NCBI GenBank assembly: GCA_964454845.1
Contig: CAYVVS010000001.1
Location: 87,273-151,272, forward strand
Reading direction: 5' to 3'
DNA: 64,000 nt
Origin: an uncultured Candidatus Saccharibacteria bacterium
Lineage (GTDB): Bacteria > Patescibacteriota > Saccharimonadia > CAILAD01 > GCA-016700035
Shown: positions 1 to 64,000 of the stretch, piece after piece
Layout of the letters: every line of letters starts with the position of its first letter
Numbering within the stretch: position 1 is the stretch's first letter
Program-made: the position numbers and the translations under genes
Notes under the pieces: model-generated
What the model saw: the letters and a program-made list of their open reading frames with translations, nothing else
Databases searched by the model: none
What the model was told of the DNA's origin: nothing

Positions 1-524
1 CTCAAATTGCGGAATTGCTTGGAAAGCTTGAGATGACAGAAGAGACAGTGGCCTTCGTCATAGCCGAGCTACGTAAGCACCACGATAACCAACAGGTTTA
101 CTACGCCAACGCTATCGAGCAGACACGCTCTGAGTACGACACTATCCAGAAGAAGCTCGCTGTTCTGTACGAGGATAGGTTAGATGGGCGTATTACTATC
201 GATCAGTATGACGAATATGTGAAGGGTCTCAAGGCTCGCCAAGAGCAGTTAGACGAGCAGCTGCTTAACTTGACACACGATGACAAAAGCTTCCTCTTGA
301 CCGCCTCATATCTGTTGGAAGTGGCTAGAAAGGCACCTTTACTCTTCAGTAGTTCGAAAGCGGCATTAAAATCAAAGTTACTAAGGTTTTTAGTTTCGAA
401 CCTCAAATTAGAGGGTAAAAAGCTCGTTTATAACCTGAAAGCACCCTTTGATACGATCGTCGAGTGCTTTGAAAATGAAAATTGGCGGGCCCGACCGGAT
501 TCGAACCGGCGATCTCCTCCGTGA
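1..524 (+). CDS. Large serine recombinase, C-terminal fragment (open at window start); 3' end reads into tRNA-Asp
   Basis: ORF is open from base 3 in frame. Coiled-coil-like C-terminal region (…ITIDQYDEYVKGLKARQEQLDEQLLNL… …KSKLLRFLVSNLKLEGKKLVYNLKAPFDTIVE…) resembles C-terminal domains of large serine recombinases. Last ~40 nt overlap the 3' half of tRNA-Asp on the opposite strand. Confidence 0.45.
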   Translation, partial: QIAELLGKLEMTEETVAFVIAELRKHHDNQQVYYANAIEQTRSEYDTIQKKLAVLYEDRLDGRITIDQYDEYVKGLKARQEQLDEQLLNLTHDDKSFLLTASYLLEVARKAPLLFSSSKAALKSKLLRFLVSNLKLEGKKLVYNLKAPFDTIVECFENENWRARPDSNRRSPP

Positions 525-559
525 CAGGGAGGCATGTTAGGCCTCTACACCACGGGCCC
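483..559 (-). tRNA. tRNA-Asp (anticodon GTC), CCA encoded
   Basis: Reverse complement folds as cloverleaf: acceptor GGGCCCG/CGGGCCC, U8, D-stem GTGT/ACAT, anticodon stem CCTCC/GGAGG with loop CUGUCAC (GUC), T-stem GCCGG/CCGGT with loop TTCGAAT, discriminator G, CCA. Confidence 0.9.
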
Positions 560-847
560 GCGATAAAAGGAACTTGGATATTCTAGCATTTTTATGCACT
601 AAGTTCAATGCTAGCTCCCCAGTAGAGCGTGTCGCACATTTTGTGCTTTTCCACAGTTGAGTACAAAATATTAGAGGGCGAGTATAAAATGCCCAGCCAC
701 ATGAGACTAAGTAAAAATGACTACTATTTTTATACAAAAGTGTGAATACAGGAAGTATTCAATCTATATGCCCTTGATGAGGAGGGCTGAACTATGCAGA
801 ATTTCAGCCATCTAAAATGCTATTTTGTTGAGAGTAGTAGGTGAGTA

Positions 848-856
848 TGCTACAAT
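848..856 (+). promoter_or_regulatory. Putative extended -10 element TGCTACAAT upstream of tRNA-Gly/tRNA-Thr
   Basis: TGCTACAAT lies 27 nt upstream of the tRNA-Gly 5' end. The same 9-mer recurs upstream of tRNA-Pro, the HIT gene and the 44121 gene. Confidence 0.4.
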
Positions 857-882
857 TTTGGCGTTCTTCTACCAGGAGACGG

Positions 883-956
883 GCGGGTATCGTTTAATGG
901 TAGGATGCGACCTTCCCAAGGTTGAGACACGGGTTCGATTCCCGTTACCCGCTCCA
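883..956 (+). tRNA. tRNA-Gly (anticodon CCC), CCA encoded
   Basis: Acceptor GCGGGTA/TACCCGC, anticodon stem CGACC/GGTTG with loop UUCCCAA, T-arm ACGGG-TTCGATT-CCCGT, discriminator T, CCA. Confidence 0.88.
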
Positions 957-964
957 TATTACAA

Positions 965-983
965 GCCGATGTAGCTCAGTTGG
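965..983 (+). repeat. 19-nt direct copy of the tRNA-Thr 5' end (GCCGATGTAGCTCAGTTGG); tRNA fragment, not a complete tRNA
   Basis: Identical 19-mer to 1074-1092, the 5' acceptor/D-arm of the intact tRNA-Thr. No T-arm or anticodon arm follows. Bases 1010-1021 are the reverse complement of tRNA-Thr D-arm segment 1091-1102. Confidence 0.6.
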
Positions 984-1073
984 TCGTTCCGCAAAGCGGA
1001 CATCTAATCAGACTGCTCTGGCCAATATGTACTCTAGAGTGACACGTACAACGTACCAATAATATGCAAATAA

Positions 1074-1150
1074 GCCGATGTAGCTCAGTTGGCCAGAGCA
1101 ATGCTTTCGTAAAGCAGAGGTCGGCGGTTCAAATCCGCCCATCGGCTCCA
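1074..1150 (+). tRNA. tRNA-Thr (anticodon CGT), CCA encoded
   Basis: Acceptor GCCGATG/CATCGGC, D-arm GCTC-AGTTGGCCA-GAGC, anticodon stem (A)TGCT/AGCA(G) with loop UUCGUAA, T-arm GGCGG-TTCAAAT-CCGCC, discriminator T, CCA. Confidence 0.85.
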
Positions 1151-1243
1151 GATGTAAGATCGGCAAAATGTTTGGTGAGCTTACATCTGATACCAAAAGG
1201 TCGTTTTCTTACCTGAGGATTGGTATACTACAAAGTATATTTT

Positions 1244-1630
1244 ATGGCTCGCGAAACCCGAAAAAAACGACTCTTTACGAGTGAATTCTGGCAAAACAAC
1301 TGGCTTGTGGCTTTAGTTTTCTTGCTTGTTATCTTAAACATTGCGATTACTGTGATGGTTGTGTATCAGGTAAGGCCGGTAAACTCACCAGTGCCTACTC
1401 GGTTTACGAGTTTTGCCAACTTCGACAAACTAGGGGGCTGGACGAGCTTTTATTTGCTCCCGGCAATGAGCTGGCTTGTGTCGTTTACCAACATCTATCT
1501 GGCGCAGCTAGTGTATAAGCGCAGTCGTATTACCAGTGTTGTTATGGTGGTAGCGACGTTTGTGATGGCTTTGTTGGCTTTTCAGACGTCGTCGTATTTT
1601 ATAGGAGTGAGTTATGGCCCGCGTCAATAG
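1244..1630 (+). CDS. Small integral membrane protein (hypothetical)
   Basis: ORF with 3-4 hydrophobic helices. Overlaps the downstream GT2 start by 17 nt. Start chosen at MARETRKK; alternative is 1220. Confidence 0.45.
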   Translation: MARETRKKRLFTSEFWQNNWLVALVFLLVILNIAITVMVVYQVRPVNSPVPTRFTSFANFDKLGGWTSFYLLPAMSWLVSFTNIYLAQLVYKRSRITSVVMVVATFVMALLAFQTSSYFIGVSYGPRQ

Positions 1631-3305
1631 TCTTTCTGGATCTGGGGTAGAAGCCCCGCATAGGGTGGTGCGCCTTTTGGAGGTGTTGCCAGGTTTAGCT
1701 ACCTGGGTAACGATTTTCTTGCCAATTGTTCTTTCTATGTACGCTCCGGCGGTTGTGGCTTACTTTATTATCGCTTTTGACCTCTTTTGGTTAATGAAGT
1801 CTTTCCGCATGAGCTTTGCGCTTCTAGTGGGGCACCGTCGCTTGCGAATCGCTACCCAGCTTGATTGGAAGGCGCGTCTTCGCCATCTGGAAGGCATGAT
1901 GAGCGGGGAGGGTACGGAGGAGCTTGAGCAAGAGATAGTAGGGGCTAAGCGCGAGCAGGGCTTCTTCTGGTTTCTATCTAAAAAAGGGCGTCGCAAGCAA
2001 GAGCAGTTACAGCAGCTGCACGTAGAGCTTGATAATCTGCGTAATACCGAAGCCTTTCAGAAGCCGATAAAACCTTCCGAAGTAATACATGTTGTTATTT
2101 TAGCAACGTATAGCGAAACTTTAGAGACACTCAGGCCATCGCTGAAGGCCTTAGCGCAGGTAAACTATGATCTTGATAAGATTTGGTTTGTGCTGGCTTA
2201 TGAGGAGCGTGGAGGAGATGTGGATCGCGAGCGTGTAGCTACTCTTGAGAGAGAGTTCAAGGGGCAGTTTGGTCGCTTCATGAGCTTTGAGCATCCGGAC
2301 GGCATTGTTGGTGAAGAGCGCGGTAAGGGAGCGAATATCACCCACGCTGGGCGAGAGATGCTGAAGGTGATTCGTGCGGAAAATGTGAATGTAAAACAGG
2401 TAGTCGTCACAACGCTAGACGCCGATCATCGCCCAGATCCGGAGTACTTTAACCATCTTGCATACTCGTTTTGCACTTCGGAAACACCAAAGCATTACTC
2501 ATATCAGCCAATTCCGATGTTCTTTAATAATATTTGGCACGTCCCAGCACCAATGCGTGTAATTGCTACTGGTAACTCGTTCTGGGTAATTATTAACTCC
2601 GTGCGCCCACACTTGCTCCGCAACTTTGCGAGCCACTCTCAGCCTTTGGAGGCACTTATCGATACCGATTTTTGGGCGACATGGTCGGTAGTGGAAGATG
2701 GTCACCAGTACTGGCGTAGCTACTATCGTTATAACGGGCAGTATCGGGTTGAGCCAATCTACGCACCAATTTATCAGGATGCTACGTTAGCCTCAAACTA
2801 CTTTAAGACCTTCAAAAACCAGTACTTGCAGCTGCGGCGGTGGGCATATGGAGTTTCGGACATTCCTTATGTAGCTATCCAGAACGCTCGACATCCTAAA
2901 ATCCCGGCTGGTTCTCGTACGGTACATTTTTGGCGCTTGTTTGAAGGTCATTACTCATGGGCGACTGCACCACTTATTTTGACGTTTGTTGCTTGGATGC
3001 CACTATTCCTTAACTCTACGTTTAAATACAGCGTGATCGCACACCAGCTGCCGATTATTGCCTCGCAAATTATGACGATTGCCATGATCGGTCTGTTTAT
3101 TACTATCTGGCTTTCCATTATTTCTCTACCTCAGCGCCCAAGAAGTAAAAAGAAAATTCAGGGTATTTTTATGATCTTGCAGTGGGCGCTCCTGCCAATC
3201 GTAGCTTTAGGCTTTGGTGCACTAGCAGCAATTGACGCACAAACGCGACTGATGTTTGGAAAATATCTCGGCTTTCGTGTAACCGAAAAGGCGGTGAAGG
3301 AATGA
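1614..3305 (+). CDS. Membrane-embedded processive family-2 glycosyltransferase (cellulose/chitin/hyaluronan-synthase-like)
   Basis: N- and C-terminal TM helices. Central GT-A region with DAD motif (TTLDADHRPD) and the processive-synthase signature QxxRW (QLRRW). Confidence 0.7.
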   Translation: MARVNSLSGSGVEAPHRVVRLLEVLPGLATWVTIFLPIVLSMYAPAVVAYFIIAFDLFWLMKSFRMSFALLVGHRRLRIATQLDWKARLRHLEGMMSGEGTEELEQEIVGAKREQGFFWFLSKKGRRKQEQLQQLHVELDNLRNTEAFQKPIKPSEVIHVVILATYSETLETLRPSLKALAQVNYDLDKIWFVLAYEERGGDVDRERVATLEREFKGQFGRFMSFEHPDGIVGEERGKGANITHAGREMLKVIRAENVNVKQVVVTTLDADHRPDPEYFNHLAYSFCTSETPKHYSYQPIPMFFNNIWHVPAPMRVIATGNSFWVIINSVRPHLLRNFASHSQPLEALIDTDFWATWSVVEDGHQYWRSYYRYNGQYRVEPIYAPIYQDATLASNYFKTFKNQYLQLRRWAYGVSDIPYVAIQNARHPKIPAGSRTVHFWRLFEGHYSWATAPLILTFVAWMPLFLNSTFKYSVIAHQLPIIASQIMTIAMIGLFITIWLSIISLPQRPRSKKKIQGIFMILQWALLPIVALGFGALAAIDAQTRLMFGKYLGFRVTEKAVKE

Positions 3306-4360
3306 TGTGGCTGTATCTAGCGGCGTTTCTTTCAAGTCTAGTATTGGCGTTGGTACTAACGCCGCTCGTTATTAAGTTAGCTATACGCATTGGCGCTGTT
3401 GATAACCCAAGTGAGGCTACCCGCAAAATCCATGAGCGAATCATGCCAAGGGCGGGAGGCATTGTGATTGCCTCTATATTTGTGGTGCTTAGTTTGTCGC
3501 TCACTCCTGGTGCACCAACAAAGGCTTATTGGGGAGCACTGCTCGCTAGCACGGCAGTCTTTTGTGTCGGCCTCTATGACGATGTTAAAAGGCTGAGTCC
3601 ATGGGTGAAACTTGTTGCGCAAATTACAGCAGCATTAGTAGCAATACTGTTTTTTGGAGTTGGTGTAGAAGTAATTTCTAATCCGCTCGGCCAGCAATTT
3701 AATCTGGGCAAGACTCTGGTTGAAGTCGGCGGCTACGCGGTGCCGATTATTTCTGTAATGTTTAGTCTGTTTTGGATGGTCGGCATGACAAACACCATGA
3801 ATTTTTTGGACGGTCTTGATGGCTTAGCAACTGGAGTGGGTGGTATCGCGGCATTGATCTTGTTTTTGGTCTCCGTAAACCCCCGCATTGATCAGCCAGC
3901 AACAGCTGTTATGGCGCTGATTCTTCTAGGTGCTTGTCTAGGGTTTTTACGTTACAACTTTTATCCAGCAAAAATATTTTTAGGTGATAGCGGTGCCTAT
4001 TTCTTGGGCATGATGCTGGGTAGCTTAGCGATTATTTCTGGTGCCAAGTTGGCCACTGCGCTGCTGGTATTGGGTGTTCCGGTTATCGATGCGCTTTGGT
4101 CTGTGGTTCGACGCTTAGCCCAAGGTAAGTCACCATTTACAGCCGATCGTGGTCATTTTCACTACATACTGCTTGATGCCGGCCTGAGCCAGCGGCAGGC
4201 CGTATTGTTAATTTATGCGCTTTCTTTGGCTTTTGGCTTGTTTGCTCTTTTGGGCGATGGTCTAGAAAAGCTCCTGGCGCTGATTGTATTGGTGGTGGTA
4301 GTAGCTTTACTAATGATTACTTTTACTCTTACGCGCAAACGTCACGCTAGGCGTGCCTAA
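3302..4360 (+). CDS. MraY/WecA-family polyprenyl-phosphate N-acetylhexosamine-1-phosphate transferase
   Basis: About 10 TM helices. Signature NTMNFLDGLDGLATG and DD(V)KRL loop typical of the Glycos_transf_4 (MraY/WecA/TagO) family. Start overlaps the GT2 stop (ATGA). Confidence 0.75.
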   Translation: MMWLYLAAFLSSLVLALVLTPLVIKLAIRIGAVDNPSEATRKIHERIMPRAGGIVIASIFVVLSLSLTPGAPTKAYWGALLASTAVFCVGLYDDVKRLSPWVKLVAQITAALVAILFFGVGVEVISNPLGQQFNLGKTLVEVGGYAVPIISVMFSLFWMVGMTNTMNFLDGLDGLATGVGGIAALILFLVSVNPRIDQPATAVMALILLGACLGFLRYNFYPAKIFLGDSGAYFLGMMLGSLAIISGAKLATALLVLGVPVIDALWSVVRRLAQGKSPFTADRGHFHYILLDAGLSQRQAVLLIYALSLAFGLFALLGDGLEKLLALIVLVVVVALLMITFTLTRKRHARRA

Positions 4361-4422
4361 CCTGATATCTGATTGACTCCTGAAGGGAAAATGGGTAAAA
4401 TGTAGCTCAAGAGGGAGTACCA

Positions 4423-4767
4423 TTGAATCCAAAAGCACTCAATGAACTGATCAATAACTTGCGCGTCTTCTATCGCTGCCCTTCGTGCAGTGCGGAATAT
4501 CACGCCGATGACATCCGTTTTCTTGGCAAGGTGGATCAGCATTGTTTCATGCAGCTCAACTGTCAAAAATGTTCTTTGCCGGTATTAGCTACAGTGCTCA
4601 TGAGTCATACTGTGGCCGCTAAAGCGAAGCGCAATCGTCGTAAAACCCATAAGTCTTCGCTTGGTATGGATGCTTCTCGAAGAGAGAGAGCGCAATTTCA
4701 GCAAAGAGGTGCAATTACTGCTGCTGAGATTGCAGATTTCTATGGGTTTTTAAACTCCCAGGTATAA
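4423..4767 (+). CDS. Hypothetical small protein with two CxxC pairs (zinc-ribbon-like)
   Basis: CPSC…(28 aa)…CQKC, then a basic C-terminal tail. No family recognised. Confidence 0.35.
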   Translation: MNPKALNELINNLRVFYRCPSCSAEYHADDIRFLGKVDQHCFMQLNCQKCSLPVLATVLMSHTVAAKAKRNRRKTHKSSLGMDASRRERAQFQQRGAITAAEIADFYGFLNSQV

Positions 4768-4814
4768 CTGATTCAATGATCTCTCATTTTTTGAGAAAAT
4801 AGTAAGGAGATAGA

Positions 4815-5489
4815 ATGGATACATTAAAACTACAAGTGGAAACACGCGCCGATATGGGCAAGAAAGCTCAGCAGGTTCGTGCCAGCGGTAAAATACCCGC
4901 TGTAGTCTACGGTCGCGGCGATACGAATCAGTCGGTGGCAGTAAATGCACTGGTATTTGCGAAGGCTTTTCAAAAAGCTGGGCACTCTGGCTTGGTGGAG
5001 CTCGCGATTGATGAAGCTAAACCAGTAAACGTGCTTATCCAAGATGTTCAGACAGACCACTTGGGTCGTCCGCTTCACATTGACTTCTATCAAGTGAAGA
5101 TGGATGAGGCTATTCGTACGGAAGTGCCACTTAAGTTGGTTGGTGATGCTCCTGGTGCCTTTAATTTAGGCGGATCACTTGTGCAGGTACTAGAAGAAGT
5201 TGAAGTAGAGGCGTTACCAGCAAACCTACCAAATGCTATCGAAGTTGATGTATCTGGGCTGGAAGAGCTCGAGAGCAGCCTCAGCGTAGCCGATTTACAG
5301 GCTCCAGATAAGGTAAAGATCCTTACTGATGAGCACGAATTAGTTTGTCGTGTTGAGTCGCCACGCTCTGAAGAAGAAATGGCAGAACTCGATGCCGAAA
5401 TGGGCGAAGAAGTGAAGCCCGAAGATGCCGAGGCCAGTGAGCCTGCAGAAGCTGATACGACCGAACAGTCTAAAGCAACGATTCTGTAA
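4815..5489 (+). CDS. rplY: 50S ribosomal protein L25 / general stress protein Ctc
   Basis: N-terminus MDTLKLQVETRADMGKKAQQVRASGKIPAVVYGRG… matches the L25/Ctc family, with an acidic C-terminal extension. SD AAGGAGA 7 nt upstream. Confidence 0.85.
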   Translation: MDTLKLQVETRADMGKKAQQVRASGKIPAVVYGRGDTNQSVAVNALVFAKAFQKAGHSGLVELAIDEAKPVNVLIQDVQTDHLGRPLHIDFYQVKMDEAIRTEVPLKLVGDAPGAFNLGGSLVQVLEEVEVEALPANLPNAIEVDVSGLEELESSLSVADLQAPDKVKILTDEHELVCRVESPRSEEEMAELDAEMGEEVKPEDAEASEPAEADTTEQSKATIL

Positions 5490-5493
5490 AAAA

Positions 5494-5519
5494 AGACCCC
5501 TTCACAGGGGTCTTTTTTT
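5494..5519 (+). terminator. Rho-independent terminator after rplY
   Basis: AGACCCC-ttcaca-GGGGTCT hairpin followed by T7. Confidence 0.8.
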
Positions 5520-5591
5520 ACTAAGCAATAGGGTAAGTGACTTTTTAGACTAAATACATATGACTTATGCTGTGACATGAGCTATATGTAT

Positions 5592-6023
5592 TTAGTATTT
5601 TTTAATTTCTGCCTTCAGATCTGATTTAGTACGGAAATTCATATGTAGCGCCATATAGCGCATAAAAGCATTCATATCTATAGCCTTAAGCGTTTCTAAG
5701 CACAGGCGACGCAGTAAGTCCGCCTCTATTTCGTCTTGACCGCGAATAATGATCTTTTGCTCAATAGTATCTACGAGATTATCGACATCTACATCAGTTA
5801 GATGTTCGGCGTCTAGTACTCGGAGTATTGAGATAAATAAAACCGAGCGGCGATAGGGGGAGGTTTTGCTGCTGCTCACCACCTGGATGAATGATAAATC
5901 TTGCCGCTCGTAAGTCGTGATGACCTTGCCACAGTCCGCGCATCGACGTCTGCGCCATATCTGGCTACCACCTCGTGTCGAGCGCGTGTTTACCACCTCA
6001 CTGTGGGGTGACCTGCATTTCAT
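5592..6023 (-). CDS. nrdR: Transcriptional repressor NrdR (zinc ribbon + ATP-cone)
   Basis: MKCRSPHSEVVNTRS…RRRRCADCGKVITTYER zinc ribbon followed by an ATP-cone-like region. Start taken at the 4th codon of the listed ORF. Confidence 0.85.
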   Translation of the reverse strand: MKCRSPHSEVVNTRSTRGGSQIWRRRRCADCGKVITTYERQDLSFIQVVSSSKTSPYRRSVLFISILRVLDAEHLTDVDVDNLVDTIEQKIIIRGQDEIEADLLRRLCLETLKAIDMNAFMRYMALHMNFRTKSDLKAEIKKY

Positions 6024-6067
6024 GCAAATCATGTCTATATATTGTCATACCCCTGGTGGTTGGTGCA

Positions 6068-6099
6068 AGTGGATAACTCAAAAATGTTGTGGATAACTC
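6068..6099 (+). promoter_or_regulatory. Two direct repeats (A/T)GTGGATAACTC spaced 20 bp (DnaA-box-like, TTATCCACA on the other strand) in the nrdR/giant-gene divergent region
   Basis: AGTGGATAACTC at 6068-6079 and TGTGGATAACTC at 6088-6099. The second copy contains a perfect TGTGGATAA. Confidence 0.35.
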
Positions 6100-6202
6100 G
6101 TGCGCTAGAAACAGAAAACCCCTTACGCTTCCAGGTTGCATCAGATATAATAAACACAAGCTTTTTATTGAAGGCAGCTGTGCCTGTATGCAAACCAAAG
6201 AT

Positions 6203-9200
6203 ATGAGTAAAAAAACAATCGAACATTTAAGACACGCATCAAAAAAAGCACTGTCCGTACCGGGCCGGTGTTATGTTGGTGCATCTACAGCGCGGAGTCG
6301 CACAATTGGGTCCGCGCATGAGAATCTGCAACGAAGATATAAGTGGTATGAAAAGTGGCATGCGTGGAATTTTAAGAAAATAAACCACCAGCATGTGCAC
6401 TGGGCTGTGGCAGTGTTTTATACCTTGGCGCTTTCTGCCTTGCTGCTTTTGCGTGTGGGGGTAGTACGGGCAGCCGATTTTACTGATAGTTGGGATTTCA
6501 CGAGTATTGCGGCCTTCTTGCTTGATGGGGGCGTTGAGCAGAACGGATCTTCAATAAGCTTGAAACCCCAGGGCTATAGCTCGGACGGTAGTACAGCAGC
6601 TTTGTACCATTTTGATGAGGCTGCTGGCACGAGTATTGATGATAGCTCGAGCAATAATAATGACCTCACTACCACCGGGTTACCTGGCTTTGTTAGTGGT
6701 AATTTAAACAACGCTTTGAGTTTAGATGGCACTGGTCAATACGCAAGTGTTGCTGATTCTACATCATTATCTATGACTGGACAGATGACATTAGAGGGGT
6801 GGATTAAGCCAAGTAGTACTTTTAACAACAATTCTGATTTTTCACAAACCATAATTGATAAAGGGTCGTACCGTATGGGGCTAGATCGTACAAGCGGTCG
6901 AGCCTTCTTCGAAGTTGAGAGGAGTGGTACTCAATCCTGGACGAAACGCCTTGGTGATGAGCAGTCTGGTAGTTGGTCGTTTAACCATGGAGGTTTAGAT
7001 GCCATGGTTGCAAACGGTACTGATCTTTATGCGGGTACAGGCCTCTCTACAGGTGACGCTGAGGTTTGGAAGTGGAATGGTAGTAGCTGGACAAAGATAG
7101 CTGGCGATGGGATGAACAATAGCTGGCCCGCATCGACGTATGAAAAGGTTGCTAGTCTGGCGGTGAATGGGAGCTCCCTGTATGCCGGTCTTGGTAGCAC
7201 AGCTGGTGATGCCGAGATATGGACTTGCAATATGAACACAAATTGTACCTCTTGGACAAAGATAGGCGGCGATGGGAATGGTCCGGGGGTGGCATCTCAT
7301 ACGGCGATTGAATCGATGGCTGTATATGGAGGAAACCTCTATGTAGGTGGCACGTCCACATCGGCGGGTTCCGCGGATGTATGGAAGTATAATGGCGGAA
7401 CTTCCTGGACGCAGGTTGGTGGCGACGGTCTCAATAGCGGCTGGGCGGCCTCTACCTTTGAAGCAGTGAGTGCCCTATATAGTGATGGTACTTATTTATA
7501 TGCCGGTATTGGCGTAACGACTGCCGATGGAGAAGTATGGCGCTACAACGGTACAAGTTGGACTATGATTGGTGGCGATGGAGTAAATCTTGGTGGCGGT
7601 GCATCCTGGAATACTAACTACGAACGAGTGAGCTCAATAACATCTTACGGGGGGAATCTCTACGTTGGTTTAGGTGATAGTGCAAACGATGCTGAGGTGT
7701 GGCGACTAAGCGGCACAACTTGGTCTCAGATTGGTGGCGACGGCCTGAATAGCGGCTGGGCGGGGACAGCGGCGTTAACTCGAGTTTATTCTATGGTAAA
7801 TGACGGAACGAATCTCTATGTAGGCTTGGGTAGTGGATCTGGGGCGGCACAGGTTTGGAAATGGAACGGCAGTTCTTGGACGGGACTCTCGGTGGGGGGC
7901 GGTAATACTACGACTTCTTGGACATCAAGTATGATTGGTGCGATGGTTTGGGCGAATAGTAAACTCTACGCTGCGCCTTCGTCTAGTTCGAATTATGGCT
8001 CTGGAGTGTACGAATACAACGGCAGTGCCTGGAACCTCATAGGTGGCTGGTTTGTAAATGGCAGTTGGGGTGGGGCGGATATTACTCGTATTATGTCCTC
8101 TACAACTCATGACGGAAAACTTTATTATGGACTTGGCTTCGCGACCAACAATGCTCAGGTTTATGAATACGACGGCACTACCTCTCGTCGTGTAGGCGGC
8201 TCTGGTCTTAATGGTAGCTGGCCAGCTTGGGCTTACGAAGGTGTCTATTCTATGGCTTCCTACAAAGGGAATCTCTACGTTGGGCTAGGCTCAGGAGCTG
8301 GCGATGGCGAAGTTTGGCGTTGGGATGGCTCGAACTGGACTCAAGTTGGTGGCGATGGAGTTGGATCGAGCTGGAATAGCGGTGAAGCGGCTGTACTTTC
8401 AATGACAGTGTTTAACGGCAATCTATATATAGGCCTTGGTAGTGGAGCTTATCAGGGGGATCTCTGGCAATACAATGGTTCTACTTGGACGCTTGTTGCT
8501 GGCGAGCCTGCTAGTGGTATTGGCGGCCAGGTGAATGGATCGTGGAATGTGAACCCGCGTGGAGTAGAGACCATGGTTGTGTATAACGGCCAGCTCTGTG
8601 CCGGACTAGGCGGCAGTGGAGCTTGGGGAGAAGTTTGGTGCTGGAGTGGTTCAGGCAATTGGACAAAAATAGGTGGAGGCAATGCTGTTTCTGTGAACGG
8701 AAGTTGGTCGAGTTCAATTGCGGTTTTGGCGATGGCAACTTACCGTGATAAGTTATATGCCACGATTCGCACAAGTGGCCAAGCTGCTTCTATCTGGGAA
8801 TGGGATGGTTCAACTTGGACACAGGTAGCTGGCGCTGACCTCAATGGGAGCTGGAGTGACAGCACATATACCTGGGCGCGCACCATGGCAGTTTATAATG
8901 GCTACCTGTATGCAGGCACTGGTTATAGCGGCGCATCTAACCCAACTGGTGACGTTTGGCGTTGGGATGGCTCAACCTGGACACAGGCTGGTGGGGACGG
9001 AATAGCCAATAGCTGGACGACATCAGATCAGCGCGAAGAAGTGGGCGACCTCATTACTTACAAAGGGAAGCTATACGCGGCAACTGGGTATACGGGTAAT
9101 TCAGATGCGTTAGTGTATTCTTTTGGGGATAATGCATATACGGAGTCGGCAACTAGTTCTTTTGATACTAATTGGCATCATTTGGCAGGTGTTTATGATG

Positions 9201-12200
9201 GAACGAGTATAAAGATATATATTGATGGCGTTCAGGATGGGTCCGTAGCTGTAGGTGGTGTGTCGGTTGATAATGATAGGCCCTTGCTGATTGGTTCAGG
9301 GTTCGGTTCTTTGCAGGCGGGAGATAGTCGAAGGCGCTTTAACGGGCAGATTGATGAGGTGCGCATAAGTAGCACGGCACGCTCTAGTTTTACAGCAAAG
9401 CCGTATCTTAATACTGAACAGAGCGTGACATTATCGGATCCAATACGCACTAGTGGTATTGCGTCGTGGGTCGGATTTAATGCTAACGAGACAACAAATG
9501 GCGGGACAATTACGTATCGCTTGAGCAGTGATGATGGGGCGACATGGAAGTATTGGAACGGCGGTGCTTGGTCTACTTCGACAGAACTTAGCCAGTCGAG
9601 TAGTGCTACCGATGTTAATGCTCACATTGTCGATTTTCCAGTAACCTTCTCGGGCCTTCGTTGGCAGGCAGTCTTGAAGGGTGATGGCTCACAGAAAGTC
9701 ACGCTTGATTCGGTAGACATAACTTCAGATGCTGATAATGACGCGCCAATTGCGAATGCAACAAACTTACAGGCATTTACTAGTAATGGGGGTACTCAGC
9801 TCAATGATGCAGCCTGGACCAACTCTGCAACACCGTATTTTACTTGGGATGCTGCCTCTGATGCTGCAAGCGATATTTACGGGTACTGTCTCTACTTAGG
9901 GCAGTCAGCTTCTGATGATCCGGCGAGCAGCAAAGGGCTATTAGGAAGCTCTCCTGTAGATACGGGTGGGCACTGCCAATATGCTGTAAGCACTACATCG
10001 TTAGATCTGTCGCAGCCCGGAGTGTTGGCAACAGCCCTCAGTACGTCAGGCAGTAGCTATTATCTCAATGTGAAGGCGCTTGATGCTGCCGGAAATCTCT
10101 ATGGCTCATCTCAACAGTTTGAGTTTAAATTTGATAACACAGCACCATCGAATCCAAACTACATTAACGCTCCATCTCAGTTTGTGTCATCTAAGGAGGT
10201 AACTTTTACTTGGCCAACTACTGGGGGAGATGCCGCAGCTGACGCAAATTCTGGCGTGGTTGGTTTACAGTATAGAATTGGTGCAAATGGTACTTGGAGG
10301 GGTGACGGCACGGGAGGTTCTGGCAATCTTGCGAATGATGGCTCGTATACTACTCGTGACAACCCTGACTATGCCGACATTAATAATGGCAACAATGTGT
10401 TTTACTTCCGCACAATTGACGCTGCTGGTAATGTTAGTGCGAGCTATGTCTCGGCAACGTTACGGCTAAATACAGGTGCGCCAACAGGTCCACAAAATGT
10501 TACTGCTACACCGAGTACCAATACAAGCAACAACTTTGCTTTCTCTTGGGATCCACCCGCTAGTTATGCTGGTACTCCCGGTGCATTGACGTATTGTTAT
10601 ACCGTGAACACATTGCCAACCGAAAATACTTGTACGTTTACTGCAGCTGGAGTAACGAGTTTGTCTGCGGGAGCATATGCGACTCAGCCTGGTGAGAATA
10701 CTTTCTATGTTGTAGCTAAAGATAATAATATAAATTACGCTACTGCTGCGAGTACTACATTCACGGCGAACACCTCTGCACCAGGCATGCCACTCGATCT
10801 CGAGATTGCCGATATCTCCACTAAGGCTACTTCTTCGTGGAAGATCGCGCTGTCTTGGTCTGAGCCAACTGATACGGGAGCTGGTGTAGCGAGCTATAAA
10901 GTGTTCCGTTCGGCCACTGATTCTAATTACACGCAGATTGCCAGTACTGCTGGCGCAAGCTTTGTAGACTCTGGTCTGAGCCAGCAGACGTATTACTATA
11001 AGGTGAAAGCTTGTGATAGTGCCAACAACTGTGGCGCATTGAGCTCGAGCGTAAATAAATATCCGACTGGCCGCTTCACTACACCAGCTAATGCAACGTC
11101 AAACCCCGAGGTATCCAATGTAAGTACTCGCAAGGCTACCATCCGCTGGTCAACGGACAGAGTGAGTGACAGTAAGGTTTCAATCGGTACTGCTTCTGGA
11201 CAATATGAACCATTCCAGATAGCTAGCGGAGATCAAGTAACCGATCATACTATTCAGCTCACAAACCTCACGCCGGGAACCACGTATTTTGCTAAGGCTT
11301 CTTGGACTGATGAGGATGGGAATACTGGCAACTCTACAGAGTTCACATTCCAGACCGAACCTGCTCCATCTACTCAAGAAGTAAATACTACTCGAGTCGG
11401 CCTGAACTCTGCCCAGATCCGCTTAACTTCTGTGAGCGCTGCGCGCGTAGTTATTCAATATGGTAAGTCCGATAGCTTTGGTGGGGTAAAAGAGATTGCC
11501 ACATCGCTTTCTCGCTCTACCTACGATGTGGAACTTACAGGGCTGGATGATGACACAAAGTATTTCTACCGGCTCAACACCTACGACGCCGATGGCAATG
11601 AGTATGTAGGCAGTACTGTGTTAACTTTTACAACACCTGCGCGTCCTCGTATCTCTGATCTACGCTTTGAACCTGTGAGTGGCGAGCCAACTAGCACCCA
11701 AAAGGTTACTTGGAAAACAAATGTTGATACTACTTCTGGGGTGACATATGGCAAAGAAGGAACCAATGGCACTGATATACTGAATTCTACCCTCACTCGA
11801 GAGCATGAAATTATTATCCGAGGACTCGATGATAATAGTATTTATTTCTTAATTGCTCAGAGTCGCGATGTGGACGGTAATCTTGCGGCCTCTGATAGGC
11901 AAACTTTCCAAACTGCTCTGGATACACGACCTCCAACAATTAAAGATTTGGCCGTGGAGACAGTTGTGAAGGGCACAGGTAGTGATGCCCGTGGGCAGAT
12001 TATAGTGACTTGGACCACTGATGAGCCATCAACCAGTCAGGTTGCCTTTGGCGAAGGCACATCTTCAGAAAGTGTCACGAGTATGACCACTGAAGACGCC
12101 AATCTAACTACTGAACATGTTGTGATTGTGTCTGATCTTTCGACGGCACGCGTGTACAACATACAGGCTATCTCACGAGATAAGGCTCGCAATGAGGCTA

Positions 12201-12301
12201 AGTCTGAGAGTCAGTCGACGATCATTAACCGTGGTACAGATTCGATCCTCTCGATTATCGTCAATGTCCTCCAGCAAATATTCGGGTTTGAGGCAAACTA
12301 G
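6203..12301 (+). CDS. Giant surface protein 1 (about 2033 aa)
   Basis: Single long ORF, 2070 aa from the first ATG at 6089; the real start is probably 6188 or 6203. Domain order: basic N-terminus, one TM helix (WAVAVFYTLALSALLLL), LamG-like lectin, about 14 tandem 50-54-aa repeats (…LYxGxGxxxxDAEVWxWNGxxWTxIGGDG…), second LamG-like domain, many FN3-like units, conserved amphipathic C-terminal tail. Stop TAG at 12299-12301 is 1 nt before the next gene's ATG. Confidence 0.75.
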   Translation: MSKKTIEHLRHASKKALSVPGRCYVGASTARSRTIGSAHENLQRRYKWYEKWHAWNFKKINHQHVHWAVAVFYTLALSALLLLRVGVVRAADFTDSWDFTSIAAFLLDGGVEQNGSSISLKPQGYSSDGSTAALYHFDEAAGTSIDDSSSNNNDLTTTGLPGFVSGNLNNALSLDGTGQYASVADSTSLSMTGQMTLEGWIKPSSTFNNNSDFSQTIIDKGSYRMGLDRTSGRAFFEVERSGTQSWTKRLGDEQSGSWSFNHGGLDAMVANGTDLYAGTGLSTGDAEVWKWNGSSWTKIAGDGMNNSWPASTYEKVASLAVNGSSLYAGLGSTAGDAEIWTCNMNTNCTSWTKIGGDGNGPGVASHTAIESMAVYGGNLYVGGTSTSAGSADVWKYNGGTSWTQVGGDGLNSGWAASTFEAVSALYSDGTYLYAGIGVTTADGEVWRYNGTSWTMIGGDGVNLGGGASWNTNYERVSSITSYGGNLYVGLGDSANDAEVWRLSGTTWSQIGGDGLNSGWAGTAALTRVYSMVNDGTNLYVGLGSGSGAAQVWKWNGSSWTGLSVGGGNTTTSWTSSMIGAMVWANSKLYAAPSSSSNYGSGVYEYNGSAWNLIGGWFVNGSWGGADITRIMSSTTHDGKLYYGLGFATNNAQVYEYDGTTSRRVGGSGLNGSWPAWAYEGVYSMASYKGNLYVGLGSGAGDGEVWRWDGSNWTQVGGDGVGSSWNSGEAAVLSMTVFNGNLYIGLGSGAYQGDLWQYNGSTWTLVAGEPASGIGGQVNGSWNVNPRGVETMVVYNGQLCAGLGGSGAWGEVWCWSGSGNWTKIGGGNAVSVNGSWSSSIAVLAMATYRDKLYATIRTSGQAASIWEWDGSTWTQVAGADLNGSWSDSTYTWARTMAVYNGYLYAGTGYSGASNPTGDVWRWDGSTWTQAGGDGIANSWTTSDQREEVGDLITYKGKLYAATGYTGNSDALVYSFGDNAYTESATSSFDTNWHHLAGVYDGTSIKIYIDGVQDGSVAVGGVSVDNDRPLLIGSGFGSLQAGDSRRRFNGQIDEVRISSTARSSFTAKPYLNTEQSVTLSDPIRTSGIASWVGFNANETTNGGTITYRLSSDDGATWKYWNGGAWSTSTELSQSSSATDVNAHIVDFPVTFSGLRWQAVLKGDGSQKVTLDSVDITSDADNDAPIANATNLQAFTSNGGTQLNDAAWTNSATPYFTWDAASDAASDIYGYCLYLGQSASDDPASSKGLLGSSPVDTGGHCQYAVSTTSLDLSQPGVLATALSTSGSSYYLNVKALDAAGNLYGSSQQFEFKFDNTAPSNPNYINAPSQFVSSKEVTFTWPTTGGDAAADANSGVVGLQYRIGANGTWRGDGTGGSGNLANDGSYTTRDNPDYADINNGNNVFYFRTIDAAGNVSASYVSATLRLNTGAPTGPQNVTATPSTNTSNNFAFSWDPPASYAGTPGALTYCYTVNTLPTENTCTFTAAGVTSLSAGAYATQPGENTFYVVAKDNNINYATAASTTFTANTSAPGMPLDLEIADISTKATSSWKIALSWSEPTDTGAGVASYKVFRSATDSNYTQIASTAGASFVDSGLSQQTYYYKVKACDSANNCGALSSSVNKYPTGRFTTPANATSNPEVSNVSTRKATIRWSTDRVSDSKVSIGTASGQYEPFQIASGDQVTDHTIQLTNLTPGTTYFAKASWTDEDGNTGNSTEFTFQTEPAPSTQEVNTTRVGLNSAQIRLTSVSAARVVIQYGKSDSFGGVKEIATSLSRSTYDVELTGLDDDTKYFYRLNTYDADGNEYVGSTVLTFTTPARPRISDLRFEPVSGEPTSTQKVTWKTNVDTTSGVTYGKEGTNGTDILNSTLTREHEIIIRGLDDNSIYFLIAQSRDVDGNLAASDRQTFQTALDTRPPTIKDLAVETVVKGTGSDARGQIIVTWTTDEPSTSQVAFGEGTSSESVTSMTTEDANLTTEHVVIVSDLSTARVYNIQAISRDKARNEAKSESQSTIINRGTDSILSIIVNVLQQIFGFEAN

Positions 12302-12302
12302 C

Positions 12303-13142
12303 ATGGGTATGATTGATTTTGCCAGCATAAATAAGGACTTTGTTCTTCCGAATGAAACCATTCATGTATTAAAAGATGTGAATTTTTCTATACCTGAAGA
12401 GTCTTTTACGATTATGTATGGTCCTTCTGGCAGTGGTAAATCAACACTCTTAAATGTAATGGTTGGCTTAGAGGAGCCCACAACTGGCAAGGTGTCTCTT
12501 GCTGGCCAAGATTTATATTCTATGAACGCAGATCAGAGAGCTAATCATCGAGCACGATTGGTTGGCATGGTGTATCAATCGAATTATTGGGTGAATTCTT
12601 TAAGTGTTATCGAGAATGTTGCGATGCCACTGTATTTAGCGGGAGTGTCTCGCCGCGAGGCAGCTAAAGAAGCAATGGTAAGTTTAGAGAAGGTAGGTAT
12701 GCAGCAGTATGCTAAATCACGCCCGACAGTACTCTCTGGCGGTCAACAACAGCGAGTATCAATTGCTCGGGCGTTAGCTGGAGACCCTACTTTGATTGTC
12801 GCAGACGAACCAACTGGTAACTTAGACACAAAGAATGGCGATATGATTATGAATATGTTGTATGAATTACGACATAGAATGGGTAAAACGGTAGTGATGG
12901 TAACTCATAATCTTGGTTACTTGCCTCTGAGCGATCATCGTTTGCAGCTAAAGGACGGCATGGTGATTGCTGAAGAGGGTGAGTACGGGCTAAATAAAGA
13001 TGATAAGTCGAAGCTTCTTGAGGATTTTCAGAAAAGTATTAATGTTTTGTCTAGTGAGGAAGCATCAAGCACAAAAAATGTTGGTAAAAATACAGCAAAA
13101 CCTGCAGGTATAGATGGCATCTCGAAAGGAGGCAAAAAGTGA
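12303..13142 (+). CDS. ABC transporter ATP-binding protein, MacB/LolD/FtsE family (cassette 1)
   Basis: Walker A GPSGSGKST, Q-loop, signature LSGGQQQRV, Walker B LIVADEPT, H-loop. Start ATG 1 nt after the giant-1 stop. C-terminal ~60-aa Lys-rich tail. Confidence 0.85.
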   Translation: MGMIDFASINKDFVLPNETIHVLKDVNFSIPEESFTIMYGPSGSGKSTLLNVMVGLEEPTTGKVSLAGQDLYSMNADQRANHRARLVGMVYQSNYWVNSLSVIENVAMPLYLAGVSRREAAKEAMVSLEKVGMQQYAKSRPTVLSGGQQQRVSIARALAGDPTLIVADEPTGNLDTKNGDMIMNMLYELRHRMGKTVVMVTHNLGYLPLSDHRLQLKDGMVIAEEGEYGLNKDDKSKLLEDFQKSINVLSSEEASSTKNVGKNTAKPAGIDGISKGGKK

Positions 13143-14410
13143 GTTCTGCGCCCTTGTCACCGAAGAGCTCAGCAGCTCCGCAAGCCTCAGGAGCTCATGC
13201 TCGGACTGATCGCTCACGCTACATTAAGCGTTCAATAATTTGGTACGTTGCGCTTAAAAATCTGTTTGCTAAGAAGCTTAGGTCATCGTTGACCATTGGT
13301 GGCGTGGTAATTGGTATTGGGGCAATTGTGTTTTTGGTGTCATTGGGGCTTGGTCTGCAAAAAGTGGTTACCGAACAAGTAGTTGATTCAAAGTCTGTCC
13401 GTACTGTTGACATTACTTCCCCTAAGCCAAAGACCGTCCGTCTCGATGATGATGCTTTGCAGAAATTTAAGGCGATTAATCATGTAGATACTTTGGCGAC
13501 GAATTATTCAGCTGCCGGAAAAGTAGTATTTCAATCCGCAAATCTTGATTCCGTGGTAAATGGCCCAGACCCTACGTACACAGAACTTAATAATTTTAAG
13601 CGACTGGCTGGTGATACTTCTAAGATCACGGGGCTCGATCAGGTGGTTATCAATGAGGCGCTCGTAAATACGTTTGGTGTGAAAGACCCACAGAAAATGA
13701 TTGGGCAGCAGATGACAGTAAAGATCCCTAAGCTAGAAACAGCCGAAGGGACAGAAGAAGTTGAGCAGACCGCGAAAGTGGTGGCAGTGGTACGAACTGG
13801 TTCTGGTGCGGAAGTTTTCTTAAGCCCGCAAGTGTTTCAGCGCGCCCAAGCACGTAGCTATAGTCAGGTAAAGCTCTTAACTGATGTGCAAGAGAATGTG
13901 CCGGCCGTCCGACGTTCGATAGAAAGCCAGGGCTTTACGACAACTTCACCAGTAGATACGTTGGAGCAGATTAACCAAGTCTTCTCAATTCTTACGATTC
14001 TTCTAGCGGGTTTTGGGGCGATCGGTATGGTGATTGCAGTTTTGGGCATGATCAACACTCTTACCATCTCACTTTTGGAGCGCACGAAAGAGATTGGACT
14101 TTTAATTTCTCTCGGAGCACGTAAGAAGGACGTACGTAGACTGTTTGTGATTGAGGCCTTATTACTTTCTTTGATTGGTGGCATCGTTGGAATCCTTGGT
14201 GCTTGGCTTTTAGGTAAGGGGATAAATACGGCAATTGCCAATCTTGCTCGCTCCCGTGGTGTAGAAGATGCTTTTTCCTTCTTCTTTATCCCGTTCTGGC
14301 TGATTCTCGCAATCTTTGCATTTACGGCCACAATTGGTTTTCTCGTGGCATTTTTCCCGGCCCGACGAGCGAGTCGCATTAGCCCGATTGATGCGCTTCG
14401 ACACGACTAA
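13139..14410 (+). CDS. ABC permease, MacB/FtsX family (4 TM, large extracytoplasmic domain) (cassette 1)
   Basis: TM1, then a ~220-aa MacB-type extracytoplasmic domain, then the FtsX 3-TM bundle (…LTISLLERTKEIGLL…). GTG start overlaps the ATPase stop (GTGA). SD AAGGAGG 6 nt upstream. Confidence 0.8.
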   Translation: MSSAPLSPKSSAAPQASGAHARTDRSRYIKRSIIWYVALKNLFAKKLRSSLTIGGVVIGIGAIVFLVSLGLGLQKVVTEQVVDSKSVRTVDITSPKPKTVRLDDDALQKFKAINHVDTLATNYSAAGKVVFQSANLDSVVNGPDPTYTELNNFKRLAGDTSKITGLDQVVINEALVNTFGVKDPQKMIGQQMTVKIPKLETAEGTEEVEQTAKVVAVVRTGSGAEVFLSPQVFQRAQARSYSQVKLLTDVQENVPAVRRSIESQGFTTTSPVDTLEQINQVFSILTILLAGFGAIGMVIAVLGMINTLTISLLERTKEIGLLISLGARKKDVRRLFVIEALLLSLIGGIVGILGAWLLGKGINTAIANLARSRGVEDAFSFFFIPFWLILAIFAFTATIGFLVAFFPARRASRISPIDALRHD

Positions 14411-14504
14411 ATCTGTTCGTAATATGTTTGCTTTTTAAGATATAAATGTTTATAGTGAGTGAGTGTTAGACTCACTTCTTACATCAGTTGAAGAATACCG
14501 TGTT

Positions 14505-15707
14505 ATGTATCTCGATTTCGATTCATTCTTTGCTTCTGCGGAACAGCAGCGACGACCAGAGCTAAGGGGCCAGCCAGTTGGAGTGTGTCCATTTGTGTCT
14601 GATGGGGGGTGTATTGTGGCGGCTTCTAGAGAGGCCAAGCGCTTAGGCATAAAAACTGGGATGCGTGTATTTGAGGCCCGCCGACTGGCGCGAGATATTA
14701 TATTAGTGCGAGATACTCCGGCTTACTATCGAGCAATTCATGCGCGTACGTTGAAAATTCTTGAGGACACGCCGTGTCGTGTGGTGGTACGCGGGATTGA
14801 TGAAATGGCGCTGGTATTACCTTCATATATGCGTACTCGAAAGGCTGGAGAAGATTTAGCGAATCATCTGAAGCAATCATTTTTAACGCAACTTGGTGAG
14901 GTGGTCACGGCATCTATGGGGCTGGCAGCAACGAGCTGGCAGGCTAAAATGGCGGCTTCTGCCAGAAAGCCCAATGGGTTTGTAGGCTTAGGCCAGTCGG
15001 ACTATGAGGCGTTTTATGCGGGCCTCAAGCTAACAGACCTTACGGGGATTCGGTATCGCATGGCCCGCCGACTGTATGCGCTTGGCATTCATAATCCCTT
15101 GGAGCTTTATCAGGCACAGGAGCCATTATTAAGGAAGGCTTTTGGCGTAAACGGCACCAAGTGGTATCTCAGGTTGCGCGGTGTCGAGGTGGATGACCGT
15201 CCGCCTGCTATGAAGCAGTCAATCGGGCATCAGACGACTCTTATGCCGCGAGCAGCATTTTCTTTTAGTGAATTAGAGGCGGTGATGGGTGCCATGATGT
15301 TGAAGGTTGGTTATCGGCTGCGGGCTACCGATCGTGGCGCGCGAGGGATGGTAGTTGCTGTACGATTTCTTGATGGAAGTGGCTGGCATGGAGTGGCGCG
15401 TCATTTGCAGTTACTCGTGAGTCATCGAGACCTTGTGGTGGCCGGCGGCAAGATCTTGCAGCAACTCCAGAGGCAGTTTCGGCCAGTGAAAAAGCTCAGT
15501 ATTACTACGTTTGATCTTGTAGCTACCGGTCAGATGTCATTACTGGAAGGTGCTGAGCGAGACAGTGACGTATCAGGGGCGCTTGATTACTTACGAAAAA
15601 AATATGGTGCGCATGCAGTGCGATTGGCTTCTTCGATGCGTGATGAGATTTTTCCAGATCGTATAGGCTTTGGTGCTCCAGAAAGTTTACTTCTGCCAGA
15701 AGAGTGA
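14505..15707 (+). CDS. dinB: DNA polymerase IV (Y-family translesion polymerase)
   Basis: MYLDFDSFFASAEQ… N-terminal motif with palm, fingers and little-finger organisation. Start moved to the M of MYLDFD. Confidence 0.8.
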   Translation: MYLDFDSFFASAEQQRRPELRGQPVGVCPFVSDGGCIVAASREAKRLGIKTGMRVFEARRLARDIILVRDTPAYYRAIHARTLKILEDTPCRVVVRGIDEMALVLPSYMRTRKAGEDLANHLKQSFLTQLGEVVTASMGLAATSWQAKMAASARKPNGFVGLGQSDYEAFYAGLKLTDLTGIRYRMARRLYALGIHNPLELYQAQEPLLRKAFGVNGTKWYLRLRGVEVDDRPPAMKQSIGHQTTLMPRAAFSFSELEAVMGAMMLKVGYRLRATDRGARGMVVAVRFLDGSGWHGVARHLQLLVSHRDLVVAGGKILQQLQRQFRPVKKLSITTFDLVATGQMSLLEGAERDSDVSGALDYLRKKYGAHAVRLASSMRDEIFPDRIGFGAPESLLLPEE

Positions 15708-15755
15708 AGCTTGAAAAAAAGCGCTTTTTCAGATATGATAACCCCGCTTTTAGAT

Positions 15756-15832
15756 GGGTCCTTAGCTCAGTTGGCTAGAGCGCTTCCTTGACGTGGAAGA
15801 GGTCAGAGGTTCGAGTCCTCTAGGACCCACCA
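15756..15832 (+). tRNA. tRNA-Val (anticodon GAC), CCA encoded
   Basis: Acceptor GGGTCCT/AGGACCC, D-arm GCTC-AGTTGGCTA-GAGC, anticodon stem CTTCC/GGAAG with loop UUGACGU, T-arm AGAGG-TTCGAGT-CCTCT, discriminator A, CCA. Confidence 0.9.
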
Positions 15833-15849
15833 TTTGAATAGTTTATACT

Positions 15850-16030
15850 AAGTACATAAATGAATAGGGCGTAAAAAAGTAGCCTCACCATCTACTTAAG
15901 GCCTCGTAGCTACGGGCGTAACACGTAGCACAACAGTGATTTACCTTTCCTGGTAAGTAAGTCTGGTGGAACCCCCCAAAGTATTGGGGCCAGACGCATC
16001 GGGATAGGTGTTTTTATTTAAATGAGAGTA
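15850..16030 (+). promoter_or_regulatory. Possible T-box riboswitch leader of thrS
   Basis: About 200-nt leader between tRNA-Val and thrS. GGTGGAACC resembles the T-box core GGTGGNACC, and UGGA would pair with an ACCA 3' end as on tRNA-Thr (discriminator U). ACA/ACG triplets are available as specifier. No clean terminator hairpin plus U-run seen. Confidence 0.3.
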
Positions 16031-16040
16031 GGAGATAAAG

Positions 16041-17843
16041 ATGAGCGATAATATACATGCAATGCGACATAGTGCGGCTCACGTATTGGCGGTTGCACTG
16101 CAGAGACTCTATCCAGAAGCAAAGTTTGGGGTGGGGCCAGTAATTGAGCATGGTTTTTACTATGATGTGGCTTTCGAGGAAGCTATATCAGATAAGGATC
16201 TTAAGAAGATTCAAAAAGAGATGCGCTCTATTGTGAAGCGTAATTTGCCGATTGAGCATGAGGAATGGCCCATCGAGCGGGCGATTGAATTCTTTCAAGA
16301 GAATGGCCAGCCGTTCAAGGTTGAGTTATTGCGAGATTTACAACAGCATGGTACAACAAGCATAAGAAATATAGACTCTTCAGACCTTGGCGTTGATGAT
16401 GCTGATGAAAAAATAACAACGGTATCGGTGTATAAAATTGGTGATTTTGTAGACCTCTGTCGGGGGCCTCATGTTGAAAGTACTGGGCAAATTGGGACGT
16501 TTGAATTGACCCGTTTGGCGGGAGCATATTGGCGCGGAGATGAGTCTCGCGATCAATTACAGCGAGTATATGGCATAGCTTTTGAATCGGAGGAAGAGCT
16601 TGAAAAGCATAAAGCCATGCTAGAGCTTGCGAAGGAGCGAGATCATCGTAAACTGGGACGTGAGCTTGACCTGTTTACGTTTTCTGAACTAGTGGGCCCT
16701 GGACTCCCACTATGGACCCCGAGGGGAACGGTAATTCGCAATCAGCTAGATGCATTTGTACAAGAGCTGCGCGCTGAGTATGGTTTTGAGGAAGTAACCA
16801 TACCACACATTACTAAGAAAGAACTGTATATGCGCAGTGGCCATTGGGATAAGTTTGAAGATGAACTATTTAAAATTACCTCGCGTGATGGACACGAGTT
16901 TGCTTTAAAGCCAATGAATTGCCCGCATCACACTCAAATCTTTGATTCTCGACCACGCAGCTATCGAGAGATGCCGGTGCGTTACCGCGAGACAACGATG
17001 GTGTACCGCGATGAGCAGAGCGGTGAGCTACACGGTCTTTCGCGTGTACGTTCTATTACGCAGGATGATGCCCATACTTTTTGCCGACCAAGTCAGGTTG
17101 AAGATGAAGTGATGAATGTCTGGAATGTGATCGAACAGTATTGGAAGGCATTTGGAGTAAGCTTGCGAGTGCGTCTATCTACGCATGACCCGAAGAATAT
17201 GAAGGGCTATCTAGGGACTGAGCGGCAGTGGGAGTCGGCCGTAGCACAGTTGCAATCGGTGATTGAGCGTAAGGGCGTGGAGTTTGAGCTCGGCGAAGGT
17301 GAGGCGGCTTTTTATGGACCAAAGATCGACTTTATAGGTTCGGATGCACTTGGCAGGGAGTTTCAAGCTTCAACTGTTCAGCTAGATTTTAATATGCCGG
17401 AGCGCTTTGATTTGGCTTGCATTGACGAGAGCGGAGCTCGCGAAACAGTTGTGATGATTCATTGTGCGATTGCTGGCTCGGTTGAACGTAGTATTGTTTT
17501 GCTGCTTGAACATTTTGGTGGCAACTTTCCAGTTTGGCTTGCGCCACAACAAGTAGCGGTCCTGCCAATCTCTGAGAAATTTATAGATTATGCTGATAAA
17601 ATTACAACAAAATTGAAAGAACAAGGCATTAGGGTTGATGTAAGTGCCGAGAATGAGTCGCTCGGTAAGCGAATACGGTCAGCAGAAGTAAGAAAAATAC
17701 CATATACGCTCATTGTTGGAGAGAAAGAGGTAGCTGATGGGATGGTCGCTGTGCGAAGATTTGGTGAGGGTGATTTGGGAGCTATGAAGGCAGATGAATT
17801 TACAGAAAAGATCACCAAAGAAATCCGCAGCCGCAGCCTCTAG
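16041..17843 (+). CDS. thrS: Threonyl-tRNA synthetase (lacks N-terminal TGS domain)
   Basis: 600 aa. Editing-domain start (…HSAAHVLAVALQRLYP…), class II core (…PMNCPHHTQIF…, …RVRSITQDDAHTFC…) and C-terminal anticodon-binding domain. SD GGAGATAAAG upstream. Confidence 0.9.
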   Translation: MSDNIHAMRHSAAHVLAVALQRLYPEAKFGVGPVIEHGFYYDVAFEEAISDKDLKKIQKEMRSIVKRNLPIEHEEWPIERAIEFFQENGQPFKVELLRDLQQHGTTSIRNIDSSDLGVDDADEKITTVSVYKIGDFVDLCRGPHVESTGQIGTFELTRLAGAYWRGDESRDQLQRVYGIAFESEEELEKHKAMLELAKERDHRKLGRELDLFTFSELVGPGLPLWTPRGTVIRNQLDAFVQELRAEYGFEEVTIPHITKKELYMRSGHWDKFEDELFKITSRDGHEFALKPMNCPHHTQIFDSRPRSYREMPVRYRETTMVYRDEQSGELHGLSRVRSITQDDAHTFCRPSQVEDEVMNVWNVIEQYWKAFGVSLRVRLSTHDPKNMKGYLGTERQWESAVAQLQSVIERKGVEFELGEGEAAFYGPKIDFIGSDALGREFQASTVQLDFNMPERFDLACIDESGARETVVMIHCAIAGSVERSIVLLLEHFGGNFPVWLAPQQVAVLPISEKFIDYADKITTKLKEQGIRVDVSAENESLGKRIRSAEVRKIPYTLIVGEKEVADGMVAVRRFGEGDLGAMKADEFTEKITKEIRSRSL

Positions 17844-18708
17844 CTCTCAGGGCAAGCTTTTAGCAATTGTTGGGCCAACTGCGGCCGGCAAAACAGGCAT
17901 TGCACTGAGTTTAGCCAAGCTATGCCCAATTGAAGTTATTTGTGCGGACTCTCGTACTATCTATCAAGGGATGGACGTTGGCACGGCAAAGCCAACATTT
18001 GAGGAGCGAGCCCAGGTGCCTCACTGGGGCTTAGATCTGATTGAGCCCGGTGGGTCGTATTCGGCAGCTCAGTTCGTAAGTTATGCAGAGCAGAAAATGC
18101 GAGAAATATGGAGCAGGGGGAATGCAGCTGTAATAGTTGGTGGAAGTGGGATGTATATTGATGCGCTACTTTTTGGCTACAAGTTCCGAACGCCAACTTC
18201 ACCGCAGCAAGATTATAGCTTGATGTCGCATGACGAGCTCTTGGGACTAGCGCAAAAGCAGTATCCTATTGAGATAAGTCATATTGATGTAAAAAATAAA
18301 CGAAGATTAGTGCAGTTATTGGAGAAGGGGCCCACCGACTACTCAGATCGCCAGCGTCTAAAATATACTGTAAAAATCATCGGTATTGACCCATCTAGGA
18401 CTAATCTCCAGGTAAGGATTGAAAAACGAACGAGACAAATGTTGGAACAAGGATTTGTTCAAGAATGTGAATCATTAGCTAAGGCGTACGGCGTGAGCTG
18501 TTTTGCACTCCAGACCACCGGATACGCTGCTGTAGTAAGCTACATGCAGGGGCGGCTCAGCTATGATGATATGTATCAAAAAATAGTGGCTGACACCAAG
18601 AAGCTGGCTAAGAAGCAGCGAACATGGTTCCAGCGTAATCCTTTTATAGAATGGTCCGCCGATGAAGATGAAGCCCTCGCATTTGCAGCCTCCTACTTAC
18701 AGGCCTAA
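17794..18708 (+). CDS. miaA: tRNA dimethylallyltransferase
   Basis: P-loop GPTAAGKT, …ADSRTIYQGMDVGTAKP…, VPHWGLD motifs. The ORF as listed overlaps the thrS 3' end by 50 nt; a downstream non-ATG start is possible. Confidence 0.75.
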   Translation: MNLQKRSPKKSAAAASSSQGKLLAIVGPTAAGKTGIALSLAKLCPIEVICADSRTIYQGMDVGTAKPTFEERAQVPHWGLDLIEPGGSYSAAQFVSYAEQKMREIWSRGNAAVIVGGSGMYIDALLFGYKFRTPTSPQQDYSLMSHDELLGLAQKQYPIEISHIDVKNKRRLVQLLEKGPTDYSDRQRLKYTVKIIGIDPSRTNLQVRIEKRTRQMLEQGFVQECESLAKAYGVSCFALQTTGYAAVVSYMQGRLSYDDMYQKIVADTKKLAKKQRTWFQRNPFIEWSADEDEALAFAASYLQA

Positions 18709-18725
18709 CAAGGTACAATAGGGAT

Positions 18726-20078
18726 ATGAAGCGTTTGCGAAATGTATTAGGAATTACTGCAGGCAAGGCAGCCAATCGTTCTATGAAAATGCTTGGCCGG
18801 CATAGCACTGCGCTTCCAGGCTTTGTTGCTGAGCGCATAGGAAGCCAGCCGCTGGAGCACTACATGCGTAAACGTAGGTATGTAAAAACAATCTTGGTTA
18901 CTGGAACAAACGGCAAGACAACAACTACTATGTTGATCGCGAGTGTGTTTCGCGAGGCTGGCTATGAAGTAGTCAATAATGGGTCTGGATCAAATCTGAC
19001 TCGTGGCGTACTAACTACCTTACTGGATGATAAACGTCAGGGCGATGGCTCAGTGCTGCTTCTGGAGGTGGATGAAGCTAGTATGCCGGCAGTTTGTAAG
19101 GCTACAAAACCGGATATTATTGTTGTATCAAACATTTTTCGCGATCAGCTTGATAGATACGGAGAAGTGGACACGACAAGGAAGCTACTAGAACGTGCTC
19201 TTGGCTTTGCCGTAGATGCACAGCTCATCCTTTGTGCTGATGATCCGCATGTAGCTCGATTGGGGCTAGAGGAAGGTCGAGCCGTCAGCTATTTTGGTTT
19301 GAATGCATCTGGCATAAAGGCATTACCGCATGATCACGCCAGCGATGTACCACTTAGCCCGGCGACTGGGGCGCCACTTGTGTACTCCCGTCGATATTTC
19401 GGACATGTCGGTAAATATAAGGCGACCGACGGCAGCTTTGCCCGGCCAAACCCAGATGTCTCTGTGGAGTCGATATCGCGTGAATTGCATGCGCAAGTGG
19501 TTACGATGAAGCTACGCGGGTATGATCAGCCGCTGGTAATCAGAAGTGGCCTTGCGGGAACGTATAACACCTATAATTTAGCCGCAGCAGTGGCGGTAGC
19601 TAGCTCTTGCGGACTTGATATGGGGCAGGTAACAAAAGCTTTGCAATATAAAAATACAGCCTTTGGTCGCCAGGAGACATTGCATTTTGAAGGGAAGCGT
19701 TGTACGTTTTTGCTCATTAAAAATCCGACCGGCTTTAACCAGGTGATTCAGTCATTCTTTCAGGAGGGAACTACTAGCCCAGCTTTGATTGTAATTAATG
19801 ATAATTTTGCTGATGGGAAAGATATATCTTGGCTATGGGATGCGGCTCTTGAGGATCTAGCTACTACTGGTCAGATTATTGTTTCAGGATTGCGCGCCTA
19901 CGATATGGCATTACGCCTTGAGTACGCTGGTAGGAAGTGTCGAGTAATTGAAGACCCTATTCGGGCTCTGCGCACACTTGCTAAAAGTGATGCCGAAGAA
20001 GTTTTGGTGTTGCCGACATATACCGCACTTCTAGAGATGCGCAAAAAGCTCGCCCTCAAATTGGAGCACAGCTCATGA
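18726..20078 (+). CDS. murT: Lipid II isoglutaminyl synthase, Mur-ligase-like subunit MurT
   Basis: Mur ligase central domain P-loop TGTNGKTTTT with a C-terminal MurT-type domain. Immediately followed by, and overlapping, the GatD-like amidotransferase. Confidence 0.75.
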   Translation: MKRLRNVLGITAGKAANRSMKMLGRHSTALPGFVAERIGSQPLEHYMRKRRYVKTILVTGTNGKTTTTMLIASVFREAGYEVVNNGSGSNLTRGVLTTLLDDKRQGDGSVLLLEVDEASMPAVCKATKPDIIVVSNIFRDQLDRYGEVDTTRKLLERALGFAVDAQLILCADDPHVARLGLEEGRAVSYFGLNASGIKALPHDHASDVPLSPATGAPLVYSRRYFGHVGKYKATDGSFARPNPDVSVESISRELHAQVVTMKLRGYDQPLVIRSGLAGTYNTYNLAAAVAVASSCGLDMGQVTKALQYKNTAFGRQETLHFEGKRCTFLLIKNPTGFNQVIQSFFQEGTTSPALIVINDNFADGKDISWLWDAALEDLATTGQIIVSGLRAYDMALRLEYAGRKCRVIEDPIRALRTLAKSDAEEVLVLPTYTALLEMRKKLALKLEHSS

Positions 20079-20794
20079 CGCGCACACAAAAAATTACCAT
20101 CCTTTACTTGTATCCCCATGAGATGAATACCTATGGTGATTGGGGGAATGTGCTGGTTTTGCAGAAACGTTTGGAGTGGAGAGGTTACTCGGTTGAGCTA
20201 GTAGAACATAGGCCTGGTGATGCCCTTAAGATTAAGCCGCATTTGATATTCTTTGGCGGCGGTCAGGACAGTGGCCAGGGGCTAATTTTGCAGGATCTTC
20301 AACGTGTAGCTGATCGGTTAAGGTCTTGGATTGAAGGTGGTGTGCCGGTTCTAGCTATCTGCGGAGGATACCAGCTATTGGGGCGCGAGTTTATCACGCA
20401 TTCAGGTGAAGAGCTTCAGGGTGTTGGCGCACTGCCGGTTACCACTGTTGCTGAATCTGAGCGGTTGATAGGTAATGTAGTGCTTCGAAGTGATGTGTTT
20501 GGTGAGGTAGTAGGATTTGAGAATCATTCAGGTCGTACGTCTTTTCTTCAGGAAGAGGAGGAGGCTCTGGGAAAAGTTCAAAAGGGCGGCGGCAATAATG
20601 GTATCGACGGAAAAGAGGGGATTATCTATAAATCAACCATTGGTACATACCTGCATGGGCCACTTTTACCCAAAAACCCTCAAGTAGCTGACTGGCTTAT
20701 TGCAAAAGCACTGGGAGTTTCGAACAAAGAATTAGTTCAGCTTCCAGACACTTTTGTTGCTCAAGCACGAGCAGCAGTAACAAGAAAAAAGTAG
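20075..20794 (+). CDS. gatD: Lipid II isoglutaminyl synthase, glutaminase subunit GatD (CobB/CobQ-like GATase)
   Basis: Class I amidotransferase with nucleophile Cys in ICGGYQLLG. ATGA overlap with murT. Confidence 0.75.
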   Translation: MTRTQKITILYLYPHEMNTYGDWGNVLVLQKRLEWRGYSVELVEHRPGDALKIKPHLIFFGGGQDSGQGLILQDLQRVADRLRSWIEGGVPVLAICGGYQLLGREFITHSGEELQGVGALPVTTVAESERLIGNVVLRSDVFGEVVGFENHSGRTSFLQEEEEALGKVQKGGGNNGIDGKEGIIYKSTIGTYLHGPLLPKNPQVADWLIAKALGVSNKELVQLPDTFVAQARAAVTRKK

Positions 20795-20920
20795 CTGTAC
20801 TCACTTGAAGTGCATATAGGTTCAGTTTTTTTGTGCACTAAACTTCTCGATATGTGTTGAGCTTCTGAATCTATTTCGTGTACACTAGTGAGTAAGAAAA
20901 ATATTGAGGGAATCTGCCAT

Positions 20921-21631
20921 ATGCAAATCGAGTCGCTTTTTGGTTCAAAGACCCGGGTAAAATTATTGAGCCTTTTTTATAACAACCCCGAGCGCCCGTT
21001 TTATGTGCGGGAGATTACCCGTAAGATTAATGAGCAGATTAACTCAGTACGTCGTGAACTCCAGAACCTTCTCAATATTGGGATTGTAAAATCTGTTAAT
21101 CAGTCAAATCGTCTGTATTACGAGATAGACCCATCGTTTAAATTTCACGGTGAGCTGATGTCGATATTTCAGCGAATTCCTGCAAAATCTAAAGAGATTC
21201 GTGAAACGAAGGAAGAAGATCAGATCTTAAAGAAGATCCAGAAAGCTGGAAATGTAAAAGTACTCTTCCTATCCGGTGCTTTTGTACGTGGCAGTATGCA
21301 AAACGTCGACATCTTCATTGTGGGCGATATGAATAAAGCCAAGTTAGCTCAAGTAATTGGTGATATGGAGACGGCTATGAATCGTGAGCTTAACTACACG
21401 GCTTTCAGGTTAGAGGATTTTGATTATCGACGTAATTTGAATGACCGATTCCTGCTCGATATGCTTGATGCTCGCAAGATCGTATTGCGTGATGACCTCA
21501 AAATATTTGATAAAGCAACCAAGCAACCTGCAGATGAGGTGGAGCCAACTGGCCCGGTACAAGTTAATGTTTCAGCGCCGCATCCGGAAATCACTACCGA
21601 AGAAGCAATTCGTATGGCGGAGTTAGGCTAG
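20921..21631 (+). CDS. Winged-helix DNA-binding protein with C-terminal nucleotidyltransferase-like domain
   Basis: N-terminal wHTH (…FYVREITRKINEQINSVRRELQNLLNIGIV…). C-terminal segment (…VLFLSGAFVRGSMQNVDIFIVGD…) resembles the minimal nucleotidyltransferase fold. Start uncertain (20888 GTG or 20921 ATG with GAGGG SD). Confidence 0.45.
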   Translation: MQIESLFGSKTRVKLLSLFYNNPERPFYVREITRKINEQINSVRRELQNLLNIGIVKSVNQSNRLYYEIDPSFKFHGELMSIFQRIPAKSKEIRETKEEDQILKKIQKAGNVKVLFLSGAFVRGSMQNVDIFIVGDMNKAKLAQVIGDMETAMNRELNYTAFRLEDFDYRRNLNDRFLLDMLDARKIVLRDDLKIFDKATKQPADEVEPTGPVQVNVSAPHPEITTEEAIRMAELG

Positions 21632-21638
21632 GTATATT

Positions 21639-22706
21639 GTGGCTGCTCCACAACCATCTCCGACCATAACGATTCAAATTTCCTGGAAGACAATCTTTGC
21701 AATTGCTGGCGTGGTCCTCGGAGCTTGGGTCGTATATACAATCGGCAATTTTCTGATCTTGCTGTTTGCAAGTATTGTGGTGGCCACAGCTCTAGCACCA
21801 TACGTGCGATGGCTCGAAAAGAAGGGATTACCTCGTTGGGCGGCTGTTACAGCGATATATCTGGCGATTTTTCTGGTACTTGGCCTGATTTTAGTTTTGG
21901 TAGTTCCAACTATCTCAAAGCAGGTGAGTGACTTGATTGAGAACTGGCCAAATATCAACCGTTCTTTGCAGGCCAGCCTTAGTCAAAACGATGCACTGCA
22001 GGGGCTTTATGATTCATTCACTGCCGGATCTGGTGATGGTGGCTCCATATTTTCACAGGTAGTGAATATTACCTCTGTCTTTGTGAATGGTGTAGCAACT
22101 ACGGTACTTTTCTTTGTACTAACTTTTTACTTGTTGATGAATGGCCGAAAGCTAGCCCATTTCTTGGTTGGCCTCGTACCACAGGGCAAGGAGCGTGAGC
22201 GCTACGGTAGGTTAATAGCGAATATGTCTGAGCGAATGGGCTTTTGGTTTCGGGGGCAGTTTATAATTTCTCTCATGACGTTTCTAGTGGTATGGGCGGC
22301 TCTTTCTCTACTGCGGGTTGAGTACGCTCTAACTCTAGCTCTCATTGCCGGTGTAGCTGAGTTTATCCCACTCGTAGGTTCTTGGATTGGTGCAACTCCT
22401 GCCGTGCTTGTTGCTTTTGGACAGGCGCCGATAGTGGCATTGTTTGTCGTAATTTTCTTCTTTGCTTGGCAGTCGTTCCAGGGATACATCATTAGTCCGC
22501 AAGTAATGCGTCGAGCAATTGGTGTGCCTTCAATTTTTATACTTATTTCCGTATTAATTCTGGCAAATTTGATTGGCTTTGTTGGCGTCTTTTTGGCGGC
22601 ACCGATTGCGGCTGCAGTTGCGGTGCTCGTTGAAGAATATGCAGAGGGTGTGCATACGCAGCTTAAACGAGGTTTGGCTGCTAGGAGTGGGCAACGCAAG
22701 AGTTAA
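21639..22706 (+). CDS. AI-2E family transporter (PerM/UPF0118 permease)
   Basis: 8 TM helices, length and N-terminal conserved region typical of the AI-2E/YdiK family. Confidence 0.65.
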   Translation: MAAPQPSPTITIQISWKTIFAIAGVVLGAWVVYTIGNFLILLFASIVVATALAPYVRWLEKKGLPRWAAVTAIYLAIFLVLGLILVLVVPTISKQVSDLIENWPNINRSLQASLSQNDALQGLYDSFTAGSGDGGSIFSQVVNITSVFVNGVATTVLFFVLTFYLLMNGRKLAHFLVGLVPQGKERERYGRLIANMSERMGFWFRGQFIISLMTFLVVWAALSLLRVEYALTLALIAGVAEFIPLVGSWIGATPAVLVAFGQAPIVALFVVIFFFAWQSFQGYIISPQVMRRAIGVPSIFILISVLILANLIGFVGVFLAAPIAAAVAVLVEEYAEGVHTQLKRGLAARSGQRKS

Positions 22707-22724
22707 TCTGATATACTGGCATCT

Positions 22725-23255
22725 ATGGATATTTCACTCGGAAAAGACACAACTCTATTTTTACATGGCCGCGACGTTACTATGGCTATTGGACCTAGTC
22801 TTGAAATTAAAACAGATGTTTTTTTTACAACAAAAGGTGCAGAACCTAAGGCTGAAGTAGGCAAGTTCTTTCAGGGGGCAGGCGAGTACGAAGTGCAAGG
22901 AGTGATGGTTGACGGTGTTGCAACCGGGAAAGGGCTGACCTCGTACCATGCGATATATGATGGCGTGAGTATCGCAGCAGTCACGCTGCAAAAAGCTGAA
23001 GAGCTCACCGACGAGATGCTAGAACACCTACAGCCTTCGCATATACTCGTACTGTGGCTTGAAGACGGCACAGCACAAGATGTGGCTCAGTTAATGGCGC
23101 GTTTTGACGCCTATCAATTGATTCCGGCTCAGGTTCCGTGTGACAGTGAATCTCTGGAGAAAGAGCTACAGCTCAAAGCTGAAGTAATTCAAAAATTGAA
23201 GCTTTCTACCAAAAATTACACGGATGGCATTCGTTTACTCACTACTTTGAGCTAG
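22725..23255 (+). CDS. Hypothetical protein
   Basis: ORF of 176 aa, no recognisable motif. Confidence 0.4.
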   Translation: MDISLGKDTTLFLHGRDVTMAIGPSLEIKTDVFFTTKGAEPKAEVGKFFQGAGEYEVQGVMVDGVATGKGLTSYHAIYDGVSIAAVTLQKAEELTDEMLEHLQPSHILVLWLEDGTAQDVAQLMARFDAYQLIPAQVPCDSESLEKELQLKAEVIQKLKLSTKNYTDGIRLLTTLS

Positions 23256-23274
23256 GTGTGGCTAATTTGTAACT

Positions 23275-23304
23275 AAAAAACCACCCAAAGTCGGGTGGTT
23301 TTTT
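23275..23304. terminator. Bidirectional rho-independent terminator between the 22725 gene and rpmB
   Basis: A6-CCACCC-aaagtc-GGGTGG-T6. Confidence 0.75.
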
Positions 23305-23319
23305 AGTAAAAAAGGCCAG

Positions 23320-23538
23320 CTATGCGGTGTGGAGTTCGTCTTTACCGAGATCGTTCGCGTGCTTCTTGAGGGTGCGAATTGTAGAGGCGGCCAACTTAAC
23401 ACGAACCTTCTCACCGTTAATGATGAGGGTTTTCTTCTGGAGGTTTGGCTTCCAGACCTTTGGAGTAGCGCGCATTGAATGGCTCACGTTATGGCCAAAT
23501 TGCTTACCTTTTCCTGTGATGTCGCATTTGTAAGACAT
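23320..23538 (-). CDS. rpmB: 50S ribosomal protein L28
   Basis: MSYKCDITGKGKQFGHNVSHSMRATPKVWKPNLQ… matches the L28 family. Start trimmed to the M of MSYK. Confidence 0.85.
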   Translation of the reverse strand: MSYKCDITGKGKQFGHNVSHSMRATPKVWKPNLQKKTLIINGEKVRVKLAASTIRTLKKHANDLGKDELHTA

Positions 23539-23624
23539 AGTAAAAATTCCTAACCCAAGCATAATAACAGATACGAGCTAGTTTGACAAGTCTGACATAG
23601 GCCTAAAGCTGGTATACTAAATTT

Positions 23625-24245
23625 ATGAATTTCTTAGAGATTATTAATTTACTATTCATCTATGTAGTGGCTATCACAATTCATGAATATAGCCATGCTG
23701 TGGTGGCCCACAAGCTAGGAGATCCCACCGCCAAACAGGAAGGGCGGTTAACGCTCAACCCGATGGCCCACATTGATCCGCTCACCACATTAGCGTTGCC
23801 AGTTTTGCTAATTCTGGCTGGGAGTCCAGTAATTTTTGGCGCCGCTCGTCCGGTTCCATTTACGCCATATCTGGTGCGGGGTGGCAAAAAAGGCGCTGCC
23901 TTGATCGCGTTAGCGGGTCCGGTGAGCAACTTGATCTTGGCTGCTCTGGTGGCGATAGTAATTCGTTTGGCTCCAGGGCTTGCAATGGCTGGCAGCGGAC
24001 TCCTTATCTCAATGATGACGGTGAATATCGCTCTGGCACTTTTTAACTTGCTCCCAATTCCGCCCCTGGATGGCTCGCGGGTGCTCTATGCCTTTGTGCC
24101 TGCAGGCATGCAGGATGCAATGGAGCGATTTGAGCGCACCGGTCCAATTGTAATTCTCGTGATTTTTCTTGTTGGGTATCCGTTTATTGCGCCATATCTT
24201 GGTACTGCAACACGGGCCATTACTCGCTTTCTTCTCGGGGTGTAG
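23625..24245 (+). CDS. Site-2-protease-family zinc metalloprotease (peptidase M50, short form)
   Basis: HExxH in TM helix 1 (IHEYSHAVVAH), downstream LDG motif (PPLDGSRVL), multi-pass membrane protein. Confidence 0.65.
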   Translation: MNFLEIINLLFIYVVAITIHEYSHAVVAHKLGDPTAKQEGRLTLNPMAHIDPLTTLALPVLLILAGSPVIFGAARPVPFTPYLVRGGKKGAALIALAGPVSNLILAALVAIVIRLAPGLAMAGSGLLISMMTVNIALALFNLLPIPPLDGSRVLYAFVPAGMQDAMERFERTGPIVILVIFLVGYPFIAPYLGTATRAITRFLLGV

Positions 24246-24432
24246 GCCTGATATACTAGGTATAACCCTCGGGCGCGCGATACAAGCTTATATTTTTTCT
24301 GCTTAGAGAATAAAACGGGAGACCTAGATTGCGCTTCATCTTAGCTTGCTAGGAATGGAGTGGCTGCGGACACCCACCTGGAATTTTTGCCAGGGAAAAT
24401 ATTCTGCTTACCGGCGCCATGGGGGATTTTAT

Positions 24433-24990
24433 TTACAGTTTGAAGCGCTTTTTCCATACTGTTGGCTGTGATATAGAGTCGGCTCGGAGGATATCAATGT
24501 GGGATTCTATTTGGAGATGCTGAGCGATTTTACGAATTTGCCCACTAATGTCATAGGGAAAGATCCAAAGTGCCGAGCTAAAGCGCAGAAAGCCGAGCCG
24601 TTTAAGTTCAATAAGAAACTGATTGCGGGCAATTTTATGTGATTCCGGGATCTGATAGGTGACAAATAGCCAGCGTTTATTCCAGTTTTTTGGTGAATGC
24701 ATCGAGAGTGCAGCTGGTTTGTGGAGCTCGCCACGCTTTAGGAGCTCGGTGCCGCGATTGGTAATTTTATAGAGCTTCTCCGTATCGATTCGACCTTGTG
24801 TGAGCACGCCTTGGCGAGAGAGGATGGCTAGAGTATCTTTGATGCGAGCACGTGGTGCGCGGGTTGTATTCCAACTAAAAAGCTCTAAAAGTGCCTTGTC
24901 TTCCAGGAGCGAAGCTTCGGTAGTGACGCCTTTTTGAGCAACTTTTTTAAGCAGTTCTTGGGATTTAGATATTTTTTTCATATTTGTCAT
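24433..24990 (-). CDS. PaaX-like transcriptional regulator (wHTH + Cas2-like C-terminal domain)
   Basis: N-terminal wHTH and C-terminal region (…WLFVTYQIPESHKIARNQFLIELKRLGF…) of the PaaX_C/Cas2-like fold. Confidence 0.45.
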   Translation of the reverse strand: MTNMKKISKSQELLKKVAQKGVTTEASLLEDKALLELFSWNTTRAPRARIKDTLAILSRQGVLTQGRIDTEKLYKITNRGTELLKRGELHKPAALSMHSPKNWNKRWLFVTYQIPESHKIARNQFLIELKRLGFLRFSSALWIFPYDISGQIRKIAQHLQIESHIDILRADSISQPTVWKKRFKL

Positions 24991-25055
24991 GCTTAAGCAT
25001 GATTATTATGTATAGAGTGTCGATAAGTCAACCTGGTTTGCTACAATATGGAGGA

Positions 25056-25132
25056 CGGGGTGTGGCGCAGTTGGCTAGCGCGTACGGCTGGGGGCCGTGA
25101 GGTCGCAGGTTCAAGTCCTGTCACCCCGACCA
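25056..25132 (+). tRNA. tRNA-Pro (anticodon GGG), CCA encoded
   Basis: C1:G72 acceptor CGGGGTG/CACCCCG, anticodon stem TACGG/CCGTG with loop CUGGGGG, T-arm GCAGG-TTCAAGT-CCTGT, discriminator A, CCA. Confidence 0.88.
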
Positions 25133-25162
25133 GATTTTATTTGCTACAATAAGTACATATTT

Positions 25163-25576
25163 ATGTCAGAAACCTCAGTTTTTACAAAAATTCGTCAAGG
25201 CGAAGTACCAGGAGAGGTCATCTATCAGGATGAGCGGGTATTTGTCATTATGACGATTGCTCCACATAACCCTGGGCATTGTTTGGTGATACCTGTTGAT
25301 GAAGTTGGAAACTTTGAAGAAGTTCCAGAAGATCTCTACTTACACCTGATGAAGGTGGTGCAACAGTTGGCAAAGATTCAGCGCAAAGTATACGGATCTC
25401 CAAAGGTTGCGATGATAGCGGCTGGGATGGAGGTGGAGCACACGCATATTCACCTTTTCCCTCTGAACTCAGAACTTGATATAGCTTTTACTAGTGCAAA
25501 ACACCCAGATTATTCAGAGGTACAAACTGAGGCTCGCAAACTTAGAGCTGCTATCGAGGAGTCACCCATCGGATGA
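25163..25576 (+). CDS. HIT-family (histidine triad) nucleotide hydrolase
   Basis: Histidine triad EVEHTHIHLFP. The listed ORF start at 25097 overlaps tRNA-Pro, so the start is moved to MSETSVF. The TGCTACAAT motif ends 13 nt upstream. Confidence 0.75.
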   Translation: MSETSVFTKIRQGEVPGEVIYQDERVFVIMTIAPHNPGHCLVIPVDEVGNFEEVPEDLYLHLMKVVQQLAKIQRKVYGSPKVAMIAAGMEVEHTHIHLFPLNSELDIAFTSAKHPDYSEVQTEARKLRAAIEESPIG

Positions 25577-26352
25577 TTTGGGCCTTTTTACTTGGTGTCG
25601 TTCAGGCTATAACTGAATTTCTGCCGATCTCTTCGAGTGCACATCTGCTTATAACTCCTTGGTTATTCGGTTTCCCTCCTCAAGGATTGGCTTTTGATGC
25701 AGCTCTGCATCTCGGTACGTCATTGGCACTGCTCCTCTTCTTTTGGCGTGACTTCTGGGGGATGATTCAAAAACGCGATAAGTTTCTGTGGTATATCCTT
25801 ATTGCCTCTATTCCAGGCGCAGCCATTGGTTTTTTTGGCGATAAGCTCATCGAACAATATTTACATGAAGGGAGCTTAGCTATTCTGATTGCGGCTATCG
25901 GCATGATTTTGATGACGGGTGTAATTTGGTACGTGGATGCTACAGCTAAACTGAAGAAAGACCTTACGCAGATGAATCGTAAGGAGGCTTTTTGGGTTGG
26001 GTTGGCACAAGCTTTAGCTCTCATTCCAGGTATGTCACGATCTGGGGCCACGATTGCTGCTGGATTGGCAGCAGGCTATACCCGAGAATCTGCAGCCCGT
26101 TTTAGCTTCTTAATCGGCACTCCTATTGCTTTGGGCGCTGGGTTGTATAAGGCTACCGACATTATTCAGGCGCAGCCATCCAGCTCAGAGGTTATGCAGT
26201 TAGTTATCGGCGTGGTTACCGCAGCAATTCTTGGTTTTGCGGTCATTCGGTGGCTCCTCGGATACGTACAGAAGCACAGCCTTCGAGTGTTTCTCATTTA
26301 CCGCCTAGTATTTGCAAGTACAGTGATAATTATTTGGTTGCTGCGCTCATGA
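25573..26352 (+). CDS. uppP: Undecaprenyl-diphosphate phosphatase
   Basis: N-terminal EFLPISSSAHL and PGxSRSGxTI (PGMSRSGATI) motifs. 8 TM. Confidence 0.85.
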   Translation: MIWAFLLGVVQAITEFLPISSSAHLLITPWLFGFPPQGLAFDAALHLGTSLALLLFFWRDFWGMIQKRDKFLWYILIASIPGAAIGFFGDKLIEQYLHEGSLAILIAAIGMILMTGVIWYVDATAKLKKDLTQMNRKEAFWVGLAQALALIPGMSRSGATIAAGLAAGYTRESAARFSFLIGTPIALGAGLYKATDIIQAQPSSSEVMQLVIGVVTAAILGFAVIRWLLGYVQKHSLRVFLIYRLVFASTVIIIWLLRS

Positions 26353-26753
26353 CAGATCGTGTGCGCATTCACGGCGATGGTGGTTCTCGAGGTAATCCAG
26401 GGCCTGCTGCGGCAGCGGCAGTACTACTAAGCCCTGAGGGTGACGTACTAGAGAAGCGGGCCGAATATATGGGCGTTGCCACCAATAATCAGGCTGAATA
26501 TTTGGCGGTTGAGCTCGGGTTGCAGGCAATGCGCGATCTGAAGATCCCAGGAGCGGATTTTTATTTAGATAGCCAGCTGGTGGTTCGGCAACTTAATGGT
26601 CAGTACAGAGTGAAGCATCCTGACATGAAGGCGGCATTTAACCGGATTCAAGAGCTCAAACAGGGGCTCGATGTGACTTTTACACATGTGTTGCGAGCAG
26701 AGAACACTATTGCTGATACGGCGGTTAATGAATGCCTGGATGCCCACGTCTAA
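26350..26753 (+). CDS. rnhA: Ribonuclease HI
   Basis: DGGSRGNPGPA…NNQAEYLA…DSQLVV… catalytic motifs (D, E, D). ATGA overlap with uppP. Confidence 0.8.
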
Positions 26754-26790
26754 AGTATAGACATTTATTGAAAAATCTTGTAAAATAATA

Positions 26791-27178
26791 GAGCAAGTAA
26801 GCAGATGATCGCTCCATTTTTAGGAGAGGAAAGTCCGAACAGCTCGAGTACAAGATGGTTGCTAACGGCAACCCGGGGCAACCTGAGGGAAAGTGCCACA
26901 GAGACAATACCGCCAGGTGTTCGCACTTGGTAAGGGTGAAAAGAGGGCGGTAAAAGCGCCCAGCTGGTGCTGGTGACAGCACGAGGAGGTAAACCCCATC
27001 TGCTGCAAGGCTTATGGATCCCGACTATGTCAAGGTGTACTCGCTTTTCCTCATATGAGGAGGGATATGTCGCATGATTGTGGGAGAACCACAACACTGT
27101 GTTCCACAGAGATAGATGATCATCACCTTTTTAGGCAGGCTAAAAGGGGACAGAATTCGGCTTATCGCTTGCTTGCCC
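26791..27178 (+). ncRNA. rnpB: RNase P RNA (bacterial type A)
   Basis: AGGAAAGUCCG… P4 5' strand, GGCAACCCGGGGCAACCUGAGGGAAAGUGCCACAGAGA…, UAAGGGUGAAAAGAGGGCGGUAAAAGCGCCCAGC…, ACAGAAUUCGGCUUAU P4 3' strand. P1 pairing GCAAGUAAGC/GCUUGCUUGC. Overlapping minus- and plus-strand ORFs are spurious. Confidence 0.75.
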
Positions 27179-27238
27179 GCAAAAGTTCCAGTGTACTGGG
27201 GTTTTTGCAGATAACTTTATCCTGGTACAATAGAGAAA

Positions 27239-28651
27239 ATGCGCAAACGTAGCGAGTTATTTTTTAACCTTTTATTGGTCCCGCTGGATGCCGCGGCTGT
27301 ACTTGCAGGCTTTGTAACTGCTTATATTATTCGTGTTGAATATTCATTAAAACCAACTGTCTATCAGGTTCCGGGTTGGGAATATCTATATGCACTGGTT
27401 GCGCTCTTGCCGTTTGCAGTCTTCTTTTTTGCGCTAGCCGGGCTGTATCGTTACGAGTCTATGCGCAGTCGCTGGCGTGAATATTCTCAGGTGGTGATTG
27501 CTGTTTCAGCGAGCACCATGTTTTTGATTATTGTAGACTTTTTTTCAACAAAACCGCTTTTTCCTTCGAAGGCGGTAGTTTTTTATGGTTTTGCGTTGGC
27601 GACTGTTTTGGTGGTGGCTGAGCGTTTCATTGTGAACCTTTTTCAGCGTTGGCTCTTCCGCTTTGGCATTGGCATTCGTCAAGTGGTCGTTGTCGGTGTT
27701 GGGCGCGTTGCCGACGATGTAACATATGCATTGCAGCGTAACCCAGGCTTTCGCTTGGTGCGTGTTTTAGAGCGCAAGAAAGACACGCTTACGCAGCTCG
27801 AGAAGCTCGCAAAGAAGCACACCATAGATGAGCTGTTTATCGCCGATAAAACTCCAGCTGAAGCAGATCAGCTCGAGTATATACGGTTTGCTCATAATAA
27901 CCACATTGCCTACAAATTTATTCCAAGCCTTGCAGGTATTTATCAGACTCGTAGCCAGCCTTCATTGTATGCGGACTATCCGGTACTAGAAATCGTGCGA
28001 ACGCCCCTCGATGGGTGGTGGAGAATCTACAAAACAGTCTTTGATTACATGGGGGCTTTTCTGGGTATTATTCTGCTGAGTCCAATATTCCTTGTAGTAG
28101 CGCTAGTGATTAAGCTCACCGACGGCGGCAAGGTGTTCTATCGTCATGCGCGTATTGGGAGGCACGGTCGAGTTGTGCGGGTTTGGAAGTTTCGTTCGAT
28201 GTATGCGAAGTATTCTACTGGTGGTGCTTTTAGTAGTAAGTCGGATCTGGAAATTCTACGCGAAATTGGTGGCGAGAACATGGTAGAAGAATTTAAGCGT
28301 GATCAAAAACTCAAGAAAGATCCGCGAGTCACTCCGATTGGGCGTTTTTTGCGAGCAACCAGTATTGATGAATTGCCTCAACTATTTAATGTGCTGATGG
28401 GTGAGCTGAGCTTAATTGGGCCACGCCCTGTTACAGAGGCTGAGTTAGCACGCTATAAAGATAAGGCACCAACGTTTCTATTGATTAAACCAGGGATTAC
28501 TGGTTTGTGGCAGGTGTCTGGTCGAAACGATGTGAGCTATGACGAACGCATTAAGCTCGATGTGTATTATGTTGAAAACTGGAAAGCTTCCCTGGATTTA
28601 CGTATTTTGTTCCGCACTATTGGCGTGATCTTTAAGCGGAAGGGTTATTAA
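27239..28651 (+). CDS. Polyprenyl glycosylphosphotransferase (WbaP/CpsE-type bacterial sugar transferase)
   Basis: 5 N-terminal TM helices. C-terminal catalytic domain with …DELPQLFNVLMGELSLIGPRP… signature. Confidence 0.8.
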   Translation: MRKRSELFFNLLLVPLDAAAVLAGFVTAYIIRVEYSLKPTVYQVPGWEYLYALVALLPFAVFFFALAGLYRYESMRSRWREYSQVVIAVSASTMFLIIVDFFSTKPLFPSKAVVFYGFALATVLVVAERFIVNLFQRWLFRFGIGIRQVVVVGVGRVADDVTYALQRNPGFRLVRVLERKKDTLTQLEKLAKKHTIDELFIADKTPAEADQLEYIRFAHNNHIAYKFIPSLAGIYQTRSQPSLYADYPVLEIVRTPLDGWWRIYKTVFDYMGAFLGIILLSPIFLVVALVIKLTDGGKVFYRHARIGRHGRVVRVWKFRSMYAKYSTGGAFSSKSDLEILREIGGENMVEEFKRDQKLKKDPRVTPIGRFLRATSIDELPQLFNVLMGELSLIGPRPVTEAELARYKDKAPTFLLIKPGITGLWQVSGRNDVSYDERIKLDVYYVENWKASLDLRILFRTIGVIFKRKGY

Positions 28652-28656
28652 CTCGT

Positions 28657-29811
28657 ATGGCAGTTCGCGATATCGCAACTTTGCGAGTAGCGGTAGTGCA
28701 TGATTGGCTCACCAATATAGCGGGCGCCGAAAAAGTGGTGTTTGAAATGCTAAAAGTGTTTCCACAAGCCGAGGTATTTACAAGTGTGTATCGGCCAGAG
28801 GTGTTTGGAGATGCCCTGAAAGGCCATAAGGTTCATGCTTCTTTTCTTCAGAAAGTACCCTTCGCTCGAAAGAAGCATCAGCTTTTTCCGGTTCTACGGC
28901 GATACGCCTTTGAGAGCTTTGATTTTTCTGATTATGATCTTGTCATCAGCTCTTCAACGGCGGAAGCTAAGGGGATTATTACTCCGGAATCTACGCTGCA
29001 TATATCATATATCCATACCCCGACGCGGTATTTCTGGAGTCATTACGATCAGTATAGTAAAAATCCAGGGTTTGGTGTGCTCGATCCTGTGGTGCGTTTT
29101 CAGCTGAAGCGTACAATTAAGGCGTCGCGTCAGTGGGATTTTGCTGCGGCGCAGCGTCCAGATGTATTGCTAGCAAATTCTCTAACAGTACAGAAGCGTA
29201 TAGAGAAATACTATAAACGGGCCGCTGAGGTGCTGTATCCGCCGGTTGATACCAAGCGCTTTGCCAAGCCTCACTCAAGACCCAGTGATGTGCCTGATAG
29301 CTACTTTGTGGTTGCTTCTCGGCTTATTCCGTATAAACGCTTTGATATTGCCGTACAGGCATCTCAGAAGGCTGGTAAGCAGCTCGTAGTTGTGGGTGGT
29401 GGTAGTGAGCTTAAGAAACTCAAAGAGATGGCTGATGATAGTGTCATATTTAAGGGCCATGCTACTGATGACGACTTGGTAGCGTACGTACAGCATGCCG
29501 AGGCGCTGCTTTTCCCTGGGGAGGAAGATTTTGGCATAGCTCCTGTGGAGGCGATGGCCGCGGGCACTCCTGTAATCGCATATGCTTCTGGCGGAGCGAC
29601 AGAAACTGTTATCCCTGGTGAAACTGGCGAACTTATACAATCTCAGTCAGTAGGCGCTTTTACCGAAGCACTTACTGGTTTTGAAGCTCAAAATTACTCA
29701 ACCCAGACTTTGCAGAAACACGCCGAGAAGTTTAGCGAATCAAATTTTAGTGAGCAGCTGCGGAAAGTGGTAGGCGAGGGGCTCAAGCGTGCAAGTTCGC
29801 ATTATACATAG
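28657..29811 (+). CDS. Glycosyltransferase family 4 (GT-B)
   Basis: C-terminal GT4 Rossmann domain with the EX7E-like region (…FPGEEDFGIAPVEAMAAGTPVIA…). Confidence 0.7.
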   Translation: MAVRDIATLRVAVVHDWLTNIAGAEKVVFEMLKVFPQAEVFTSVYRPEVFGDALKGHKVHASFLQKVPFARKKHQLFPVLRRYAFESFDFSDYDLVISSSTAEAKGIITPESTLHISYIHTPTRYFWSHYDQYSKNPGFGVLDPVVRFQLKRTIKASRQWDFAAAQRPDVLLANSLTVQKRIEKYYKRAAEVLYPPVDTKRFAKPHSRPSDVPDSYFVVASRLIPYKRFDIAVQASQKAGKQLVVVGGGSELKKLKEMADDSVIFKGHATDDDLVAYVQHAEALLFPGEEDFGIAPVEAMAAGTPVIAYASGGATETVIPGETGELIQSQSVGAFTEALTGFEAQNYSTQTLQKHAEKFSESNFSEQLRKVVGEGLKRASSHYT

Positions 29812-31186
29812 AAAAACAATTGTAGTTTCTCTGGCGATATTTGGGTTGTTTTTAGTTATCACTCAGCCCTTGTATAAGCTTCTTGTCCCTACAGAACAGC
29901 TTCAGTTGCAAAATAGACCAGCTTATCAGCTCTACTCGGCGCTAACACAGGCTGATCATCCTACTCGAACTCTCCTGGTGTTTGCAAATCATGCAGAACA
30001 ACGCATTGGTGGTGGGTTTGTAGGAAGTGTCGGAGTTCTCGAGGGGGTAAATGGTTCGCTTAAGCTCGAATCGGTGCGGAGTGTGTACTACTATGATCAC
30101 CGCACAGAAGAGAAAGGGCCATTTGTCGAACCACCTGAGTATCTAAAAAACCTTACAGGGAGTTTAGCGGCACGTGACTCACTCATTGCAACTGATAGCG
30201 ATTCGAATGCTCGGCTATTCAGGGATTTATTTGCACGAGAAACAGGTGAGCATATTGATAATGTTGTTATAATTACACCAAAAGTACTTTCCTTAATTCT
30301 CTATTACACTGGACCGATTGAATTACCTGAGTATTCATTGACGGTTACCCGAGAGAATATTCTATCCACCCTGCAGCAGGAGGTAGAAGCCGGTCAAGAT
30401 AAGGTCGCCGGTAAAGACCCAAAAACTATACTAAAAGTATTGGCTGATAAGATGTTTGAAAAGTTACCTCAGCTAAATACTGTTCAATTAGCTCAATTGG
30501 GTGACGACGTTACGGGGTTGATGCAGACACAGCAGCTCTACGCATATCTAGATGATGGGCGAGTTATGAGGGAGTTGGCAAGTTATCAAGCCCCAGTTGC
30601 TAAGCCCGGAGATTCGAATGCTTTACAGGTGGCTGCAGCAAATCATGCAGCAAATAAATCCTCACAGGCAATTGCTCAAACTGTAAAATATACACTAAAG
30701 ATTGCGGGTGATGGGCAAGCGCGCCTCCTCGTCGAGATAGTCCGTAAACATCAATCGGACTATGCTGGTTTCTACATCGATCCAAAAAGTGGCGGCCAGA
30801 ATTTCATCGTGGGGGATGACTTGAGCTGGCTTCAGATAACAGTGCCGGCTGGTACTGAGGATGTTCTGCCAACGGGGCTGATGCAACAGAAGGATCCTAC
30901 GGTTTTTGGTGCAGATATACTCACAAAACCTCTAACTACAAGCTCTGTGTCAGAAGAGTTTATCCTGCCGGTGCGCTACGCCATGCTGGATGAGGTGGCG
31001 ATTGATCAGGCACTTTTAGCGCAGTTTGGATGGTTTGGGCAGCAGGTAGACTTTCAGGTTGAGTTGCCCGAAGGATATACTTTTGCGAGAGGCTCTGATG
31101 GTGTTCAGGGCGCTGGTCGTACTGCTGGCCGTCAGTTTTTCCAGATTGATGATGAGAAAATGCAGTTTGTATTTGTAAAACAATAA
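29789..31186 (+). CDS. Hypothetical membrane-anchored extracytoplasmic protein
   Basis: N-terminal TM anchor, 465 aa, sits inside the glycan cluster. No family assigned. Confidence 0.4.
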   Translation: MQVRIIHRKTIVVSLAIFGLFLVITQPLYKLLVPTEQLQLQNRPAYQLYSALTQADHPTRTLLVFANHAEQRIGGGFVGSVGVLEGVNGSLKLESVRSVYYYDHRTEEKGPFVEPPEYLKNLTGSLAARDSLIATDSDSNARLFRDLFARETGEHIDNVVIITPKVLSLILYYTGPIELPEYSLTVTRENILSTLQQEVEAGQDKVAGKDPKTILKVLADKMFEKLPQLNTVQLAQLGDDVTGLMQTQQLYAYLDDGRVMRELASYQAPVAKPGDSNALQVAAANHAANKSSQAIAQTVKYTLKIAGDGQARLLVEIVRKHQSDYAGFYIDPKSGGQNFIVGDDLSWLQITVPAGTEDVLPTGLMQQKDPTVFGADILTKPLTTSSVSEEFILPVRYAMLDEVAIDQALLAQFGWFGQQVDFQVELPEGYTFARGSDGVQGAGRTAGRQFFQIDDEKMQFVFVKQ

Positions 31187-31228
31187 CGACCCTTGCATGA
31201 GGGCCGTTATTGTACGGTTTTGCTGATT

Positions 31229-31579
31229 CTATTTAGATTGAGTCGAAGCTTTTACAACTGCCGAGAACGCCTGTGGTTCACGAGCTGCAATTTCTGCAAG
31301 CATCTTGCGATTGAGAGAAATATTAGCTTTTCCAAGGTCGGCAATAAGTTGAGAATAGGTAGTGCCTTCCTGGCGCGCAGCTGCATTTATGCGGGCAATC
31401 CAGAGCGAACGGAAGTCGCGCTTTTTATTGCGGCGGTCACGGTAAGCGTAGCTCAGTGACTTAAGTACAGCTTCATGAGCCTTGCGGTAGGAAGCACGAC
31501 GGGTGTGCCCCATTCCTTTGGTCATCTTGAGGATTTTTTTGTGCCGACGGCGGGCGGTAACTGAGCGTTTGACGCGCAT
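31229..31579 (-). CDS. rplT: 50S ribosomal protein L20
   Basis: [18 protein letters not shown]… canonical L20 N-terminus. Confidence 0.9.
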
Positions 31580-31776
31580 TATTTAGCTCCCAGCATTTTC
31601 TTAATTGCTTTTACATTTGCTGCTTCAACAGCATGCTCTTTCGAGTACATACGCTTACGTGCTCCACTCTTAGCAATTAGCTTGTGGGTGCGATAGGCGC
31701 GACGACGAAGTAGAGTACCTTTGGCGGTAATCTTAAAACGCTTTGCAGCGGTCTTGCGGGTCTTAACTTTTGGCAT
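31579..31776 (-). CDS. rpmI: 50S ribosomal protein L35
   Basis: [20 protein letters not shown]… L35. Confidence 0.9.
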
Positions 31777-32320
31777 CTTTTTTCCTTGCTAATACTGTCG
31801 ACATTTCTCGTCCGCTTAGAGCGATTGGCTGCTCAACGGTAGCTTCGTCCGTAAGCTGCTCTACAAAGCGCTCGAGAACACCACGACCCAGATCAGGGTG
31901 GGTGATCTCACGACCACGAAAGCGTAGGTTAATCCGTACTTTATGGCCTTGATCGAGAAATTTGCGGGCTGCCTTTACCTTAGTTTCGATATCATGTGTA
32001 TCGGTTTTGAGCCCAAGGCGCACCTGCTTGATGTCGGCTTGTTTCTGATTGCGTCGGCTTTTTTGCAGGTGTTTATCCTGCTCGTAACGATACTTTCCCC
32101 AGTCGATGACGCGAACGACGGGTGGAGTTGACTGAGGGGCAACCTCAACTAGGTCGAGGCCAGCGTTTTCGGCTTCCTGGAGAGCTTTCTCGAGGGAGAC
32201 GACTCCGAGCTGTTCGGATTCCGCACCAATCAGACGCACCTCACGGGCTGTTATCTGGCGGTTGATGCGGATGCGCTTCTTATTAATGCTTTCAGTACTC
32301 CTGTTCGTTTGTAGCACCAT
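31763..32320 (-). CDS. infC: Translation initiation factor IF-3
   Basis: …INRQITAREVRLIG… N-domain and C-domain (…KQVRLGLKTDTHDIETKVKAARKFL…). Start codon uncertain (IF3 often uses AUU/AUA); 5' end approximate. Confidence 0.8.
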   Translation of the reverse strand: MVLQTNRSTESINKKRIRINRQITAREVRLIGAESEQLGVVSLEKALQEAENAGLDLVEVAPQSTPPVVRVIDWGKYRYEQDKHLQKSRRNQKQADIKQVRLGLKTDTHDIETKVKAARKFLDQGHKVRINLRFRGREITHPDLGRGVLERFVEQLTDEATVEQPIALSGREMSTVLARKKDAKS

Positions 32321-32343
32321 GATACCACTGAACTCCGAGAAAA

Positions 32344-33183
32344 TCAATATTTTAGGATGTCGTTTTTCTCGGTTATCATCTTGATTGAGAATTGTGCGGG
32401 CTCTATACGGAATTTTTCCGGTAGATCTTTTGAAAAAGCATCACTCTTGAAGTGGTGGGGAGTGTGAATGTCGATCCTTGAAGCCTGTATGTGAAATACA
32501 TCTTCTGTGGCTTTTTGAACAGTTCTTGTTTTCAATTTTTTCTCCAAGAGGTTTGTGTCTTTACCCTGTAGTTTAGAAGCGTGAACAGTGTGTCTTTTTT
32601 CGGCTGTAATTGTAATAACATGCTGTTCTCGACTGGTAATATCTTCATGGACACTGATCGTTACGAGTTCGACTGGAGCATCTATGCGAAGTTCGCTGCC
32701 ATTTGGAGTGTAAACCAGAAAACGGCTCGGGGCTTCGCTGGGGGCATCATTTTTTATACGTAGTGTATGGGTAAACCAAATTGCTTCAGCGCAGACGAAG
32801 GCTTTTTGCTCGGTTATCTTTCGGGCAGCAATGGCCTGTATAGATCGCTTGAGGCCACGTTCCATGTATGGGGCGATACGCCAAGTGAGGGTGAGTTTTT
32901 CTGGGGGCGATATATGAGCAAAGATCGGCGTCCCGTTTGGGCGGGCGTGCGATAAGCGGCAGGATTCAGAAATAATCGTGTCGAGCCAGGCAAATCCTCC
33001 TAGAGCAATGATGGTATCGGGGCTTTTTGCGATGGCCTGCTCCAGCTTTTGAGAGAGTTCTTTCTTGTTAGATAGTTGGATGATATCGACTTCAAGACGT
33101 GCCTCTAGGGCGAGTTTTTGTAAGAGTTGCACTAATTTTTGTGTGTCAAATGGTAGTCCTGGCTCTATGAACAGACTATTCAT
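32344..33183 (-). CDS. Hypothetical protein
   Basis: 280-aa ORF from MNSLFIEPG. A weak ALGG… segment is reminiscent of a kinase fold but not convincing. Confidence 0.35.
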   Translation of the reverse strand: MNSLFIEPGLPFDTQKLVQLLQKLALEARLEVDIIQLSNKKELSQKLEQAIAKSPDTIIALGGFAWLDTIISESCRLSHARPNGTPIFAHISPPEKLTLTWRIAPYMERGLKRSIQAIAARKITEQKAFVCAEAIWFTHTLRIKNDAPSEAPSRFLVYTPNGSELRIDAPVELVTISVHEDITSREQHVITITAEKRHTVHASKLQGKDTNLLEKKLKTRTVQKATEDVFHIQASRIDIHTPHHFKSDAFSKDLPEKFRIEPAQFSIKMITEKNDILKY

Positions 33184-33550
33184 GAAGAGACTCCTTCTTG
33201 CTATTTGGTTGCTTGATGCGGGCATCGATTTGCGACCCAGCATCTATGCTAATTCGCGGCGTAAGTAATATACCGCGTATTTTTGCAGACTTTTTTACAA
33301 CAATAGAGTCTCTCCCGCTCACTTCTCCATCTACCACTCCCAAAAGTGTGACATTACGTGCTTCGATTGAGCCATTGAGACTACCGTTTTCGCTTATCTC
33401 ACAAAAGCCGTTTGTGGTTATTTCGCCGGTGTATTCACCGTCTATAACGATATCTTCTTGTTCCTGAATTTTACCTTCTATTTTGGCGAGCGCAGAGAAA
33501 TAGAAACCAGCAGTTTGCCGATAGTCAAACGGCGATCTTTTAGCTGGCAT
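33176..33550 (-). CDS. Bactofilin-family cytoskeletal protein
   Basis: Beta-helical repeat pattern (…IVIDGEYTGEITTNGFCEISENGSLNGSIEARNVTLLGVVDGEVSGRDSIVV…). Start taken at MPAKRS. Confidence 0.6.
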   Translation of the reverse strand: MPAKRSPFDYRQTAGFYFSALAKIEGKIQEQEDIVIDGEYTGEITTNGFCEISENGSLNGSIEARNVTLLGVVDGEVSGRDSIVVKKSAKIRGILLTPRISIDAGSQIDARIKQPNSKKESLHE

Positions 33551-34034
33551 GTGGTTCGCGTGGATTTTGCTTATTGGCCTTAGTGAGGGCAGCAGCCTCT
33601 TCTTCTGATAGGTTATGAGAGCTGTGGCCATGTTGAATTTGTTTGGCATACACCCGAGTACCGGTTCGGGCGTGGATGCTTGAGAGGACATAGCCATTTC
33701 CTCGTGTATCAATAATTGCTAGACAAAAGCTTTGGTCGCCTCCGGTGTCGTTAAATGGATTAAAACGTACGAAGCCTAGGCGGGTGCCAGCTTTTTCGGC
33801 GAGAACAGTAGTTTCTTTGAGGGAGTGCTGGAGGTGCTCAATATCTTTGGTTTGCTGTTGAATTTGGCCAGCGTATTGATTGAGTGCACGCATCACAGGT
33901 TGGGGTTGGGTATTGTTGAAGAAAATGCCAAATTCTTTCTCAATTTTGAGTAATTTATAGACGAGCCAGCCACAGATGCTAGCTAGCGCCACCACACATA
34001 CGATCAAAAATATATCCAACTCGTTCCCCTTCAA
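33540..34034 (-). CDS. Hypothetical membrane protein (N-terminal TM)
   Basis: ORF with one N-terminal TM helix. 3' end overlaps the bactofilin start by 11 nt. Confidence 0.4.
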   Translation of the reverse strand: MKGNELDIFLIVCVVALASICGWLVYKLLKIEKEFGIFFNNTQPQPVMRALNQYAGQIQQQTKDIEHLQHSLKETTVLAEKAGTRLGFVRFNPFNDTGGDQSFCLAIIDTRGNGYVLSSIHARTGTRVYAKQIQHGHSSHNLSEEEAAALTKANKQNPREPHAS

Positions 34035-34095
34035 ACTTTATGCTCATTATAGTCCTTCAGGTAAAAGCTTGGCAAGATAAGGAGGAGACCGTAGA

Positions 34096-34455
34096 ATGAA
34101 AGAAATAGTGCAGAAGGAGGCTTGCGTGGCACGCAAAAAACAACATCTACGATATCAGGCTAAAAAAGGCCGAGCACAAACTGCGGCGTCGACAGACGAA
34201 GTCTCAGCGCGAGTGGCTACGCCTCAAAGTATTGCTGACAAGAAACTTAATAGCGACAAGAAGAATACTACAAAAGTAGATAAGCAAGACTTTACTAAGT
34301 TGCCGGAGAGTGAAACTCAGTTTGTTCGCAAAGAGATAGTTTATATTGCTCTCATCGCACTGATATTGCTTGTTTTTTACTTAGTAATTTTTGTTACATT
34401 CCGCTTTACTGGTGTTGATGAGTGGCTTAGCGGGCTCATCCAGCTAAAAAACTAG
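34096..34455 (+). CDS. Hypothetical small membrane protein
   Basis: Basic N-terminus, one C-terminal TM helix. Confidence 0.35.
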   Translation: MKEIVQKEACVARKKQHLRYQAKKGRAQTAASTDEVSARVATPQSIADKKLNSDKKNTTKVDKQDFTKLPESETQFVRKEIVYIALIALILLVFYLVIFVTFRFTGVDEWLSGLIQLKN

Positions 34456-35983
34456 CTATCTGAGACGAGCTTTTTCGAGCGAGCCCACTCCTAAACTGGA
34501 GAGCCTCAGAGAGATGCGCCGCTTCAATGTTTGGTGATTTTTCTAAATCGGCAATGGTTCTGCCGATTTTTAAGGCACGAGCCGCACCTCTTTGAGATAC
34601 ATGTTGCCCGAGCAGAGCATTCTCAAGAAGTTTTTGTGCATCGCTTGTTGCATCGCAAAAAGTAGTGAGCTTTTGAGTGGGGATTTCACTATTCGTAGTT
34701 ATTCCATGCGCTTTAAAACGACTTGCTTGCATGCTTCTAGCGACTCCTACGCGCTCAAGAATGGCTTTAGATGGTAGGGTTTCAGATGTGCTCTCGAATG
34801 GACTCGTAATTGAAGGTTCGGAAATGAAGCAGTGCATGTCAAAGCGATCCAGAAGCGGTCCGGAAATTCTTGCTTGGTAACGATTTATAGTTGCGGCACT
34901 ACATGTGCAGGCTTGTTTTATAGACCCGGCGTAACCACATGGGCAAGGGTTCATTGCGGCTATGAGTATGAATTTAGCTGGATAGGTAAGTGCTGTCTGT
35001 GCGCGTGAAATATGTACTTCGCCATCCTCAATTGGCTGACGCAGCGCCTCGAGTACCGATCGACGGAATTCTGGTAGCTCATCCAGGAATAGTACTCCGC
35101 GGTGCGCCAATGTTACTTCTCCGGGCTTTGGAATTTGTCCGCCACCAACGAGCGCAACATCGCTAGCGGTGTGATGGGGTGACCGGATGGGTCTTGATTG
35201 GAGATGTTGGGCTCCTGGATTATGGATACTGTGTAGGTAGGCTACTTCTGCAAGCTCGTCTGTATTTAGTTCTGGAAGAATTGTGGGAAAAGCGTGAGCT
35301 AAGAGAGTTTTGCCACTGCCAGGCGGTCCAATAAGTAGCACATTGTGGCCACCAGCAGCCGCAATTTCGAGTGCTCGCTTCGGTATCTCCAGTCCTTTGA
35401 TAGACGAAAAATCAACTGATGATGTTTTTTTATCAACATTTTTCTTTGGTTCGGGATGATTTGGACGTGGGTCTTCATCGATAAGCCAGCGATAGAGTTC
35501 ACGGAGATTTTTAATACGTACGACAGCAACTTGTGCCTTAATTGAATCTGGAATGGCCGGTGCATCGCAGGCTATAACGAGGGTTTTGCAAGCTATTTGC
35601 TGAGCTGAGATAACACTGGCCGTACTGTCTCGAGCTGGTCTTAGGGATCCATCCAGTGAGAGTTCAGCCGAAAACAGAATATCTTCAGGCTGTGGTGGTA
35701 TCTGCTTTGATGCGACCAGGATGCCGACTGCCATTGCGAGCTCAAAGCCAGTACCATGCTTGGCGGTGTCGGCGGGCGCAAGATTAAGAACGATTTTGCG
35801 CATTGGAAATTCTAAGCCGCTATTGCGTATGGCACTTCGCAATCTCTCGCGTGATTCCTCGACACTTTTTGTGGGTAATCCGACAAGTGATATCCCAGGC
35901 AAGCCGGCAAAAATATCGGTTTCAATAGTGATGCGGTGGGGCTGTGCGCCGTAGTGGGTAATGGCATGGGTACGAGCAAGCAT
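34436..35983 (-). CDS. comM: YifB/ComM-family Mg-chelatase-like AAA+ ATPase
   Basis: N-terminal Lon-like domain, AAA+ core (Walker A GPPGSGKT, …VLFLDELPEF…, arginine finger) and C-terminal Mg-chelatase domain. Confidence 0.8.
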   Translation of the reverse strand: MLARTHAITHYGAQPHRITIETDIFAGLPGISLVGLPTKSVEESRERLRSAIRNSGLEFPMRKIVLNLAPADTAKHGTGFELAMAVGILVASKQIPPQPEDILFSAELSLDGSLRPARDSTASVISAQQIACKTLVIACDAPAIPDSIKAQVAVVRIKNLRELYRWLIDEDPRPNHPEPKKNVDKKTSSVDFSSIKGLEIPKRALEIAAAGGHNVLLIGPPGSGKTLLAHAFPTILPELNTDELAEVAYLHSIHNPGAQHLQSRPIRSPHHTASDVALVGGGQIPKPGEVTLAHRGVLFLDELPEFRRSVLEALRQPIEDGEVHISRAQTALTYPAKFILIAAMNPCPCGYAGSIKQACTCSAATINRYQARISGPLLDRFDMHCFISEPSITSPFESTSETLPSKAILERVGVARSMQASRFKAHGITTNSEIPTQKLTTFCDATSDAQKLLENALLGQHVSQRGAARALKIGRTIADLEKSPNIEAAHLSEALQFRSGLARKSSSQIASFLAG

Positions 35984-36047
35984 GGTAGTGTTCCTGGTTA
36001 ATTACGAACACTATACCGAACAAAAAATTACACCACAAGCTTGAGGG

Positions 36048-37109
36048 TTATATGCTCGAGCGGTACCACTCGGCAGCCGCCTCTGGCGGGATAGTGTTGA
36101 TGATAATTCCAGTTGAAACTTCCAGGCCACCCCACGGCGAGACAACATTACGCCCCTTAAATTTAAAAGCTAGGCGTTGGTGGCTCACAAGCCCCTCTTC
36201 GATTGAGAGGTTAAAGTTAATGCTGTTGCCGTTAAGTTTTTCGGTAATCTGCTTTACGAGAGGCGCTAAAGAAGCTATTTCGTGGCCTTCAAGATCGCTC
36301 ATATGGACCTTGCTGAGTTTGGGGAGAATCCAGGCTTCCATCTGCCATTGGGGTGCGTAGGGGGCAAATGAGATCCAGTCCTGATTTTCGGCGATTATAC
36401 GCAGGTTTTCGCGTTTTTCAAAGTGGATAATATCGTCATACGGGTCGCGGGCATTTTCGAGAACAAATTGCTGTATTGTGTGGGCCTCAGCGCGTAAACG
36501 TGGAGGTTCAAAGGGGAGCGCAAAAATTTGTGAATGAGCATGGGCTAGCGAAGCGCCGGCTTCAAAGCCATCATTACGAAAGATGCTCACGTAGCGGATG
36601 TGCGGCATGTCGTGCAGGGCTTGCGATCGAGCTTGATAGGTGAGAAGTACTTTTTCAATCTGCTCCACTGGCAGCTCTCCAAATGCGGTGTTGCGTAGTG
36701 GTGTATCAATCACGATTTCCTGGGCGCCATACGCGTCTGGATTATCAACTGTTAGGGCTGGGAATTTGTTTGCCACCACTTTAACTGCCCAGCCGTCAGT
36801 TTTATCGTTTGGTAGAGTGTAGATTTCTTCTTGCAGATCGAGGCGAGGTGAGCTTGATGTTTCAACGAGCGGGTGATCACTCGCGGCTGCATCGTACGGT
36901 CGACCAGCACGTTTAGGTGCAATAAGCACGTAATAATCGTGAATGTAATCACGGCGCACTTCAGTTTTCATGCCTTCGGTATTGAGATTAAGTCGATTAT
37001 GATGAGTGTCATCTGGCTTTTGAGGAACAGAAGACAAAGGGGCACCAGTTTCCTGATGTCCCCCTGAATGTTCTGTATTACTAAATGGTTGCGGTATGAA
37101 TCCATCCAT
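36048..37109 (-). CDS. GalT-like nucleotidyltransferase (HIT superfamily branch III)
   Basis: HxHxQ-type motif SLAHAHSQIF, as in galactose-1-phosphate uridylyltransferases. N-terminal low-complexity extension. Confidence 0.5.
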   Translation of the reverse strand: MDGFIPQPFSNTEHSGGHQETGAPLSSVPQKPDDTHHNRLNLNTEGMKTEVRRDYIHDYYVLIAPKRAGRPYDAAASDHPLVETSSSPRLDLQEEIYTLPNDKTDGWAVKVVANKFPALTVDNPDAYGAQEIVIDTPLRNTAFGELPVEQIEKVLLTYQARSQALHDMPHIRYVSIFRNDGFEAGASLAHAHSQIFALPFEPPRLRAEAHTIQQFVLENARDPYDDIIHFEKRENLRIIAENQDWISFAPYAPQWQMEAWILPKLSKVHMSDLEGHEIASLAPLVKQITEKLNGNSINFNLSIEEGLVSHQRLAFKFKGRNVVSPWGGLEVSTGIIINTIPPEAAAEWYRSSI

Positions 37110-37148
37110 TGCTCTTATGATACCCGAACCAGAGAAAAAACGTAAGAG

Positions 37149-38294
37149 CTATGATATTCTGCGGTCGAGACGGTGGGCAAGGAATTCAATAATTGAACGG
37201 GCAGCTCCCGGGTTACTGAGAGCTGTAAGCCGGTCTATATAACTATCATAGTCCTTGTATATCTCATTGAGGGCCGTTACGATTTCACTGCTTTTGCGGG
37301 CAATATGTCCTAATCTATAGCGCTCAACGAGTTCAGCATTACCTTCTTCTTGTCCTGGAATAATTTTGTTTATCACTAGTGGTTTTTTTGCGGCAATACA
37401 CTCCATAACTGTGGATCCGCCAGCTTTTGTAATGACGATGTCGCTAGCTTTTATTAATTCCGGCATGTTTTGGGTCCAGCCGATGAGGCAACTGTGGGGG
37501 GCTGACCACATGGCGTCGTTTTGAATTTGCTTGTGCAGTTCTTTGTCTCGACCGGTAATAACAAGCAGGCTGTGGTTAGGATAGTTTGCAAGAATTGCCG
37601 AGCTGACACGTCGCACATACGAGGCACGCAGAGCCGAAGCACTGAATAAAATAATGTTTCGTTTTTTTGGCACACCCATATCCGTAAGAATGGTTTTTGC
37701 GTCTGAATTATTGGTCAAAAAACTTTCGTGTACTGGGTAGCCAAGGGCATGAATTTTGTCGTTTTGTACCCCTAAAGTATGTAGGCTAGATGCAGTTGGC
37801 TCATTGGAGACAATGTAGAAATCACTGTCCGGGATAACCCAAGATGAATGTACGGAAATTGAGTCGGTGATAAGTGTTGCAAATTCAACATCCGGGAAAT
37901 TCTTCTTAGATATCTGCAAGGCAAGGTATTGCCAAATCGGATAGTTTGAAATAATCAGGTCTGGGTGTTGGGAGGCTAGAATTTTCTTCAGATGACCTTG
38001 TCTCAAGGGGTAGCTTAAGAGATTGGCAAGACGTATAGGGGTATGCGTGATGTCGGTCGAGACGTACATCCATTTGTATAGGGCGGGTAGATGTTTTGTG
38101 TTGATCTCATACATTTTCTTTGAAGTTTTATTGAAAAGTTTGCCGATTTCTTCCGAGAAATCGATAATTTTTACATCAATATTATATTCAGGATGGTTTT
38201 GCGCAGCACTTTCTAGAGCTCGAGCGGTTGCCATATGCCCTTGCCCAAAAGATGAGGACAAGATAAGTATTGTTTTTTTTACACTATTAGCCAT
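37149..38294 (-). CDS. GT28 lipid glycosyltransferase (MGDG-synthase / UgtP-like diacylglycerol glycosyltransferase)
   Basis: N-terminal ILILSSSFGQGHMATARAL motif typical of MGDG_synth/UgtP and a C-terminal GT28 domain. Confidence 0.65.
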   Translation of the reverse strand: MANSVKKTILILSSSFGQGHMATARALESAAQNHPEYNIDVKIIDFSEEIGKLFNKTSKKMYEINTKHLPALYKWMYVSTDITHTPIRLANLLSYPLRQGHLKKILASQHPDLIISNYPIWQYLALQISKKNFPDVEFATLITDSISVHSSWVIPDSDFYIVSNEPTASSLHTLGVQNDKIHALGYPVHESFLTNNSDAKTILTDMGVPKKRNIILFSASALRASYVRRVSSAILANYPNHSLLVITGRDKELHKQIQNDAMWSAPHSCLIGWTQNMPELIKASDIVITKAGGSTVMECIAAKKPLVINKIIPGQEEGNAELVERYRLGHIARKSSEIVTALNEIYKDYDSYIDRLTALSNPGAARSIIEFLAHRLDRRIS

Positions 38295-39516
38295 GCTTCT
38301 TGAGCGTTCTCATGTAAATTTCTTCAAGCTTTGCTGCCTGTCTGTTAATGGTAAATTCAGAGGCCTTACTGTGTGCAGCATCTCCCATTCGCTTGCGTAA
38401 GCTTGGGTCATGAGCCAGTTTTAGTAGGGCTTCGCTAAATGCTTCGGGTTTTGGAGGGGCAAGTATACCGGAGACATTATTTTCGGCAACCAAGGAAATG
38501 TCGGGGTCGGAGTATACGAGGGGGACACGCATGTAGGCGGCTTCATTGAGAACGAGTGCTTGAGTGTCGGTCATAGATGGAAATGCAAAAATATCGGCGT
38601 AATTATAGCGCTCTAGTGCCTCTTTTCTTGGAAGGCCTCCAGTGGTGACGACGGCTCGACTAATGCCAAGTTCGCGAACTCGAGAGCGCATATGTGGGAG
38701 ATATGGGCCTGGGCCCACAACACATAGCCGAAGTGAGCTATCTTGCTTGTACGCAAGAGAAAACGCTTTTAAGAGTACATTCATATTCTTTTCTTTTGCT
38801 ACTCGACCAACGTATAAGATTGTTGTAGTTTTATCATCTTTTTGTTGTGTTGAGGTGCCATAGCGAGGGAATTCTTCAGGGTTCATCCCTGTTGGCAAGA
38901 TACTAATCGGTTTTGTAACCCCGTAGCTCACGAGTTTAGCTTGCATCTTTGACGAGGGAACAATGACTTCGTCAAAATGATCTACGGATGCCCGAATAAG
39001 ATTTTGCACCATTGTCTGATTCCATTGCTCGAAGGAGCGTTTTGGCCTTACTCCCTGTAGGGTTTCTGGCCAGGCTTTTGGTTGATTTACAAGTAAGGGG
39101 CCGATAAGTGAGGCGGTGAGAATGCCGGCCCACATACCGCGATACACTTTAGCGTACTCCTCGTAGTCGGTATGGTAGCTAAAGACGGATGGAATATTTC
39201 CCTCAAACATGAGGCGCATGCCAGCAAGTCCGGTTTGCCCATTGGTGTGGAAGTGGTAGAGGTCGGCGTTAAGGTCTTTAATAATGCGGCCGTATTTTGG
39301 CGTGAGTATGCCGTCCCGTAAGCCTTTATGCCATACACTCGGGATTGAAGGTAGGCGAATGACGTCAGGATGGTCGTGTACTGGTACATCGCTGCCTGGG
39401 GCAACGATATAGACCCGGTGGCCTCGGTCGCGCAGGGCATTGGCAAAAAGATCAATGGCGGCAGTAACCCCGTTGAGTGATGGGGCATAAAAGTCTGTAA
39501 AAAATACGATTTTCAT
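38287..39516 (-). CDS. Glycosyltransferase family 4
   Basis: GT4 N- and C-domains (…FAFPSMTDTQALVLNEAAYMRVPLV…). Confidence 0.65.
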   Translation of the reverse strand: MKIVFFTDFYAPSLNGVTAAIDLFANALRDRGHRVYIVAPGSDVPVHDHPDVIRLPSIPSVWHKGLRDGILTPKYGRIIKDLNADLYHFHTNGQTGLAGMRLMFEGNIPSVFSYHTDYEEYAKVYRGMWAGILTASLIGPLLVNQPKAWPETLQGVRPKRSFEQWNQTMVQNLIRASVDHFDEVIVPSSKMQAKLVSYGVTKPISILPTGMNPEEFPRYGTSTQQKDDKTTTILYVGRVAKEKNMNVLLKAFSLAYKQDSSLRLCVVGPGPYLPHMRSRVRELGISRAVVTTGGLPRKEALERYNYADIFAFPSMTDTQALVLNEAAYMRVPLVYSDPDISLVAENNVSGILAPPKPEAFSEALLKLAHDPSLRKRMGDAAHSKASEFTINRQAAKLEEIYMRTLKKHG

Positions 39517-40535
39517 GAGTAGTCACCAACAAGGCTTTTGTAGAGAGTTTCGTAGCGGTGCACAAGCGTCTTTGAGGCATACCGTAGGGATAGCTCTTCT
39601 GATAATTTTTGTTGTTTTTTATACATCGTAGGCTTTGTGACGAGGTCTACTATGTGGGAAGCAAACTCTTTATTCGTTTTTCCCTGCAAATAGGTGCCGG
39701 CGAAAATATCCTTGTACACAGGGATATCTCGCAAGATTACCGGCAAGCCACAGGCGGCAGCTTCAACTACCACGAGACCAAAAGTTTCTTGGTAGGAGGG
39801 TAGCCAGAATACGTCTGCAAGGTGATACAGTTTGCGGGCTGTTTCAAGCTCTACAACCCCTGTAAATGTTACGTTTTCTGGGGCTGAGGCCATCATCTGC
39901 TCCATGTCGGCAGTTTTGTCGGCGAATTTGCCAAATGGGATGCCGCCAATCCAGAGAAAGTGGTAGTCGGTAAGTTGCTCGGCAACTAGGCGCCAATCAG
40001 CTACACCTTTGCGGGGCTGTACTTGGCCGCTACAGACGACCACTGGCTTATCGGCGGGTACATTGAAGTGACGACGCAGGGCTGAGAGCTCATGTTCGGC
40101 GGGACGCTTAAAGTGGGATAGCTCTACCATATTGGGAATGACGCTCATCGGTTTGTGAATGCCAAGTTCTCTTAGCTCCATCTCGGTATTGGGGCTCACG
40201 CAGATGATATGGTCGGCCTGATTGTATACAAACTTGAGATACCAACGCGCAAACGGAGCCCACAACTTAGCGGCCCTGAGGCTACCGATAAAAGATCCAG
40301 GCGTCACGTGGGCATTAATAACTCGTCCGTGGGTGGCCTGGCGGAATTTGCGCCAACCATATGGGCCGACAGTATGCACGTGCACAATATCGGTTGGCCG
40401 CTTAGAGTTAATTTTTACTGTGTAATCTGTATAGCTCTTGAGGGCATTTACATGCTCCTCGAAGGCCGTGTGAACACCGTGCCCGCGAACAGTAAATACG
40501 CTCTCGCTAACGACATTCACGCTAAGTTGTTTCAT
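39513..40535 (-). CDS. Glycosyltransferase family 4
   Basis: GT4 C-terminal domain (…FWLPSYQETFGLVVVEAAACGLPVI…). ATGA overlap with the upstream GT4. Confidence 0.65.
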   Translation of the reverse strand: MKQLSVNVVSESVFTVRGHGVHTAFEEHVNALKSYTDYTVKINSKRPTDIVHVHTVGPYGWRKFRQATHGRVINAHVTPGSFIGSLRAAKLWAPFARWYLKFVYNQADHIICVSPNTEMELRELGIHKPMSVIPNMVELSHFKRPAEHELSALRRHFNVPADKPVVVCSGQVQPRKGVADWRLVAEQLTDYHFLWIGGIPFGKFADKTADMEQMMASAPENVTFTGVVELETARKLYHLADVFWLPSYQETFGLVVVEAAACGLPVILRDIPVYKDIFAGTYLQGKTNKEFASHIVDLVTKPTMYKKQQKLSEELSLRYASKTLVHRYETLYKSLVGDYS

Positions 40536-40594
40536 ACCTTAAATCCTACCATATTTCTCCAGAAAGCTTGAGAATTTACGCCTTGCCAGTAAAA

Positions 40595-40603
40595 TGGTAT
40601 AAT
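40595..40603 (+). promoter_or_regulatory. Extended -10 (TGGTATAAT) promoter for tmRNA
   Basis: TGGTATAAT ends 10 nt before the tmRNA 5' G. Confidence 0.55.
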
Positions 40604-40613
40604 ACATGTTCTT

Positions 40614-41016
40614 GGGGCTGACTATTAGCTTCGACAGAGTGATCATTGACAAGCATAACTTGCAGGCCGGGTTGAGATGAACGTTATCCGTCTCAAACCA
40701 ATAAGTGTAAACTCACTTGCAAGCAAGGTACGCAGTGCTTTTTCAGCACCCGCTCTTGCACCAGCTTTCGCCTAAACCCGAAAGCCACCCAGTAAGCTTA
40801 CGCCAACTGTAGCTTCGTCGGGTGTCATACCTTTGTTGGCTGCCCATGATGTGTTCTGCGTCCGCAGCATGGTAAGTTACCAGATTGCAGGAAAGGCTCG
40901 GGGATTGGTTCGCTTGTTCTCCCGTCGTCTTTCTCAAAACACGTAAGCGAACTAAGCTTGTAGACAGTATGCGAGTCACACACTGGACGAGGGTGCGATT
41001 CCCTCCAGCTCCACCA
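40614..41016 (+). ncRNA. ssrA: tmRNA (SsrA)
   Basis: 5' GGGGCUGACUAUUAGCUUCGACAGAGUG… and 3' tRNA-like end …GGACGAGGGUGCGAUUCCCUCCAGCUCCACCA (acceptor GGGGCUG/CAGCUCC, T-arm). Internal tag-like reading frame …SAFSAPALAPAFA then UAA. Confidence 0.8.
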
Positions 41017-41123
41017 TAAATGGATCAGCGATTTTTCGTTGGTCTTTTTATTTTGGTCAAAATTTATTGATATGCCTCTTTGAGGGAAACCAGATATACT
41101 TAAAGGTGACAAAGGAGGTGACT

Positions 41124-41927
41124 ATGACAATGCCAATTGATCTCGTACTGGTTAGGCACGGACAGTCTGAACAGAACAAGGCTTTAAAAGCAGTGAGGAG
41201 CGGCAATCAGTCGCTTATTACTCACGGATTTTTACATACTCCAGATTCTCAATTTCGTTTGAGTGGGCTTGGTAGAGAACAGGCTAAGATAACCGGCAAA
41301 TGGTTACAGGAGAAAGGATTGGGGTTTTTTGATCGGCGCTACGTTTCAGACTATGTCCGTGCAAAAGAAACAGCCGCACTCCTAGATTTGGAGGGTCCAA
41401 ATTGGTACGTTGAACCTACTTTACGCGAGCGTGAATGGGGTGTGCTTGATTCGTTGAGCTGGGAAGAGCGTGAAGAAAAGATGATTATTGAATCTCGCAA
41501 AAAGGAAACGGATCCATTCTATTGGGTTCCACCCAACGGCGAATCCATTGCTCAGATGACGGTGCGTCTGCGAGGGCTTCTCGATACACTCCACCGCGAA
41601 TGTAGCGATAAGCGGGTGATTGTTGTGTGCCATGGAGAAGTTATGTGGGGCATGCGTTTTATGCTTGAGAGGATGTCTACTACAAAATGGATACAGTTAG
41701 AGCGGTCAAAAGAGCCTGGAGTAAAAATTTACAACTGCCAAGTGCTGCATTATACGCGTCGCAATCCGAGTAACGGGGAACTTTCGGCTCATCTAGATTG
41801 GTTTCGTTCGGACTGCCCTCAGCAGCCAGAGAATTGTGGTCCTGGATGGCAGCAAGTTGAGCGGGAGACATTTACCAATGAAGAGCTTCTGAAGCAGGCC
41901 GAGCAAGCCCCACAACTTTTTGAATAA
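41124..41927 (+). CDS. Histidine phosphatase family protein (phosphoglycerate-mutase-like)
   Basis: LVRHGQSEQN (RHG catalytic motif) and a downstream VVCHGEV histidine. Strong SD AAAGGAGGTG. Confidence 0.7.
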   Translation: MTMPIDLVLVRHGQSEQNKALKAVRSGNQSLITHGFLHTPDSQFRLSGLGREQAKITGKWLQEKGLGFFDRRYVSDYVRAKETAALLDLEGPNWYVEPTLREREWGVLDSLSWEEREEKMIIESRKKETDPFYWVPPNGESIAQMTVRLRGLLDTLHRECSDKRVIVVCHGEVMWGMRFMLERMSTTKWIQLERSKEPGVKIYNCQVLHYTRRNPSNGELSAHLDWFRSDCPQQPENCGPGWQQVERETFTNEELLKQAEQAPQLFE

Positions 41928-41982
41928 TTTATGTTGGCTATGTTTGACTCTTGGTTACAACCGGTAAATACTGGGAGGGTTA

Positions 41983-42405
41983 TTGCACCTTGTCCTAGGA
42001 GTAACTATGGAGCAGGCGACCCTTACGGAGCCAGCAACACTCATAGTCGAACCTGACTTCACTAGGGATAGCGGCTGGAGGCTGACGTTTTCCAAGTCGC
42101 TATTGAACGCGGGCGAATGGACCGCACGCCGAGCAAGAAAGTTGAGTGACTGTGAAGTCCAAGAGATGGCGCGTGGCAAGTATTTCACCTACGATGGTGG
42201 CTTGATACTGCGCGCATTCCTGAATGAAGGGCGTCGTATCGAGGTGTTGGTTGATCCCGACGCGCCCAACATGTTGTTGATCGAGCCGGCTGAAGAGATG
42301 GATAGTATCAGTCTTGAGATCAGTTTCCGTTGCTGCATCAGTATGATTTCTGATGCTTTTAAGTTTGAGCGCCTGCTTGAAGTTGATGTACGCTATATCG
42401 AGTAG
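41983..42405 (+). CDS. Hypothetical protein (locally GC-richer)
   Basis: ORF with GC3-rich codon usage relative to its neighbours. Confidence 0.35.
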   Translation: MHLVLGVTMEQATLTEPATLIVEPDFTRDSGWRLTFSKSLLNAGEWTARRARKLSDCEVQEMARGKYFTYDGGLILRAFLNEGRRIEVLVDPDAPNMLLIEPAEEMDSISLEISFRCCISMISDAFKFERLLEVDVRYIE

Positions 42406-42494
42406 GTGGCTGGTTGAGCTTGTAAACAGTCCGATTCATATCGGGCTGTTTTTATTGCGTAAAGCTGCTTAAGGTTGTAAAAACATCAACATAA

Positions 42495-42899
42495 TTGTAT
42501 AAATATACTGTTTCGCACCTCGAAGAAAGTAGAATAATGAGCTGCATTACCCTCGATATCTGGAAGAATTATAAAGGTACCGGCAGGTGGCTCTTGGCTT
42601 GCTCGGAGGAGCTCTTTATGCCGGAACTCGTAACTTCAACAAGCTATAAGGCTGAAGAGTTAGGTAGCCTTGAAGCAGGCTTGTTTCCTGTTGGGAGACT
42701 GATTGTTGCTGCTTTGGGCACTTTTCATGGGGTGACGACACACTTCAATCCGGAGCAGCCTCGCGCAGTTGAGTTTGAGGCACCCTCGGGCGTAGAGCCA
42801 GCAATCGTCGAGAGTAGGTTTCGTCAGTGTATTGATTTGCTCACCGTCTCAATCGCTATGGAGACCGGCAATACTCTATTCGGAAGTTACCGAGACTGA
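42495..42899 (+). CDS. Hypothetical protein
   Basis: ORF of 134 aa. Confidence 0.35.
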   Translation: MYKYTVSHLEESRIMSCITLDIWKNYKGTGRWLLACSEELFMPELVTSTSYKAEELGSLEAGLFPVGRLIVAALGTFHGVTTHFNPEQPRAVEFEAPSGVEPAIVESRFRQCIDLLTVSIAMETGNTLFGSYRD

Positions 42900-42908
42900 G
42901 AGGAATTT

Positions 42909-43184
42909 ATGCCACAATATCCAATCCTCGATGAATGTACGCGTCATGAGAATGGTGAGCTCACCCATAACACGTGTGGGACCAAGATCATGACTGCTAC
43001 CGTGCGCCATCCTGTGCACGATGGGCCACTCCCTCTTTCTGGGAGTGGCGAAGTAGATATCGAGCTGGTGCCGTACTGCCCGGCGTGTGAAGAGCGGCCA
43101 AGCGAACAGGGTGCGTCAGTCCGGCAGCGTCAGGTAGATGCCAACGAGGCAGCCATTCTGCGGAACATGCGCGAACAGCGCTAG
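42909..43184 (+). CDS. Hypothetical small Cys-containing protein
   Basis: 91 aa, C…C and CPAC pairs. SD GAGAGGAA upstream. Confidence 0.35.
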   Translation: MPQYPILDECTRHENGELTHNTCGTKIMTATVRHPVHDGPLPLSGSGEVDIELVPYCPACEERPSEQGASVRQRQVDANEAAILRNMREQR

Positions 43185-43331
43185 CCCTTACGGGTAGTCC
43201 TATTGGACTGCCTGTTTTTTATTCGAGAACCTAAACTCGACTTTACTAGACGAAAATCCCCCTCTGGTACAAGCTTATGGTGGACGCAGCGCGCATAGTC
43301 CTCTCATAATCAGTAACAGGAGAGAAGACGA

Positions 43332-44042
43332 ATGAGTTTAGATATTACGATTCATAGTGCTCAGACGAGCATCTTGCGGGAGCTACTATTTCACCCGCAG
43401 GCAAATTATGCGGCGCTACAAAAGCCTACTGGGCTGACGAGTGATCATTTTAATTTTCATATTTCACGGTTGGTTGAACTGGGGCTGGTTAAAAAGACCG
43501 CTCGTGGCATGTATTCACTTACTATCAGGGGAAAAGAGTACGCTAACCGTTTAGATACGGATAATAATACGGTAGAACGACAGCCAAAGACAGCGGTTTT
43601 ACTCGCGATTGAGCGCGAAGTGGATGGCGAGCGCCAATGGGTGTTTCAGCAGCGGTTAAAGAACCCGTACTTTGGTTTCTGGGGCTTGCCGAGCGGTAAG
43701 ATTCGCTGGGGCGAGACAGTGGTGCAGACTGCTGAGCGAGAAAGCCTGGAAGAAACTGGCTTGAGTGCGGATTGGCGGGTGGCTGGTGTGTATCACGAGA
43801 TAGTCGTACAGAAAGAAACGGGCGAGATGCTAGAGGACAAAATATTTTTTGTAGTGCATGGATTGAATCCAAAAGGTAAGCTACAAGAGGATTTTGAAGG
43901 TGGTCACAATGAGTGGCTAGTGCGAGAAACGGCTAACGGACAAGAGAAGATATTTGATAGTTTTAATATCGAGCTTGATATGGTGGATAGTGGTGAATGG
44001 CTGATAGAGCGGACAACGAGCTATAGCGAGGATGTATTTTAA
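43332..44042 (+). CDS. NUDIX hydrolase with N-terminal winged-helix domain
   Basis: Nudix box GKIRWGETVVQTAERESLEETGL. N-terminal wHTH (…ILRELLFHPQANYAAL…LVELGLVKK…). SD AGGAGAGAAG upstream. Confidence 0.7.
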   Translation: MSLDITIHSAQTSILRELLFHPQANYAALQKPTGLTSDHFNFHISRLVELGLVKKTARGMYSLTIRGKEYANRLDTDNNTVERQPKTAVLLAIEREVDGERQWVFQQRLKNPYFGFWGLPSGKIRWGETVVQTAERESLEETGLSADWRVAGVYHEIVVQKETGEMLEDKIFFVVHGLNPKGKLQEDFEGGHNEWLVRETANGQEKIFDSFNIELDMVDSGEWLIERTTSYSEDVF

Positions 44043-44120
44043 GCTTGCATTCCAGTTAAGAGGGGCTACAATAACACAATGTAGTTTTGTACCTAGACCC
44101 TTATCCTGATTGGATATTCA

Positions 44121-44444
44121 ATGATCCTCACTATTATTGGCTTTTTGCTGATAGCAATCTCAGCTACTTACGCGATTGCAGCGTATGCTGTCTTGGAGGA
44201 GAAGCCTCCTCCGGCGGAGAAACTGGCGGAGAAATTGCGAATTAGTTTGGCTGTGGCATGCGTTGTTCTGGTTGTGGGTCTGATTTTTCTCAGAAGTCTT
44301 CCCATGGCTCTTGCAACGATTGGCACTCTGTTATTGGTGCTGCCATTGCGGTGGAAATACAGTGTCACCTTGTTCATCGCGGTGACACTGATGGGGCTCT
44401 CAATCGTAATCCAATATAGCTGGGTTCTTCAGCCCTCCTCCTAG
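44121..44444 (+). CDS. Hypothetical small membrane protein (3 TM)
   Basis: Hydrophobic 107-aa ORF. GGCTACAAT -10-like motif 49 nt upstream. Confidence 0.4.
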   Translation: MILTIIGFLLIAISATYAIAAYAVLEEKPPPAEKLAEKLRISLAVACVVLVVGLIFLRSLPMALATIGTLLLVLPLRWKYSVTLFIAVTLMGLSIVIQYSWVLQPSS

Positions 44445-44454
44445 TTGAGGAGGG

Positions 44455-46212
44455 CTAATTCGTAACTACGACAGTTTTTTCACTGGACATACTTTGTATG
44501 CCCATATTGGTAGTGATGTAGTTTTGGAGTATCCAGGTTCCTACGGTCAGGCCAGCAGTCGCAATATCTTGCTGCAGGCTTCGTGTGCCGCTTGGAGCGA
44601 GTCCGGTAGAAATACTAACCATTTGATTAGTAGAAATATTTATAGCACGTGTTGTGCATATTACATCAATAAGTACAGATGAACATGTGGAGTTAAATTT
44701 ATCATATTCATAACCTGTGAGCTCTGTATCGAGTTCAGTAAGGGATATGCGCGAGGCAGTGAGCGGTGAGCCGATAGTCGATGTAGCAGATACATCATTA
44801 AGGGTTGCATAAGTATTTAGAAGGCCATATCCATAGAGACTGGTGAAGTTTGCATTGTTCATGGACGCAAGTTTAGTTGTAGTTCCGGTTAGGGCAGCGC
44901 TGACTTGAGCGGGGGTGAGTGTAGGATTTTGCGAAAGCAGCAGTGCTGCGGCACCAGCAACCAGCGGACTAGAGAATGATGTCCCACTTAGGCCACAAGC
45001 ATTGAGGCCTGTTTGTGCAGAGTTCGTCCAGACAGTTGAGCACAGCCCAGAACCAGGAGCTACTAGGTCCAAATTACTCCCATAGTTAGAAAAATTAGCA
45101 AGCGAATTATTGGAGTTCGTGGCGCCGACTGCAATTACACTTGGGTAGCGAGCTGGGTAGGAAATACAGTTACAGCCATCGTTTCCAGATGCGGCCACCA
45201 CGACCACATCATTTTGTGTTGCGTAATCTATTTGTTCGGACACCAAAGGATCATCTGCTGCTGCACCTAAGCTCATATTAATAATGTCGGTACCATGATC
45301 TACTGCGTAACGTATGCCAAGTGCTACAGATATTGTGTAGCCATCTCCGTAATCATCAAGAGCTTGAATAGGGAGAATTTTTGCGCCCCAGCTCATGCCT
45401 GCTCCACCTGAGCCATTATTGGCTTGCGCTGCTATCAGGCTGGAAACAGCAGTGCCATGATAGGCTCCGCTTGCATTTGGGGCGGTTTGTCCCGCACTTA
45501 CATCGTTTGTATCACCGCTAAAATTCCAACCAAGGTAGTTATCTGTATATCCATCATTGTCATCGTCGATATTATTACAACGTTTATTTACAGATAGGGA
45601 GCGACTTGTACAGTTAGGAGCTGGGCCTTCATTGGTGGTCGCACCAACTTCTTCGCTGTTTTCAGCCCACTTACTTGCTAGGTCTGTGACTTGCACGCCA
45701 AAGCCAGTATCTATTACAGCTACTTTCACGGAGGAATTACCAGGTTGATGGTTCCAAGCTGGAAGAGTATTTGTATTTGTGAAGTGCCACTGATTAGTAG
45801 TGAGAGGGTCGGTTGGTGTCAGAAAAGCCGAGTAGCGCTGGTTAATAAATGTTCTTACTCCCGAAGAGGCAATGATATTTTGAGCGCGTACACCGTATAC
45901 GCCTAGGGCTTCGATCGGTGTTAGGTCTGACTCAGATAGTGCGTTTTGGGCTATAAACCTTTGTTTTGCGGCCTCACTTTCGAAACGAACTAGCTGTGGT
46001 AGCTGCTTTTCGTCTTTTTTTGCAAGCGGTTCAGCGAGTTTTGGGTTAGTGGAGTTTTTTGGCGATTGAGTGGCTTGGGTTGTAGGTGTGCTAGAAGTAT
46101 CTTGTCGGGACTGATGTTGGGGAGCCTGGGTGGGGGCAGCGAGAGCCGCCATTGATAGACACAATATGGTTACGTATATGAGGCTTCGCTGAATTTTATT
46201 TGGCTGGCTCAT
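44455..46212 (-). CDS. Secreted subtilisin-like serine protease (peptidase S8)
   Basis: Signal peptide. Catalytic triad motifs D (…VAVIDTG…), H (…AYHGTAVSSLIAA…) and S (…GLSGTSFSSPLVAGAAALLLS…). ATG overlaps the stop of the upstream giant kinase gene (ATGA on the minus strand). Confidence 0.8.
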   Translation of the reverse strand: MSQPNKIQRSLIYVTILCLSMAALAAPTQAPQHQSRQDTSSTPTTQATQSPKNSTNPKLAEPLAKKDEKQLPQLVRFESEAAKQRFIAQNALSESDLTPIEALGVYGVRAQNIIASSGVRTFINQRYSAFLTPTDPLTTNQWHFTNTNTLPAWNHQPGNSSVKVAVIDTGFGVQVTDLASKWAENSEEVGATTNEGPAPNCTSRSLSVNKRCNNIDDDNDGYTDNYLGWNFSGDTNDVSAGQTAPNASGAYHGTAVSSLIAAQANNGSGGAGMSWGAKILPIQALDDYGDGYTISVALGIRYAVDHGTDIINMSLGAAADDPLVSEQIDYATQNDVVVVAASGNDGCNCISYPARYPSVIAVGATNSNNSLANFSNYGSNLDLVAPGSGLCSTVWTNSAQTGLNACGLSGTSFSSPLVAGAAALLLSQNPTLTPAQVSAALTGTTTKLASMNNANFTSLYGYGLLNTYATLNDVSATSTIGSPLTASRISLTELDTELTGYEYDKFNSTCSSVLIDVICTTRAINISTNQMVSISTGLAPSGTRSLQQDIATAGLTVGTWILQNYITTNMGIQSMSSEKTVVVTN

Positions 46213-49200
46213 TGCTTTACCCCTGGTAGTGTTAGGGTAACTGTCGTGCCTTTTTTCTGAGTGGAGGTTATGCGCAATTCGCCTCCAATCTGCTCTAGGA
46301 GAACTTTATCTAGATAGAGATTAAGACCAATGCCTTCGTAGTCGAATTTCAGCACATCGGTAGCGCGTGAGAACGGTGTCATCAGTTGTGAGAGCTTTGC
46401 AGTATCGATGCCGATACCACTATCTTCAAATGTAATTGTAGTGCCGCGCTTGGTGTTTTTGGTGTACACTTTGAGGCTTCCGCCATCTTTATTGAACTTA
46501 ACGGCGTTATCTACGATTGAGTTTATCAGTTGCTCAATGGCTTCTTGGGTGAGTGGGGCAGTGATATTTACTGGTACCTGGCTTGTTACGGTTATTTTCT
46601 TATCTGATACCGCGTTTTTTTGGGCGTTGAGCGCAGATTCTATAACTGGCGCGATGCTAATTGGAACAGGGAGAACTTCGAGCGGTCGGGAGAAGTTGAT
46701 GAGTCGGCCAAATTTCTTGAGGACGTCTTCGAGCATGGTGCTGCCATTTTGCAGTGTTTTTTGTGCGGGATCGGTTTTTGGAATGTCTTTCGTTAAGGCC
46801 TTTACGAGCCCAAGGTCAGCATTAAGGTCGCTATAGCTTTGCGTAATAAAGGCTACTCGTCGTGCCAAAATATCAGCCTCTAGCGTGAGCTGGTGCTTGA
46901 GGGCATCGTGGGAAGCTTGATTGCGTTTATAAGAGTGCCATGAGAGGGCAAGTAAGCCAATTCCTAGTACTAACGCAGTAATTTGTGCAACGATTAACGC
47001 GAAACTGAGTGAATAACGATCTGTTGCGGTGAAGAGTAGATTAAGAATAAACAGAATAAGTACCACAATTCCAGATGGGACCACGACAAAGATACTGAGC
47101 AGAGGATTTTTGAGACGGAGCTTATCGAGCTCTGTTGTGCTTTCTGCAACGCGAGAGGTCGTTTTTTGGCTTTCGGTTACAAGTTTCCTAATATCATCGG
47201 CCAAGTTTTTGATAGCTAGGTTGAGTTTGTTGATATTCGTCTGTGGGACAGCTTTTGTTGAGGCGAGGAGCTCCACACTGGCCTGCAGGATGTTAACTGG
47301 AGTATTAAGGTAGTGACTAGTAAGGGCGACAAAGTTTTGGCTTGCCTCTTTGGTGCTGTGATAGCGTTCAATTATGCCGCGTACTTTGGCGATAGTGCGG
47401 TATTCAAGCCATGCCTGACGTGCGTAGAGTACCGCTAGAGCGATAAGAACAAGAATGATGAAGAATGGCAAAGCTAGGGCCACAGCGTTTGGTGTCATGC
47501 GTATGGTGTTCAATACCCCTGCAGGTATAAAGCCGGTGAGGAAATTTGATTCAACAGTGACTGGGGGTGTGTCTGCTTTAGGTATTTTTACACCTTCTGG
47601 CGGGTATTTAGGGAATAGCGGGTTAGGGAGCTTAGGCTCAGGCTGATTGGTTGGCGATGGGGACGGTGATGGACTTGGATTGCTTGAAGGCGATGGTGAT
47701 GGAGCAATAGAGGGGCTAGGAGTGGTATTCGTGGTAACGGTTGGATTAGGAGTTGGTGTACTACTAGGTGCAGTGTAGTTGTAGGTGGAAATCGAGATAT
47801 TGTTGAAGGGTAAGGTGTAGATATCTGTCGAAGAAGAAGGCTGACTAAAATCTCCTCCAAACGCCATGAAAATGCCTGATAGAACCTCAAACTGGTTATC
47901 AAACTCTACTTTTTCTCGATGAGCATCCATAAAGTTAATTCCAAAGCTTTTAAAACTAGCCCCAGTGGGGTAGCTAGAGTTAGCGGTGCCAATTATGTCA
48001 TATGTTAGTGACTCACCTTGTTCTAAGGTGATATTCGTAGTAGGTAGACACACTGCAATCTTGCTAGTCGGGTAGAACTGTGCAAGATAGTCAAACTCAC
48101 TGGAGTTCCAATCTGCACAAGCTACAGAACTGGAATTTGTCGTTGAGAAGGTGAAGTTGGTGGGTATGATGTGTAATGATGCTGGAATTACATTTTGTAG
48201 CGTGGTGGTGCCCGGACCGTTATTCGTGAGGGTGTTTCGGTACGTAATGGTGTCACCGGCCTTAACTTCTCCCGAGTTAAGTAAGGTTGTATTGATTGAG
48301 ACATCTATTTCATAGCTTAATTCAGCTTCATTGCTAGGTTCACTCACCCCATCATTACTCACTGCATAGACTCGGAAGTAGTAGTGGGTGGCGGGGTTTA
48401 GCCCTGTAATGTCTTCATATGTGTTAGGCGACACAGTATTAGGGTAGGGTGTCCAGTCGCTATCGTTAGCGCTTCGAAACTCAATTAAGTAATCGGTAAC
48501 TGGACTACTTCCTTGGTTGGATGGAGCACTCCAGTGGAGGGTTGCATTCGTGCCGTCAGCGTTATCTATACTTAGGTTTTCGGGTGGTCCAGGAGGTGTT
48601 ACTGCACAGGCTGATGTAGCAAAAGAAACCGTTTGGCCCACGCCTCCCAGTACATCATTGCTTGTAGTTGAAAAGGCGCGTACATAGTAGTTTGTGTCAC
48701 ATAGTAGGCTATCCGCTGTAGTAAGGCTGATGCCATATGAGAACTTCTTGATAGGGTCATTTGAGTACATATTCACCACATAGGCATTGTCGCTCCTGTC
48801 GAATGAAATATCTGAGGCGTTAATAAGCTGGTTAGTGCCGTTGCCAGTTGAACCCCAAGAGTCTATGTAATTACCGTACGAGTTAAAGCGCTGTATGCGA
48901 TTATCGGTATTATCGGTCGTATATAAATTATCTTGGCTGTCAGTCTCTATGCCTGCAATCTCTGTAAATTGCCCGTTGCCTGTACCTGCAGAGCCCCATT
49001 GCAAGAGGTAATTGCCGTTGCTATCAAACTTTTGAATACGATAGTTATTTATGTCATATACGTAAACATTATTGGCTGAATCTATCGCTATGTGCCAAGC
49101 ACCAGAGAATTGCCCGTTGCCTGTACCTGCAGAGCCCCATTGCAAGAGGTAATTGCCGTTGCTATCAAACTTTTGAATACGATTAGCATTGATGTCAGAG

Positions 49201-52200
49201 ATGTAGACATTGTTACTTGCATCGATAGCGATTCCTCTAGGGCCTACGTAGCTAAACTGACCGTCTCCAGAGCCTTGAGAGCCCCAATCTAGAATGTAGT
49301 TTCCTTCGGAGTCAAACTTTTGAATACGATGATTGTATGTGTCGACGACATAAATATTGTTATAGCTATCAATGCCCATTGCTCTCGGGCTGTTGAATTG
49401 ACCGGGTGCCGATCCGCAGCTGCCCCATTCACTCAGAATGCCACCCGAGGAGTCGAATTTGCTCACTTTGCAGTTGTTCATATCTAGTGTGTAAGCATTG
49501 TCGCTGGCGTCATGCTCGATAGCGAGTAGCCCTAGGTTTTGCCCGTAGCCACTTCCGTATTCACCCCAAGATTCGGCTTCGGTATATGCTGGGGGTGTGG
49601 AATCGATATCCAAGTCTGTTCCGGTGTTAAAGTTGGGGTCGGTGCTCCATTGAAAGCCACGAGAAGCTAGCCATCGAGGGCTGACAAGCCCCGAGAATGT
49701 TGCCGAGTCGGCGTCGATATCAGAAGGTTCAAGAGTCGTGACTTGCGGGGTACAGCCAACTGTTGTAAAGGTTGCATCGTCACCATATCCTGTACTGTTC
49801 CAGTCTACAGCGAAAGCCCGGTAATGGTAGGTGGTACCGCACTCCAGCGATGAGGCAGTGAGGCTGTAGCTGCCCATGGTAAATGGCGGACTTTCAAGCG
49901 AATATTTGATTATAGCGTCACCATAATTGACTGCATATACATAGCCATTCGAGTCAACTTCAATGTCATTTAGTGCTGAGATCTCAGAATGTTCAGTAAA
50001 TGAGTGGAGTAGTAATGAGTCGCCATCCGGGCTAAAGCGCTGAACTTGCTTCGAGAACTCTGATGTATAAATTGATCCATCTGGAGCAAAGGCAACACCG
50101 TTAAGGCCTGTAAATTGACCAGCCTCAGATCCAGTATCCCCCCAGTGATTGAGTGGGTTACCATTTGTATCAAATGTCTGCACCCGTGCTCCTTCCCACT
50201 CGGCCGTAGCAATTATCCCATCGCGGTAACTAACGTCATTTAGCCCATAGAATTGGCCTACGCCGGTTCCGAAATTGCCCCATTGCAAGAGGTAATTGCC
50301 GTTGCTATCAAATTTTTGGATCCGGTTATTCCCGCTGTCTGCAACGTACATATTATTTGCTTCGTCGAAAGCAATACTATAAGGAGTGGAAAACTGTCCA
50401 TTACCAGATCCGTAGATTCCAATAATTGCAATAAAATTACCATTAGAATCAAACTTTTGAATGCGATGGTTTAAGGCATCAACAACGTAAACGTAGCCAT
50501 TCGTATCTACGGCAATTTCGCGTAGATCGCCAAATTGCCCAGGTCCTGATCCGGGTGAACCCCATGTAAGTAGGTGGTTTCCATTTGCATCAAGCTTTTG
50601 CACGCGAGTGTTATACCATTCGACAGTATAGATATCTCCTGTAGGGGCAATTGCTATATGGGGTGATTGCAGCTGTCCGTCTTGGTCCCCCCATTCGCTT
50701 ATACTTTGCTCAAACTGAAGTTGACTTGTCGCAGGTTCTGAGAGCATACTGCCGTAATTTGTTGTCTTGCCATACTGTATGCCACGAGAGATTAGGGGTG
50801 ATCCACCGGTAGAGGTGATGCTTCCATGGAGTGTCGCTGCCGAACTTGAAATATTTGAAGAAGATAGAGTTGCAACCTCCAGCCCTGTACTGCTACAAGC
50901 ATCTGTTGTAAAGGATACATCGTTTCCATAGGAGGTACCATCGCCATTTGTCGCGAAGCTACGGTAGTGGTAAGTGGTTCCGCAAGTTAAGTTAGTGAGT
51001 GTCGATGCAAAGCCCTCTGGGTTAAAGGTGGCTGGCTGGTTGAATGTTTTGATGCTGACACTGCCTAGATCGGCTATAACAACCTGGTCATAGGAGTTAA
51101 TGGCAATGCCCCAAGGCGACCAAAACTGCATATCTCCAGGGCCAACGCTCCCAAACTGGGTGATATATGAGCCGGCGTTGCTGAATTTCTGTACCCTAGC
51201 ATTTATCGCATCTTGAACATAAATGTTGTTATTTGAATCTACTGCTAAATGATTAACATTTGAACTGCTAAACTGGTTATTTCCACCTCCAGAGGAGCCC
51301 CATTTCGTAATATATGAGCCGTCTGAGCTAAACTTCTGAATCCGCGGGTTATCGTAGTCAATAATGAAGATATTATCGTAGCTGTCCACAACCATATCGC
51401 CAATCCCATAAAACTGGCCATTTGACGTGCCATATGAGCCCCAGCTTTGGATTAAGTTAAAGTTGCTATCAAATTTTTGTACAAAATTATACGTGTCACC
51501 AGTATAGATATTGCCTTGAGAGTCAACTTCGATAGATATATTGAAGCCAGGTGAGTTTGGAAAACTCCAGGTATTGAGGAGTTCACCGGTAGCTGAATAT
51601 TTACGAACGCCCCCTGTACCTACAACGTAAGCGTTGTTGAGTCCGTCAAAGGCAACGTCATCTTGAGCCCAATCTTGATCTATAGTGTATTTATAGTTAC
51701 CGTATGCATCAAATTTCTGTATGCCAGAGCTTAGTTGGTCATTCTGAACGTACATATTATTGAGGTTATCAACGTAGACTGCATCAGGAGCAGAAAAGGC
51801 CGTATTTCCAAATTGCGTTTGGTAGTTTCCAGTATCATCGAAGACTTGCACGCGACTGTTATAGAAATCGACAGTGTAAATCTTGTCGTTTGTGTTGTTG
51901 TAGATAATACCGCTAACAAATATAAACTCGCCATCACCATTGCCGTACGTACCCCATTGATTATTGAATGCTCTATTGCTATAGATGAATTCTTGTACTC
52001 TTTGATTGCCGAGTGATGTGCCGGCCGAATCCGTAACATATATTGAGCCGCTAATCGGTGAGAAGTTAATCTTCTGCGGATAGCCAAACTGCTTATTGCC
52101 TGAGCCATATGAACCCCACTGGGAGTGGTAAGTCCCGGTGGTGGTAAATTCTTGGATTCGTGAATTGAACGTGTCAACCACTAGGATGCGGTCGAGAAAA

Positions 52201-54158
52201 TTGTCGTAAGTGATGCCCCGCGGTACATTAAACTGCCCATTGCCCGATCCAGAAGATCCCCATTTGGTGATGAACGTACCGTTTGCATCAAATTTTTGAA
52301 CACGGTTATTGTTTGAATCAGTAACATACACATTGCCACCCGAGTCGATTGCGATAGAATTTGGCCCGTTAAATTGTCCATTTCCCGAGCCGTCTGATCC
52401 CCATTTGGTGATGAACGTACCGTTTGCATCAAATTTTTGAATTCGGTTATTATTAGTGTCCGCTACATAGATGTTTCCTGATGTATCGATTGCGATACCG
52501 TTTGGCGCTCTCAAGTCTCCGTCGCGAGAGCCGGTCCAGTTCTGGTCTATTGGGTTTCCTATTGTTCCGAGCAGATTGCCGTTGACATCATATTTTTTAA
52601 TGTTGTTCGTGGTATATCGGCTGTCAGTAACATAGATATTGCCACTTAAGTCTTGAGCTATGTCTTGAGGTCGATTGAGTCCAGTTCCAGTTGTATTACT
52701 GGCGAGCGTAAAACTAGAAGGAGAGTTGGGCGTAAGATTTACAGTATTGCCATAGCTTGTATCGTTGCCCCACTGGAAGCCGCGAGCTGTTGTTGCAGTA
52801 TTGAGCGTGCTCCATTGTGTGCCGTTAAGAGTAGCGAGATTTTGGGTTAGATCCGTTGCTGCACCGGTTGTTACAGATGGGGTAGTGCGCAAGGTGGGGT
52901 AGCCACCTAGTGTTGTTTTCCATACAACGTTAAAGTCCCAGGTGTTGAGTGGAGTTGCAGCTGAGTTTCCGAAGAAATAGTTGGGGGAACCAGAACTTAT
53001 GTTTACACTAGTGCACTGGGCCGCTACATTACTAACGCACTCAGTGGCCGTCGTACGAGAAACGTCAAAAAAGTTATTTCTCCCAGAAATTGCTCCGGCG
53101 TCTAAATTTTCGGCCCTTCCTACGAGACCACCCTTATAGCTAGGAGCACCGGAGGTAGTTATTTGAGTGGCTGCAAAACTATTTTCAACAACAGTCCCGG
53201 TGTTACTCATGCTAGCGATGAGTCCACCCCCTGTGTCTCCCCAGCCATAGCCGTTGTTTGTTGAGATACTACCGTGAGCATATGAGTTAGAAACCTTACC
53301 GTATTGCAGGTCTGCTACAAGGCCACCTGCTTTGTCCCCAGTAAGCACGGCATTTGCATAACTGTTAGTGATGCTAGATTGGTAGGCGGATGATGATTCA
53401 ACTATCATTCCCACAAGGCCACCTACCTGACCTCCAGTGGAGCTGACTGTACCGCTATAGCTTGATTGGTCTAGCTGGCTATTTTGTAGCAAGCTTCCGA
53501 TTAGGCCACCGCTGCCTGCACCATTGACGGAACCGGATGCGTTTACCTGTCTAACTGTAGTTGCATTGCTGGCTACACCTACGACTACGCCAGTATAGCC
53601 ACAGTTCGTGACAGGGCACCCTATTATTGATGGCTTGGTGAATACGATGTTTTTGATCAGAGCTGAATTTGTATAGCCAAAAAGACCCGAATGAGCATTG
53701 CTTGTTCCGCTGCTCTTATTGATGTAGAGGTTGCTGATTCTTAGATTACGTCCATCTAGTGAGCCGCTAAATGGATTGCTGCTATTTTGACCAACCGGGA
53801 TAAATCCGGTATTGGAGTTCCAGCTAGAGCTAGCTGAACAATCAATATCACTAACGAGTGCGTAGTGACTCGTGAGAGATTGCTGCATTTCTTGCAGCTG
53901 AGAGCAGTTGGCAATTTGGAAGGGGTCTAGCGTAGTGCCAGTACCTGAGCCAGAGAAAGCCTTGCTCCCGTGTTTATCATTAATAAAACCCGCATACAGT
54001 AAGGTAATTAGGATGATTATTACGGCTCCCACAGCCGTAATAATCTTTAAGTTATTTTTCTTTTTTAGGGGGCGTACTGCCCGTTCCACAGATGAATAGA
54101 CCCAAATTGGTCCAATGGGCGTTTTTATGGTTTTCAACTTGGTCTTTTTTTGCGGCAT
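46209..54158 (-). CDS. Giant (2649 aa) membrane histidine kinase with GLUG-repeat / NHL beta-propeller / FN3 ectodomain
   Basis: N-terminal basic segment and TM anchor. GLUG-type repeats (SGLFG, GGLIG, GGLVG…). Many NHL repeats (…YVTDSNNNRVQKFDANGTFITKWGSSGSGNGQF…), interspersed FN3-like units, a Pro/Ser-rich stalk and TM segments. Cytoplasmic H-box-like SHYLNTPVNIL and complete HATPase_c (N-box DNAVKF, G1 DSGIGI, G2 GIGLNL). Confidence 0.8.
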   Translation of the reverse strand: MPQKKTKLKTIKTPIGPIWVYSSVERAVRPLKKKNNLKIITAVGAVIIILITLLYAGFINDKHGSKAFSGSGTGTTLDPFQIANCSQLQEMQQSLTSHYALVSDIDCSASSSWNSNTGFIPVGQNSSNPFSGSLDGRNLRISNLYINKSSGTSNAHSGLFGYTNSALIKNIVFTKPSIIGCPVTNCGYTGVVVGVASNATTVRQVNASGSVNGAGSGGLIGSLLQNSQLDQSSYSGTVSSTGGQVGGLVGMIVESSSAYQSSITNSYANAVLTGDKAGGLVADLQYGKVSNSYAHGSISTNNGYGWGDTGGGLIASMSNTGTVVENSFAATQITTSGAPSYKGGLVGRAENLDAGAISGRNNFFDVSRTTATECVSNVAAQCTSVNISSGSPNYFFGNSAATPLNTWDFNVVWKTTLGGYPTLRTTPSVTTGAATDLTQNLATLNGTQWSTLNTATTARGFQWGNDTSYGNTVNLTPNSPSSFTLASNTTGTGLNRPQDIAQDLSGNIYVTDSRYTTNNIKKYDVNGNLLGTIGNPIDQNWTGSRDGDLRAPNGIAIDTSGNIYVADTNNNRIQKFDANGTFITKWGSDGSGNGQFNGPNSIAIDSGGNVYVTDSNNNRVQKFDANGTFITKWGSSGSGNGQFNVPRGITYDNFLDRILVVDTFNSRIQEFTTTGTYHSQWGSYGSGNKQFGYPQKINFSPISGSIYVTDSAGTSLGNQRVQEFIYSNRAFNNQWGTYGNGDGEFIFVSGIIYNNTNDKIYTVDFYNSRVQVFDDTGNYQTQFGNTAFSAPDAVYVDNLNNMYVQNDQLSSGIQKFDAYGNYKYTIDQDWAQDDVAFDGLNNAYVVGTGGVRKYSATGELLNTWSFPNSPGFNISIEVDSQGNIYTGDTYNFVQKFDSNFNLIQSWGSYGTSNGQFYGIGDMVVDSYDNIFIIDYDNPRIQKFSSDGSYITKWGSSGGGNNQFSSSNVNHLAVDSNNNIYVQDAINARVQKFSNAGSYITQFGSVGPGDMQFWSPWGIAINSYDQVVIADLGSVSIKTFNQPATFNPEGFASTLTNLTCGTTYHYRSFATNGDGTSYGNDVSFTTDACSSTGLEVATLSSSNISSSAATLHGSITSTGGSPLISRGIQYGKTTNYGSMLSEPATSQLQFEQSISEWGDQDGQLQSPHIAIAPTGDIYTVEWYNTRVQKLDANGNHLLTWGSPGSGPGQFGDLREIAVDTNGYVYVVDALNHRIQKFDSNGNFIAIIGIYGSGNGQFSTPYSIAFDEANNMYVADSGNNRIQKFDSNGNYLLQWGNFGTGVGQFYGLNDVSYRDGIIATAEWEGARVQTFDTNGNPLNHWGDTGSEAGQFTGLNGVAFAPDGSIYTSEFSKQVQRFSPDGDSLLLHSFTEHSEISALNDIEVDSNGYVYAVNYGDAIIKYSLESPPFTMGSYSLTASSLECGTTYHYRAFAVDWNSTGYGDDATFTTVGCTPQVTTLEPSDIDADSATFSGLVSPRWLASRGFQWSTDPNFNTGTDLDIDSTPPAYTEAESWGEYGSGYGQNLGLLAIEHDASDNAYTLDMNNCKVSKFDSSGGILSEWGSCGSAPGQFNSPRAMGIDSYNNIYVVDTYNHRIQKFDSEGNYILDWGSQGSGDGQFSYVGPRGIAIDASNNVYISDINANRIQKFDSNGNYLLQWGSAGTGNGQFSGAWHIAIDSANNVYVYDINNYRIQKFDSNGNYLLQWGSAGTGNGQFTEIAGIETDSQDNLYTTDNTDNRIQRFNSYGNYIDSWGSTGNGTNQLINASDISFDRSDNAYVVNMYSNDPIKKFSYGISLTTADSLLCDTNYYVRAFSTTSNDVLGGVGQTVSFATSACAVTPPGPPENLSIDNADGTNATLHWSAPSNQGSSPVTDYLIEFRSANDSDWTPYPNTVSPNTYEDITGLNPATHYYFRVYAVSNDGVSEPSNEAELSYEIDVSINTTLLNSGEVKAGDTITYRNTLTNNGPGTTTLQNVIPASLHIIPTNFTFSTTNSSSVACADWNSSEFDYLAQFYPTSKIAVCLPTTNITLEQGESLTYDIIGTANSSYPTGASFKSFGINFMDAHREKVEFDNQFEVLSGIFMAFGGDFSQPSSSTDIYTLPFNNISISTYNYTAPSSTPTPNPTVTTNTTPSPSIAPSPSPSSNPSPSPSPSPTNQPEPKLPNPLFPKYPPEGVKIPKADTPPVTVESNFLTGFIPAGVLNTIRMTPNAVALALPFFIILVLIALAVLYARQAWLEYRTIAKVRGIIERYHSTKEASQNFVALTSHYLNTPVNILQASVELLASTKAVPQTNINKLNLAIKNLADDIRKLVTESQKTTSRVAESTTELDKLRLKNPLLSIFVVVPSGIVVLILFILNLLFTATDRYSLSFALIVAQITALVLGIGLLALSWHSYKRNQASHDALKHQLTLEADILARRVAFITQSYSDLNADLGLVKALTKDIPKTDPAQKTLQNGSTMLEDVLKKFGRLINFSRPLEVLPVPISIAPVIESALNAQKNAVSDKKITVTSQVPVNITAPLTQEAIEQLINSIVDNAVKFNKDGGSLKVYTKNTKRGTTITFEDSGIGIDTAKLSQLMTPFSRATDVLKFDYEGIGLNLYLDKVLLEQIGGELRITSTQKKGTTVTLTLPGVKQ

Positions 54159-54322
54159 TAGTATTAGAATTTATGCGTGTTTCTGTATTACTCTCTACTT
54201 TACATATATATGACTCTAGGGACAATAGTTTTTATGCTTAATTCAGCTCTTTTGACGCAAAAAAGTATTCATTTTGCTCTCCTTGGTGTGATATAGTGAT
54301 AGTGAGTTAGCATAAGCGTTTC

Positions 54323-57300
54323 ATGCGCAAAAAAGTCATGACAAAATCCAAAAAGCAAATCCCACAGAAATCTACTCGTTTAGTTGACGCAGTTCGTCAG
54401 TCGAGTGTTGCTGTGCGTAAAAACTCTCAATCGTTTGAGGCTATTCAACACAAGACGAGGCTCGGTGTAGTTTACATTGCAGTAAAGGACTTTGTTCGAC
54501 GTGCGCCTGAGAATCTTAAGGTGGGTGTGAGCAGAGCGGGGAGAAGCAGGCAGCGCATACTTGGAAAAATAGCTGCTAGGCTACCAAAGATAGCTCTTCC
54601 ACAATTTCAAGCTTCCAACAGGTTAAAAAGCGTTGTAGCCAGTACATCATTAGTTGTCATGATGGTACTGATGTTCTTTAATATGGGGGTCCATAATGTT
54701 GCGCGCGCTTTTGATACGCTCAATCAATCCGATTGGAGTGGCGGACAAGGTATAAGTCCGGTTAATCAGTATGAGGAGAAAGATGGCAATGTTGTAACTG
54801 CTACAGCGGGTCAGTTGAGCTTGAGTGGTGGAGCTTCTGCCTGGTGCAGTACCGCAAACTGCAATACGAATTGGACACGACGCAAGGTTCTCGTACCACG
54901 TGGCGGCATAAATGACACGGATATGACTTATGCGCAAGTTCAATTGACTGTTGAATATGAAAATGAAATGAAGTCTGATTTTAGCGACTTACGTTTTACG
55001 AATCGGTATAGCAATCAAGATGTTCCGTATTGGGTTATGCGTAAGACAGACGGTGTATCTGCGACTGTCTTTTTGAAGATACAGCTTTCAAGTGGTGGCG
55101 TGGATAGTCATACGTATATGTACTACGGAAATGCGGCGGCCACCTCTCTATCGTCTAAGGGAGGCGTGTTTGATCTGTATGACTCTTACGACACGGGTAG
55201 CCTTCAGGGTAACTATTTTGATATCGATGGTGCTGATGGGGAGATTGATGGACTTGGAGGTAAGCTAACCCGGCTTGATTATGGTATTAGTCACCCCGGC
55301 CCATTTTCTCGAGATCGCACTCGAGTATACGAAGCCGACCTTAAGTTAGATCTCTCTTCATATACATGTGGCGACTCTGCCGGTGTGGGATCTATAGAAA
55401 TAGGCTTCCAGGGTGGTACGGCAGAGCTCTACTTTGATATGCCTGCAAATTGCGATAGCAATGGCAAATATTGGAGGGTTTCTGGTGCTACTAACGGGAG
55501 TGAGTCGGTAAATTTTCCAGACTCTACTGCCTATCATTTTACCTCGAATATATATGTGCGCCTGCGGTTAGTGGCGTATCAGGATGGCGGGCATGCTTAT
55601 TTCTTCAGTCGGGATAATGGAGAAACATATACGGCTTTCCCCGGTGTTAATACCGGTATAAATAGTGATAATTTTCCTACGGAATATTACTTAAGCAATG
55701 GCAATGCTGTAACGACATATCGTCATGTGGTTGCGTACCAGGGACTACTGGATAGAAGTACGTCGCTTAATTTTGATGCATCTGTTGAAGAATATGTAAA
55801 TGGCAGAGTCGGTGGATTTACGAGTGTTGAGTATGACTTAGGCTCTGACAGGACGTTCTTTGGAGATCTAAATATTACCTACACCGGTACGGGTGCTGTC
55901 GGAGTGTACATATCGGGGTCTGACACCCCAGGAGGTACACTTGATTCAATCTCTATGTATGTTAGTTGTCCGTTCGTTAAAAATACCACAGCTATTTCTT
56001 CGGATTGTCTACCCGCAGGGAGTCGTTACGTGAGGTACTATTTGCTGCTTTCTTCTGATGCTGCAAATAGCCTCGTTATTCAGGATGTATCACTTGAATA
56101 CTCAATTGATGTAGACAGTCCAACGATAGTCAGTGGTGTGCAGACGCGTAGAACGAGTAATAATGCGGTAATCTCGACCGGCTGGATAAATGAGACACCA
56201 AAATTTAGTTGGAATGCCTCTGTCGATGGTGTAGATGGTTCGGGCATTGCTGGATATTGTTTGTATTTTGGTACTGATAGCGGCGCTGATCTAAGTACAA
56301 CCCAAGGTTTGTTACCTACAACAAGCCCATATGATACTGGAGGATTATGCCAATACGCCATACAGGCCACGTCGCTAGACTTGTCGCAACTAACATTACA
56401 GAGTTCGCTGACTACAAATACACAATACCACCTAAAAATACAGCCATTTGATAATGCTGGGAATCTGGCGACCGCAACAACGAGTGCTCTTGGCTATGAT
56501 ACTGATACTCCTGGACCATATACGACTGCGTTTGGGCCTAACGGGTATGTCAATTCGCCAATACAGCCAGTAAACTGGGCAAAAGACGCACCAGCGATGG
56601 TAGTTGACGATGGTGGTTCCGGGGTTGCGGGCATTAAATATTGTGTCTTTAGCTACGCGACTGGTGATGGGTGTAGTCTATTTGGTGGTTCGCCATCTGA
56701 TTTTCCTTGGTATGGACCGGCTCGCACCAATAGCCTTCCAAACGATCCTATAGATGTATATAGTTTTTCGAGCGGTGGTTTTAACCTTGTAGACGATGAT
56801 TTGGCCCGTATGACCGATGAAGGGCTTAATGGTGTTGTTTTGCTCCTGATTGATAACGCGGGTAACGTTGCGCAATTTGGTTCAGGTGGAGCTCCTGTAA
56901 TTATTAATGTTACTCAGCAGCCTCCATCAGCTCCGCAAAATTTACAGGTAAGTCCTAGTAGTAATAATGAAAACGCGTTCTCATTCACATGGGCAGCTCC
57001 CGCGACCGCATCAGGCCCAACTGGTCAAGTGGATTATTGTTGGACGGTAAACGTATCCATAGCTTCCGATGGCAGCAATTGTAATTGGACCGGTCAAGGT
57101 ATTACACAGCTCGCACAGGGAGCTTACGCCACGCAACAGGGTAGCAATACACTGTATTTGATGGCCAAGGATCAGTCGCAGAATTTTTCTAATGCCAATG
57201 TGACGAGTGTGAATTTCACAGCAACAACTGTGGCGCCCGGGCCACCTCAGAACCTCGAGCTTTCAGATGTGTCAATTCGCGCTACGAGTAGCTGGAAGAT

Positions 57301-58771
57301 TGCGCTTAGCTGGAGTGCCCCGCAGCTTCCCGGTTCCGGAATTGCGAGCTATAAGATTTATCGCTCAACCAATAATGTGAACTTTACAGAAGTAGGAACA
57401 ACATCAAGTACGAATCTAAGCTTTATCGATTCTGGCCTCTCGCAGACTGACTACTATTATTATGTGAAAGCTTGTGATGATGCCGATAGTTGCAGTGTGG
57501 CAAGTAATACGGAGACCAAGTATCCAAACGGGCGTTATACTACCCCGGCTCGTTTGACTGACGATACGGATCAACCAAAGATTAGGGATATTGGTACGCG
57601 TAAAGCTACTATTTATTGGTTTACGGATAGGGCAAGTGATTCAAAGATTGCCTATGGCACTGCACCTGGTCAGTACTTCCCAGAAGAGGTCGGGAATTCA
57701 ACACAGGATTCATCTCATGTTGTAAATCTTACAAACTTAGAGCCAGGTAAGACGTATTACTATGTGGCTCGTTGGACTGACGAAGATGGGAATACGGGCA
57801 TTTCCCAGGAGAGGGCGTTTACAACACTGCCGGCACCAACTGTGCGGGAAGTTTCAGCTTCAAACCTTACAATAAGCTCTGCTGCTGTTAATTTTACAAC
57901 TGAAAATGCATACAAGGCTAATGTATACTTCGGTACCAGCGATGCTTTTGGGGGCGTGAAGAGCATAAATACATCAATTTCTTCATCAAGCTACAGCTTG
58001 AGCTTGAATGATTTGCAAGATGGTCAAAAATATTTCTACAAAATAAGCACCGTAGATGCGGATGGCTATGAATATCAGGGTGATATATACAGTTTTACTA
58101 CTCCAGCTCGTCCAAAAATTACGAATTTGCGCTTTGAGACGGTAGAGGGTGAGCCGAGCAGTACCCAAAAAATTGTATGGACAACCAATGTGGCCACTAC
58201 AAGTGAAGTGGTGTATGGGTTGGTTGGGGGAGAGCAATCTGAAGCTGTGAGCTCCACTCTGGTGACGGAACACGAAGTGATAGTTCGTGGTTTGGCGGAC
58301 AACGCTGATTATGAGTTGGTTGCGCGTTCCCGCGACGCTGCCGGTAACCTCGCGGTTTCTGATAAACAGTTCTTTCAAACAGCCGAAGATACACGCGCGC
58401 CAAAAGTCTCAGAATTTAAGGTTGAGACGGATATCCGTGGAACTGGTGGAGAGGCACGTGGGCAGATAATTGTATCGTGGCGCACAGATGAGCCGGCTAC
58501 TAGCCAAGTGGCGTTTGCTAAGGGGCGTACAACAGAGCTCAGTAACCGTTCCTCGCAGGATACACGCTTAACTACTGAGCATGTCGTGGTCGTGTCTGAC
58601 CTTACTACTTCAAGTATCTATCAAGTGCAGGCAGTGTCGGCTGATAAGGCCGGTAACGAGTCGTTTTCCGATGCTCAAACAGCAATTATTGGTCGCGGTA
58701 CTGAAAATATCTTCAGTATCATCTTTAATGCGCTGCAAGCTATCTTTGGCTTTGGGGATACGAATTTATGA
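54323..58771 (+). CDS. Giant surface protein 2 (1482 aa; paralog of giant 1 C-terminal module)
   Basis: Basic N-terminal ~100 aa and one TM helix (SLVVMMVLMFF). Distinct beta-sandwich N-terminal domain (…DLRFTNRYSNQDVPYWV…). From about aa 630, a ~850-aa FN3-rich module collinear and similar to the C-terminal module of giant 1, same C-terminal tail (…IFSIIFNALQAIFGFGDTNL). Stop overlaps the next ATG. Start may be 54338. Confidence 0.8.
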   Translation: MRKKVMTKSKKQIPQKSTRLVDAVRQSSVAVRKNSQSFEAIQHKTRLGVVYIAVKDFVRRAPENLKVGVSRAGRSRQRILGKIAARLPKIALPQFQASNRLKSVVASTSLVVMMVLMFFNMGVHNVARAFDTLNQSDWSGGQGISPVNQYEEKDGNVVTATAGQLSLSGGASAWCSTANCNTNWTRRKVLVPRGGINDTDMTYAQVQLTVEYENEMKSDFSDLRFTNRYSNQDVPYWVMRKTDGVSATVFLKIQLSSGGVDSHTYMYYGNAAATSLSSKGGVFDLYDSYDTGSLQGNYFDIDGADGEIDGLGGKLTRLDYGISHPGPFSRDRTRVYEADLKLDLSSYTCGDSAGVGSIEIGFQGGTAELYFDMPANCDSNGKYWRVSGATNGSESVNFPDSTAYHFTSNIYVRLRLVAYQDGGHAYFFSRDNGETYTAFPGVNTGINSDNFPTEYYLSNGNAVTTYRHVVAYQGLLDRSTSLNFDASVEEYVNGRVGGFTSVEYDLGSDRTFFGDLNITYTGTGAVGVYISGSDTPGGTLDSISMYVSCPFVKNTTAISSDCLPAGSRYVRYYLLLSSDAANSLVIQDVSLEYSIDVDSPTIVSGVQTRRTSNNAVISTGWINETPKFSWNASVDGVDGSGIAGYCLYFGTDSGADLSTTQGLLPTTSPYDTGGLCQYAIQATSLDLSQLTLQSSLTTNTQYHLKIQPFDNAGNLATATTSALGYDTDTPGPYTTAFGPNGYVNSPIQPVNWAKDAPAMVVDDGGSGVAGIKYCVFSYATGDGCSLFGGSPSDFPWYGPARTNSLPNDPIDVYSFSSGGFNLVDDDLARMTDEGLNGVVLLLIDNAGNVAQFGSGGAPVIINVTQQPPSAPQNLQVSPSSNNENAFSFTWAAPATASGPTGQVDYCWTVNVSIASDGSNCNWTGQGITQLAQGAYATQQGSNTLYLMAKDQSQNFSNANVTSVNFTATTVAPGPPQNLELSDVSIRATSSWKIALSWSAPQLPGSGIASYKIYRSTNNVNFTEVGTTSSTNLSFIDSGLSQTDYYYYVKACDDADSCSVASNTETKYPNGRYTTPARLTDDTDQPKIRDIGTRKATIYWFTDRASDSKIAYGTAPGQYFPEEVGNSTQDSSHVVNLTNLEPGKTYYYVARWTDEDGNTGISQERAFTTLPAPTVREVSASNLTISSAAVNFTTENAYKANVYFGTSDAFGGVKSINTSISSSSYSLSLNDLQDGQKYFYKISTVDADGYEYQGDIYSFTTPARPKITNLRFETVEGEPSSTQKIVWTTNVATTSEVVYGLVGGEQSEAVSSTLVTEHEVIVRGLADNADYELVARSRDAAGNLAVSDKQFFQTAEDTRAPKVSEFKVETDIRGTGGEARGQIIVSWRTDEPATSQVAFAKGRTTELSNRSSQDTRLTTEHVVVVSDLTTSSIYQVQAVSADKAGNESFSDAQTAIIGRGTENIFSIIFNALQAIFGFGDTNL

Positions 58772-59571
58772 GTCAGTCTCTTGTTTCTTTCCGCGATGTC
58801 TCGCGTGATTTTCGTGCTATAGATGGTACGGTGAGTGTTTTGAAGGATATAAATTTTGAGGTAGAACCTGGTAGTTTTACTATTATTTATGGACCTTCTG
58901 GTAGTGGTAAGACAACAATTTTGAATATGATTTTGGGTCTTTTGCCGCCAACCAAGGGGGATGTCGTGGTGGCCGGGCAAAGCTTGTATGATCTCAATCA
59001 AGATGGTCGTGCAAAGTTTAGGGCCGCACATTATGGTGTGGTGAGCCAAGTGAATAACTGGGTCCTCAGTATGAATGTGCAGGAGAATGTTGCCCTGCCG
59101 TTATATCTTTCGGGTACTCCACGTCATGAAGCACTTAAGAAGGCTGCGGCTAGCATTGAGCGTGTTGGGCTTGCGAAGTATATGCGCTACAATCCGGCAG
59201 TGTTGTCAATTGGTCAACAACAGCGCATTTCTATGGCGCGAGCTACCGTAAAAACACCGCAACTTTTGATAGCTGACGAGCCGACCGGCAACCTTGATAC
59301 CACGAATGGCGACATGATTATGCAGCTGATGACCAGCTTTAGAAATCATGAAAATACTACAGTGATTTTGGTTACACACAATCTTGATTATCTTTCTTTA
59401 AGTAGCCATAGATTATTCTTAAAAGATGGCGTGCTCTCAATTGATGAGGGCGGCTACCAATCCGAAGAAGAGCGTCGTCGCATGCTGATGACAAGCTTCT
59501 TGGAGGTGAATAAGGCGGCTGAAATACAACCAGCAAAAGTTCCTGTAAAGAGAGGTGGTAAACGTGGCTGA
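58768..59571 (+). CDS. ABC transporter ATP-binding protein, MacB/LolD/FtsE family (cassette 2)
   Basis: Walker A GPSGSGKTT, LSIGQQQRIS signature, Walker B LLIADEPT. Paralog of 12303-13142. ATG overlaps the giant-2 stop (ATGA). Confidence 0.85.
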   Translation: MSQSLVSFRDVSRDFRAIDGTVSVLKDINFEVEPGSFTIIYGPSGSGKTTILNMILGLLPPTKGDVVVAGQSLYDLNQDGRAKFRAAHYGVVSQVNNWVLSMNVQENVALPLYLSGTPRHEALKKAAASIERVGLAKYMRYNPAVLSIGQQQRISMARATVKTPQLLIADEPTGNLDTTNGDMIMQLMTSFRNHENTTVILVTHNLDYLSLSSHRLFLKDGVLSIDEGGYQSEEERRRMLMTSFLEVNKAAEIQPAKVPVKRGGKRG

Positions 59572-60847
59572 ACGTAAGCGCATGAATGACACGGTGTCCG
59601 AAAAAGTGCTTGCACCGCGTGTGCGTAAACACCATCATTCTGAGCAAGAAGGGGTGATTGCGACGTCGATTTTGGTACGAATGGCTGCTCAAAATCTTTT
59701 CTTTAAAAAACTTCGCACCACGCTGACTATTTTGGGGGTAGTTATCGGAATTGGCGCAGTTGTATTCTTGCTCTCATTTGGTTATGGCCTTCAGGACCTC
59801 GTAAGCCGCCAGGTAGTCGGGTCAAAATCGGTTAAGAGTATTGATGTGACTAAGCCGCGTTCAGCAGCTATAAAGTTTGATGGCGATAATATTACCCGCA
59901 TGAAAAATATTGGTTCGGTTGAGGAAGTAGCGCGGGTTTATACCGAGGCGGCAAAGGTAAAATCTGGCGGCTCGCAAGTTGATTCTGTGGTCTTTGGGGT
60001 TGATGCAGAATATCTAGATCTCAGTTCAGTTCGCGTTGTTACAGGAAAGTCGTTGCTGGCTGGCGGTGGGACCGATGAGGCACTCGTGAATACTTCGCTG
60101 GCTAAGGCTGTAGGCTTACCGCAGGGTGATCAGGCGCTTGGTAAGGTGATTAGCCTAAACCTGGATATCGTGCAGGCCGATGGGGTTAAAAAATCGATTC
60201 AAAAAGATGTAAAAGTGATTGGTCTGGTGGAAGGTAACGCAAGTGCTGAAGCGTTTGTTCGTAGTCAGCTGTTTATCGAGAATGGTGTCCAAGATGCGAG
60301 CCAGGTTAAGATACTTACGACTGACCGCAGCACAGTCGGGCAAGTGCGAAAAGAAGTTGAAAGCATTGGGTTTGCCACCGCTTCGCCGCTCGACACGCTG
60401 GACCAGATTTCACAAGTCTTTGGTCTCTTACAGATGATCTTTCTTGGGTTTGGCGGCATTGGCATGGTGATTGCTATTTTGGGTATGTTTAACACGCTCA
60501 CCATCTCACTCTTGGAACGCACGCGAGAAATAGGTTTACTGATTGAGTTTGGTGCTCGCCAGAGAGATATAAAACGACTTTTCATTATCGAATCGTTGAT
60601 GCTTTCTGTATTAGGGGGCTTCATCGGGCTCGTGAGCGCCTTTATGCTTGGTAGGTTTGCGGATATAGCGATAAGCAGCTTTGCGCGCAGTCGTGGCGTT
60701 CAAGAGGCAGTCTCAGCGTTTATGGTAACCCCTCAGTTGGCAATAACTACACTAGTCTTAAGCGCATTGTTTGGTCTCATCGTTGTATATTTCCCAGCCC
60801 GACGAGCATCTCGAATTGATCCGATTGACGCGTTGAGGTACGAATAG
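59564..60847 (+). CDS. ABC permease, MacB/FtsX family (cassette 2)
   Basis: Paralog of 13139-14410, same TM1 / extracytoplasmic domain / FtsX organisation. Start ambiguous: GTG 59555, GTG 59564 (best SD spacing) or ATG 59582. Confidence 0.75.
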   Translation: MAERKRMNDTVSEKVLAPRVRKHHHSEQEGVIATSILVRMAAQNLFFKKLRTTLTILGVVIGIGAVVFLLSFGYGLQDLVSRQVVGSKSVKSIDVTKPRSAAIKFDGDNITRMKNIGSVEEVARVYTEAAKVKSGGSQVDSVVFGVDAEYLDLSSVRVVTGKSLLAGGGTDEALVNTSLAKAVGLPQGDQALGKVISLNLDIVQADGVKKSIQKDVKVIGLVEGNASAEAFVRSQLFIENGVQDASQVKILTTDRSTVGQVRKEVESIGFATASPLDTLDQISQVFGLLQMIFLGFGGIGMVIAILGMFNTLTISLLERTREIGLLIEFGARQRDIKRLFIIESLMLSVLGGFIGLVSAFMLGRFADIAISSFARSRGVQEAVSAFMVTPQLAITTLVLSALFGLIVVYFPARRASRIDPIDALRYE

Positions 60848-60849
60848 AG

Positions 60850-63093
60850 GTGGCACAAATAGATCCTCGCCACGCTATGAAACTGGGGCTTTACTGCCTA
60901 GTGTCTCTTGTGCTGAGTCTGATAGTCTTTTCGCAGTCTGCGAAGGCCTATGATGGAGAAGTAAATTATATTGGCACAAACACGAATTTAAGTGGGGATG
61001 ATAACTCTGCCGGGCCATTCAATTTGGGGTTTACATTTCGACATTTCGACACGGATTATACGCAAGCTTATATAAACATTAACGGCACTGTTAATTTTGG
61101 TACGGCCTATGCCGGCTATAGTAATGTGGGCTTGCCGAGTGCAACGCCTGGGCGCTGTGTGTGTGCTTTTTGGGATGATCTCATCACTCAATCTGGCAAG
61201 AAGTCTATTTACTACGCAACAATAGGCGATGCGCCAAATCGTAAGTTTGTAGCGCAATGGACGAACATGTATTTTTACTCAAATCCAAGCCTACCAATGG
61301 GTACGTTCCAGGTTATTTTGTATGAAGGTAGTAATGATATCCAGATTCAATATCGCGATCTTCTCGGAGGTACTGATTCGCAGGGTACGAGTGCAACAAT
61401 TGGCATCAATAAGGATGCGGCAACCGCCTATCAGCATTCCTATAACTCGGCGGGCATCACCCAAGAGCAGGCTATTCGTTATAGCTATACTTCGACTGAC
61501 ACCTATAACGTCAATACGGCTGCAAGCTACGATCCAGTCTACTTGCTGGGTTCCGATGTCCCGGCTAGTCCCAACCTTATTAATCCTACCAATGGTGTGA
61601 CGGGGGTTACTACGACACCAACTTTCGAGTGGCAGGCCGTAGATTTGGCTACATCTTATCGAGTATTAATTTCTACAGTAAGCAACTTTTCCACTACAGT
61701 CGTAAACCAATCGGGGCTGACTGGAACTAGCTATACGCTTGGTTCTGCTTTGAGCTACAACACTTTGTACTACTGGCGAGTTGAAGCAATTAACAGTAGT
61801 GGTTCAAGTTTTTCTGGGACTCGCACGTTTACTACTTCCGCTCAACCTAATGCTGCACCTTCAACCCCTACAGGGCTGGGGGCTTCTCTGTTGTTGAGCG
61901 GCGGCCGGTTGAACCTCGCCACACTGATGAATACAGATTTTGCGTTTACACTTTCGGACTCGGACGCAGGTGAGCAGCTTCGTTATAGGATACAGATAGC
62001 AAATGATACAGCATTTAGTGATTTGGTTATTGATTATCGATCTGAGTTTGCTTCGGCGGGTGCGCGCACATTCAATTTTGGTGATAGCGGCACCTATCTT
62101 GTGGGGAGTGCAAGCACTACGCTTGTGGATGGAGATGAGTATTATTGGCGCGTGAGAGCTGAAGATGACGGAAGCGCTTCATCGAATTATGCGACTGCAA
62201 CCGTGAGCGGTTCTGCATTCACCTACGATATTACGGCTCCTGATGCCCTTGCTAAGCCTACACTTGTCGGGCAAGCACTCATTAGGGGCACACTTGTGAG
62301 TTGGGACGCCACGACCGATATACATCCGGCCGCGCAAGCTTATAGGTTGGAGTATGCCGCTCAGGCTGACTTTAGTGACGCGCAGGTGGTAACTACCTCG
62401 GCTGCAACTGCAAGTCTCGCTAACCTGACGGCAGGGGAGTGGTTTGTCAGGGTATTCGTTATCGATGCCGCTGGCAACCAGTCATCTGCAAGTCCAACCC
62501 TAAGCTTTACGTTGGAGCCGGCAGTCGAAGGGCCGGTTACGAGTCCGGATACCGTGATTGAGGTTATATCTACACCCCCACCGAAGAGTATCGTACCGAA
62601 AACTCTTGTTCCACAAGCTAATATTTCAACTAGCACTACTCGATCGGTTAACGAAAATCGAGCAGCAGATTCAGCAAAGGTTGTAACAGTACGTATCGTT
62701 GTGAGAGATCAAAACGGTAGTCCTTTACAGGGCGCAGTTGTGACACTATATTCAACGCCGCGTACTGCGATCACGGATGATAGGGGTGTTGCCGTATTCG
62801 AGAGTATGCCAGTAGGGCAGCATACCGCCGTCGTGAGTTACGCTGGCCAAGTTGTACGCCAGTCAGTAAAGCTTGAATCAAGTATGGTTACATCTAGTGC
62901 TGAGGCGGCGGTGGATCTAGCTGTGGAAGTACCTGCGGTACTAGGTGTAGAGCCTATCCGTGCTCAGTCTCTTCGGCTGCAAGGAAGCCCCCACTTTATT
63001 ATTGAGCTTATGCTGATTACGGGCCTTTCATTGTTATTTATTCTCGTCGTTGAAAAACGCTCCAGTAATAAGCTGAGTAGTAAGACGAAGTGA
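60850..63093 (+). CDS. Secreted FN3-repeat protein with carboxypeptidase-regulatory-like domain and C-terminal TM anchor (747 aa)
   Basis: Signal peptide MKLGLYCLVSLVLSLIVFSQSAKA (alternative start 60877). FN3-like units (…PTFEWQAVDLATSYRVLIS…YYWRVEAIN…). Transthyretin/CarboxypepD_reg-like beta-sandwich (…VTVRIVVRDQNGSPLQGAVVTLYS…). C-terminal hydrophobic helix and basic tail. Begins 2 nt after the permease stop. Confidence 0.7.
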   Translation: MAQIDPRHAMKLGLYCLVSLVLSLIVFSQSAKAYDGEVNYIGTNTNLSGDDNSAGPFNLGFTFRHFDTDYTQAYININGTVNFGTAYAGYSNVGLPSATPGRCVCAFWDDLITQSGKKSIYYATIGDAPNRKFVAQWTNMYFYSNPSLPMGTFQVILYEGSNDIQIQYRDLLGGTDSQGTSATIGINKDAATAYQHSYNSAGITQEQAIRYSYTSTDTYNVNTAASYDPVYLLGSDVPASPNLINPTNGVTGVTTTPTFEWQAVDLATSYRVLISTVSNFSTTVVNQSGLTGTSYTLGSALSYNTLYYWRVEAINSSGSSFSGTRTFTTSAQPNAAPSTPTGLGASLLLSGGRLNLATLMNTDFAFTLSDSDAGEQLRYRIQIANDTAFSDLVIDYRSEFASAGARTFNFGDSGTYLVGSASTTLVDGDEYYWRVRAEDDGSASSNYATATVSGSAFTYDITAPDALAKPTLVGQALIRGTLVSWDATTDIHPAAQAYRLEYAAQADFSDAQVVTTSAATASLANLTAGEWFVRVFVIDAAGNQSSASPTLSFTLEPAVEGPVTSPDTVIEVISTPPPKSIVPKTLVPQANISTSTTRSVNENRAADSAKVVTVRIVVRDQNGSPLQGAVVTLYSTPRTAITDDRGVAVFESMPVGQHTAVVSYAGQVVRQSVKLESSMVTSSAEAAVDLAVEVPAVLGVEPIRAQSLRLQGSPHFIIELMLITGLSLLFILVVEKRSSNKLSSKTK

Positions 63094-63396
63094 GCGGCTG
63101 ATCGCTTAGTCGCACAATTCTAGTTAGTATAAAATGTTAAAGTTTTTTGGAGCCGGCAGGCCCTTTTTATTTTGGTCCCGCTATGTGTTTATGCGTGTTT
63201 GTCGGCCAACACAAAGCTTGAGGGGTGGTACGAGGGGATTTATTAGTTGCATAAATTTCGTCAAAAAAGAAACCAGGTTAGGGTGGTTGTGGGGACCGTC
63301 CTAACCTGGAGAAGTGTCTTGTGTGTTTGTTTTTGAGTAATATATGTGTGCAGCAGCACTACACCGATAATACGGCTTATGCATAACCTTTGTCAA

Positions 63397-63428
63397 CAAA
63401 AAAGTTGTGGATAACCACAACTTTTTTA
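63397..63428. terminator. Bidirectional terminator downstream of fba (A-run / 12-bp perfect inverted repeat / T-run)
   Basis: AAAAAGTTGTGG-ataa-CCACAACTTTTTT. Confidence 0.6.
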
Positions 63429-63448
63429 CACGAACATGCGTTTACAGG

Positions 63449-64000
63449 TTAGCTATCCTGGGTGGCGCTGACAAAGTTATCTGTTGGGCCCGCTTCGGTG
63501 GCCTTGAACTGGCCATGTCGAGCCTCGGCGCAGGCTTTAGTGAGTTCAAAATAGATTTTCTGAGCCTGACTTGCATTTTCATTTTTACCGGCCCACGCTT
63601 TCATGGCTGGGTCTTGCACGGCACGTGAGAATGAGAAGGTTATCGGCCATGGCTGTTTGCCTGCGGCGCCAATGGCCTGCAGGTTGTCGCGAGCTTGTTC
63701 GGGGGTTTGTCCGCCGGAGAGGAATACGATGCCACCCATTGTGCCTGGAATCGCCTCGTTCAGAACGGCTAGGGTATGTTCGGCAACCTCGGCCGGTGTT
63801 GACTCGGCCCCAGACTGCTTGCCAGCTAGCACCATGCTGGTTTTTACGATGCAGCCTGTGAGGTCGACGCGGTAGGCCTTAAGCATCTGCACGAGTAGCT
63901 TGAGAATGTCTGCTGTTACTTCGTGGGCCCTTGAGAGGTCTTGAGGACCATCGTATAGCACTTCTGGTTCTACAATGGGTACAATGCCGGCTGACTGGCA
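63449..64000 (-). CDS. fba: Fructose-bisphosphate aldolase class I (eukaryotic type), 3' portion; gene continues beyond the window
   Basis: …IVFLSGGQTPEQARDNLQAIG… and …PWPITFSFSRAVQDPAMKAWAGKNEN… match the class I aldolase C-terminal region. ORF is open to the window edge. Confidence 0.75.
   Translation of the reverse strand, partial: CQSAGIVPIVEPEVLYDGPQDLSRAHEVTADILKLLVQMLKAYRVDLTGCIVKTSMVLAGKQSGAESTPAEVAEHTLAVLNEAIPGTMGGIVFLSGGQTPEQARDNLQAIGAAGKQPWPITFSFSRAVQDPAMKAWAGKNENASQAQKIYFELTKACAEARHGQFKATEAGPTDNFVSATQDS

Follow-up and report, generated by a model that had tools for sequence, protein, structure and literature searches.

Type VII ABC transporters turn cytoplasmic ATP hydrolysis into the motion of an extracytoplasmic domain, and translocation of proteins across the membrane is not known for this class. 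By analogy, the best model for the working of the cassette described here, in which the gene of a giant secreted protein precedes those of an ATPase and a permease, is FtsEX (partners PcsB, CwlO, EnvC and RipC). Like the cassette, FtsEX combines an FtsE-like ATPase with a four-TM, FtsX-fold permease bearing an ectodomain, and its partner is exported by Sec and regulated rather than transported. FtsEX partners use a coiled coil, whereas the cassette giants end in a short amphipathic helix; the cassette also differs in having a 1,500-2,000-aa lectin/FN3 partner without a hydrolase domain and a permease ectodomain of the MacB_PCD type. The architecture of the permease (MacB_PCD + FtsX) is that of MacAB-TolC, Spr0693-0695, YknXYZ and YtrEF. 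Unlike these MacB-like pumps, the cassette has no adaptor gene and is tied to a giant, not to small-molecule resistance genes. LolCDE and LolDF share the fold of the cassette ABC; their target is the hydrophobic anchor by which a protein exported through Sec is fixed to the outside of the membrane. In contrast, the cassette giants have no lipobox, their A-x-A-like sites lacking a Cys at +1, and no acceptor chaperone is encoded.

Giant modular adhesins encoded beside a dedicated ABC, as in the cassette, are also found among type 1 secretion systems (T1SS), for instance LapA/LapBCE, SiiE and MpIBP. The uncleaved C-terminal signal of these adhesins, with its amphipathic helix, can be likened to the end of the cassette giants. 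In a T1SS, the ABC is a type IV exporter (ABC_membrane) that works with a membrane-fusion protein and a pore in the outer membrane, and the substrates have RTX repeats but no Sec signals; the cassette instead has a MacB/FtsX-type ABC and Sec-type signal peptides.

A large part of the diversity of bacteria belongs to the Patescibacteria (CPR), whose cultivated representatives are attached to other cells. These organisms are not expected to have an outer membrane, and, type IV pili apart, little is known of their attachment and host choice. Very large surface proteins are reportedly noted in the Vampirococcus genome paper (PMC8080830). In Strigamonas, CPR proteins of >1,500 aa with signal peptides/TM segments and FN3, concanavalin A or integrin-like domains have been proposed to serve in host recognition (PMC13059738). 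The relevant sections of that study contain no conserved C-module, tail motif or obligatory MacB-type ABC partner, and no earlier description of the three-gene unit was found in the literature searched.

The window analysed is a stretch of 64,000 nucleotides from the ultra-small genome of an uncultured Candidatus Saccharibacteria bacterium (GCA_964454845.1 CAYVVS010000001.1:87273-151272). It carries two cassettes, A at 6203-14410 and B at 54323-60847 (Table 1). A cassette is defined as a Sec-signal giant with a variable head, a C-module and a tail ending in ...LxxxFG(F/W), followed immediately and on the same strand by an ATPase and a MacB_PCD/FtsX permease; the definition is met by both window cassettes, 26 loci and 8/8 informative contigs.

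Table 1. Features of the two cassettes and their neighbours, in positions of the window.
Feature	Coordinates	Strand	Remarks
Giant A	6203..12301	+	ORF list; Pfam Laminin_G_3, fn3, Pur_ac_phosph_N; secreted modular surface protein
Putative Sec signal peptide, giant A	6203..6472	+	Residues 1-90; basic N-region, hydrophobic segment, VRA/AD
LamG jelly roll (concanavalin-like), N half	6695..6988	+	~residues 165-262; Laminin_G_3 profile 1-70
14 WxWNGxxWT repeats, ~52 aa each	7010..9127	+	~residues 270-975; repeat scan
LamG, C half	9128..9385	+	Residues 976-1061; Laminin_G_3 profile 65-146
Constant C-module, giant A	9656..12298	+	Residues 1152-2032; common to giant B
C-terminal amphipathic helix, FGF tail	12245..12283	+	ILSIIVNVLQQIF, then GFEAN and stop
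ABC ATPase A	12303..13142	+	279 aa; LolD/FtsE/MacB type; Pfam ABC_tran
Type VII ABC permease A	13139..14410	+	423 aa; Pfam MacB_PCD + FtsX; 4 TM segments
DinB-like protein, 3' of cassette A	14463-15707		IMS/IMS_C domains
Giant B	54323..58771	+	1482 aa; signal peptide, DUF2341-type head, C-module, tail ENIFSIIFNALQAIFGF
Hypervariable head of giant B	54920..56122	+	~residues 200-600; DUF2341 at 54977-55207
ABC ATPase B	58768..59571	+	267 aa; signature motif LSIGQ
Type VII ABC permease B	59555..60847	+	430 aa from GTG 59555
Lineage-specific neighbour ("fourth gene")	60850..63093	+	Signal peptide, NIDO, FN3-like, CarboxypepD_reg, C-terminal TM

The genes of each cassette are closely joined. In cassette A the ATPase ATG lies 1 nt past the giant's TAG (12299-12301), and the ATPase stop and permease start overlap in GTGA (13139-13142). 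In cassette B, giant and ATPase overlap in ATGA (58768-71), and ATPase and permease overlap at 59555-59571, with GTG 59564 and ATG 59582 as alternative permease starts. A reading made earlier from the sequence alone had given the coordinates, gene order and both junctions of cassette A (TAG then ATG 12303; GTGA), and all of these hold. Its size of 2033 aa for the giant is too large by one: counted from ATG 6203 the protein has 2032 aa. The start itself is ambiguous; ATG 6188 would give 2037 aa, as in the public gene call, and the earliest possible start is GTG 6089. That reading's labels "second copy", "giant 1/2" and "cassette 1" were inconsistent; the copy at 6203-14410 is the one with the LamG/propeller giant and dinB behind it. 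The fourth gene that it named is a lineage-specific neighbour, not a conserved cassette part: its only counterpart is in L028 (87% identity), and other lineages carry different downstream genes. Its product has two TM segments, residues 8-32 and 713-736.

The ATPase and permease form a type VII ABC of the MacB/FtsX/LolC fold, both membership criteria being met. Two Pfam domains of permease A score above their cut-offs, MacB_PCD (residues 49-263, 70.5 bits) and FtsX (residues 292-416, 75.9 bits). By hydropathy the protein has four TM segments, the first two of which flank the MacB periplasmic core domain. The best sequence matches of this permease in the PDB are YtrF (9o9x), MacB (5gko), Spr0695 (5xu1) and LolE/F. 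ATPase A matches Pfam ABC_tran with 113.6 bits, and its translation carries GPSGSGKST, LSGGQQQR, ADEPTGNLD and VTHN, so that Walker A/B, signature and H-loop are intact. Its best NCBIfam models are LolD, FtsE, YbbA and MacB, with LolD, FtsE and MacB all below cut-off.

The cassette does not satisfy the criteria of the described systems. FtsEX orthology is ruled out by 35.5 bits for FtsX_Gneg (cut-off 255), 28.6 for FtsX_Gpos (225) and 189 for FtsE (264.85), and Pfam detects no hydrolase or coiled-coil domain in the giants. LolCDE orthology is not supported by the 66.3 bits for the lolCE model TIGR02212, against a cut-off of 362. The criterion for a MacAB-type tripartite pump fails since the adaptor gene is missing: no membrane-fusion (HlyD/MacA-like) adaptor ORF is present in either window cassette or in the loci examined, and the giant is the sole conserved neighbour. 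The criteria for a type 1 secretion RTX adhesin do not agree with the FtsX-type permease and the N-terminal hydrophobic signal segments of the giants, in which Pfam finds no RTX or HemolysinCabind repeats.

Cassettes A and B are ancient paralogs whose syntenic orthologs are distinct (L029, L031, L039 and L042 for giant A; L026 and L028 for giant B). By BLASTP, the ATPases are 52% identical over 240 aa (E=2e-90) and the permeases 44% over 405 aa (E=4e-121). The giants give a single collinear alignment, residues 1152-2029 of A against 570-1477 of B, with 45% identity over 927 columns and 700 bits. Their N-terminal modules have no BLAST match to each other, and the heads are of different Pfam types, Laminin_G_3 in A and DUF2341 in B. 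The sequence-only reading had proposed paralogous ATPases and permeases, a collinear C-terminal ~850 aa shared by the giants, and unrelated N-terminal halves; all three claims hold. The motifs it quoted are present, with one small slip: a permease motif given as common to both copies is LTISLLERTKEIGLLI in A and LTISLLERTREIGLLI in B. A recent in-genome duplication as the origin of the pair is rejected, each cassette having separate syntenic orthologs.

All giants are built alike, with a Sec-type signal peptide followed by a variable head, a conserved Ig/FN3 stalk and a C-terminal amphipathic helix with an FGF end. The N-terminus of giant A has a single TM-like segment by hydropathy (residues 64-93), and the putative signal peptide is followed by DFTDSWDF, a conserved mature N-terminal motif. 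The signal peptide of giant B spans residues 1-129 with a putative site ARA/FD. This signal layout and mature N-terminal motif are present in 29/29 full-length giants; cleavage itself is inferred. The C-module, residues 570-1482 in giant B, runs from Ig/FN3-like domains with conserved Cys pairs through four FN3 domains of the Pur_ac_phosph_N type to the tail. An AF2 model of the last 420 aa of giant A contains the four FN3 domains at pLDDT 90, and its top Foldseek matches are fibronectin FN3 arrays.

The tail comprises ~17 residues (...LxxxFGF) with a hydrophobic moment of 0.46. It is kept in all 31 giants from the loci, plus 44 database homologs, and 108 of the 150 best cluster representatives carry it at their very C-terminal end; its conservation spans close relatives down to 30% identity. 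In the AF2 model it is an unpacked helix of pLDDT ~55 beside the high-confidence FN3 domains, and this free, low-confidence prediction suggests an element awaiting a partner. The tail is proposed to be a docking or sorting element, an inference for which there are no interaction data. The giants do not fit the criteria of sortase-, SLH- or CTERM-sorted proteins: an LPXTG-like motif is absent from the last 80 aa of every giant, NCBIfam/Pfam searches return no PEP-, GlyGly- or MYXO-CTERM sorting signal, no SLH match and none of the other known anchors, and no basic cluster lies behind the tail.

The three-gene module is conserved in the CPR. The ATPase lies behind the giant in 28/28 public loci from Moraniibacteriota, Saccharimonadota, Parcubacteria and other CPR, and the permease follows in all 26 that continue beyond the ATPase (L005 and L014 stop inside it). 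Nine further contigs were looked up, chosen across the permease tree (homologs at 46-96% identity) and the tail family (one tail-variant giant); one ended at the giant's stop and was uninformative, and the other eight all have the order giant, ATPase, permease. ATPase and permease are spaced by -4 to +4 nt in 21 of 25 scorable junctions. For giant and ATPase the spacing is -4 to +30 nt in the five Saccharibacteria loci of cassette-A/B type that were checked, and +57 nt in L015. Translational coupling of giant and ATPase is not universal, because in Moraniibacteriota-type loci the gap may reach 60-400 nt. In L015, L038 and L044, one ABC is common to two tandem giants. The syntenic setting is housekeeping-like: NrdR, giant, ABC, ThrRS, MiaA, MurT. 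The module is not universal. In the annotation tables of S. epibionticum, a cultured and genetically tractable Saccharibacterium, no protein carries the hallmark Pfam domain of the stalk, and the MacB-like pairs of this organism lack an upstream giant.

A neighbour-joining (NJ) tree unites the giant-linked permeases in a clade of their own and places the generic MacB pair of L022 (25% identity) as the outgroup. The permeases P1 and P2 each have relatives closer to them than they are to each other. The sequence-only reading would have been refuted had the ABC pairs been closer to transporters not associated with giants, and this did not occur because every closer relative sampled is giant-linked. 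The permease phylogeny it suggested as a check returned a separate clade.

At least seven Pfam head types sit on the same C-module across genomes: LamG(-propeller), DUF2341, Kelch, RCC1, FG-GAP, discoidin and BclA_C/TNF-like. Divergence is much faster in the heads than in the stalk and the ABC genes. Between cassette B and its closest relative, L028, the giant heads are 17-37% identical per 100-aa block (29% overall), whereas the stalks are 81-95% and the ABC proteins 94-97% identical; dN is 0.96 in the head, against 0.04-0.07 in the stalk and 0.02-0.03 in the ABC genes. For giant A, dN is 0.07-0.11 in the head and 0.012-0.018 at the stalk end. Positive selection on the heads is not demonstrated: where an estimate of dS is possible, dN/dS lies well under 1, and dS itself approaches saturation. 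The earlier proposal of a modular, diversifying surface apparatus, with swapped distal heads on a constant stalk and tail and a private ABC, rather than a single adhesin, is supported by the linkage, the permease clade and the head types. Fast divergence of the heads is seen; their distal position is not shown.

These features suggest that the giant is a modular adhesin and that a dedicated type VII ABC holds or actuates its tail, a reading that could equally well prove right or wrong. The giant would be exported by Sec, by way of its basic n-region, hydrophobic core and A-x-A site. The mature protein would begin with the short conserved motif, followed by a variable ligand-binding head, predicted to be LamG with a nested propeller in copy A and a DUF2341 jelly roll in copy B, and then by the constant Ig/FN3 rod ending in the amphipathic helix. 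The ABC dimer would grip this helix and so tether the giant to the cell, and would either actuate the giant or catalyze its placement or release, while the exchangeable heads would recognize surface ligands of host cells or particles. Adhesion as the function is inferred, and so is a physical or mechanical coupling of tail and ABC, which rests on conserved gene order alone. A bolder reading, less likely than not, takes the FGF helix as a new sorting or anchoring signal whose partner is a type VII ABC and not a sortase, exosortase or T1SS, making the giant an ATP-powered adhesin. If true, the machine could hold, tension, retract or release giant host-binding proteins whose heads are interchangeable, and would be a lineage-wide attachment apparatus setting host range in CPR epibionts.

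Other explanations deserve weighing. It is possible, though less likely, that the ABC acts in sorting or release as Lol does, and is neither anchor nor motor: the Sec-exported giant would remain lodged in the outer leaflet, either by its amphipathic tail or by a signal anchor that escapes cleavage, and the ABC would use ATP to extract that segment, passing the giant to the wall or S-layer or releasing it. The fold class is that of LolCDE, the sharing of one ABC by two tandem giants (L015, L038, L044) suits a catalytic role, and the tail lacks the length and hydrophobicity of a stable TM anchor. However, the cassette has no conserved downstream acceptor, the NCBIfam LolC/E scores are far under cut-off, and the tight giant-ATPase coupling of the Saccharibacteria type hints at matched dosage, which better fits a stable complex than the ratio of an enzyme to its substrate.

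Less plausibly, the giant may be mainly a structural, S-layer-like envelope component or spacer whose assembly the ABC aids. The long constant FN3 rod, the wide occurrence of the module in CPR, its housekeeping-like syntenic position and a dN/dS well below 1 would agree with this unlikely view. Against it, lectin, propeller, discoidin and TNF-like binding folds are swapped between relatives, and head B is almost unrecognizable where the ABC proteins are 94-97% identical; close coupling to a machine of a low-abundance type is also inferred to disfavor an abundant lattice protein. Least credible of all is an ordinary efflux or immunity pump that merely shares an operon with the giant. The source annotation does read "antimicrobial peptide transport system permease", and the family holds many drug and peptide pumps. 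Yet a tail-bearing giant is linked in every case examined, down to ~30% identity and in varied neighborhoods, the generic MacB-like pair found elsewhere in the same genomes is far more distant, and the membrane-fusion protein is missing.

Because a swappable head is joined to a constant stalk and tail and to an ATP-driven machine, the modular adhesin is a good and testable candidate for CPR attachment and host specificity. The module is easy to recognize and spans Saccharimonadota, Moraniibacteriota and Parcubacteria-group records, and host or ligand might be predicted from the head type. The pair of tail and ABC may represent a new principle of surface display or mechanotransmission, and would extend the partners of type VII ABCs from wall hydrolases and lipoproteins to giant adhesins.

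The head of giant A had been read as LamG, 14 repeats and a second LamG, and this is partly upheld: the repeats are real, and LamG is one split domain. Alone, the C and N halves score 66.8 and 25.8 bits against Laminin_G_3; when the repeats are deleted in silico, one full-length match appears (profile 1-146/151, 94.7 bits). Modelled by AF2 (pLDDT 84, pTM 0.77), the head shows 14 blades of four strands each, and its top Foldseek matches are the tandem double seven-bladed propellers of Utp21, Elp2 and GH74 xyloglucanase. The head is thus predicted to be a single LamG with a loop holding a nested tandem pair of seven-bladed beta-propellers. A parallel exists in T1SS adhesins, where ligand-binding domains reportedly project from "split" companion domains (Graham et al. 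2024, cited in PMC13059738). The propeller repeats of head A also occur in proteins with phage-tail Pfam domains.

The two cassettes belong to a conserved three-gene unit in which a Sec-targeted giant protein with a variable N-terminal head and a constant C-terminal tail is encoded together with a type VII ABC transporter. Pairwise alignment bears out the sequence-only reading, which had taken the cassettes for paralogs with collinear C-terminal parts, related ABC pairs and unrelated N-terminal halves. Giants A and B align collinearly over 927 columns (residues 1152-2029 of A against 570-1477 of B; 45% identity, 700 bits), their ATPases are 52% and their permeases 44% identical, and their N-terminal modules have no match to each other. 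The same reading had placed the junctions of cassette A, which held exactly: 1 base separates the stop TAG of the giant (12299-12301) from the ATG of the ATPase (12303), and ATPase and permease overlap in GTGA at 13139-13142. The motifs it quoted also held apart from one K/R difference, its length of 2033 aa for giant A was off by 1 residue, and its numbering of the giants as 1 and 2 was muddled.

Cassette B sits 40 kb downstream of cassette A, and tblastn finds no third copy and no further ABC ATPase in the 64 kb. For giant A the start codon is ambiguous: three candidates (GTG 6089, ATG 6188 and ATG 6203) share a frame, and no clear Shine-Dalgarno sequence is found at them (6089-6205). Rfam and tRNA scans gave no match within either cassette. 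Promoter and terminator scans of the cassettes were left unused because their counts were at or below shuffle expectation, with one slight excess (terminator-like sites in cassette B, 12 against 8.1 expected).

Coordinates of the two cassettes and of other features in the window
Feature	Position	Strand	Remarks
Giant A	6203-12301	+	2032 aa from ATG 6203
Giant A, alternative in-frame starts	ATG 6188; GTG 6089		2037 aa from ATG 6188 (public gene call)
ABC ATPase A	12303-13142		co-directional with giant A
Permease A	13139-14410		co-directional with giant A and ATPase A
DinB-like polymerase	14463-15707		next after permease A
6S RNA	24262-24430		
RNase P RNA	26793-27180		
Polysaccharide locus	27239-31186		Bac_transf, GT1, DUF4012
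tmRNA	40614-41016		
S8 subtilase	44455-46212	-	start overlaps the stop of the 46209-54158 gene by 4 nt
NHL-propeller/HATPase_c protein	46209-54158	-	2649 aa; N-terminal TM, several NHL six-bladed propellers, FN3, TM-helix block, C-terminal HATPase_c
Giant B	54323-58771	+	1482 aa
ATPase B	58768-59571		ATGA overlap with giant B
Permease B	59555-60847		
Fourth gene	60850-63093		747 aa; secreted, TM-anchored; NIDO + FN3-like + CarboxypepD_reg + C-terminal TM

Both giants start with a long basic region, a single hydrophobic segment and an A-x-A-like site (VRA/AD in giant A, ARA/FD in giant B), and in all relatives a short motif, D-x-x-D-x-W-(N/D)-F or SDWSGG, follows. This region is inferred to be a Sec signal peptide, with cleavage probable. 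Head A had been described as LamG, 14 repeats and a further LamG, which fails as stated: a single LamG is split by the repeats. The Pfam profile Laminin_G_3 is matched over positions 1-70 before the repeats and 65-146 after them, and deleting the repeats in silico yields one full match (1-146 of 151, 94.7 bits). The repeats, ~52 aa each, are folded by AF2 into 14 four-stranded blades (pLDDT 84, pTM 0.77), and the best PDB matches of this model are the tandem double seven-bladed propellers of Utp21, Elp2, Gemin5, Aip1 and GH74 xyloglucanase. Because the in-silico fusion restores LamG and the propeller model finds such matches, head A is predicted to be a LamG jelly roll, one loop of which accommodates the double propeller, an arrangement reminiscent of the "split domains" in the ligand-binding regions of RTX adhesins (reference cited in PMC13059738). 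Head B contains DUF2341 (Pfam).

The stalk of the constant C-terminal module (C-module) consists of Ig/FN3-like domains with conserved Cys pairs, ending in four FN3 domains modelled with pLDDT > 90. The last ~20 residues form an amphipathic helix (...DSILSIIVNVLQQIFGFEAN in giant A and ...ENIFSIIFNALQAIFGFGDTNL in giant B) with a hydrophobic moment of 0.43-0.46, which AF2 renders as a helix of pLDDT ~55 unpacked against the rod. This tail is too polar and too short to serve as a transmembrane anchor, and it holds neither LPXTG nor a known CTERM signal.

The permease has four TM segments and an FtsX domain, and a MacB periplasmic core domain lies between its TM1 and TM2; the solved structures nearest to it by sequence are YtrF, MacB, Spr0695 and LolE/LolF. 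Among family models the ATPase fits LolD, FtsE and MacB best, and it retains intact catalytic motifs. Scores fall far short of every NCBIfam equivalog cut-off, and the pair is therefore a type VII ABC that is not an ortholog of FtsEX, LolCDE or MacB; no membrane-fusion protein gene is encoded with it. ABCs of type VII work by mechanotransmission, their substrates or partners being located on the outer face of the membrane, and MacB, FtsEX and LolCDE structures are not known to contain a transmembrane channel. ATPase A has the canonical ABC signature LSGGQ, in place of which ATPase B has LSIGQ. Non-Saccharibacteria permeases of 710-870 aa at three public loci (L001, 13207-15336; L016, 13661-16216; L019, 13579-16164) carry an N-terminal extension and a 300-450-aa ectodomain insertion without similarity to the propeller repeats.

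The linkage of giant and ABC extends well beyond this genome. When species-representative genomes were scanned with the shared C-module as query, 28 loci were returned, every one in Patescibacteria-type MAGs (Moraniibacteriota, Saccharimonadota and the Parcubacteria group, together with records labelled "Bdellovibrionales" or "TM6" that hold the identical cassette type). The ATPase comes after the giant in all 28, and a MacB/FtsX permease is next wherever the sequence continues. Homologs of permease A are numerous (45-96% identity), and eight of them spread over the tree all lie in the order giant, ATPase, permease, an order found again with a giant that has a variant "FGW" tail. The largest tail-bearing giant (P0336) stands outside the linkage count, its contig stopping at its stop codon. 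Searched with a profile, 1.84 billion cluster representatives yielded 2,925 matches at E <= 1e-30; of the best 150, whose lengths reach 6,321 aa, 108 have the tail motif at the extreme C-terminus. Homologs recovered with the tail alignment were all fragments of <= 511 aa under the names "hypothetical" or "FN3 domain-containing"; they served for the MSA and are unsuited to reading architectures. One FN3 protein from outside CPR (P0199) was excluded from the family, having no ABC neighbour and only generic FN3 similarity.

The conserved core is an ATPase-permease pair with one or two giants, and the genes that follow vary by lineage. The fourth gene of the sequence-only reading is a lineage-specific neighbour outside this core; its counterpart is seen only in the closest relative, at 87% (L028, 7748-10000). 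Elsewhere the permease is followed by CBS and then a separate CHASE4-PAS sensor in Moraniibacteriota-type loci, by DUF2207 in L019 and an ORF of similar size in L023, and by an MFS gene in L015. Three loci carry a tandem pair of tail-bearing giants before a single ATPase-permease pair (L015, 3372-12712; L038, 1-7136; L044, 2-9385), so one ABC can serve more than one giant. At L041, 5 kb downstream from a cassette with a discoidin head, another FN3/Pur_ac_phosph_N giant begins (14674-17293), this one with an FG-GAP head, and several cassettes per genome occur elsewhere as well. Serine recombinases adjoin cassettes in two genomes (L038, 9747-16623; L040, 80-1552), the former also having Replic_Relax, a reverse transcriptase (RVT_1) and HicA beside the cassette; some cassettes may lie next to mobile elements.

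In an NJ tree of the permeases, a generic MacB-like pair taken from one of the cassette-bearing genomes is a distant outgroup (25% identity). Moraniibacteriota-type cassettes contribute a single clade of long permeases (~640-870 aa), and permeases A and B fall in different old sub-clades of the large radiation made up of the short Saccharibacteria-type permeases. The window cassettes are therefore ancient paralogs. By its own criterion, the sequence-only reading would be refuted if each ABC were nearer to transporters not linked to a giant; this was checked and is not the case, because every sampled closer relative of permeases A and B is giant-linked. Recent tandem duplication or gene conversion between the two is rejected, because the copies share only 44-52% protein identity, against 79-97% between each copy and its own orthologs. 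Orthologs of cassette A are found at L029, L031 and L042, which share synteny with the window (NrdR, giant, ABC, [DinB], ThrRS, MiaA, MurT, GatD), and those of cassette B at L026 and L028, with ABC genes 82-97% identical. Giant A resembles Moraniibacteriota giants over its whole length (head 38-43%, stalk 44-46%), as closely as it does the stalk of giant B. A mosaic history of cassette A can be tentatively inferred, because its giant has this resemblance while its ABC is of Saccharibacteria type in the NJ tree.

At least seven head types are found on the common C-module: LamG-propeller, DUF2341, multi-Kelch, RCC1, FG-GAP, F5/8 discoidin and BclA_C/TNF-like. Between cassette B and L028, the ATPases are 97% and the permeases 94% identical, and the stalk end of the giant is 81-95% identical per 100-aa block (88-92% over residues 901-1482), against 17-37% per block in head residues 200-600 (29% over 211-600). 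In this comparison dN drops from 0.96 in the head to 0.04-0.07 in the stalk and 0.02-0.03 in the ABC genes, a pattern that could reflect recombinational replacement or extreme diversification. Between cassette A and L042, the head evolves at 4-6 times the rate of the stalk end, with dN/dS of 0.04-0.11. Only relative dN is reported, dS being saturated or near-saturated even between the closest relatives, and because of this near saturation positive selection on the heads is neither shown nor excluded. Diversification of the DGR type was considered, without anything in its favour: no RT domain is present in those window proteins that were run through Pfam, and the variable part is the whole N-terminal module, unlike a short C-terminal variable region.

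Propeller repeats also occur (~40% identity, covering 22-36% of the query) in proteins that bear phage-tail Pfam domains (PF13550, PF23666), and in actinobacterial IPT/TIG or DUF11 proteins with PF18986 (together P0268, P0271, P0273, P0275, P0279, P0282-P0286, P0296 and P0305). The sharing with phage-tail proteins is compatible with a role in cell-surface recognition. P0265 (760 aa, encoded on a contig of 453 kb) runs directly from WxWNG propeller repeats into the last three TM helices of an FtsX permease. It is not counted as a natural fusion, because the join falls at a common "LG" motif and the signal peptide and first TM segments are missing; a giant-permease deletion or misassembly is probable.

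As the most likely reading, a working model with three steps can be proposed. The giant would be exported via Sec, its C-terminal amphipathic helix would be captured by the extracytoplasmic or TM1-TM2 region of the ABC, and ATP hydrolysis would serve to keep hold of the giant, actuate it, place it or release it, with the heads binding ligands of hosts or particles. As a whole, this model could as readily prove wrong as right, and its last step deserves less confidence than the rest. The cassette might, with a real though less than even chance, embody a new principle of sorting, anchoring or actuation.

The main rival is that the ABC acts as a Lol-like catalytic sorting or release factor, a role that fits the cassettes with two giants to a single ABC. 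Less likely than this is that the giant is a structural component of the envelope. An unrelated efflux pump that merely shares the operon also ranks below the Lol-like role, and the universal giant-ABC linkage speaks against it.

CPR bacteria are known in a general way to have very large surface proteins of FN3 and lectin type (PMC13059738; PMC8080830), and the cassette combines known kinds, a modular giant adhesin and an extracytoplasmic partner's type VII ABC. Three of its features, namely the conserved C-module, the FGF helix at the terminus and the obligatory MacB-type ABC partner, were not found in the searchable literature, and database names ("hypothetical", "LamG domain-containing", "ABC transporter permease") mention none of them. 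The cultured and genetically tractable S. epibionticum appears to lack the module: the tables of the Cell 2023 Tn-seq paper list no PF16656-bearing protein, and its MacB pairs are without a giant. SEML1_0890 and SEML1_0891 in the same paper are small, unrelated proteins. With the module apparently absent there, no experimental data exist and no phenotype can be borrowed.

The setting of the cassettes is ordinary core chromosome of a Saccharimonadia genome. The 2649-aa protein with NHL propellers is encoded divergently from giant B and, judged from sequence alone, resembles a giant sensor histidine kinase.

Follow-up and report, generated by a model that had tools for sequence, protein, structure and literature searches.

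Why should two giant proteins that begin with different heads end in the same short helix, and why should that ending fall just where a gene for an ABC ATPase starts? The question is raised by a window of 64,000 nucleotides (the whole stretch of DNA analysed) from an uncultured Candidatus Saccharibacteria bacterium. Saccharibacteria, like other Patescibacteria, spend their lives fixed to other bacteria, and little is known of how they assemble and retain structures on their own surface. A sequence-only reading of the window had noticed the shared ending and offered three ideas for it: that it anchors the protein in the plane of the membrane, that it is a substrate signal for the FtsX-type ABC system next door, or that it serves as a helix for dimerisation.

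Two giants with one ending

The window carries two modules, each made up of a giant gene, an ABC ATPase gene and a MacB-type permease gene, in that order. Their features are:

6089..12301, + strand: giant 1 gene, 2070 codons from GTG (open reading frame and translation)
6401..6472, + strand: N-terminal hydrophobic segment of giant 1, then ...VRA/ADF; predicted signal-peptide core and AxA-type site, with presumed cleavage at the slash
11939..12235, + strand: last FN3-like beta-sandwich of giant 1, final strand QSTIIN (AlphaFold2 model)
12221..12298, + strand: giant 1 tail IINRGTDSILSIIVNVLQQIFGFEAN, made up of the end of the last strand, the short linker RGTDS, the amphipathic helix and an extension of 3 residues
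12245..12283, + strand: amphipathic alpha-helix predicted within the giant 1 tail, ILSIIVNVLQQIF (model residues 107-119 by DSSP; hydrophobic moment)
12290..12293, + strand: GAGG within the final codons of giant 1, 9 nt upstream of the ABC ATG and probably the Shine-Dalgarno site of that gene
12303..13142, + strand: module 1 ABC ATPase, a LolD/FtsE/MacB-like nucleotide-binding protein (Pfam ABC_tran 2.4e-32)
13139..14410, + strand: module 1 MacB-type permease (Pfam MacB_PCD 3.2e-19, FtsX 3.6e-21)
54323..58771, + strand: giant 2 gene, 1482 codons (open reading frame and translation)
54629..54709, + strand: N-terminal hydrophobic segment of giant 2, then ...ARA/FD; predicted signal-peptide core and presumed cleavage site
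58685..58768, + strand: giant 2 tail IIGRGTENIFSIIFNALQAIFGFGDTNL; helix at about 58709-58747, placed by homology to giant 1
58768..59571, + strand: module 2 ABC ATPase (Pfam ABC_tran above cut-off); its ATG overlaps the giant 2 stop (ATGA)
59555..60847, + strand: module 2 MacB-type permease (Pfam MacB_PCD and FtsX)

Giant 1 runs from a long basic N-region through a hydrophobic segment (Kyte-Doolittle 17-residue mean 2.2) and a repeat-rich head with Laminin_G_3 to an FN3-like array of about 900 amino acids and then the tail; its Pfam matches are Laminin_G_3, fn3 and Pur_ac_phosph_N. An ATG about 100-115 nt downstream of the GTG may be its true start. The head of giant 2 is unlike that of giant 1 and matches DUF2341 in Pfam. 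Over their last ~900 aligned residues the two proteins are 45% identical, with the same tail on both, and the stretch best conserved between them is the last FN3-like domain. Searches of PDB sequences with the FN3 array and both heads gave zero matches.

Homologs of giant 1 occur in 81 loci. The FN3 protein SEML1_0890 of a cultivated Southlakia strain is small and unrelated. Heads vary across the family (a repeat region plus LamG, DUF2341 or PA14) and the ~900-residue array is conserved, the giant being more conserved than the ABC ATPase of its own module. Most full-length homologs repeat the N-terminal layout of a WHxW/HK-rich N-region, a hydrophobic segment, an AxA-like site and a conserved DLxDxWDFS. 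I infer that the giants are a Saccharibacteria-specific family of surface proteins, predicted to be exported through Sec.

What, then, is the tail? The family consensus consists of a last beta-strand, AIIGR, a linker of 4-5 residues, ASDS, and a helix of 13-16 residues, VL[TS]II[LF]N[TA]L[QRK][KR][IV]FG[FLI], with the carboxyl end free, 0-6 residues past FGx. Both window tails read as the sequence-only reading gave them. Its coordinates for giant 2 (58688-58768) are exact; the 25-residue string of giant 1 begins at 12224 rather than at 12226. The periodicity that it saw is borne out by a hydrophobic moment that is greatest at 100 degrees per residue (muH 0.42 vs 0.21 +/- 0.11 in shuffles). In giant 1 the polar face of the helix is S, N, Q and Q, and the other face consists of nine hydrophobic residues.

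The tail is no classical transmembrane helix, as the sequence-only reading had also judged. Its Kyte-Doolittle 19-residue mean is 1.0-1.2 (1.07-1.18 at its best), under the usual transmembrane level of 1.6, and N-terminal segments of the same giants have values of 2.0-2.1. A transmembrane segment or tail-anchor can be set aside, considering the 13-16 helical residues, the conserved Asn and Gln/Arg/Lys, and a mean near 1.1. In contrast to the giants, a 747-aa protein encoded at 60850-63093 has a classical C-terminal transmembrane helix and basic tail. An AlphaFold2 monomer model of the end of giant 1 (124-aa query) has strands over residues 5-101, in a block with pLDDT mostly 73-80; after this reasonably confident FN3 domain comes the helix, with pLDDT ~50, which suggests that it is free and unpacked on the domain. 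The net charge of the helix across the family ranges from -2 to +2, mostly 0 to +2, and is 0 in both window tails. A charge-based discriminant, itself a proxy for lipid binding, is low (mean D = 0.35; 17% of tails > 0.68; none > 1.34). Free by the model, weakly hydrophobic for a transmembrane segment and low in the lipid-binding discriminant, the tail helix appears to require a partner.

The tail had been described as far better conserved than the FN3 units before it, and this goes too far. Between giants 1 and 2 the tail window is 64% identical, where identity inside the last FN3 domain averages 45% and peaks at 80%. Over 72 homologs the information in the tail comes to 3.06 bits per column (mean 2.79), which places it 196th of 878 windows. 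By these measures the tail is therefore conserved like domain cores and no more. Its polar-face Asn and its Leu, Phe and Gly are conserved at 88-100%. Judged by the alignment, such residue conservation is more than the specificity that a generic lipid-binding helix would need.

The tail and its neighbors

The tail is not confined to the two window giants. All 85 of the distinct homologous giants found at 79 Saccharibacteria loci (from the best 80 of 577 genomic matches) carry it, ending 0-6 residues short of the C-terminus, and the database homologs have it as well (11 of 11); absence from orthologous giants, which would have spoken against a role for the tail, was not seen. A profile of the tail alone, 30 positions long, found 56 matches among 1.84 billion proteins. 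Fifty-four of them were true, and every one of the 54 lay at the extreme C-terminus, after the same last FN3-like domain. This recurrence is far above chance. The same profile matched none of the other open reading frames in about 0.9 Mb of Saccharibacteria DNA (best E = 0.39), and neither search turned up the tail on a protein lacking ABC/permease neighbors. No Pfam or NCBIfam model matches the tail. In the papers found on Saccharibacteria FtsX/MacB, Southlakia Tn-seq, Patescibacteria giant genes, YtrEF, and mechanotransmission with amphipathic helices, neither the tail nor the module is described.

The restriction of the tail to proteins with the same last FN3-like domain makes it the terminus of one protein family, and for the same reason a portable sorting tag is ruled out.

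Then there is the linkage to the transporter genes. The order giant, ABC ATPase, MacB_PCD/FtsX permease holds at 79 of 79 loci (drawn, again, from the top 80 of 577 genomic matches) as well as in the two modules of the window, and it is also found in loci L001 and L002. A reverse search, starting from the permease alone, led to a tailed-giant module in 4 of 4 loci, and where the tail is divergent the linkage to ABC and permease still holds (3/3). More than 90 modules, approached from both directions, thus tell the same story: each giant is followed by an ABC ATPase and a permease, directly or by way of a second tailed giant. The co-occurrence that the sequence-only reading put forward as a test has no exception (forward 79/79 + 2, reverse 4/4, divergent 3/3), and no protein came to light that carries the motif away from ABC/FtsX neighbors. 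A link between tail and ABC system is therefore supported, at the level of gene linkage. Since the tail always comes with the same FN3 array, some other region of the giant could be what accounts for the linkage. The idea of a signal for the adjacent ABC system gains from the linkage, and it stands together with the ideas of an anchor and of a dimerisation helix. The 81 loci and the window reading frames that were scanned offered no further conserved neighbor, be it adaptor, protease or sortase.

The junction is as tight as had been claimed. The stop of giant 1 (TAG, 12299-12301) lies 1 nt before the ATG at 12303, and that of giant 2 overlaps the next start as ATGA (58768-58771). The ABC gene starts -8 to +13 nt from the giant stop in 58 of 77 modules. 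Family-wide, GGR accounts for 76% of the terminal Gly codons, where the background is 29% (p = 5e-18), and the C-terminal extensions encode purine strings resembling Shine-Dalgarno sites, 8-14 nt upstream of the ABC start.

The module, at about 8.5 kb, is present in multiple copies in genomes under 1 Mb. Several complete modules are kept in such small genomes (three in JAYRII, four in CALKUN), sometimes side by side (L031/L035, L018/L067), and tandem giants, at times with different heads, share one operon and one transporter. Full modules in multiple copies, together with tandem giants, sit better with a stoichiometric complex built on a permease dimer than with a single catalytic extractor of general use.

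Do the sequences bear traces of contact between tail and permease? Partial Mantel tests on distance matrices gave a partial r of 0.43 for the tail against the cytoplasmic ATPase and 0.39 against the extracytoplasmic domain of the permease. The tail tracks the ATPase as well as it does the extracytoplasmic domain, so these correlations speak of co-inheritance of the module only and are rejected as evidence of contact. Within the module, the extracytoplasmic domain is the least conserved part (mean distance 0.59) and the tail among the most conserved (0.37). Such a mismatch would be strange in a fixed interface, save for one located within the membrane or the stalk. Tails of tandem giants on one transporter are no more alike than their neighboring domains, giving no sign of tail-specific concerted constraint, and tails of paralogous modules are very similar, which makes paralog-specific recognition through the tail unlikely.

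Resemblances to known systems

Short C-terminal signals tied strictly to a membrane machine are familiar from LPXTG/sortase, PEP-CTERM/exosortase and GlyGly-CTERM/rhombosortase, and in this the giants are like them. They differ in having no transpeptidase or protease partner and in that the tail belongs to a single family rather than being shared among many. The earlier claim that this is no LPxTG signal and that the window has no sortase is upheld: window reading frames of at least 50 aa have neither LPXTG nor TLxTC, and the 28 larger ones have no sortase domain. The C-terminal regions of the giants contain no LPxTG, NPxTG or LPx[AS]G. With no pentapeptide, no transmembrane helix of ~20 residues and no basic cluster in the tail, and no sortase within the window, an LPXTG signal is rejected. 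An NCBIfam scan of both giants (E <= 0.01) found no CTERM model, PEP-CTERM, GlyGly-CTERM and MYXO-CTERM being among those tested; its sole match was to the MXAN_2561 family, at 35.8 bits against a cut-off of 150, in the FN3 region at residues 1387-1449. A type I secretion signal calls for a six-helix ABC exporter with a membrane fusion protein and for a substrate that has no N-terminal signal peptide. It is rejected too: the permeases are of the MacB_PCD/FtsX type with separate ATPases, there is no conserved adaptor, and the giants have an N-terminal AxA-like segment.

The transporter is of type VII, that is, MacB-type: both permeases have an extracytoplasmic MacB_PCD domain and a C-terminal FtsX membrane domain, with separate ABC_tran ATPases, all above cut-off. 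The NCBIfam models matched best by the module 1 ATPase are LolD, FtsE, YbbA, DarD and MacB, all of them under their equivalog cut-offs. Solved chains nearest to the permease are YtrF 9o9x (1.1e-24), MacB 5gko/5lil/5nik (4.7e-24) and 5xu1 (1.2e-21), with LolE/LolF much weaker. Transporters of this type have no transmembrane channel; they act on extracytoplasmic partners and handle substrates located at the membrane's outer face (PMC5985334). The tail therefore cannot be a signal for export from the cytoplasm.

FtsEX has the MacB fold, transports nothing across the membrane, and binds a helical element of a Sec-exported partner, to which it transmits ATP-driven movement (PMC5985334); EnvC, PcsB, CwlO and RipC are the partners compared here. 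Unlike FtsX, the permease in our modules has a full MacB_PCD and falls far under the FtsX equivalog cut-offs (FtsX_Gneg 35.5/26.1 vs 255 bits; FtsX_actino 31-32 vs 250; FtsX_Gpos 29-30 vs 225). Neither permease reaches any FtsX equivalog or exception cut-off, and so the modules are not FtsEX proper. The partner, too, is different, a 1500-2000-aa protein of FN3 arrays with no hydrolase or activator domain, its candidate contact is a terminal helix of 13-16 residues instead of a long coiled coil, and giant and transporter share a single operon.

LolCDE offers another likeness, a MacB-type complex that recognizes the membrane-embedded hydrophobic anchor of an exported protein in the outer leaflet. 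LolD is the best NCBIfam match of the ATPases (203/182 bits vs 307.75), and the lolCE scores are 66/71 vs 362. LolCDE itself is rejected on these scores below cut-off, on the single permease gene per module, and on AxA-type sites that are followed by no Cys and so form no lipobox. There are further differences. The host here is monoderm and has no outer membrane, the anchor would be a C-terminal peptide helix and not N-terminal acyl chains, and one permease gene takes the place of the LolC/LolE pair. Nearest by sequence are the Gram-positive MacB-type systems (YtrEF, YknYZ, S. pneumoniae Spr0694-0695, BceAB), with the same domain layout and a separate ATPase gene. These deal with small peptides and antibiotics, often with an adaptor protein, whereas here there is no adaptor and a giant gene is always in the operon. 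Lactococcin 972-type operons have the very same order of exported protein, ABC ATPase and FtsX-type permease, and the ATPase matches the corresponding bacteriocin ABC model, TIGR03608, at 1.2e-48, under the cut-off. The lactococcin 972 operon makes a small bacteriocin, with an ABC pair that presumably serves in its export or in immunity; our modules instead encode a conserved giant that carries a specific tail.

A proposed handle for the transporter

I propose, though I would stop short of calling it probable, that the tail is a handle, by which a MacB-type transporter of the giant's own holds or works on the Sec-exported protein at the outer face of the membrane. The giant would cross the membrane via Sec and lose its N-terminal signal peptide, and the loss of the signal peptide would leave the tail as the only membrane-proximal element. 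The tail helix would lie at the outer face of the cytoplasmic membrane, there to be engaged by a dimer of the co-translated permease. The transporter would keep the giant attached to the cell, the variable head facing outward, and ATP hydrolysis in the cytoplasm would power mechanical work on the giant from outside, much as FtsEX acts on EnvC/PcsB and LolCDE on lipoprotein anchors.

An alternative view, which I find unlikely, is that the tail enters the outer leaflet of the producer and is then drawn out by the transporter. The purpose would be release or hand-over of the mature giant, or else protection of the producer from a membrane-active tail aimed at the host cell. Extraction of this sort would resemble what LolCDE does with lipoproteins, HrtBA with heme, and the MacB-type pumps that confer peptide resistance. 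The helix is short, amphipathic and strongly hydrophobic, the nearest solved relatives are MacB, S. pneumoniae 5xu1 and YtrF, the ATPase matches TIGR03608, and in JGI some homologs bear the name 'antimicrobial peptide transport system permease'; MacB-type systems do handle substrates at the outer face (PMC5985334). But an extractor that works catalytically would need no copy for each giant paralog in a very small genome, the tails being alike, and release of a giant whose signal peptide is cleaved would lose a protein of 1500-2000 aa to the medium. The giants, moreover, are strongly conserved in the manner of housekeeping proteins, not of fast-evolving weapons. It is less likely still that the helix binds lipid by itself as an in-plane anchor, the ABC pair being linked for some other reason, such as export or handling of a ligand, or contact with another part of the giant. 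The tail does have the marks of an amphipathic targeting helix of the MinD or FtsA type, being short, terminal and clearly amphipathic, with a moment near 100 degrees and a helix in the model. In many of the family, one or two basic residues lie close to the end, and the ending L[KR][KR][IV]FG, basic residues and then F-G, may be akin to C-terminal membrane-targeting helices such as that of MinD. Those helices work at the cytoplasmic face and tolerate much variation in sequence, whereas this one sits on a protein predicted to be extracytoplasmic and is conserved residue by residue, down to a nearly invariant polar-face Asn. Its net charge is variable (0 in the window tails), the lipid-binding discriminant is low, and a lone anchor leaves the exceptionless linkage and the translational coupling unexplained.

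Might the helix instead join giants to one another? Tails of two or more giants could bundle, putatively linking membrane-proximal or distal ends. A hydrophobic face this wide, set off by a narrow and conserved polar stripe, is well suited to the packing of helices against each other; the monomer model leaves the helix unpacked, and one operon can hold giants in tandem whose heads differ. However, 13-16 residues are few for a stable bundle, and the strict ABC linkage is not accounted for, making this an improbable explanation. Scarcely credible is the idea that the conservation lies in DNA, as a ribosome-binding site or translational coupling for the ABC gene, and not in protein. The bias of the last Gly codon and the extensions towards Shine-Dalgarno-like purines speaks for such constraint, but its reach ends with the last 2-6 codons. 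Where residues are identical in the 25-codon tail, the codons differ at 65% of the positions, and upstream tandem giants, which are followed by a giant and not by an ABC gene, are tailed all the same. Selection on the tail, as read from its codons, is at the level of protein; the DNA-level explanation is out for the helix and stands only for the final Gly and the extension.

Returning to the tail as handle, one can take the idea further, to a hitherto unrecognized system of Saccharibacteria that both anchors surface proteins and actuates them: a dedicated MacB-type ABC dimer would grip the helix of one or two giants, as an ATP-powered base that moves, tensions or releases structures with LamG, DUF2341 and PA14 heads, possibly in making contact with host bacteria. 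I regard this larger scheme as possible but doubtful.

A tail kept to this one family, and its constant linkage to a dedicated MacB-type transporter, suggest that giant surface proteins are held or handled in a manner not described before. The three genes of the module can now be searched for as a unit, with the 25-residue motif as a marker. If the tail is indeed a handle, then the uses of mechanotransmission ABC systems, which include efflux, lipoprotein release and control of hydrolases, would extend to the anchoring and actuation of giants, and experiments would have a concrete point of entry.

The tail and the family that it ends

Two giant FN3-array proteins are encoded in the window, and both close on the same conserved segment.

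6089-12301 (+), giant 1, 2070 codons, translation ending in ...QSTIINRGTDSILSIIVNVLQQIFGFEAN
54323-58771 (+), giant 2, 1482 codons, translation ending in ...QTAIIGRGTENIFSIIFNALQAIFGFGDTNL

A sequence-only reading had placed this tail exactly in giant 2, but the string it quoted for giant 1 starts at 12224, not 12226. It was right that the tail ends where an ABC ATPase gene starts: one base lies between the stop of giant 1 (12299-12301) and the ATPase ATG at 12303, and the stop of giant 2 overlaps the next ATG as ATGA (58768-58771). It went too far in judging the tail far better conserved than the preceding FN3 units. In the alignment of the giants, the final ~920 columns (879 and 909 residues) are 45% identical, and the tail window reaches 64%, compared with up to 80% in the last FN3-like domain. 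Measured over 72 homologs, the information content of the tail is 3.06 bits per column (mean 2.79), which places it 196th of 878 windows. Its conservation is that of domain cores, not far above it.

The tail is the C-terminus of a single protein family. When the final 124 residues were the query of a word-indexed protein search, 11 fragments came back, all 11 with the tail at their end. A genomic scan in which a single genome stood for each of 185,579 species found 577 relatives, of which the best 79 loci were taken, all from MAGs and nearly all labelled Saccharibacteria, Saccharimonadia or Patescibacteria. Every one of the 85 distinct giants at these best 79 of 577 loci terminates in A-I-I-G-R-A-S-D-S-V-L-[TS]-I-[IV]-[LF]-N-[TA]-L-[QRK]-[KR]-[IV]-F-G-[FLI] plus 0-6 residues. 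A 30-position profile of the tail alone, run against all 1.84 billion representative proteins, gave 56 matches, 54 of them true, and each of the 54 sits at the very C-terminus (14 residues short of it in one case) of a protein of 1000-2000 aa or a fragment of one. A tail HMM, run with filters off on every ORF of the window and the loci (~0.9 Mb), matched 89 giant ORFs and no other, the next best having E = 0.39. Since matches are confined to giants, and the same last FN3-like domain precedes the tail in all 54 true matches, a tag common to many families can be rejected. No Pfam or NCBIfam model covers the tail.

Selection on the tail acts at the protein level: where two homologs have the same residue, the codons differ in 65% of cases. 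For the very last codons this holds only in part. There, 76% of modules spell the Gly of the closing F-G as GGA or GGG, compared with 29% for the other Gly codons of these genes (p = 5e-18). This codon sits 8-12 nt upstream of the ABC start, and longer endings, e.g. LGEGN, encode strings like AGGAGAGGG. The end of the giant's coding sequence thus appears also to provide the ABC gene with its ribosome-binding site. Giant codons overlap the predicted ABC Shine-Dalgarno sequence at these junctions.

12284-12305, end of giant 1
58754-58770, end of giant 2
loci L003-L081 (related loci in other genomes), the corresponding junctions

A DNA-level cause for conservation of the helix is excluded by the codon changes and by the upstream giants of tandem pairs, which retain the tail even though another giant comes next.

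What sort of helix is it? The amphipathic periodicity noted by eye is borne out by a hydrophobic moment that is maximal at 100 degrees per residue, 0.42 versus 0.21 +/- 0.11 for shuffled tails. The helical wheel shows a narrow polar stripe (Ser/Thr, Asn, Gln/Arg/Lys, Lys/Arg/Gln) and otherwise nine hydrophobic residues. A transmembrane anchor is ruled out, as the same reading held: the top 19-residue Kyte-Doolittle mean in the tail is just 1.07-1.18, against 2.0-2.1 for the N-terminal hydrophobic segments of both giants. It also held that there is no LPxTG-type signal, and none is present. The helix carries a net charge between -2 and +2, most often 0 to +2 (0 in both window tails), and scores low on a charge-based lipid-binding discriminant (mean 0.35, maximum not above 1.34). 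AlphaFold2, given the final 124 residues and an alignment of 13 sequences, models a beta-sandwich at residues 5-101 (block pLDDT mostly 73-80; last strand QSTIIN), a 5-residue linker and a helix at 107-119 (ILSIIVNVLQQIF) with pLDDT ~50, which suggests that the helix is not packed on the FN3-like domain. Together these data predict a free amphipathic helix. The product of the gene directly 3' of module 2 (60850-63093, +) is 747 aa long and has NIDO, FN3-like and CarboxypepD_reg domains; its C-terminus, in contrast, is a classical hydrophobic transmembrane helix with a basic cluster (...HFIIELMLITGLSLLFILVVEKRSSNKLSSKTK); this gene is not kept beside the module at other loci.

A MacB-type transporter always follows

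Co-occurrence with FtsX-type ABC genes is exceptionless. The order giant, ABC ATPase, MacB_PCD/FtsX permease, all on the same strand, holds at 79 of 79 loci (the best 79 of 577) and in both window modules, whose permease genes, 3' of the ATPase genes, match Pfam MacB_PCD and FtsX; it is found also in L001 and L002, two further related loci. The reverse holds as well. Starting from the permease alone, four homologs (45-53% identity, picked for long contigs) are each preceded by an ATPase and a ~2000-aa giant, and all four giants bear the tail. Three representatives with divergent tails (IIGQ..., ...IFGRRN, VVGRGRDNVFGIVLGAL...) have the ABC pair next in 3/3; their loci contain tandem giants with different heads (DUF2341, PA14, LamG). 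With the giant stop lying -8 to +13 nt from the ABC start in 58 of 77 modules, the linkage comes with translational coupling. No further conserved neighbour gene was found among the loci.

Modules can be several to a genome, even in genomes of roughly 0.8-1.3 Mb: three in JAYRII (L005, L012, L073) and four in CALKUN (L013, L021, L047, L070), some side by side (L031/L035 on JAYRRP010000003.1, L018/L067 on JAUHZB010000003.1). Those of the window are 46 kb apart, and contig CAZYFT010000001.1 likewise has two (L003, L066). Tandem tailed giants precede a single ABC pair at 4 of the 79 loci. Tandem-giant loci (L041, L042, L047, L056, L086, L087, L088) often combine different heads (DUF2341, PA14, LamG). 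At L085 (9227-11384, -), a second MacB-type pair lies beside the module without a giant; its permease is just 28% identical to that of the module, so the linkage is specific to one permease subfamily.

Among solved chains, the permease is nearest in sequence to B. subtilis YtrF (9o9x), MacB from three species and S. pneumoniae 5xu1; matches to LolE and LolF are far weaker. FtsX was not found among solved-chain matches at E <= 1e-3, and the NCBIfam equivalogs LolD, FtsE, MacB, LolCE and FtsX all fall far under their cut-offs. The transporter thus falls among the MacB-type (type VII) ABC systems without belonging to any named subfamily. Systems of this type lack a transmembrane channel; ATP drives work in the extracytoplasmic space, where LolCDE extracts lipoproteins, FtsEX controls hydrolases and efflux takes place with MacA/TolC (PMC5985334). 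A type I-like signal for export from the cytoplasm is thereby ruled out for the tail, and the giant must rely on its own N-terminal signal.

The rest of the giant and its surroundings

Full-length giants begin with an N-region of 80-110 residues, unusually long and rich in Trp, His and Lys (WHxWxHKxVH), just before a hydrophobic segment. A few residues on comes an AxA-like site, then a conserved DLxDxWDFS. Judged from sequence, this looks like a long, cleaved signal peptide.

6188-6472, long N-region and hydrophobic segment of giant 1
54323-54709, the same in giant 2
loci L004-L080, corresponding N-termini

For the 35 members of the 2050-aa class, column identity rises from 0.40-0.51 in the N-terminal half to 0.57-0.66 across the final 900 residues, and the tail stands at 0.67. 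Mean pairwise distance over 74 modules is 0.37-0.38 for the last domain plus tail versus 0.51 for the ATPase and 0.45-0.59 for the permease, whose extracytoplasmic domain stands at 0.59. It is unusual for a surface protein to be more conserved, here in its last FN3-like domain and tail, than its own ATPase and permease. Sequence searches link no solved structure to the heads or to the FN3 array.

A third giant ORF (46209-54158, -) runs to 2649 codons. A membrane segment at its N-terminus is followed by a very long stretch of NHL repeats (ScyF-like, 556 bits), then by more membrane segments and a C-terminal histidine-kinase module. By its domains it is a giant sensor kinase, and it lacks the tail; among the fetched loci, just 8 have a relative. 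An S8 (mycosin-like) peptidase gene (44455-46212, -) begins in overlap with its stop. Glycosyltransferase and sugar-transferase clusters (GT2, GT4, Bac_transf, MGDG_synth-like, DUF4012) at 1614-4360, 27239-31186 and 36048-40535, accompanied by BacA and MurT/GatD-like genes, put the giants amid genes of cell-envelope biosynthesis.

What the tail may do

The tail, then, is a family-wide, terminal, protein-selected amphipathic helix. Synteny, on which the functional link is based, suggests that it is the element through which giant and transporter cooperate. I favor the idea that it docks on the permease dimer. The giant would be exported and its signal peptide cleaved, leaving the helix as the sole membrane-proximal element. 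The permease dimer would hold the helix and so anchor the giant, the variable head facing out, and ATP-driven work on the giant might then be possible. Docking would fit a conservation that is residue-specific, the polar-face Asn included, and a helix that is unpacked on its own in the model. It would fit also the tiny genomes that keep one transporter copy per giant class despite near-interchangeable tails, and the tandem operons, whose two giants per transporter would match a dimeric permease. Against it, the extracytoplasmic domain of the permease is the module's least conserved part, and another part of the giant might account for the linkage.

There are rival views. The transporter might pull the tail out of the outer leaflet, whether to release the giant, to hand it over or to protect the cell itself; LolCDE with its lipoprotein anchors is, alongside FtsEX with its helical partners, the module's closest likeness in operation. 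The tail might be an anchor in lipid only, as its amphipathic helix would allow; the low lipid-binding discriminant and the constant ABC neighbour count against this. Or it might be an oligomerisation helix, for which a free helix with a broad hydrophobic face would serve; the same constant neighbour has then to be accounted for.

In its logic the module is like the C-terminal sorting signals that are found together with a machine of their own. As known here from its genes, it belongs to none of these, neither FtsEX nor LolCDE nor the sorting systems, and no description of it was found in the literature searched. It would be a mechanotransmission system of MacB type in which both the kind of partner and the terminal motif are new, of relevance both to the surfaces of Patescibacteria and to type VII ABC systems.

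Follow-up and report, generated by a model that had tools for sequence, protein, structure and literature searches.

How can a protein with an extracytoplasmic part on the scale of an adhesin also be a sensor histidine kinase, and what kind of kinase core would such a protein carry? The question is raised by a gene for a 2649-aa protein in a stretch of Saccharibacterial DNA of 64,000 nucleotides, the whole of which is referred to here as the window. The analysis indicates that the gene encodes a genuine and probably active receptor kinase whose core topology is new.

Gene structure and domain organization

The frame called in the original prediction is real and uninterrupted: ORF analysis gave one unbroken frame of 2649 codons with an ATG start, 7,950 bases in length, divergent from the gene for giant surface protein 2 (giant 2) with the 164-bp gap described (Table 1). 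An exact look-up of the protein returned no identical record, and a promoter and terminator scan of the kinase locus found no more sites than in shuffled sequences. Hydropathy revealed four transmembrane (TM) segments in keeping with the positive-inside rule. With the N-terminus inside, the order is TM1, ectodomain, TM2, hairpin A, TM3, TM4, hairpin B, and the catalytic ATP-binding (CA) domain, which agrees with the proposed membrane histidine-kinase-type protein with a huge extracytoplasmic part.

Table 1. Positions of the giant kinase gene, the segments of its product, and the neighboring genes in the window.
Feature	Position	Strand	Basis or remark
S8 subtilase, 585 aa, mycosin-like, signal peptide	44455..46212	-	ATGA: start codon overlaps kinase stop
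Whole kinase gene, 2649 aa	46209..54158	-	N-in signal anchor, ~2,170-aa ectodomain, 3 more TM helices, split kinase core
CA domain, residues 2502-2645	46224..46655	-	N-box N2551, G1 D2579xGxG, F-box PFSR 2595-2598, G2 G2609xG
Hairpin B, residues 2409-2489: His-less alpha1B continuous with TM4, alpha2B running into CA	46692..46934	-	Conservation, profile alignment
TM3-TM4 hairpin, residues 2356-2408	46935..47093	-	TM3 carries conserved Pro2361 and Asn2373
Hairpin A, residues 2256-2346: alpha1A with H-box SHYLNTP, and alpha2A	47121..47393	-	HisKA, profile alignment, AF2; cytoplasmic, between TM2 and TM3
Codon of His2282, predicted phospho-acceptor	47313..47315	-	His in 185/188 family sequences; coordinates checked
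TM2, residues 2225-2246	47421..47486	-	Hydropathy, AF2
Pro/Ser/Thr-rich stalk, residues 2131-2200	47559..47768	-	Read off sequence
DUF11-like Ig-type segment (weak), residues 1952-2013	48120..48305	-	Pfam 17.7-20.3 bits, cutoff 24.6 not reached
fn3 domain, residues 1858-1946	48321..48587	-	Pfam 63.1 bits
NHL block 3, 6 blades, residues 1530-1807	48738..49571	-	Pfam, blade HMM
NHL block 2, 6 blades, residues 1153-1412	49923..50702	-	Pfam, blade HMM; Thin/TRIM71/PknD propeller matches
NHL block 1, 12 blades, residues 494-1032	51063..52679	-	Pfam, blade HMM; suffices for two six-bladed propellers
GLUG-type right-handed beta-helix, ~residues 68-420, IgA1-protease-like	52899..53957	-	Sub-threshold Pfam Glug; phmmer; AF2 and Foldseek
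TM1/signal anchor, residues 38-58	53985..54047	-	Hydropathy scan; Lys/Arg-rich cytoplasmic N-terminus ahead
Divergent intergenic region, 164 bp, kinase versus giant 2	54159..54322	.	ORF boundaries
Divergent operon	54323..60847	+	Giant 2, ABC_tran ATPase, MacB_PCD/FtsX permease
Giant surface protein 2, 1482 aa	54323-58771	+	ORF analysis
ABC_tran ATPase	58768-59571	+	Pfam
MacB_PCD/FtsX permease, 430 aa, four-TM MacB type	59555-60847	+	Pfam

The ectodomain opens with the region in which GLUG repeats had been proposed. At the sequence level the proposal did not reach significance in Pfam (Glug, 16.3 bits; cutoff 20.5), and phmmer gave a weak match to an IgA1 protease (7uvl_P, E 7e-4), but the predicted fold is that of the IgA1-protease beta-helix. 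AF2 modeled residues 59-470 with a pTM of 0.77, fragment residues 10-300 lying mostly at pLDDT 80-95, and Foldseek matched this model to 3n6z (E 6.5e-8, TM 0.53/0.63) and further to 6xjb (3e-6) and 7uvk (5e-6). The GLUG module is also present in other giant members of the family described below.

Multiple NHL propeller blocks had been foreseen, and Pfam supports them with 243.6 bits. An HMM of the blade, built from the giant kinase's own sequence, counts exactly 24 blades in three blocks of 12 + 6 + 6, which suffices for four six-bladed propellers; block 2 finds its counterparts among the six-bladed NHL propellers of the PDB (E-values down to 6e-60), one of them the sensor domain of PknD. The suggested FN3-like spacers hold in part, with one bona fide fn3 domain, while the linkers between the propellers carry only a weak Pur_ac_phosph_N-like signal (Pfam, E 0.03). 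The predicted Pro/Ser-rich stalk is present ahead of TM2 and presumably spans the cell wall.

A histidine kinase core split by a membrane hairpin

In the textbook picture, a sensor histidine kinase is an obligate homodimer, and the hairpin with the His runs straight on into the catalytic domain; in ordinary kinases the DHp hairpin is contiguous with the CA domain and the H-box is roughly 105-120 aa from the N-box. In the giant kinase, His2282 and Asn2551 are separated by 269 aa with two TM helices between them, and a similar spacing (261-271 aa) is found across 110 family representatives. The H-box of the original prediction is present but was misplaced there: instead of falling within the C-terminal 250 aa, it lies 368 aa from the C-terminus, beyond two TM helices. 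The C-terminal HATPase_c domain was called correctly (residues 2538-2645; Pfam 67.7 bits, cutoff 26.4). HisKA, in turn, remains below its Pfam cutoff in the giant kinase itself (22.9 bits against 26.9, over profile positions 3-35 only), but is matched in hairpin A of 21 of 26 relatives. It is matched in hairpin B of one relative only; the segment equivalent to hairpin B in L034 scores 33.9 bits. Pfam found no Hpt match in the giant kinase, whose His sits on a HisKA-type helix, and no NCBIfam model reached its own cutoff on the kinase module.

The His and every ATP-binding or catalytic box of the family are under strong conservation. Among 188 family sequences, His2282 and Tyr2283 are each kept in 185 and Asn2551 in 187, the glycines of G1 and G2 are kept in 176-187, and the His, N, G1, F, and G2 boxes as a whole are 92-99% conserved in sequences that are otherwise ~25% identical. 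Hairpin B possesses no conserved His in the family alignment. The residue at H+1 of the giant kinase is Tyr2283, an invariant Tyr in place of the Glu/Asp that takes part in catalysis in canonical HisKA kinases, so that the chemistry of the kinase might be different or weak.

Alignment of the family profile with known kinases locates the break. Residues 8-65 of HK853 (alpha1 with its His) fall on module positions 53-112; its residues 66-248 (alpha2 and CA) fall on positions 261-437. HK853 is thus divided into two alignment blocks, which implies that the canonical DHp is interrupted by ~150 residues comprising alpha2A, TM3, TM4, and alpha1B. Hairpin A aligns with the H-box of HK853 and of SrrB, and alpha2B together with CA aligns contiguously with HK853 alpha2 and CA. 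A duplication may have given rise to hairpins A and B, as a weak hhalign match between the two suggests (E 0.02 over 42 columns).

The AF2 model of the kinase module, built on a 90-sequence alignment, has a pLDDT of 90.4 and a pTM of 0.82. Its helices span module positions 20-50, 52-97, 102-142, 152-174, 182-252, and 260-285, followed by CA, with hairpin A formed by helices 52-97 and 102-142. Mean-field DCA on the 188 sequences was noisy—its top pair, TM2-CA, is physically implausible—and was used only for CA-CA enrichment and helix-register peaks, as supportive evidence. For a membrane-anchored bundle, the peaks lie close to expectation (198 versus 199 for alpha1A-alpha2A; 354 versus 357 for alpha1A-alpha2B), although the contacts fit packing between chains equally well. 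Structural neighbors of the module include DivL and RetS, both non-canonical kinases.

Distribution of the family

The kinase module marks out a family restricted to Saccharibacteria; it was found at ~35 genomic loci, of which nearly all carry a Saccharibacteria or Patescibacteria label. The ThrRS encoded in the window has matches to Patescibacteria/Saccharibacteria proteins only. An exhaustive profile search was needed to recover the extent of the family and yielded ~1,371 cluster representatives with E<=1e-30; when the family alignment was used in a word-indexed search for homologues, generic kinases crowded the candidates and only two members were gained. Ectodomains vary from member to member, and among the best 150 representatives 46 are longer than 1,000 aa (maximum 3,989 aa), so giant forms recur. 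To call the fusion of such an ectodomain to a kinase “very unusual” was consequently too strong, at least within Saccharibacteria. The nearest relative, L010 (3050 aa), has a module 54% identical to that of the giant kinase, the same fused layout, and an S8 gene next to it. The TM-split layout is common to this large family, which has no name, and we found no description of it for sensor kinases: neither the family nor a TM-split DHp was found in the literature on Saccharibacteria/Southlakia histidine kinases, Patescibacteria sensor kinases, and giant surface proteins.

Neighboring genes and candidate partners

Judging by the ATGA overlap, the kinase gene is translationally coupled to the gene for the S8 subtilase, and the kinase-S8 order recurs in L010. 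On the other side, the ABC_tran ATPase and MacB_PCD/FtsX permease lie 4.6 kb from the giant kinase, behind giant 2; most family members are flanked by an ABC transporter of this type. In short-form loci such a divergent pair directly adjoins the kinase in 16 of 24 cases and is found at <=4 kb in 19; the linkage is looser in giant forms, with no such transporter within 10 kb at L012, L013, L034, and L037. The subtilase coupling and the ABC link are absent from the original prediction, as are the non-canonical core and the Tyr at H+1.

That no receiver gene would be found nearby was confirmed and extended. Pfam detected none within ~17 kb on the low-coordinate side or up to the window end (~10 kb) on the other, and tblastn with seven receiver sequences against the whole 64-kb window gave nothing at E<0.1. 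Nor was a cognate response regulator found beside the relatives in ~35 loci. Four receivers do occur nearby, in L009, L011, L022, and L036, and were rejected as dedicated partners because each adjoins its own PAS-HisKA kinase. Stand-alone receivers occur in related genomes; those at L009 and L011 belong to a type of 134-142 aa.

Proposed mechanism and alternative explanations

We consider it somewhat better than an even chance that the giant kinase represents a group of Saccharibacteria-specific TM receptor histidine kinases with a conserved non-canonical transmitter and a freely exchangeable ectodomain, the following mechanism included. The ligand, partner, and oligomeric state given here are inferred. 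Hairpins A and B, tethered by TM3-TM4, would pack as an antiparallel four-helix bundle within one chain, imitating the DHp bundle that ordinary kinases assemble from two subunits, and the CA domain, suspended from alpha2B, would phosphorylate His2282 on alpha1A. A ligand bound to the ectodomain, with its GLUG beta-helix, four NHL propellers, and wall-crossing stalk, would shift TM2 and hence alpha1A, and the displacement of alpha1A relative to the other three helices would switch the kinase. Cultivated Saccharibacteria are epibionts, and since the source of this DNA belongs to that group, the likeliest ligands would be surface polymers or proteins of host or neighbor cells. Sensing of contact or of a partner cell is a reasonable inference, given that the DNA is Saccharibacterial, that domains of adhesin type are present, and that PknD sets a precedent for NHL domains as sensors. 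More speculatively, the phosphoryl group might pass to an unlinked stand-alone receiver, the module might also talk via TM3/TM4 to the family's companion ABC transporter of the MacB/FtsX type, and processing of the ectodomain might fall to the co-translated S8 subtilase. A bolder form of this proposal, which we hold only tentatively, is that the whole family consists of pseudo-dimeric single-chain TM histidine kinases. An ancestral DHp would have been duplicated, or split, with a TM hairpin in the middle, leaving a single polypeptide with one His and one CA to provide the four helices of the phosphotransfer bundle. Such kinases could signal as monomers and, in genome-reduced epibiotic Saccharibacteria, would serve as the main host-contact receptors together with MacB-type ABC machines and the subtilase.

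Several other explanations have to be set against the single-chain bundle. The giant kinase could be a conventional homodimer in which alpha2A-TM3-TM4-alpha1B is an insertion or extra anchor, the bundles form between subunits, and an orphan response regulator is encoded elsewhere. Most characterized sensor kinases are indeed obligate transmembrane homodimers (PMC10359499), the catalytic motifs are canonical throughout except at H+1, and both the DCA contacts and the stand-alone receivers of related genomes would suit such an arrangement; we nevertheless regard it as rather unlikely. The companion transporter invites a different reading, which we find improbable: an ABC-coupled kinase in the manner of BceS-BceAB, whose module reads the cycle of the MacB/FtsX-type transporter via TM3/TM4 while the ectodomain acts chiefly as adhesin or scaffold. 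It is at odds with the lack of any BceR-type regulator, with the permease (430 aa and four TM helices, against the ten of BceB), with the giant-form loci that have no transporter within 10 kb, and with the 2,170 aa outside the membrane, where BceS has almost nothing.

Two further explanations would deny the protein a signaling role or a natural origin. A surface adhesin or enzyme scaffold mounted on a degenerate, non-signaling kinase remnant would account for the Tyr in place of the catalytic acid at H+1, the His-less DHp adjoining CA, the lack of a partner regulator in the 64-kb window, and the presence of DivL and RetS among the structural neighbors. Conservation of the boxes amid ~25% identity is, however, not the pattern expected of a relic, which makes a pseudokinase very improbable. 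That an assembly or frameshift artefact made one frame out of an adhesin gene and an independent kinase gene is scarcely credible. Broken frames in the relatives L039 and L040 are all that was found in its favor, whereas the frame here is continuous, TM2 and the stalk link both parts logically, and the same fusion recurs in L010 and in dozens of other representatives; on the sequence evidence, the kinase domain is not a separate gene.

Implications

If the single-chain reading is true, a His hairpin split by a membrane hairpin and rebuilt as a four-helix bundle in one chain would be a new solution to transmembrane signaling, and the family would be a natural experiment on cis and trans phosphorylation and on the need for dimerization. 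A receptor able to signal as a monomer would spare its huge, adhesin-like, and rapidly exchanged ectodomain the need to dimerize. Together with the links to a MacB-type transporter, a giant surface protein, and a subtilase, such exchangeable giant ectodomains make these proteins prime candidates for host perception by epibionts. CPR bacteria, taken as a group, carry the fewest kinases per genome, 0.29 per 100 genes (PMC10805038). Domain-based censuses probably miss the present family, because public NCBI records name its members “ATP-binding protein” only.

Comparison with known systems

The giant kinase resembles HisKA-type TM kinases (HK853, EnvZ, PhoR, WalK, SrrB) in its N, G1, F, and G2 boxes in the CA domain, in an H-box of the form S-H-x-L-x-T-P on the helix that follows a TM helix, and in strong profile and fold matches. 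It differs from them in the ~150 residues (return helix, two TM helices, and a His-less alpha1-like helix) that the family has between the H-box helix and alpha2 with CA, and further in its H-to-N-box distance of 269 aa, the Tyr at H+1, the sub-threshold Pfam HisKA, and the lack of an adjacent response regulator. BceS of the Firmicutes BceS-BceAB systems has two TM helices and an extracellular loop of almost nil, with BceR in its operon and a ten-TM BceB permease, whereas the giant kinase crosses the membrane four times, has a huge ectodomain and no regulator, and is accompanied by a permease of the four-TM MacB type. The beta-helix of IgA1 protease and ZmpA-type proteins is shared as a predicted fold of residues ~68-360 with a weak sequence match; here, no metalloprotease domain comes next, and the beta-helix heads a receptor ectodomain instead.

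PknD from Mycobacterium tuberculosis is alike in its build, with an extracellular six-bladed NHL propeller, one TM helix, and a cytoplasmic kinase (1rwi_B, E 6e-16), but it is a Hanks-type Ser/Thr kinase with a single propeller, while the giant kinase combines four propellers and other modules with a histidine-kinase core. CheA is soluble and dimeric and bears its His on an HPt (P1) domain, unlike the giant kinase, in which TM helices tether the HisKA-type alpha1 helix that bears the His. EL346, a soluble and monomeric HWE/HisKA2 kinase, caps its DHp-like helices with a LOV domain; in its place the giant kinase would use a second, covalently linked hairpin.

Domain architecture of the window kinase

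The gene is one unbroken frame of 2649 codons with an ATG start (46209–54158, minus strand); its stop codon shares bases with the start codon of the S8 subtilase gene that follows (GCAATGAGC, with the overlap ATGA), and 164 bp separate it from a divergent 1482-aa ORF, as originally predicted. A hydropathy scan gave four strongly hydrophobic segments (residues 38–58, 2225–2246, 2353–2375, and 2384–2407). An N-in topology, which fits the charges flanking these segments, leaves residues ~59–2224 outside and the part after TM2 inside, except for the ~8-residue TM3–TM4 loop.

Pfam detected NHL repeats (243.6 bits), a single fn3 domain and, weakly, a DUF11-like segment in the ectodomain. A blade HMM built from the same protein counted NHL blades at exactly 24, grouped as 12, 6, and 6 and sufficient for four six-bladed propellers; the spacers between propellers are weakly Ig/PAP_N-like. 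Block 2 matched six-bladed NHL propellers in the PDB (E down to 6e-60), among them that of PknD, a receptor kinase of M. tuberculosis in which the propeller is the sensor domain. The predicted GLUG repeats missed the Pfam Glug threshold (16.3 versus 20.5 bits), but were recovered by a phmmer match to IgA1 protease and by fold: the closest structural neighbors of an AF2 model of residues 59–470 (pTM 0.77) are IgA1-protease beta-helices (3n6z, E 6.5e-8; 6xjb; 7uvk).

The HATPase_c domain is unambiguous (67.7 bits, Pfam). The H-box of the original prediction is present as SHYLNTP (His2282), but it does not adjoin HATPase_c and lies instead between TM2 and TM3. His2282 precedes Asn2551 of the N-box by 269 residues, with two TM helices and an extra helical hairpin intervening. 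Pfam HisKA scored slightly below cutoff on the His2282 segment (22.9 bits) and gave no match on the segment directly preceding the catalytic ATP-binding (CA) domain. We call the His-bearing helices (alpha1A, alpha2A) hairpin A and the His-less pair before CA (alpha1B, alpha2B) hairpin B.

Features of the window kinase and of its modeled kinase module
Feature	Position	Frame	Source	Remark
fn3 domain, single	1858–1946	window kinase residues	Pfam	
Pro/Ser/Thr stalk	2131–2200	window kinase residues		N-terminal to TM2
TM2	20–50	module positions	AF2 model	
alpha1A	52–97	module positions	AF2 model	contains His78
alpha2A	102–142	module positions	AF2 model	
TM3	152–174	module positions	AF2 model	
TM4	182–252	module positions	AF2 model	range includes alpha1B, with which TM4 is continuous
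alpha2B	260–285	module positions	AF2 model	
CA	298–441	module positions	AF2 model	

Extent and conservation of the family

The C-terminal 445 aa retrieved a small number of full-length matches. These are without exception Saccharimonadales proteins with HATPase_c as their only Pfam domain and, like family members generally, publicly annotated as “ATP-binding protein”; no NCBIfam model reached its cutoff on the module. In a scan of species-representative genomes the full module turned up at ~35 loci, almost all of them labeled Saccharibacteria or Patescibacteria. By exhaustive profile searching, 1,371 cluster representatives passed E ≤ 1e-30, and each of the best 150 spans the whole module. The ThrRS of the window likewise matches exclusively Patescibacteria/Saccharibacteria proteins (best, 95% identity).

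Across 188 family sequences, otherwise ~25% identical, His2282 and Tyr2283 (codon 47310–47312) are each kept in 185, Thr2286 (H+4) in 184, Pro2287 in 182, Asn2551 in 187, and the G1 and G2 glycines in 176–187. This pattern argues for an active kinase rather than a relic. TM3, with a conserved Pro and Asn, and TM4 occur in every member, and the H-box to N-box distance stays at 261–271 aa (110 representatives). The second-helix position matching the His is variable and never His. Per-member Pfam scans placed HisKA in hairpin A of 21 out of 26 members. A single member, at locus L034, has it in hairpin B, which matches the entire HisKA model (33.9 bits), yet without the His.

Giant forms and exchangeable ectodomains

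Among the best 150 of the 1,371 representatives, 96 are ≤750 aa, 8 are 750–1000 aa, 36 are 1000–2000 aa, and 10 exceed 2000 aa (maximum 3989 aa). The closest relative, at locus L010, is a 3050-aa protein which we regard as ortholog-like because its module is 54% identical to that of the window kinase and an S8 subtilase, 56% identical to that of the window, follows 2 nt after the kinase gene. Its ectodomain carries NHL and five fn3 stretches; other giant members at genome loci (1008 to at least 3672 aa) have fn3 and Glug (L012), fn3 (L037), or no recognizable domain (L034), and the GLUG module is also N-terminal in other giants. Giant forms with differing ectodomains thus recur, so that the predicted ectodomain–kinase fusion is real and the ectodomain modular. 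At two loci (L039, 7–7610; L040, 3830–11475) the giant-ectodomain frame stops before the kinase module, which resumes in a different frame or ORF; these may be pseudogenes or split genes, or reflect sequencing errors. Short-form paralogues of 654 and 612 aa stand in tandem at L005 (2592–6735), and MAG CAYSMD01 holds two large paralogues (L009, L010), so a genome can carry several such receptors.

Genomic neighborhood

The mycosin-like S8 subtilase (44455–46212, minus strand) has a signal peptide, is translationally coupled to the kinase gene, and may process the kinase ectodomain. An ABC_tran + MacB_PCD/FtsX pair directly and divergently adjoins the short form in 16 of 24 loci and lies within 4 kb in 19. 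In the window this pair (58768–60847) sits behind giant 2 in the divergent operon; by NCBIfam it groups with FtsE/LolD/MacB-type systems, below every equivalog cutoff. The three-gene cassette of giant surface protein, ATPase, and permease is duplicated (6089–14410 and 54323–60847): giant 1 (2070 aa; Laminin_G_3, fn3) and giant 2 (1482 aa; DUF2341, fn3) are 45% identical across their C-terminal ~900 aa, the ATPases 51%, and the permeases 44%, which suggests that this organism uses MacB-type machines for its giant surface proteins. Last in the giant 2 operon is a 747-aa protein (60850–63093, plus strand; NIDO, Ig-like, CarboxypepD_reg) with no NCBIfam match. The region is rich in envelope functions: 18726–20794 and 28657–40535 encode a MurT/GatD-like pair, of the kind that amidates peptidoglycan, and a series of glycosyltransferases of the GT4 and MGDG-synthase types, and a bactofilin lies at 33176–33712.

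The prediction that no response regulator lies nearby held: Pfam on the flanking ORFs and tblastn over all 64 kb with seven receiver queries found no receiver domain in the window. Among relatives, receivers occur within 7.5 kb of the family gene in only four loci (L009, L011, L022, L036), stand-alone and each beside its own PAS-HisKA-HATPase kinase, cytoplasmic at L009 and L011. At these last two (11339–19230 and 11371–13728) a mid-sized family kinase is followed by a Crp-type regulator (cNMP_binding + HTH_Crp_2). A stand-alone receiver of this type is a candidate shared phospho-acceptor.

Proposed signaling mechanism

In the AF2 model of the module (90-sequence alignment; pLDDT 90.4, pTM 0.82), only alpha1A, alpha2A, alpha1B, and alpha2B are long enough for a bundle, and they run down-up-down-up with both loops far from the membrane, as a single-chain bundle requires; we infer that they form one. 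The textbook expectation for sensor kinases is a bundle formed between subunits (PMC10359499). Mean-field DCA on the 188 sequences, noisy and with intra- and inter-chain contacts indistinguishable, gave best registers of 198 for alpha1A–alpha2A and 354 for alpha1A–alpha2B, where a membrane-anchored bundle predicts 199 and 357; alpha1B–alpha2B, alpha2A–alpha1B, and alpha1A–alpha1B are 7–12 or less off. The intramolecular arrangement is favored by the model.

The mechanistic steps beyond domain content, topology, and conservation are inferred, and the most economical route would run from ectodomain through TM2 and CA to an unlinked receiver. An external ligand, probably on a cell surface, would be bound by the ectodomain; TM2 would shift alpha1A within the four-helix bundle; CA, carried on alpha2B, would phosphorylate His2282; and the phosphoryl group would pass to the receiver. 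A Bce-like coupling to the MacB-type machine would be compatible with the genomic linkage to the transporter and with the polar residues conserved in TM3.

Comparison with known kinases

In a literature search, neither a kinase whose H-box helix is separated from CA by TM helices nor a Saccharibacteria split-core family was found described. CPR bacteria are reported to have the lowest kinase frequencies (PMC10805038), so this family may be a substantial, overlooked component of CPR sensing.

Against PDB sequences, the family profile aligned to HK853 in two pieces, contiguous in HK853 and ~150 residues apart in the family: HK853 residues 8–65 (alpha1, His260) correspond to module positions 53–112, and residues 66–248 (alpha2 and CA) to 261–437. 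SrrB aligned likewise. In the family, the canonical His-bearing hairpin (DHp) thus breaks off behind alpha1, where a return helix, a pair of TM helices, and an alpha1-like helix lacking the His intervene. Seen another way, the core consists of two DHp-like hairpins: the first has the His but lacks CA, and the second has CA but lacks the His. The two hairpins align marginally (hhalign, E 0.02), in a register that sets the H-box over the pseudo-H-box. HisKA kinases carry Glu/Asp directly after the phospho-acceptor His, whereas the family has Tyr at H+1, though Thr at H+4 is retained.
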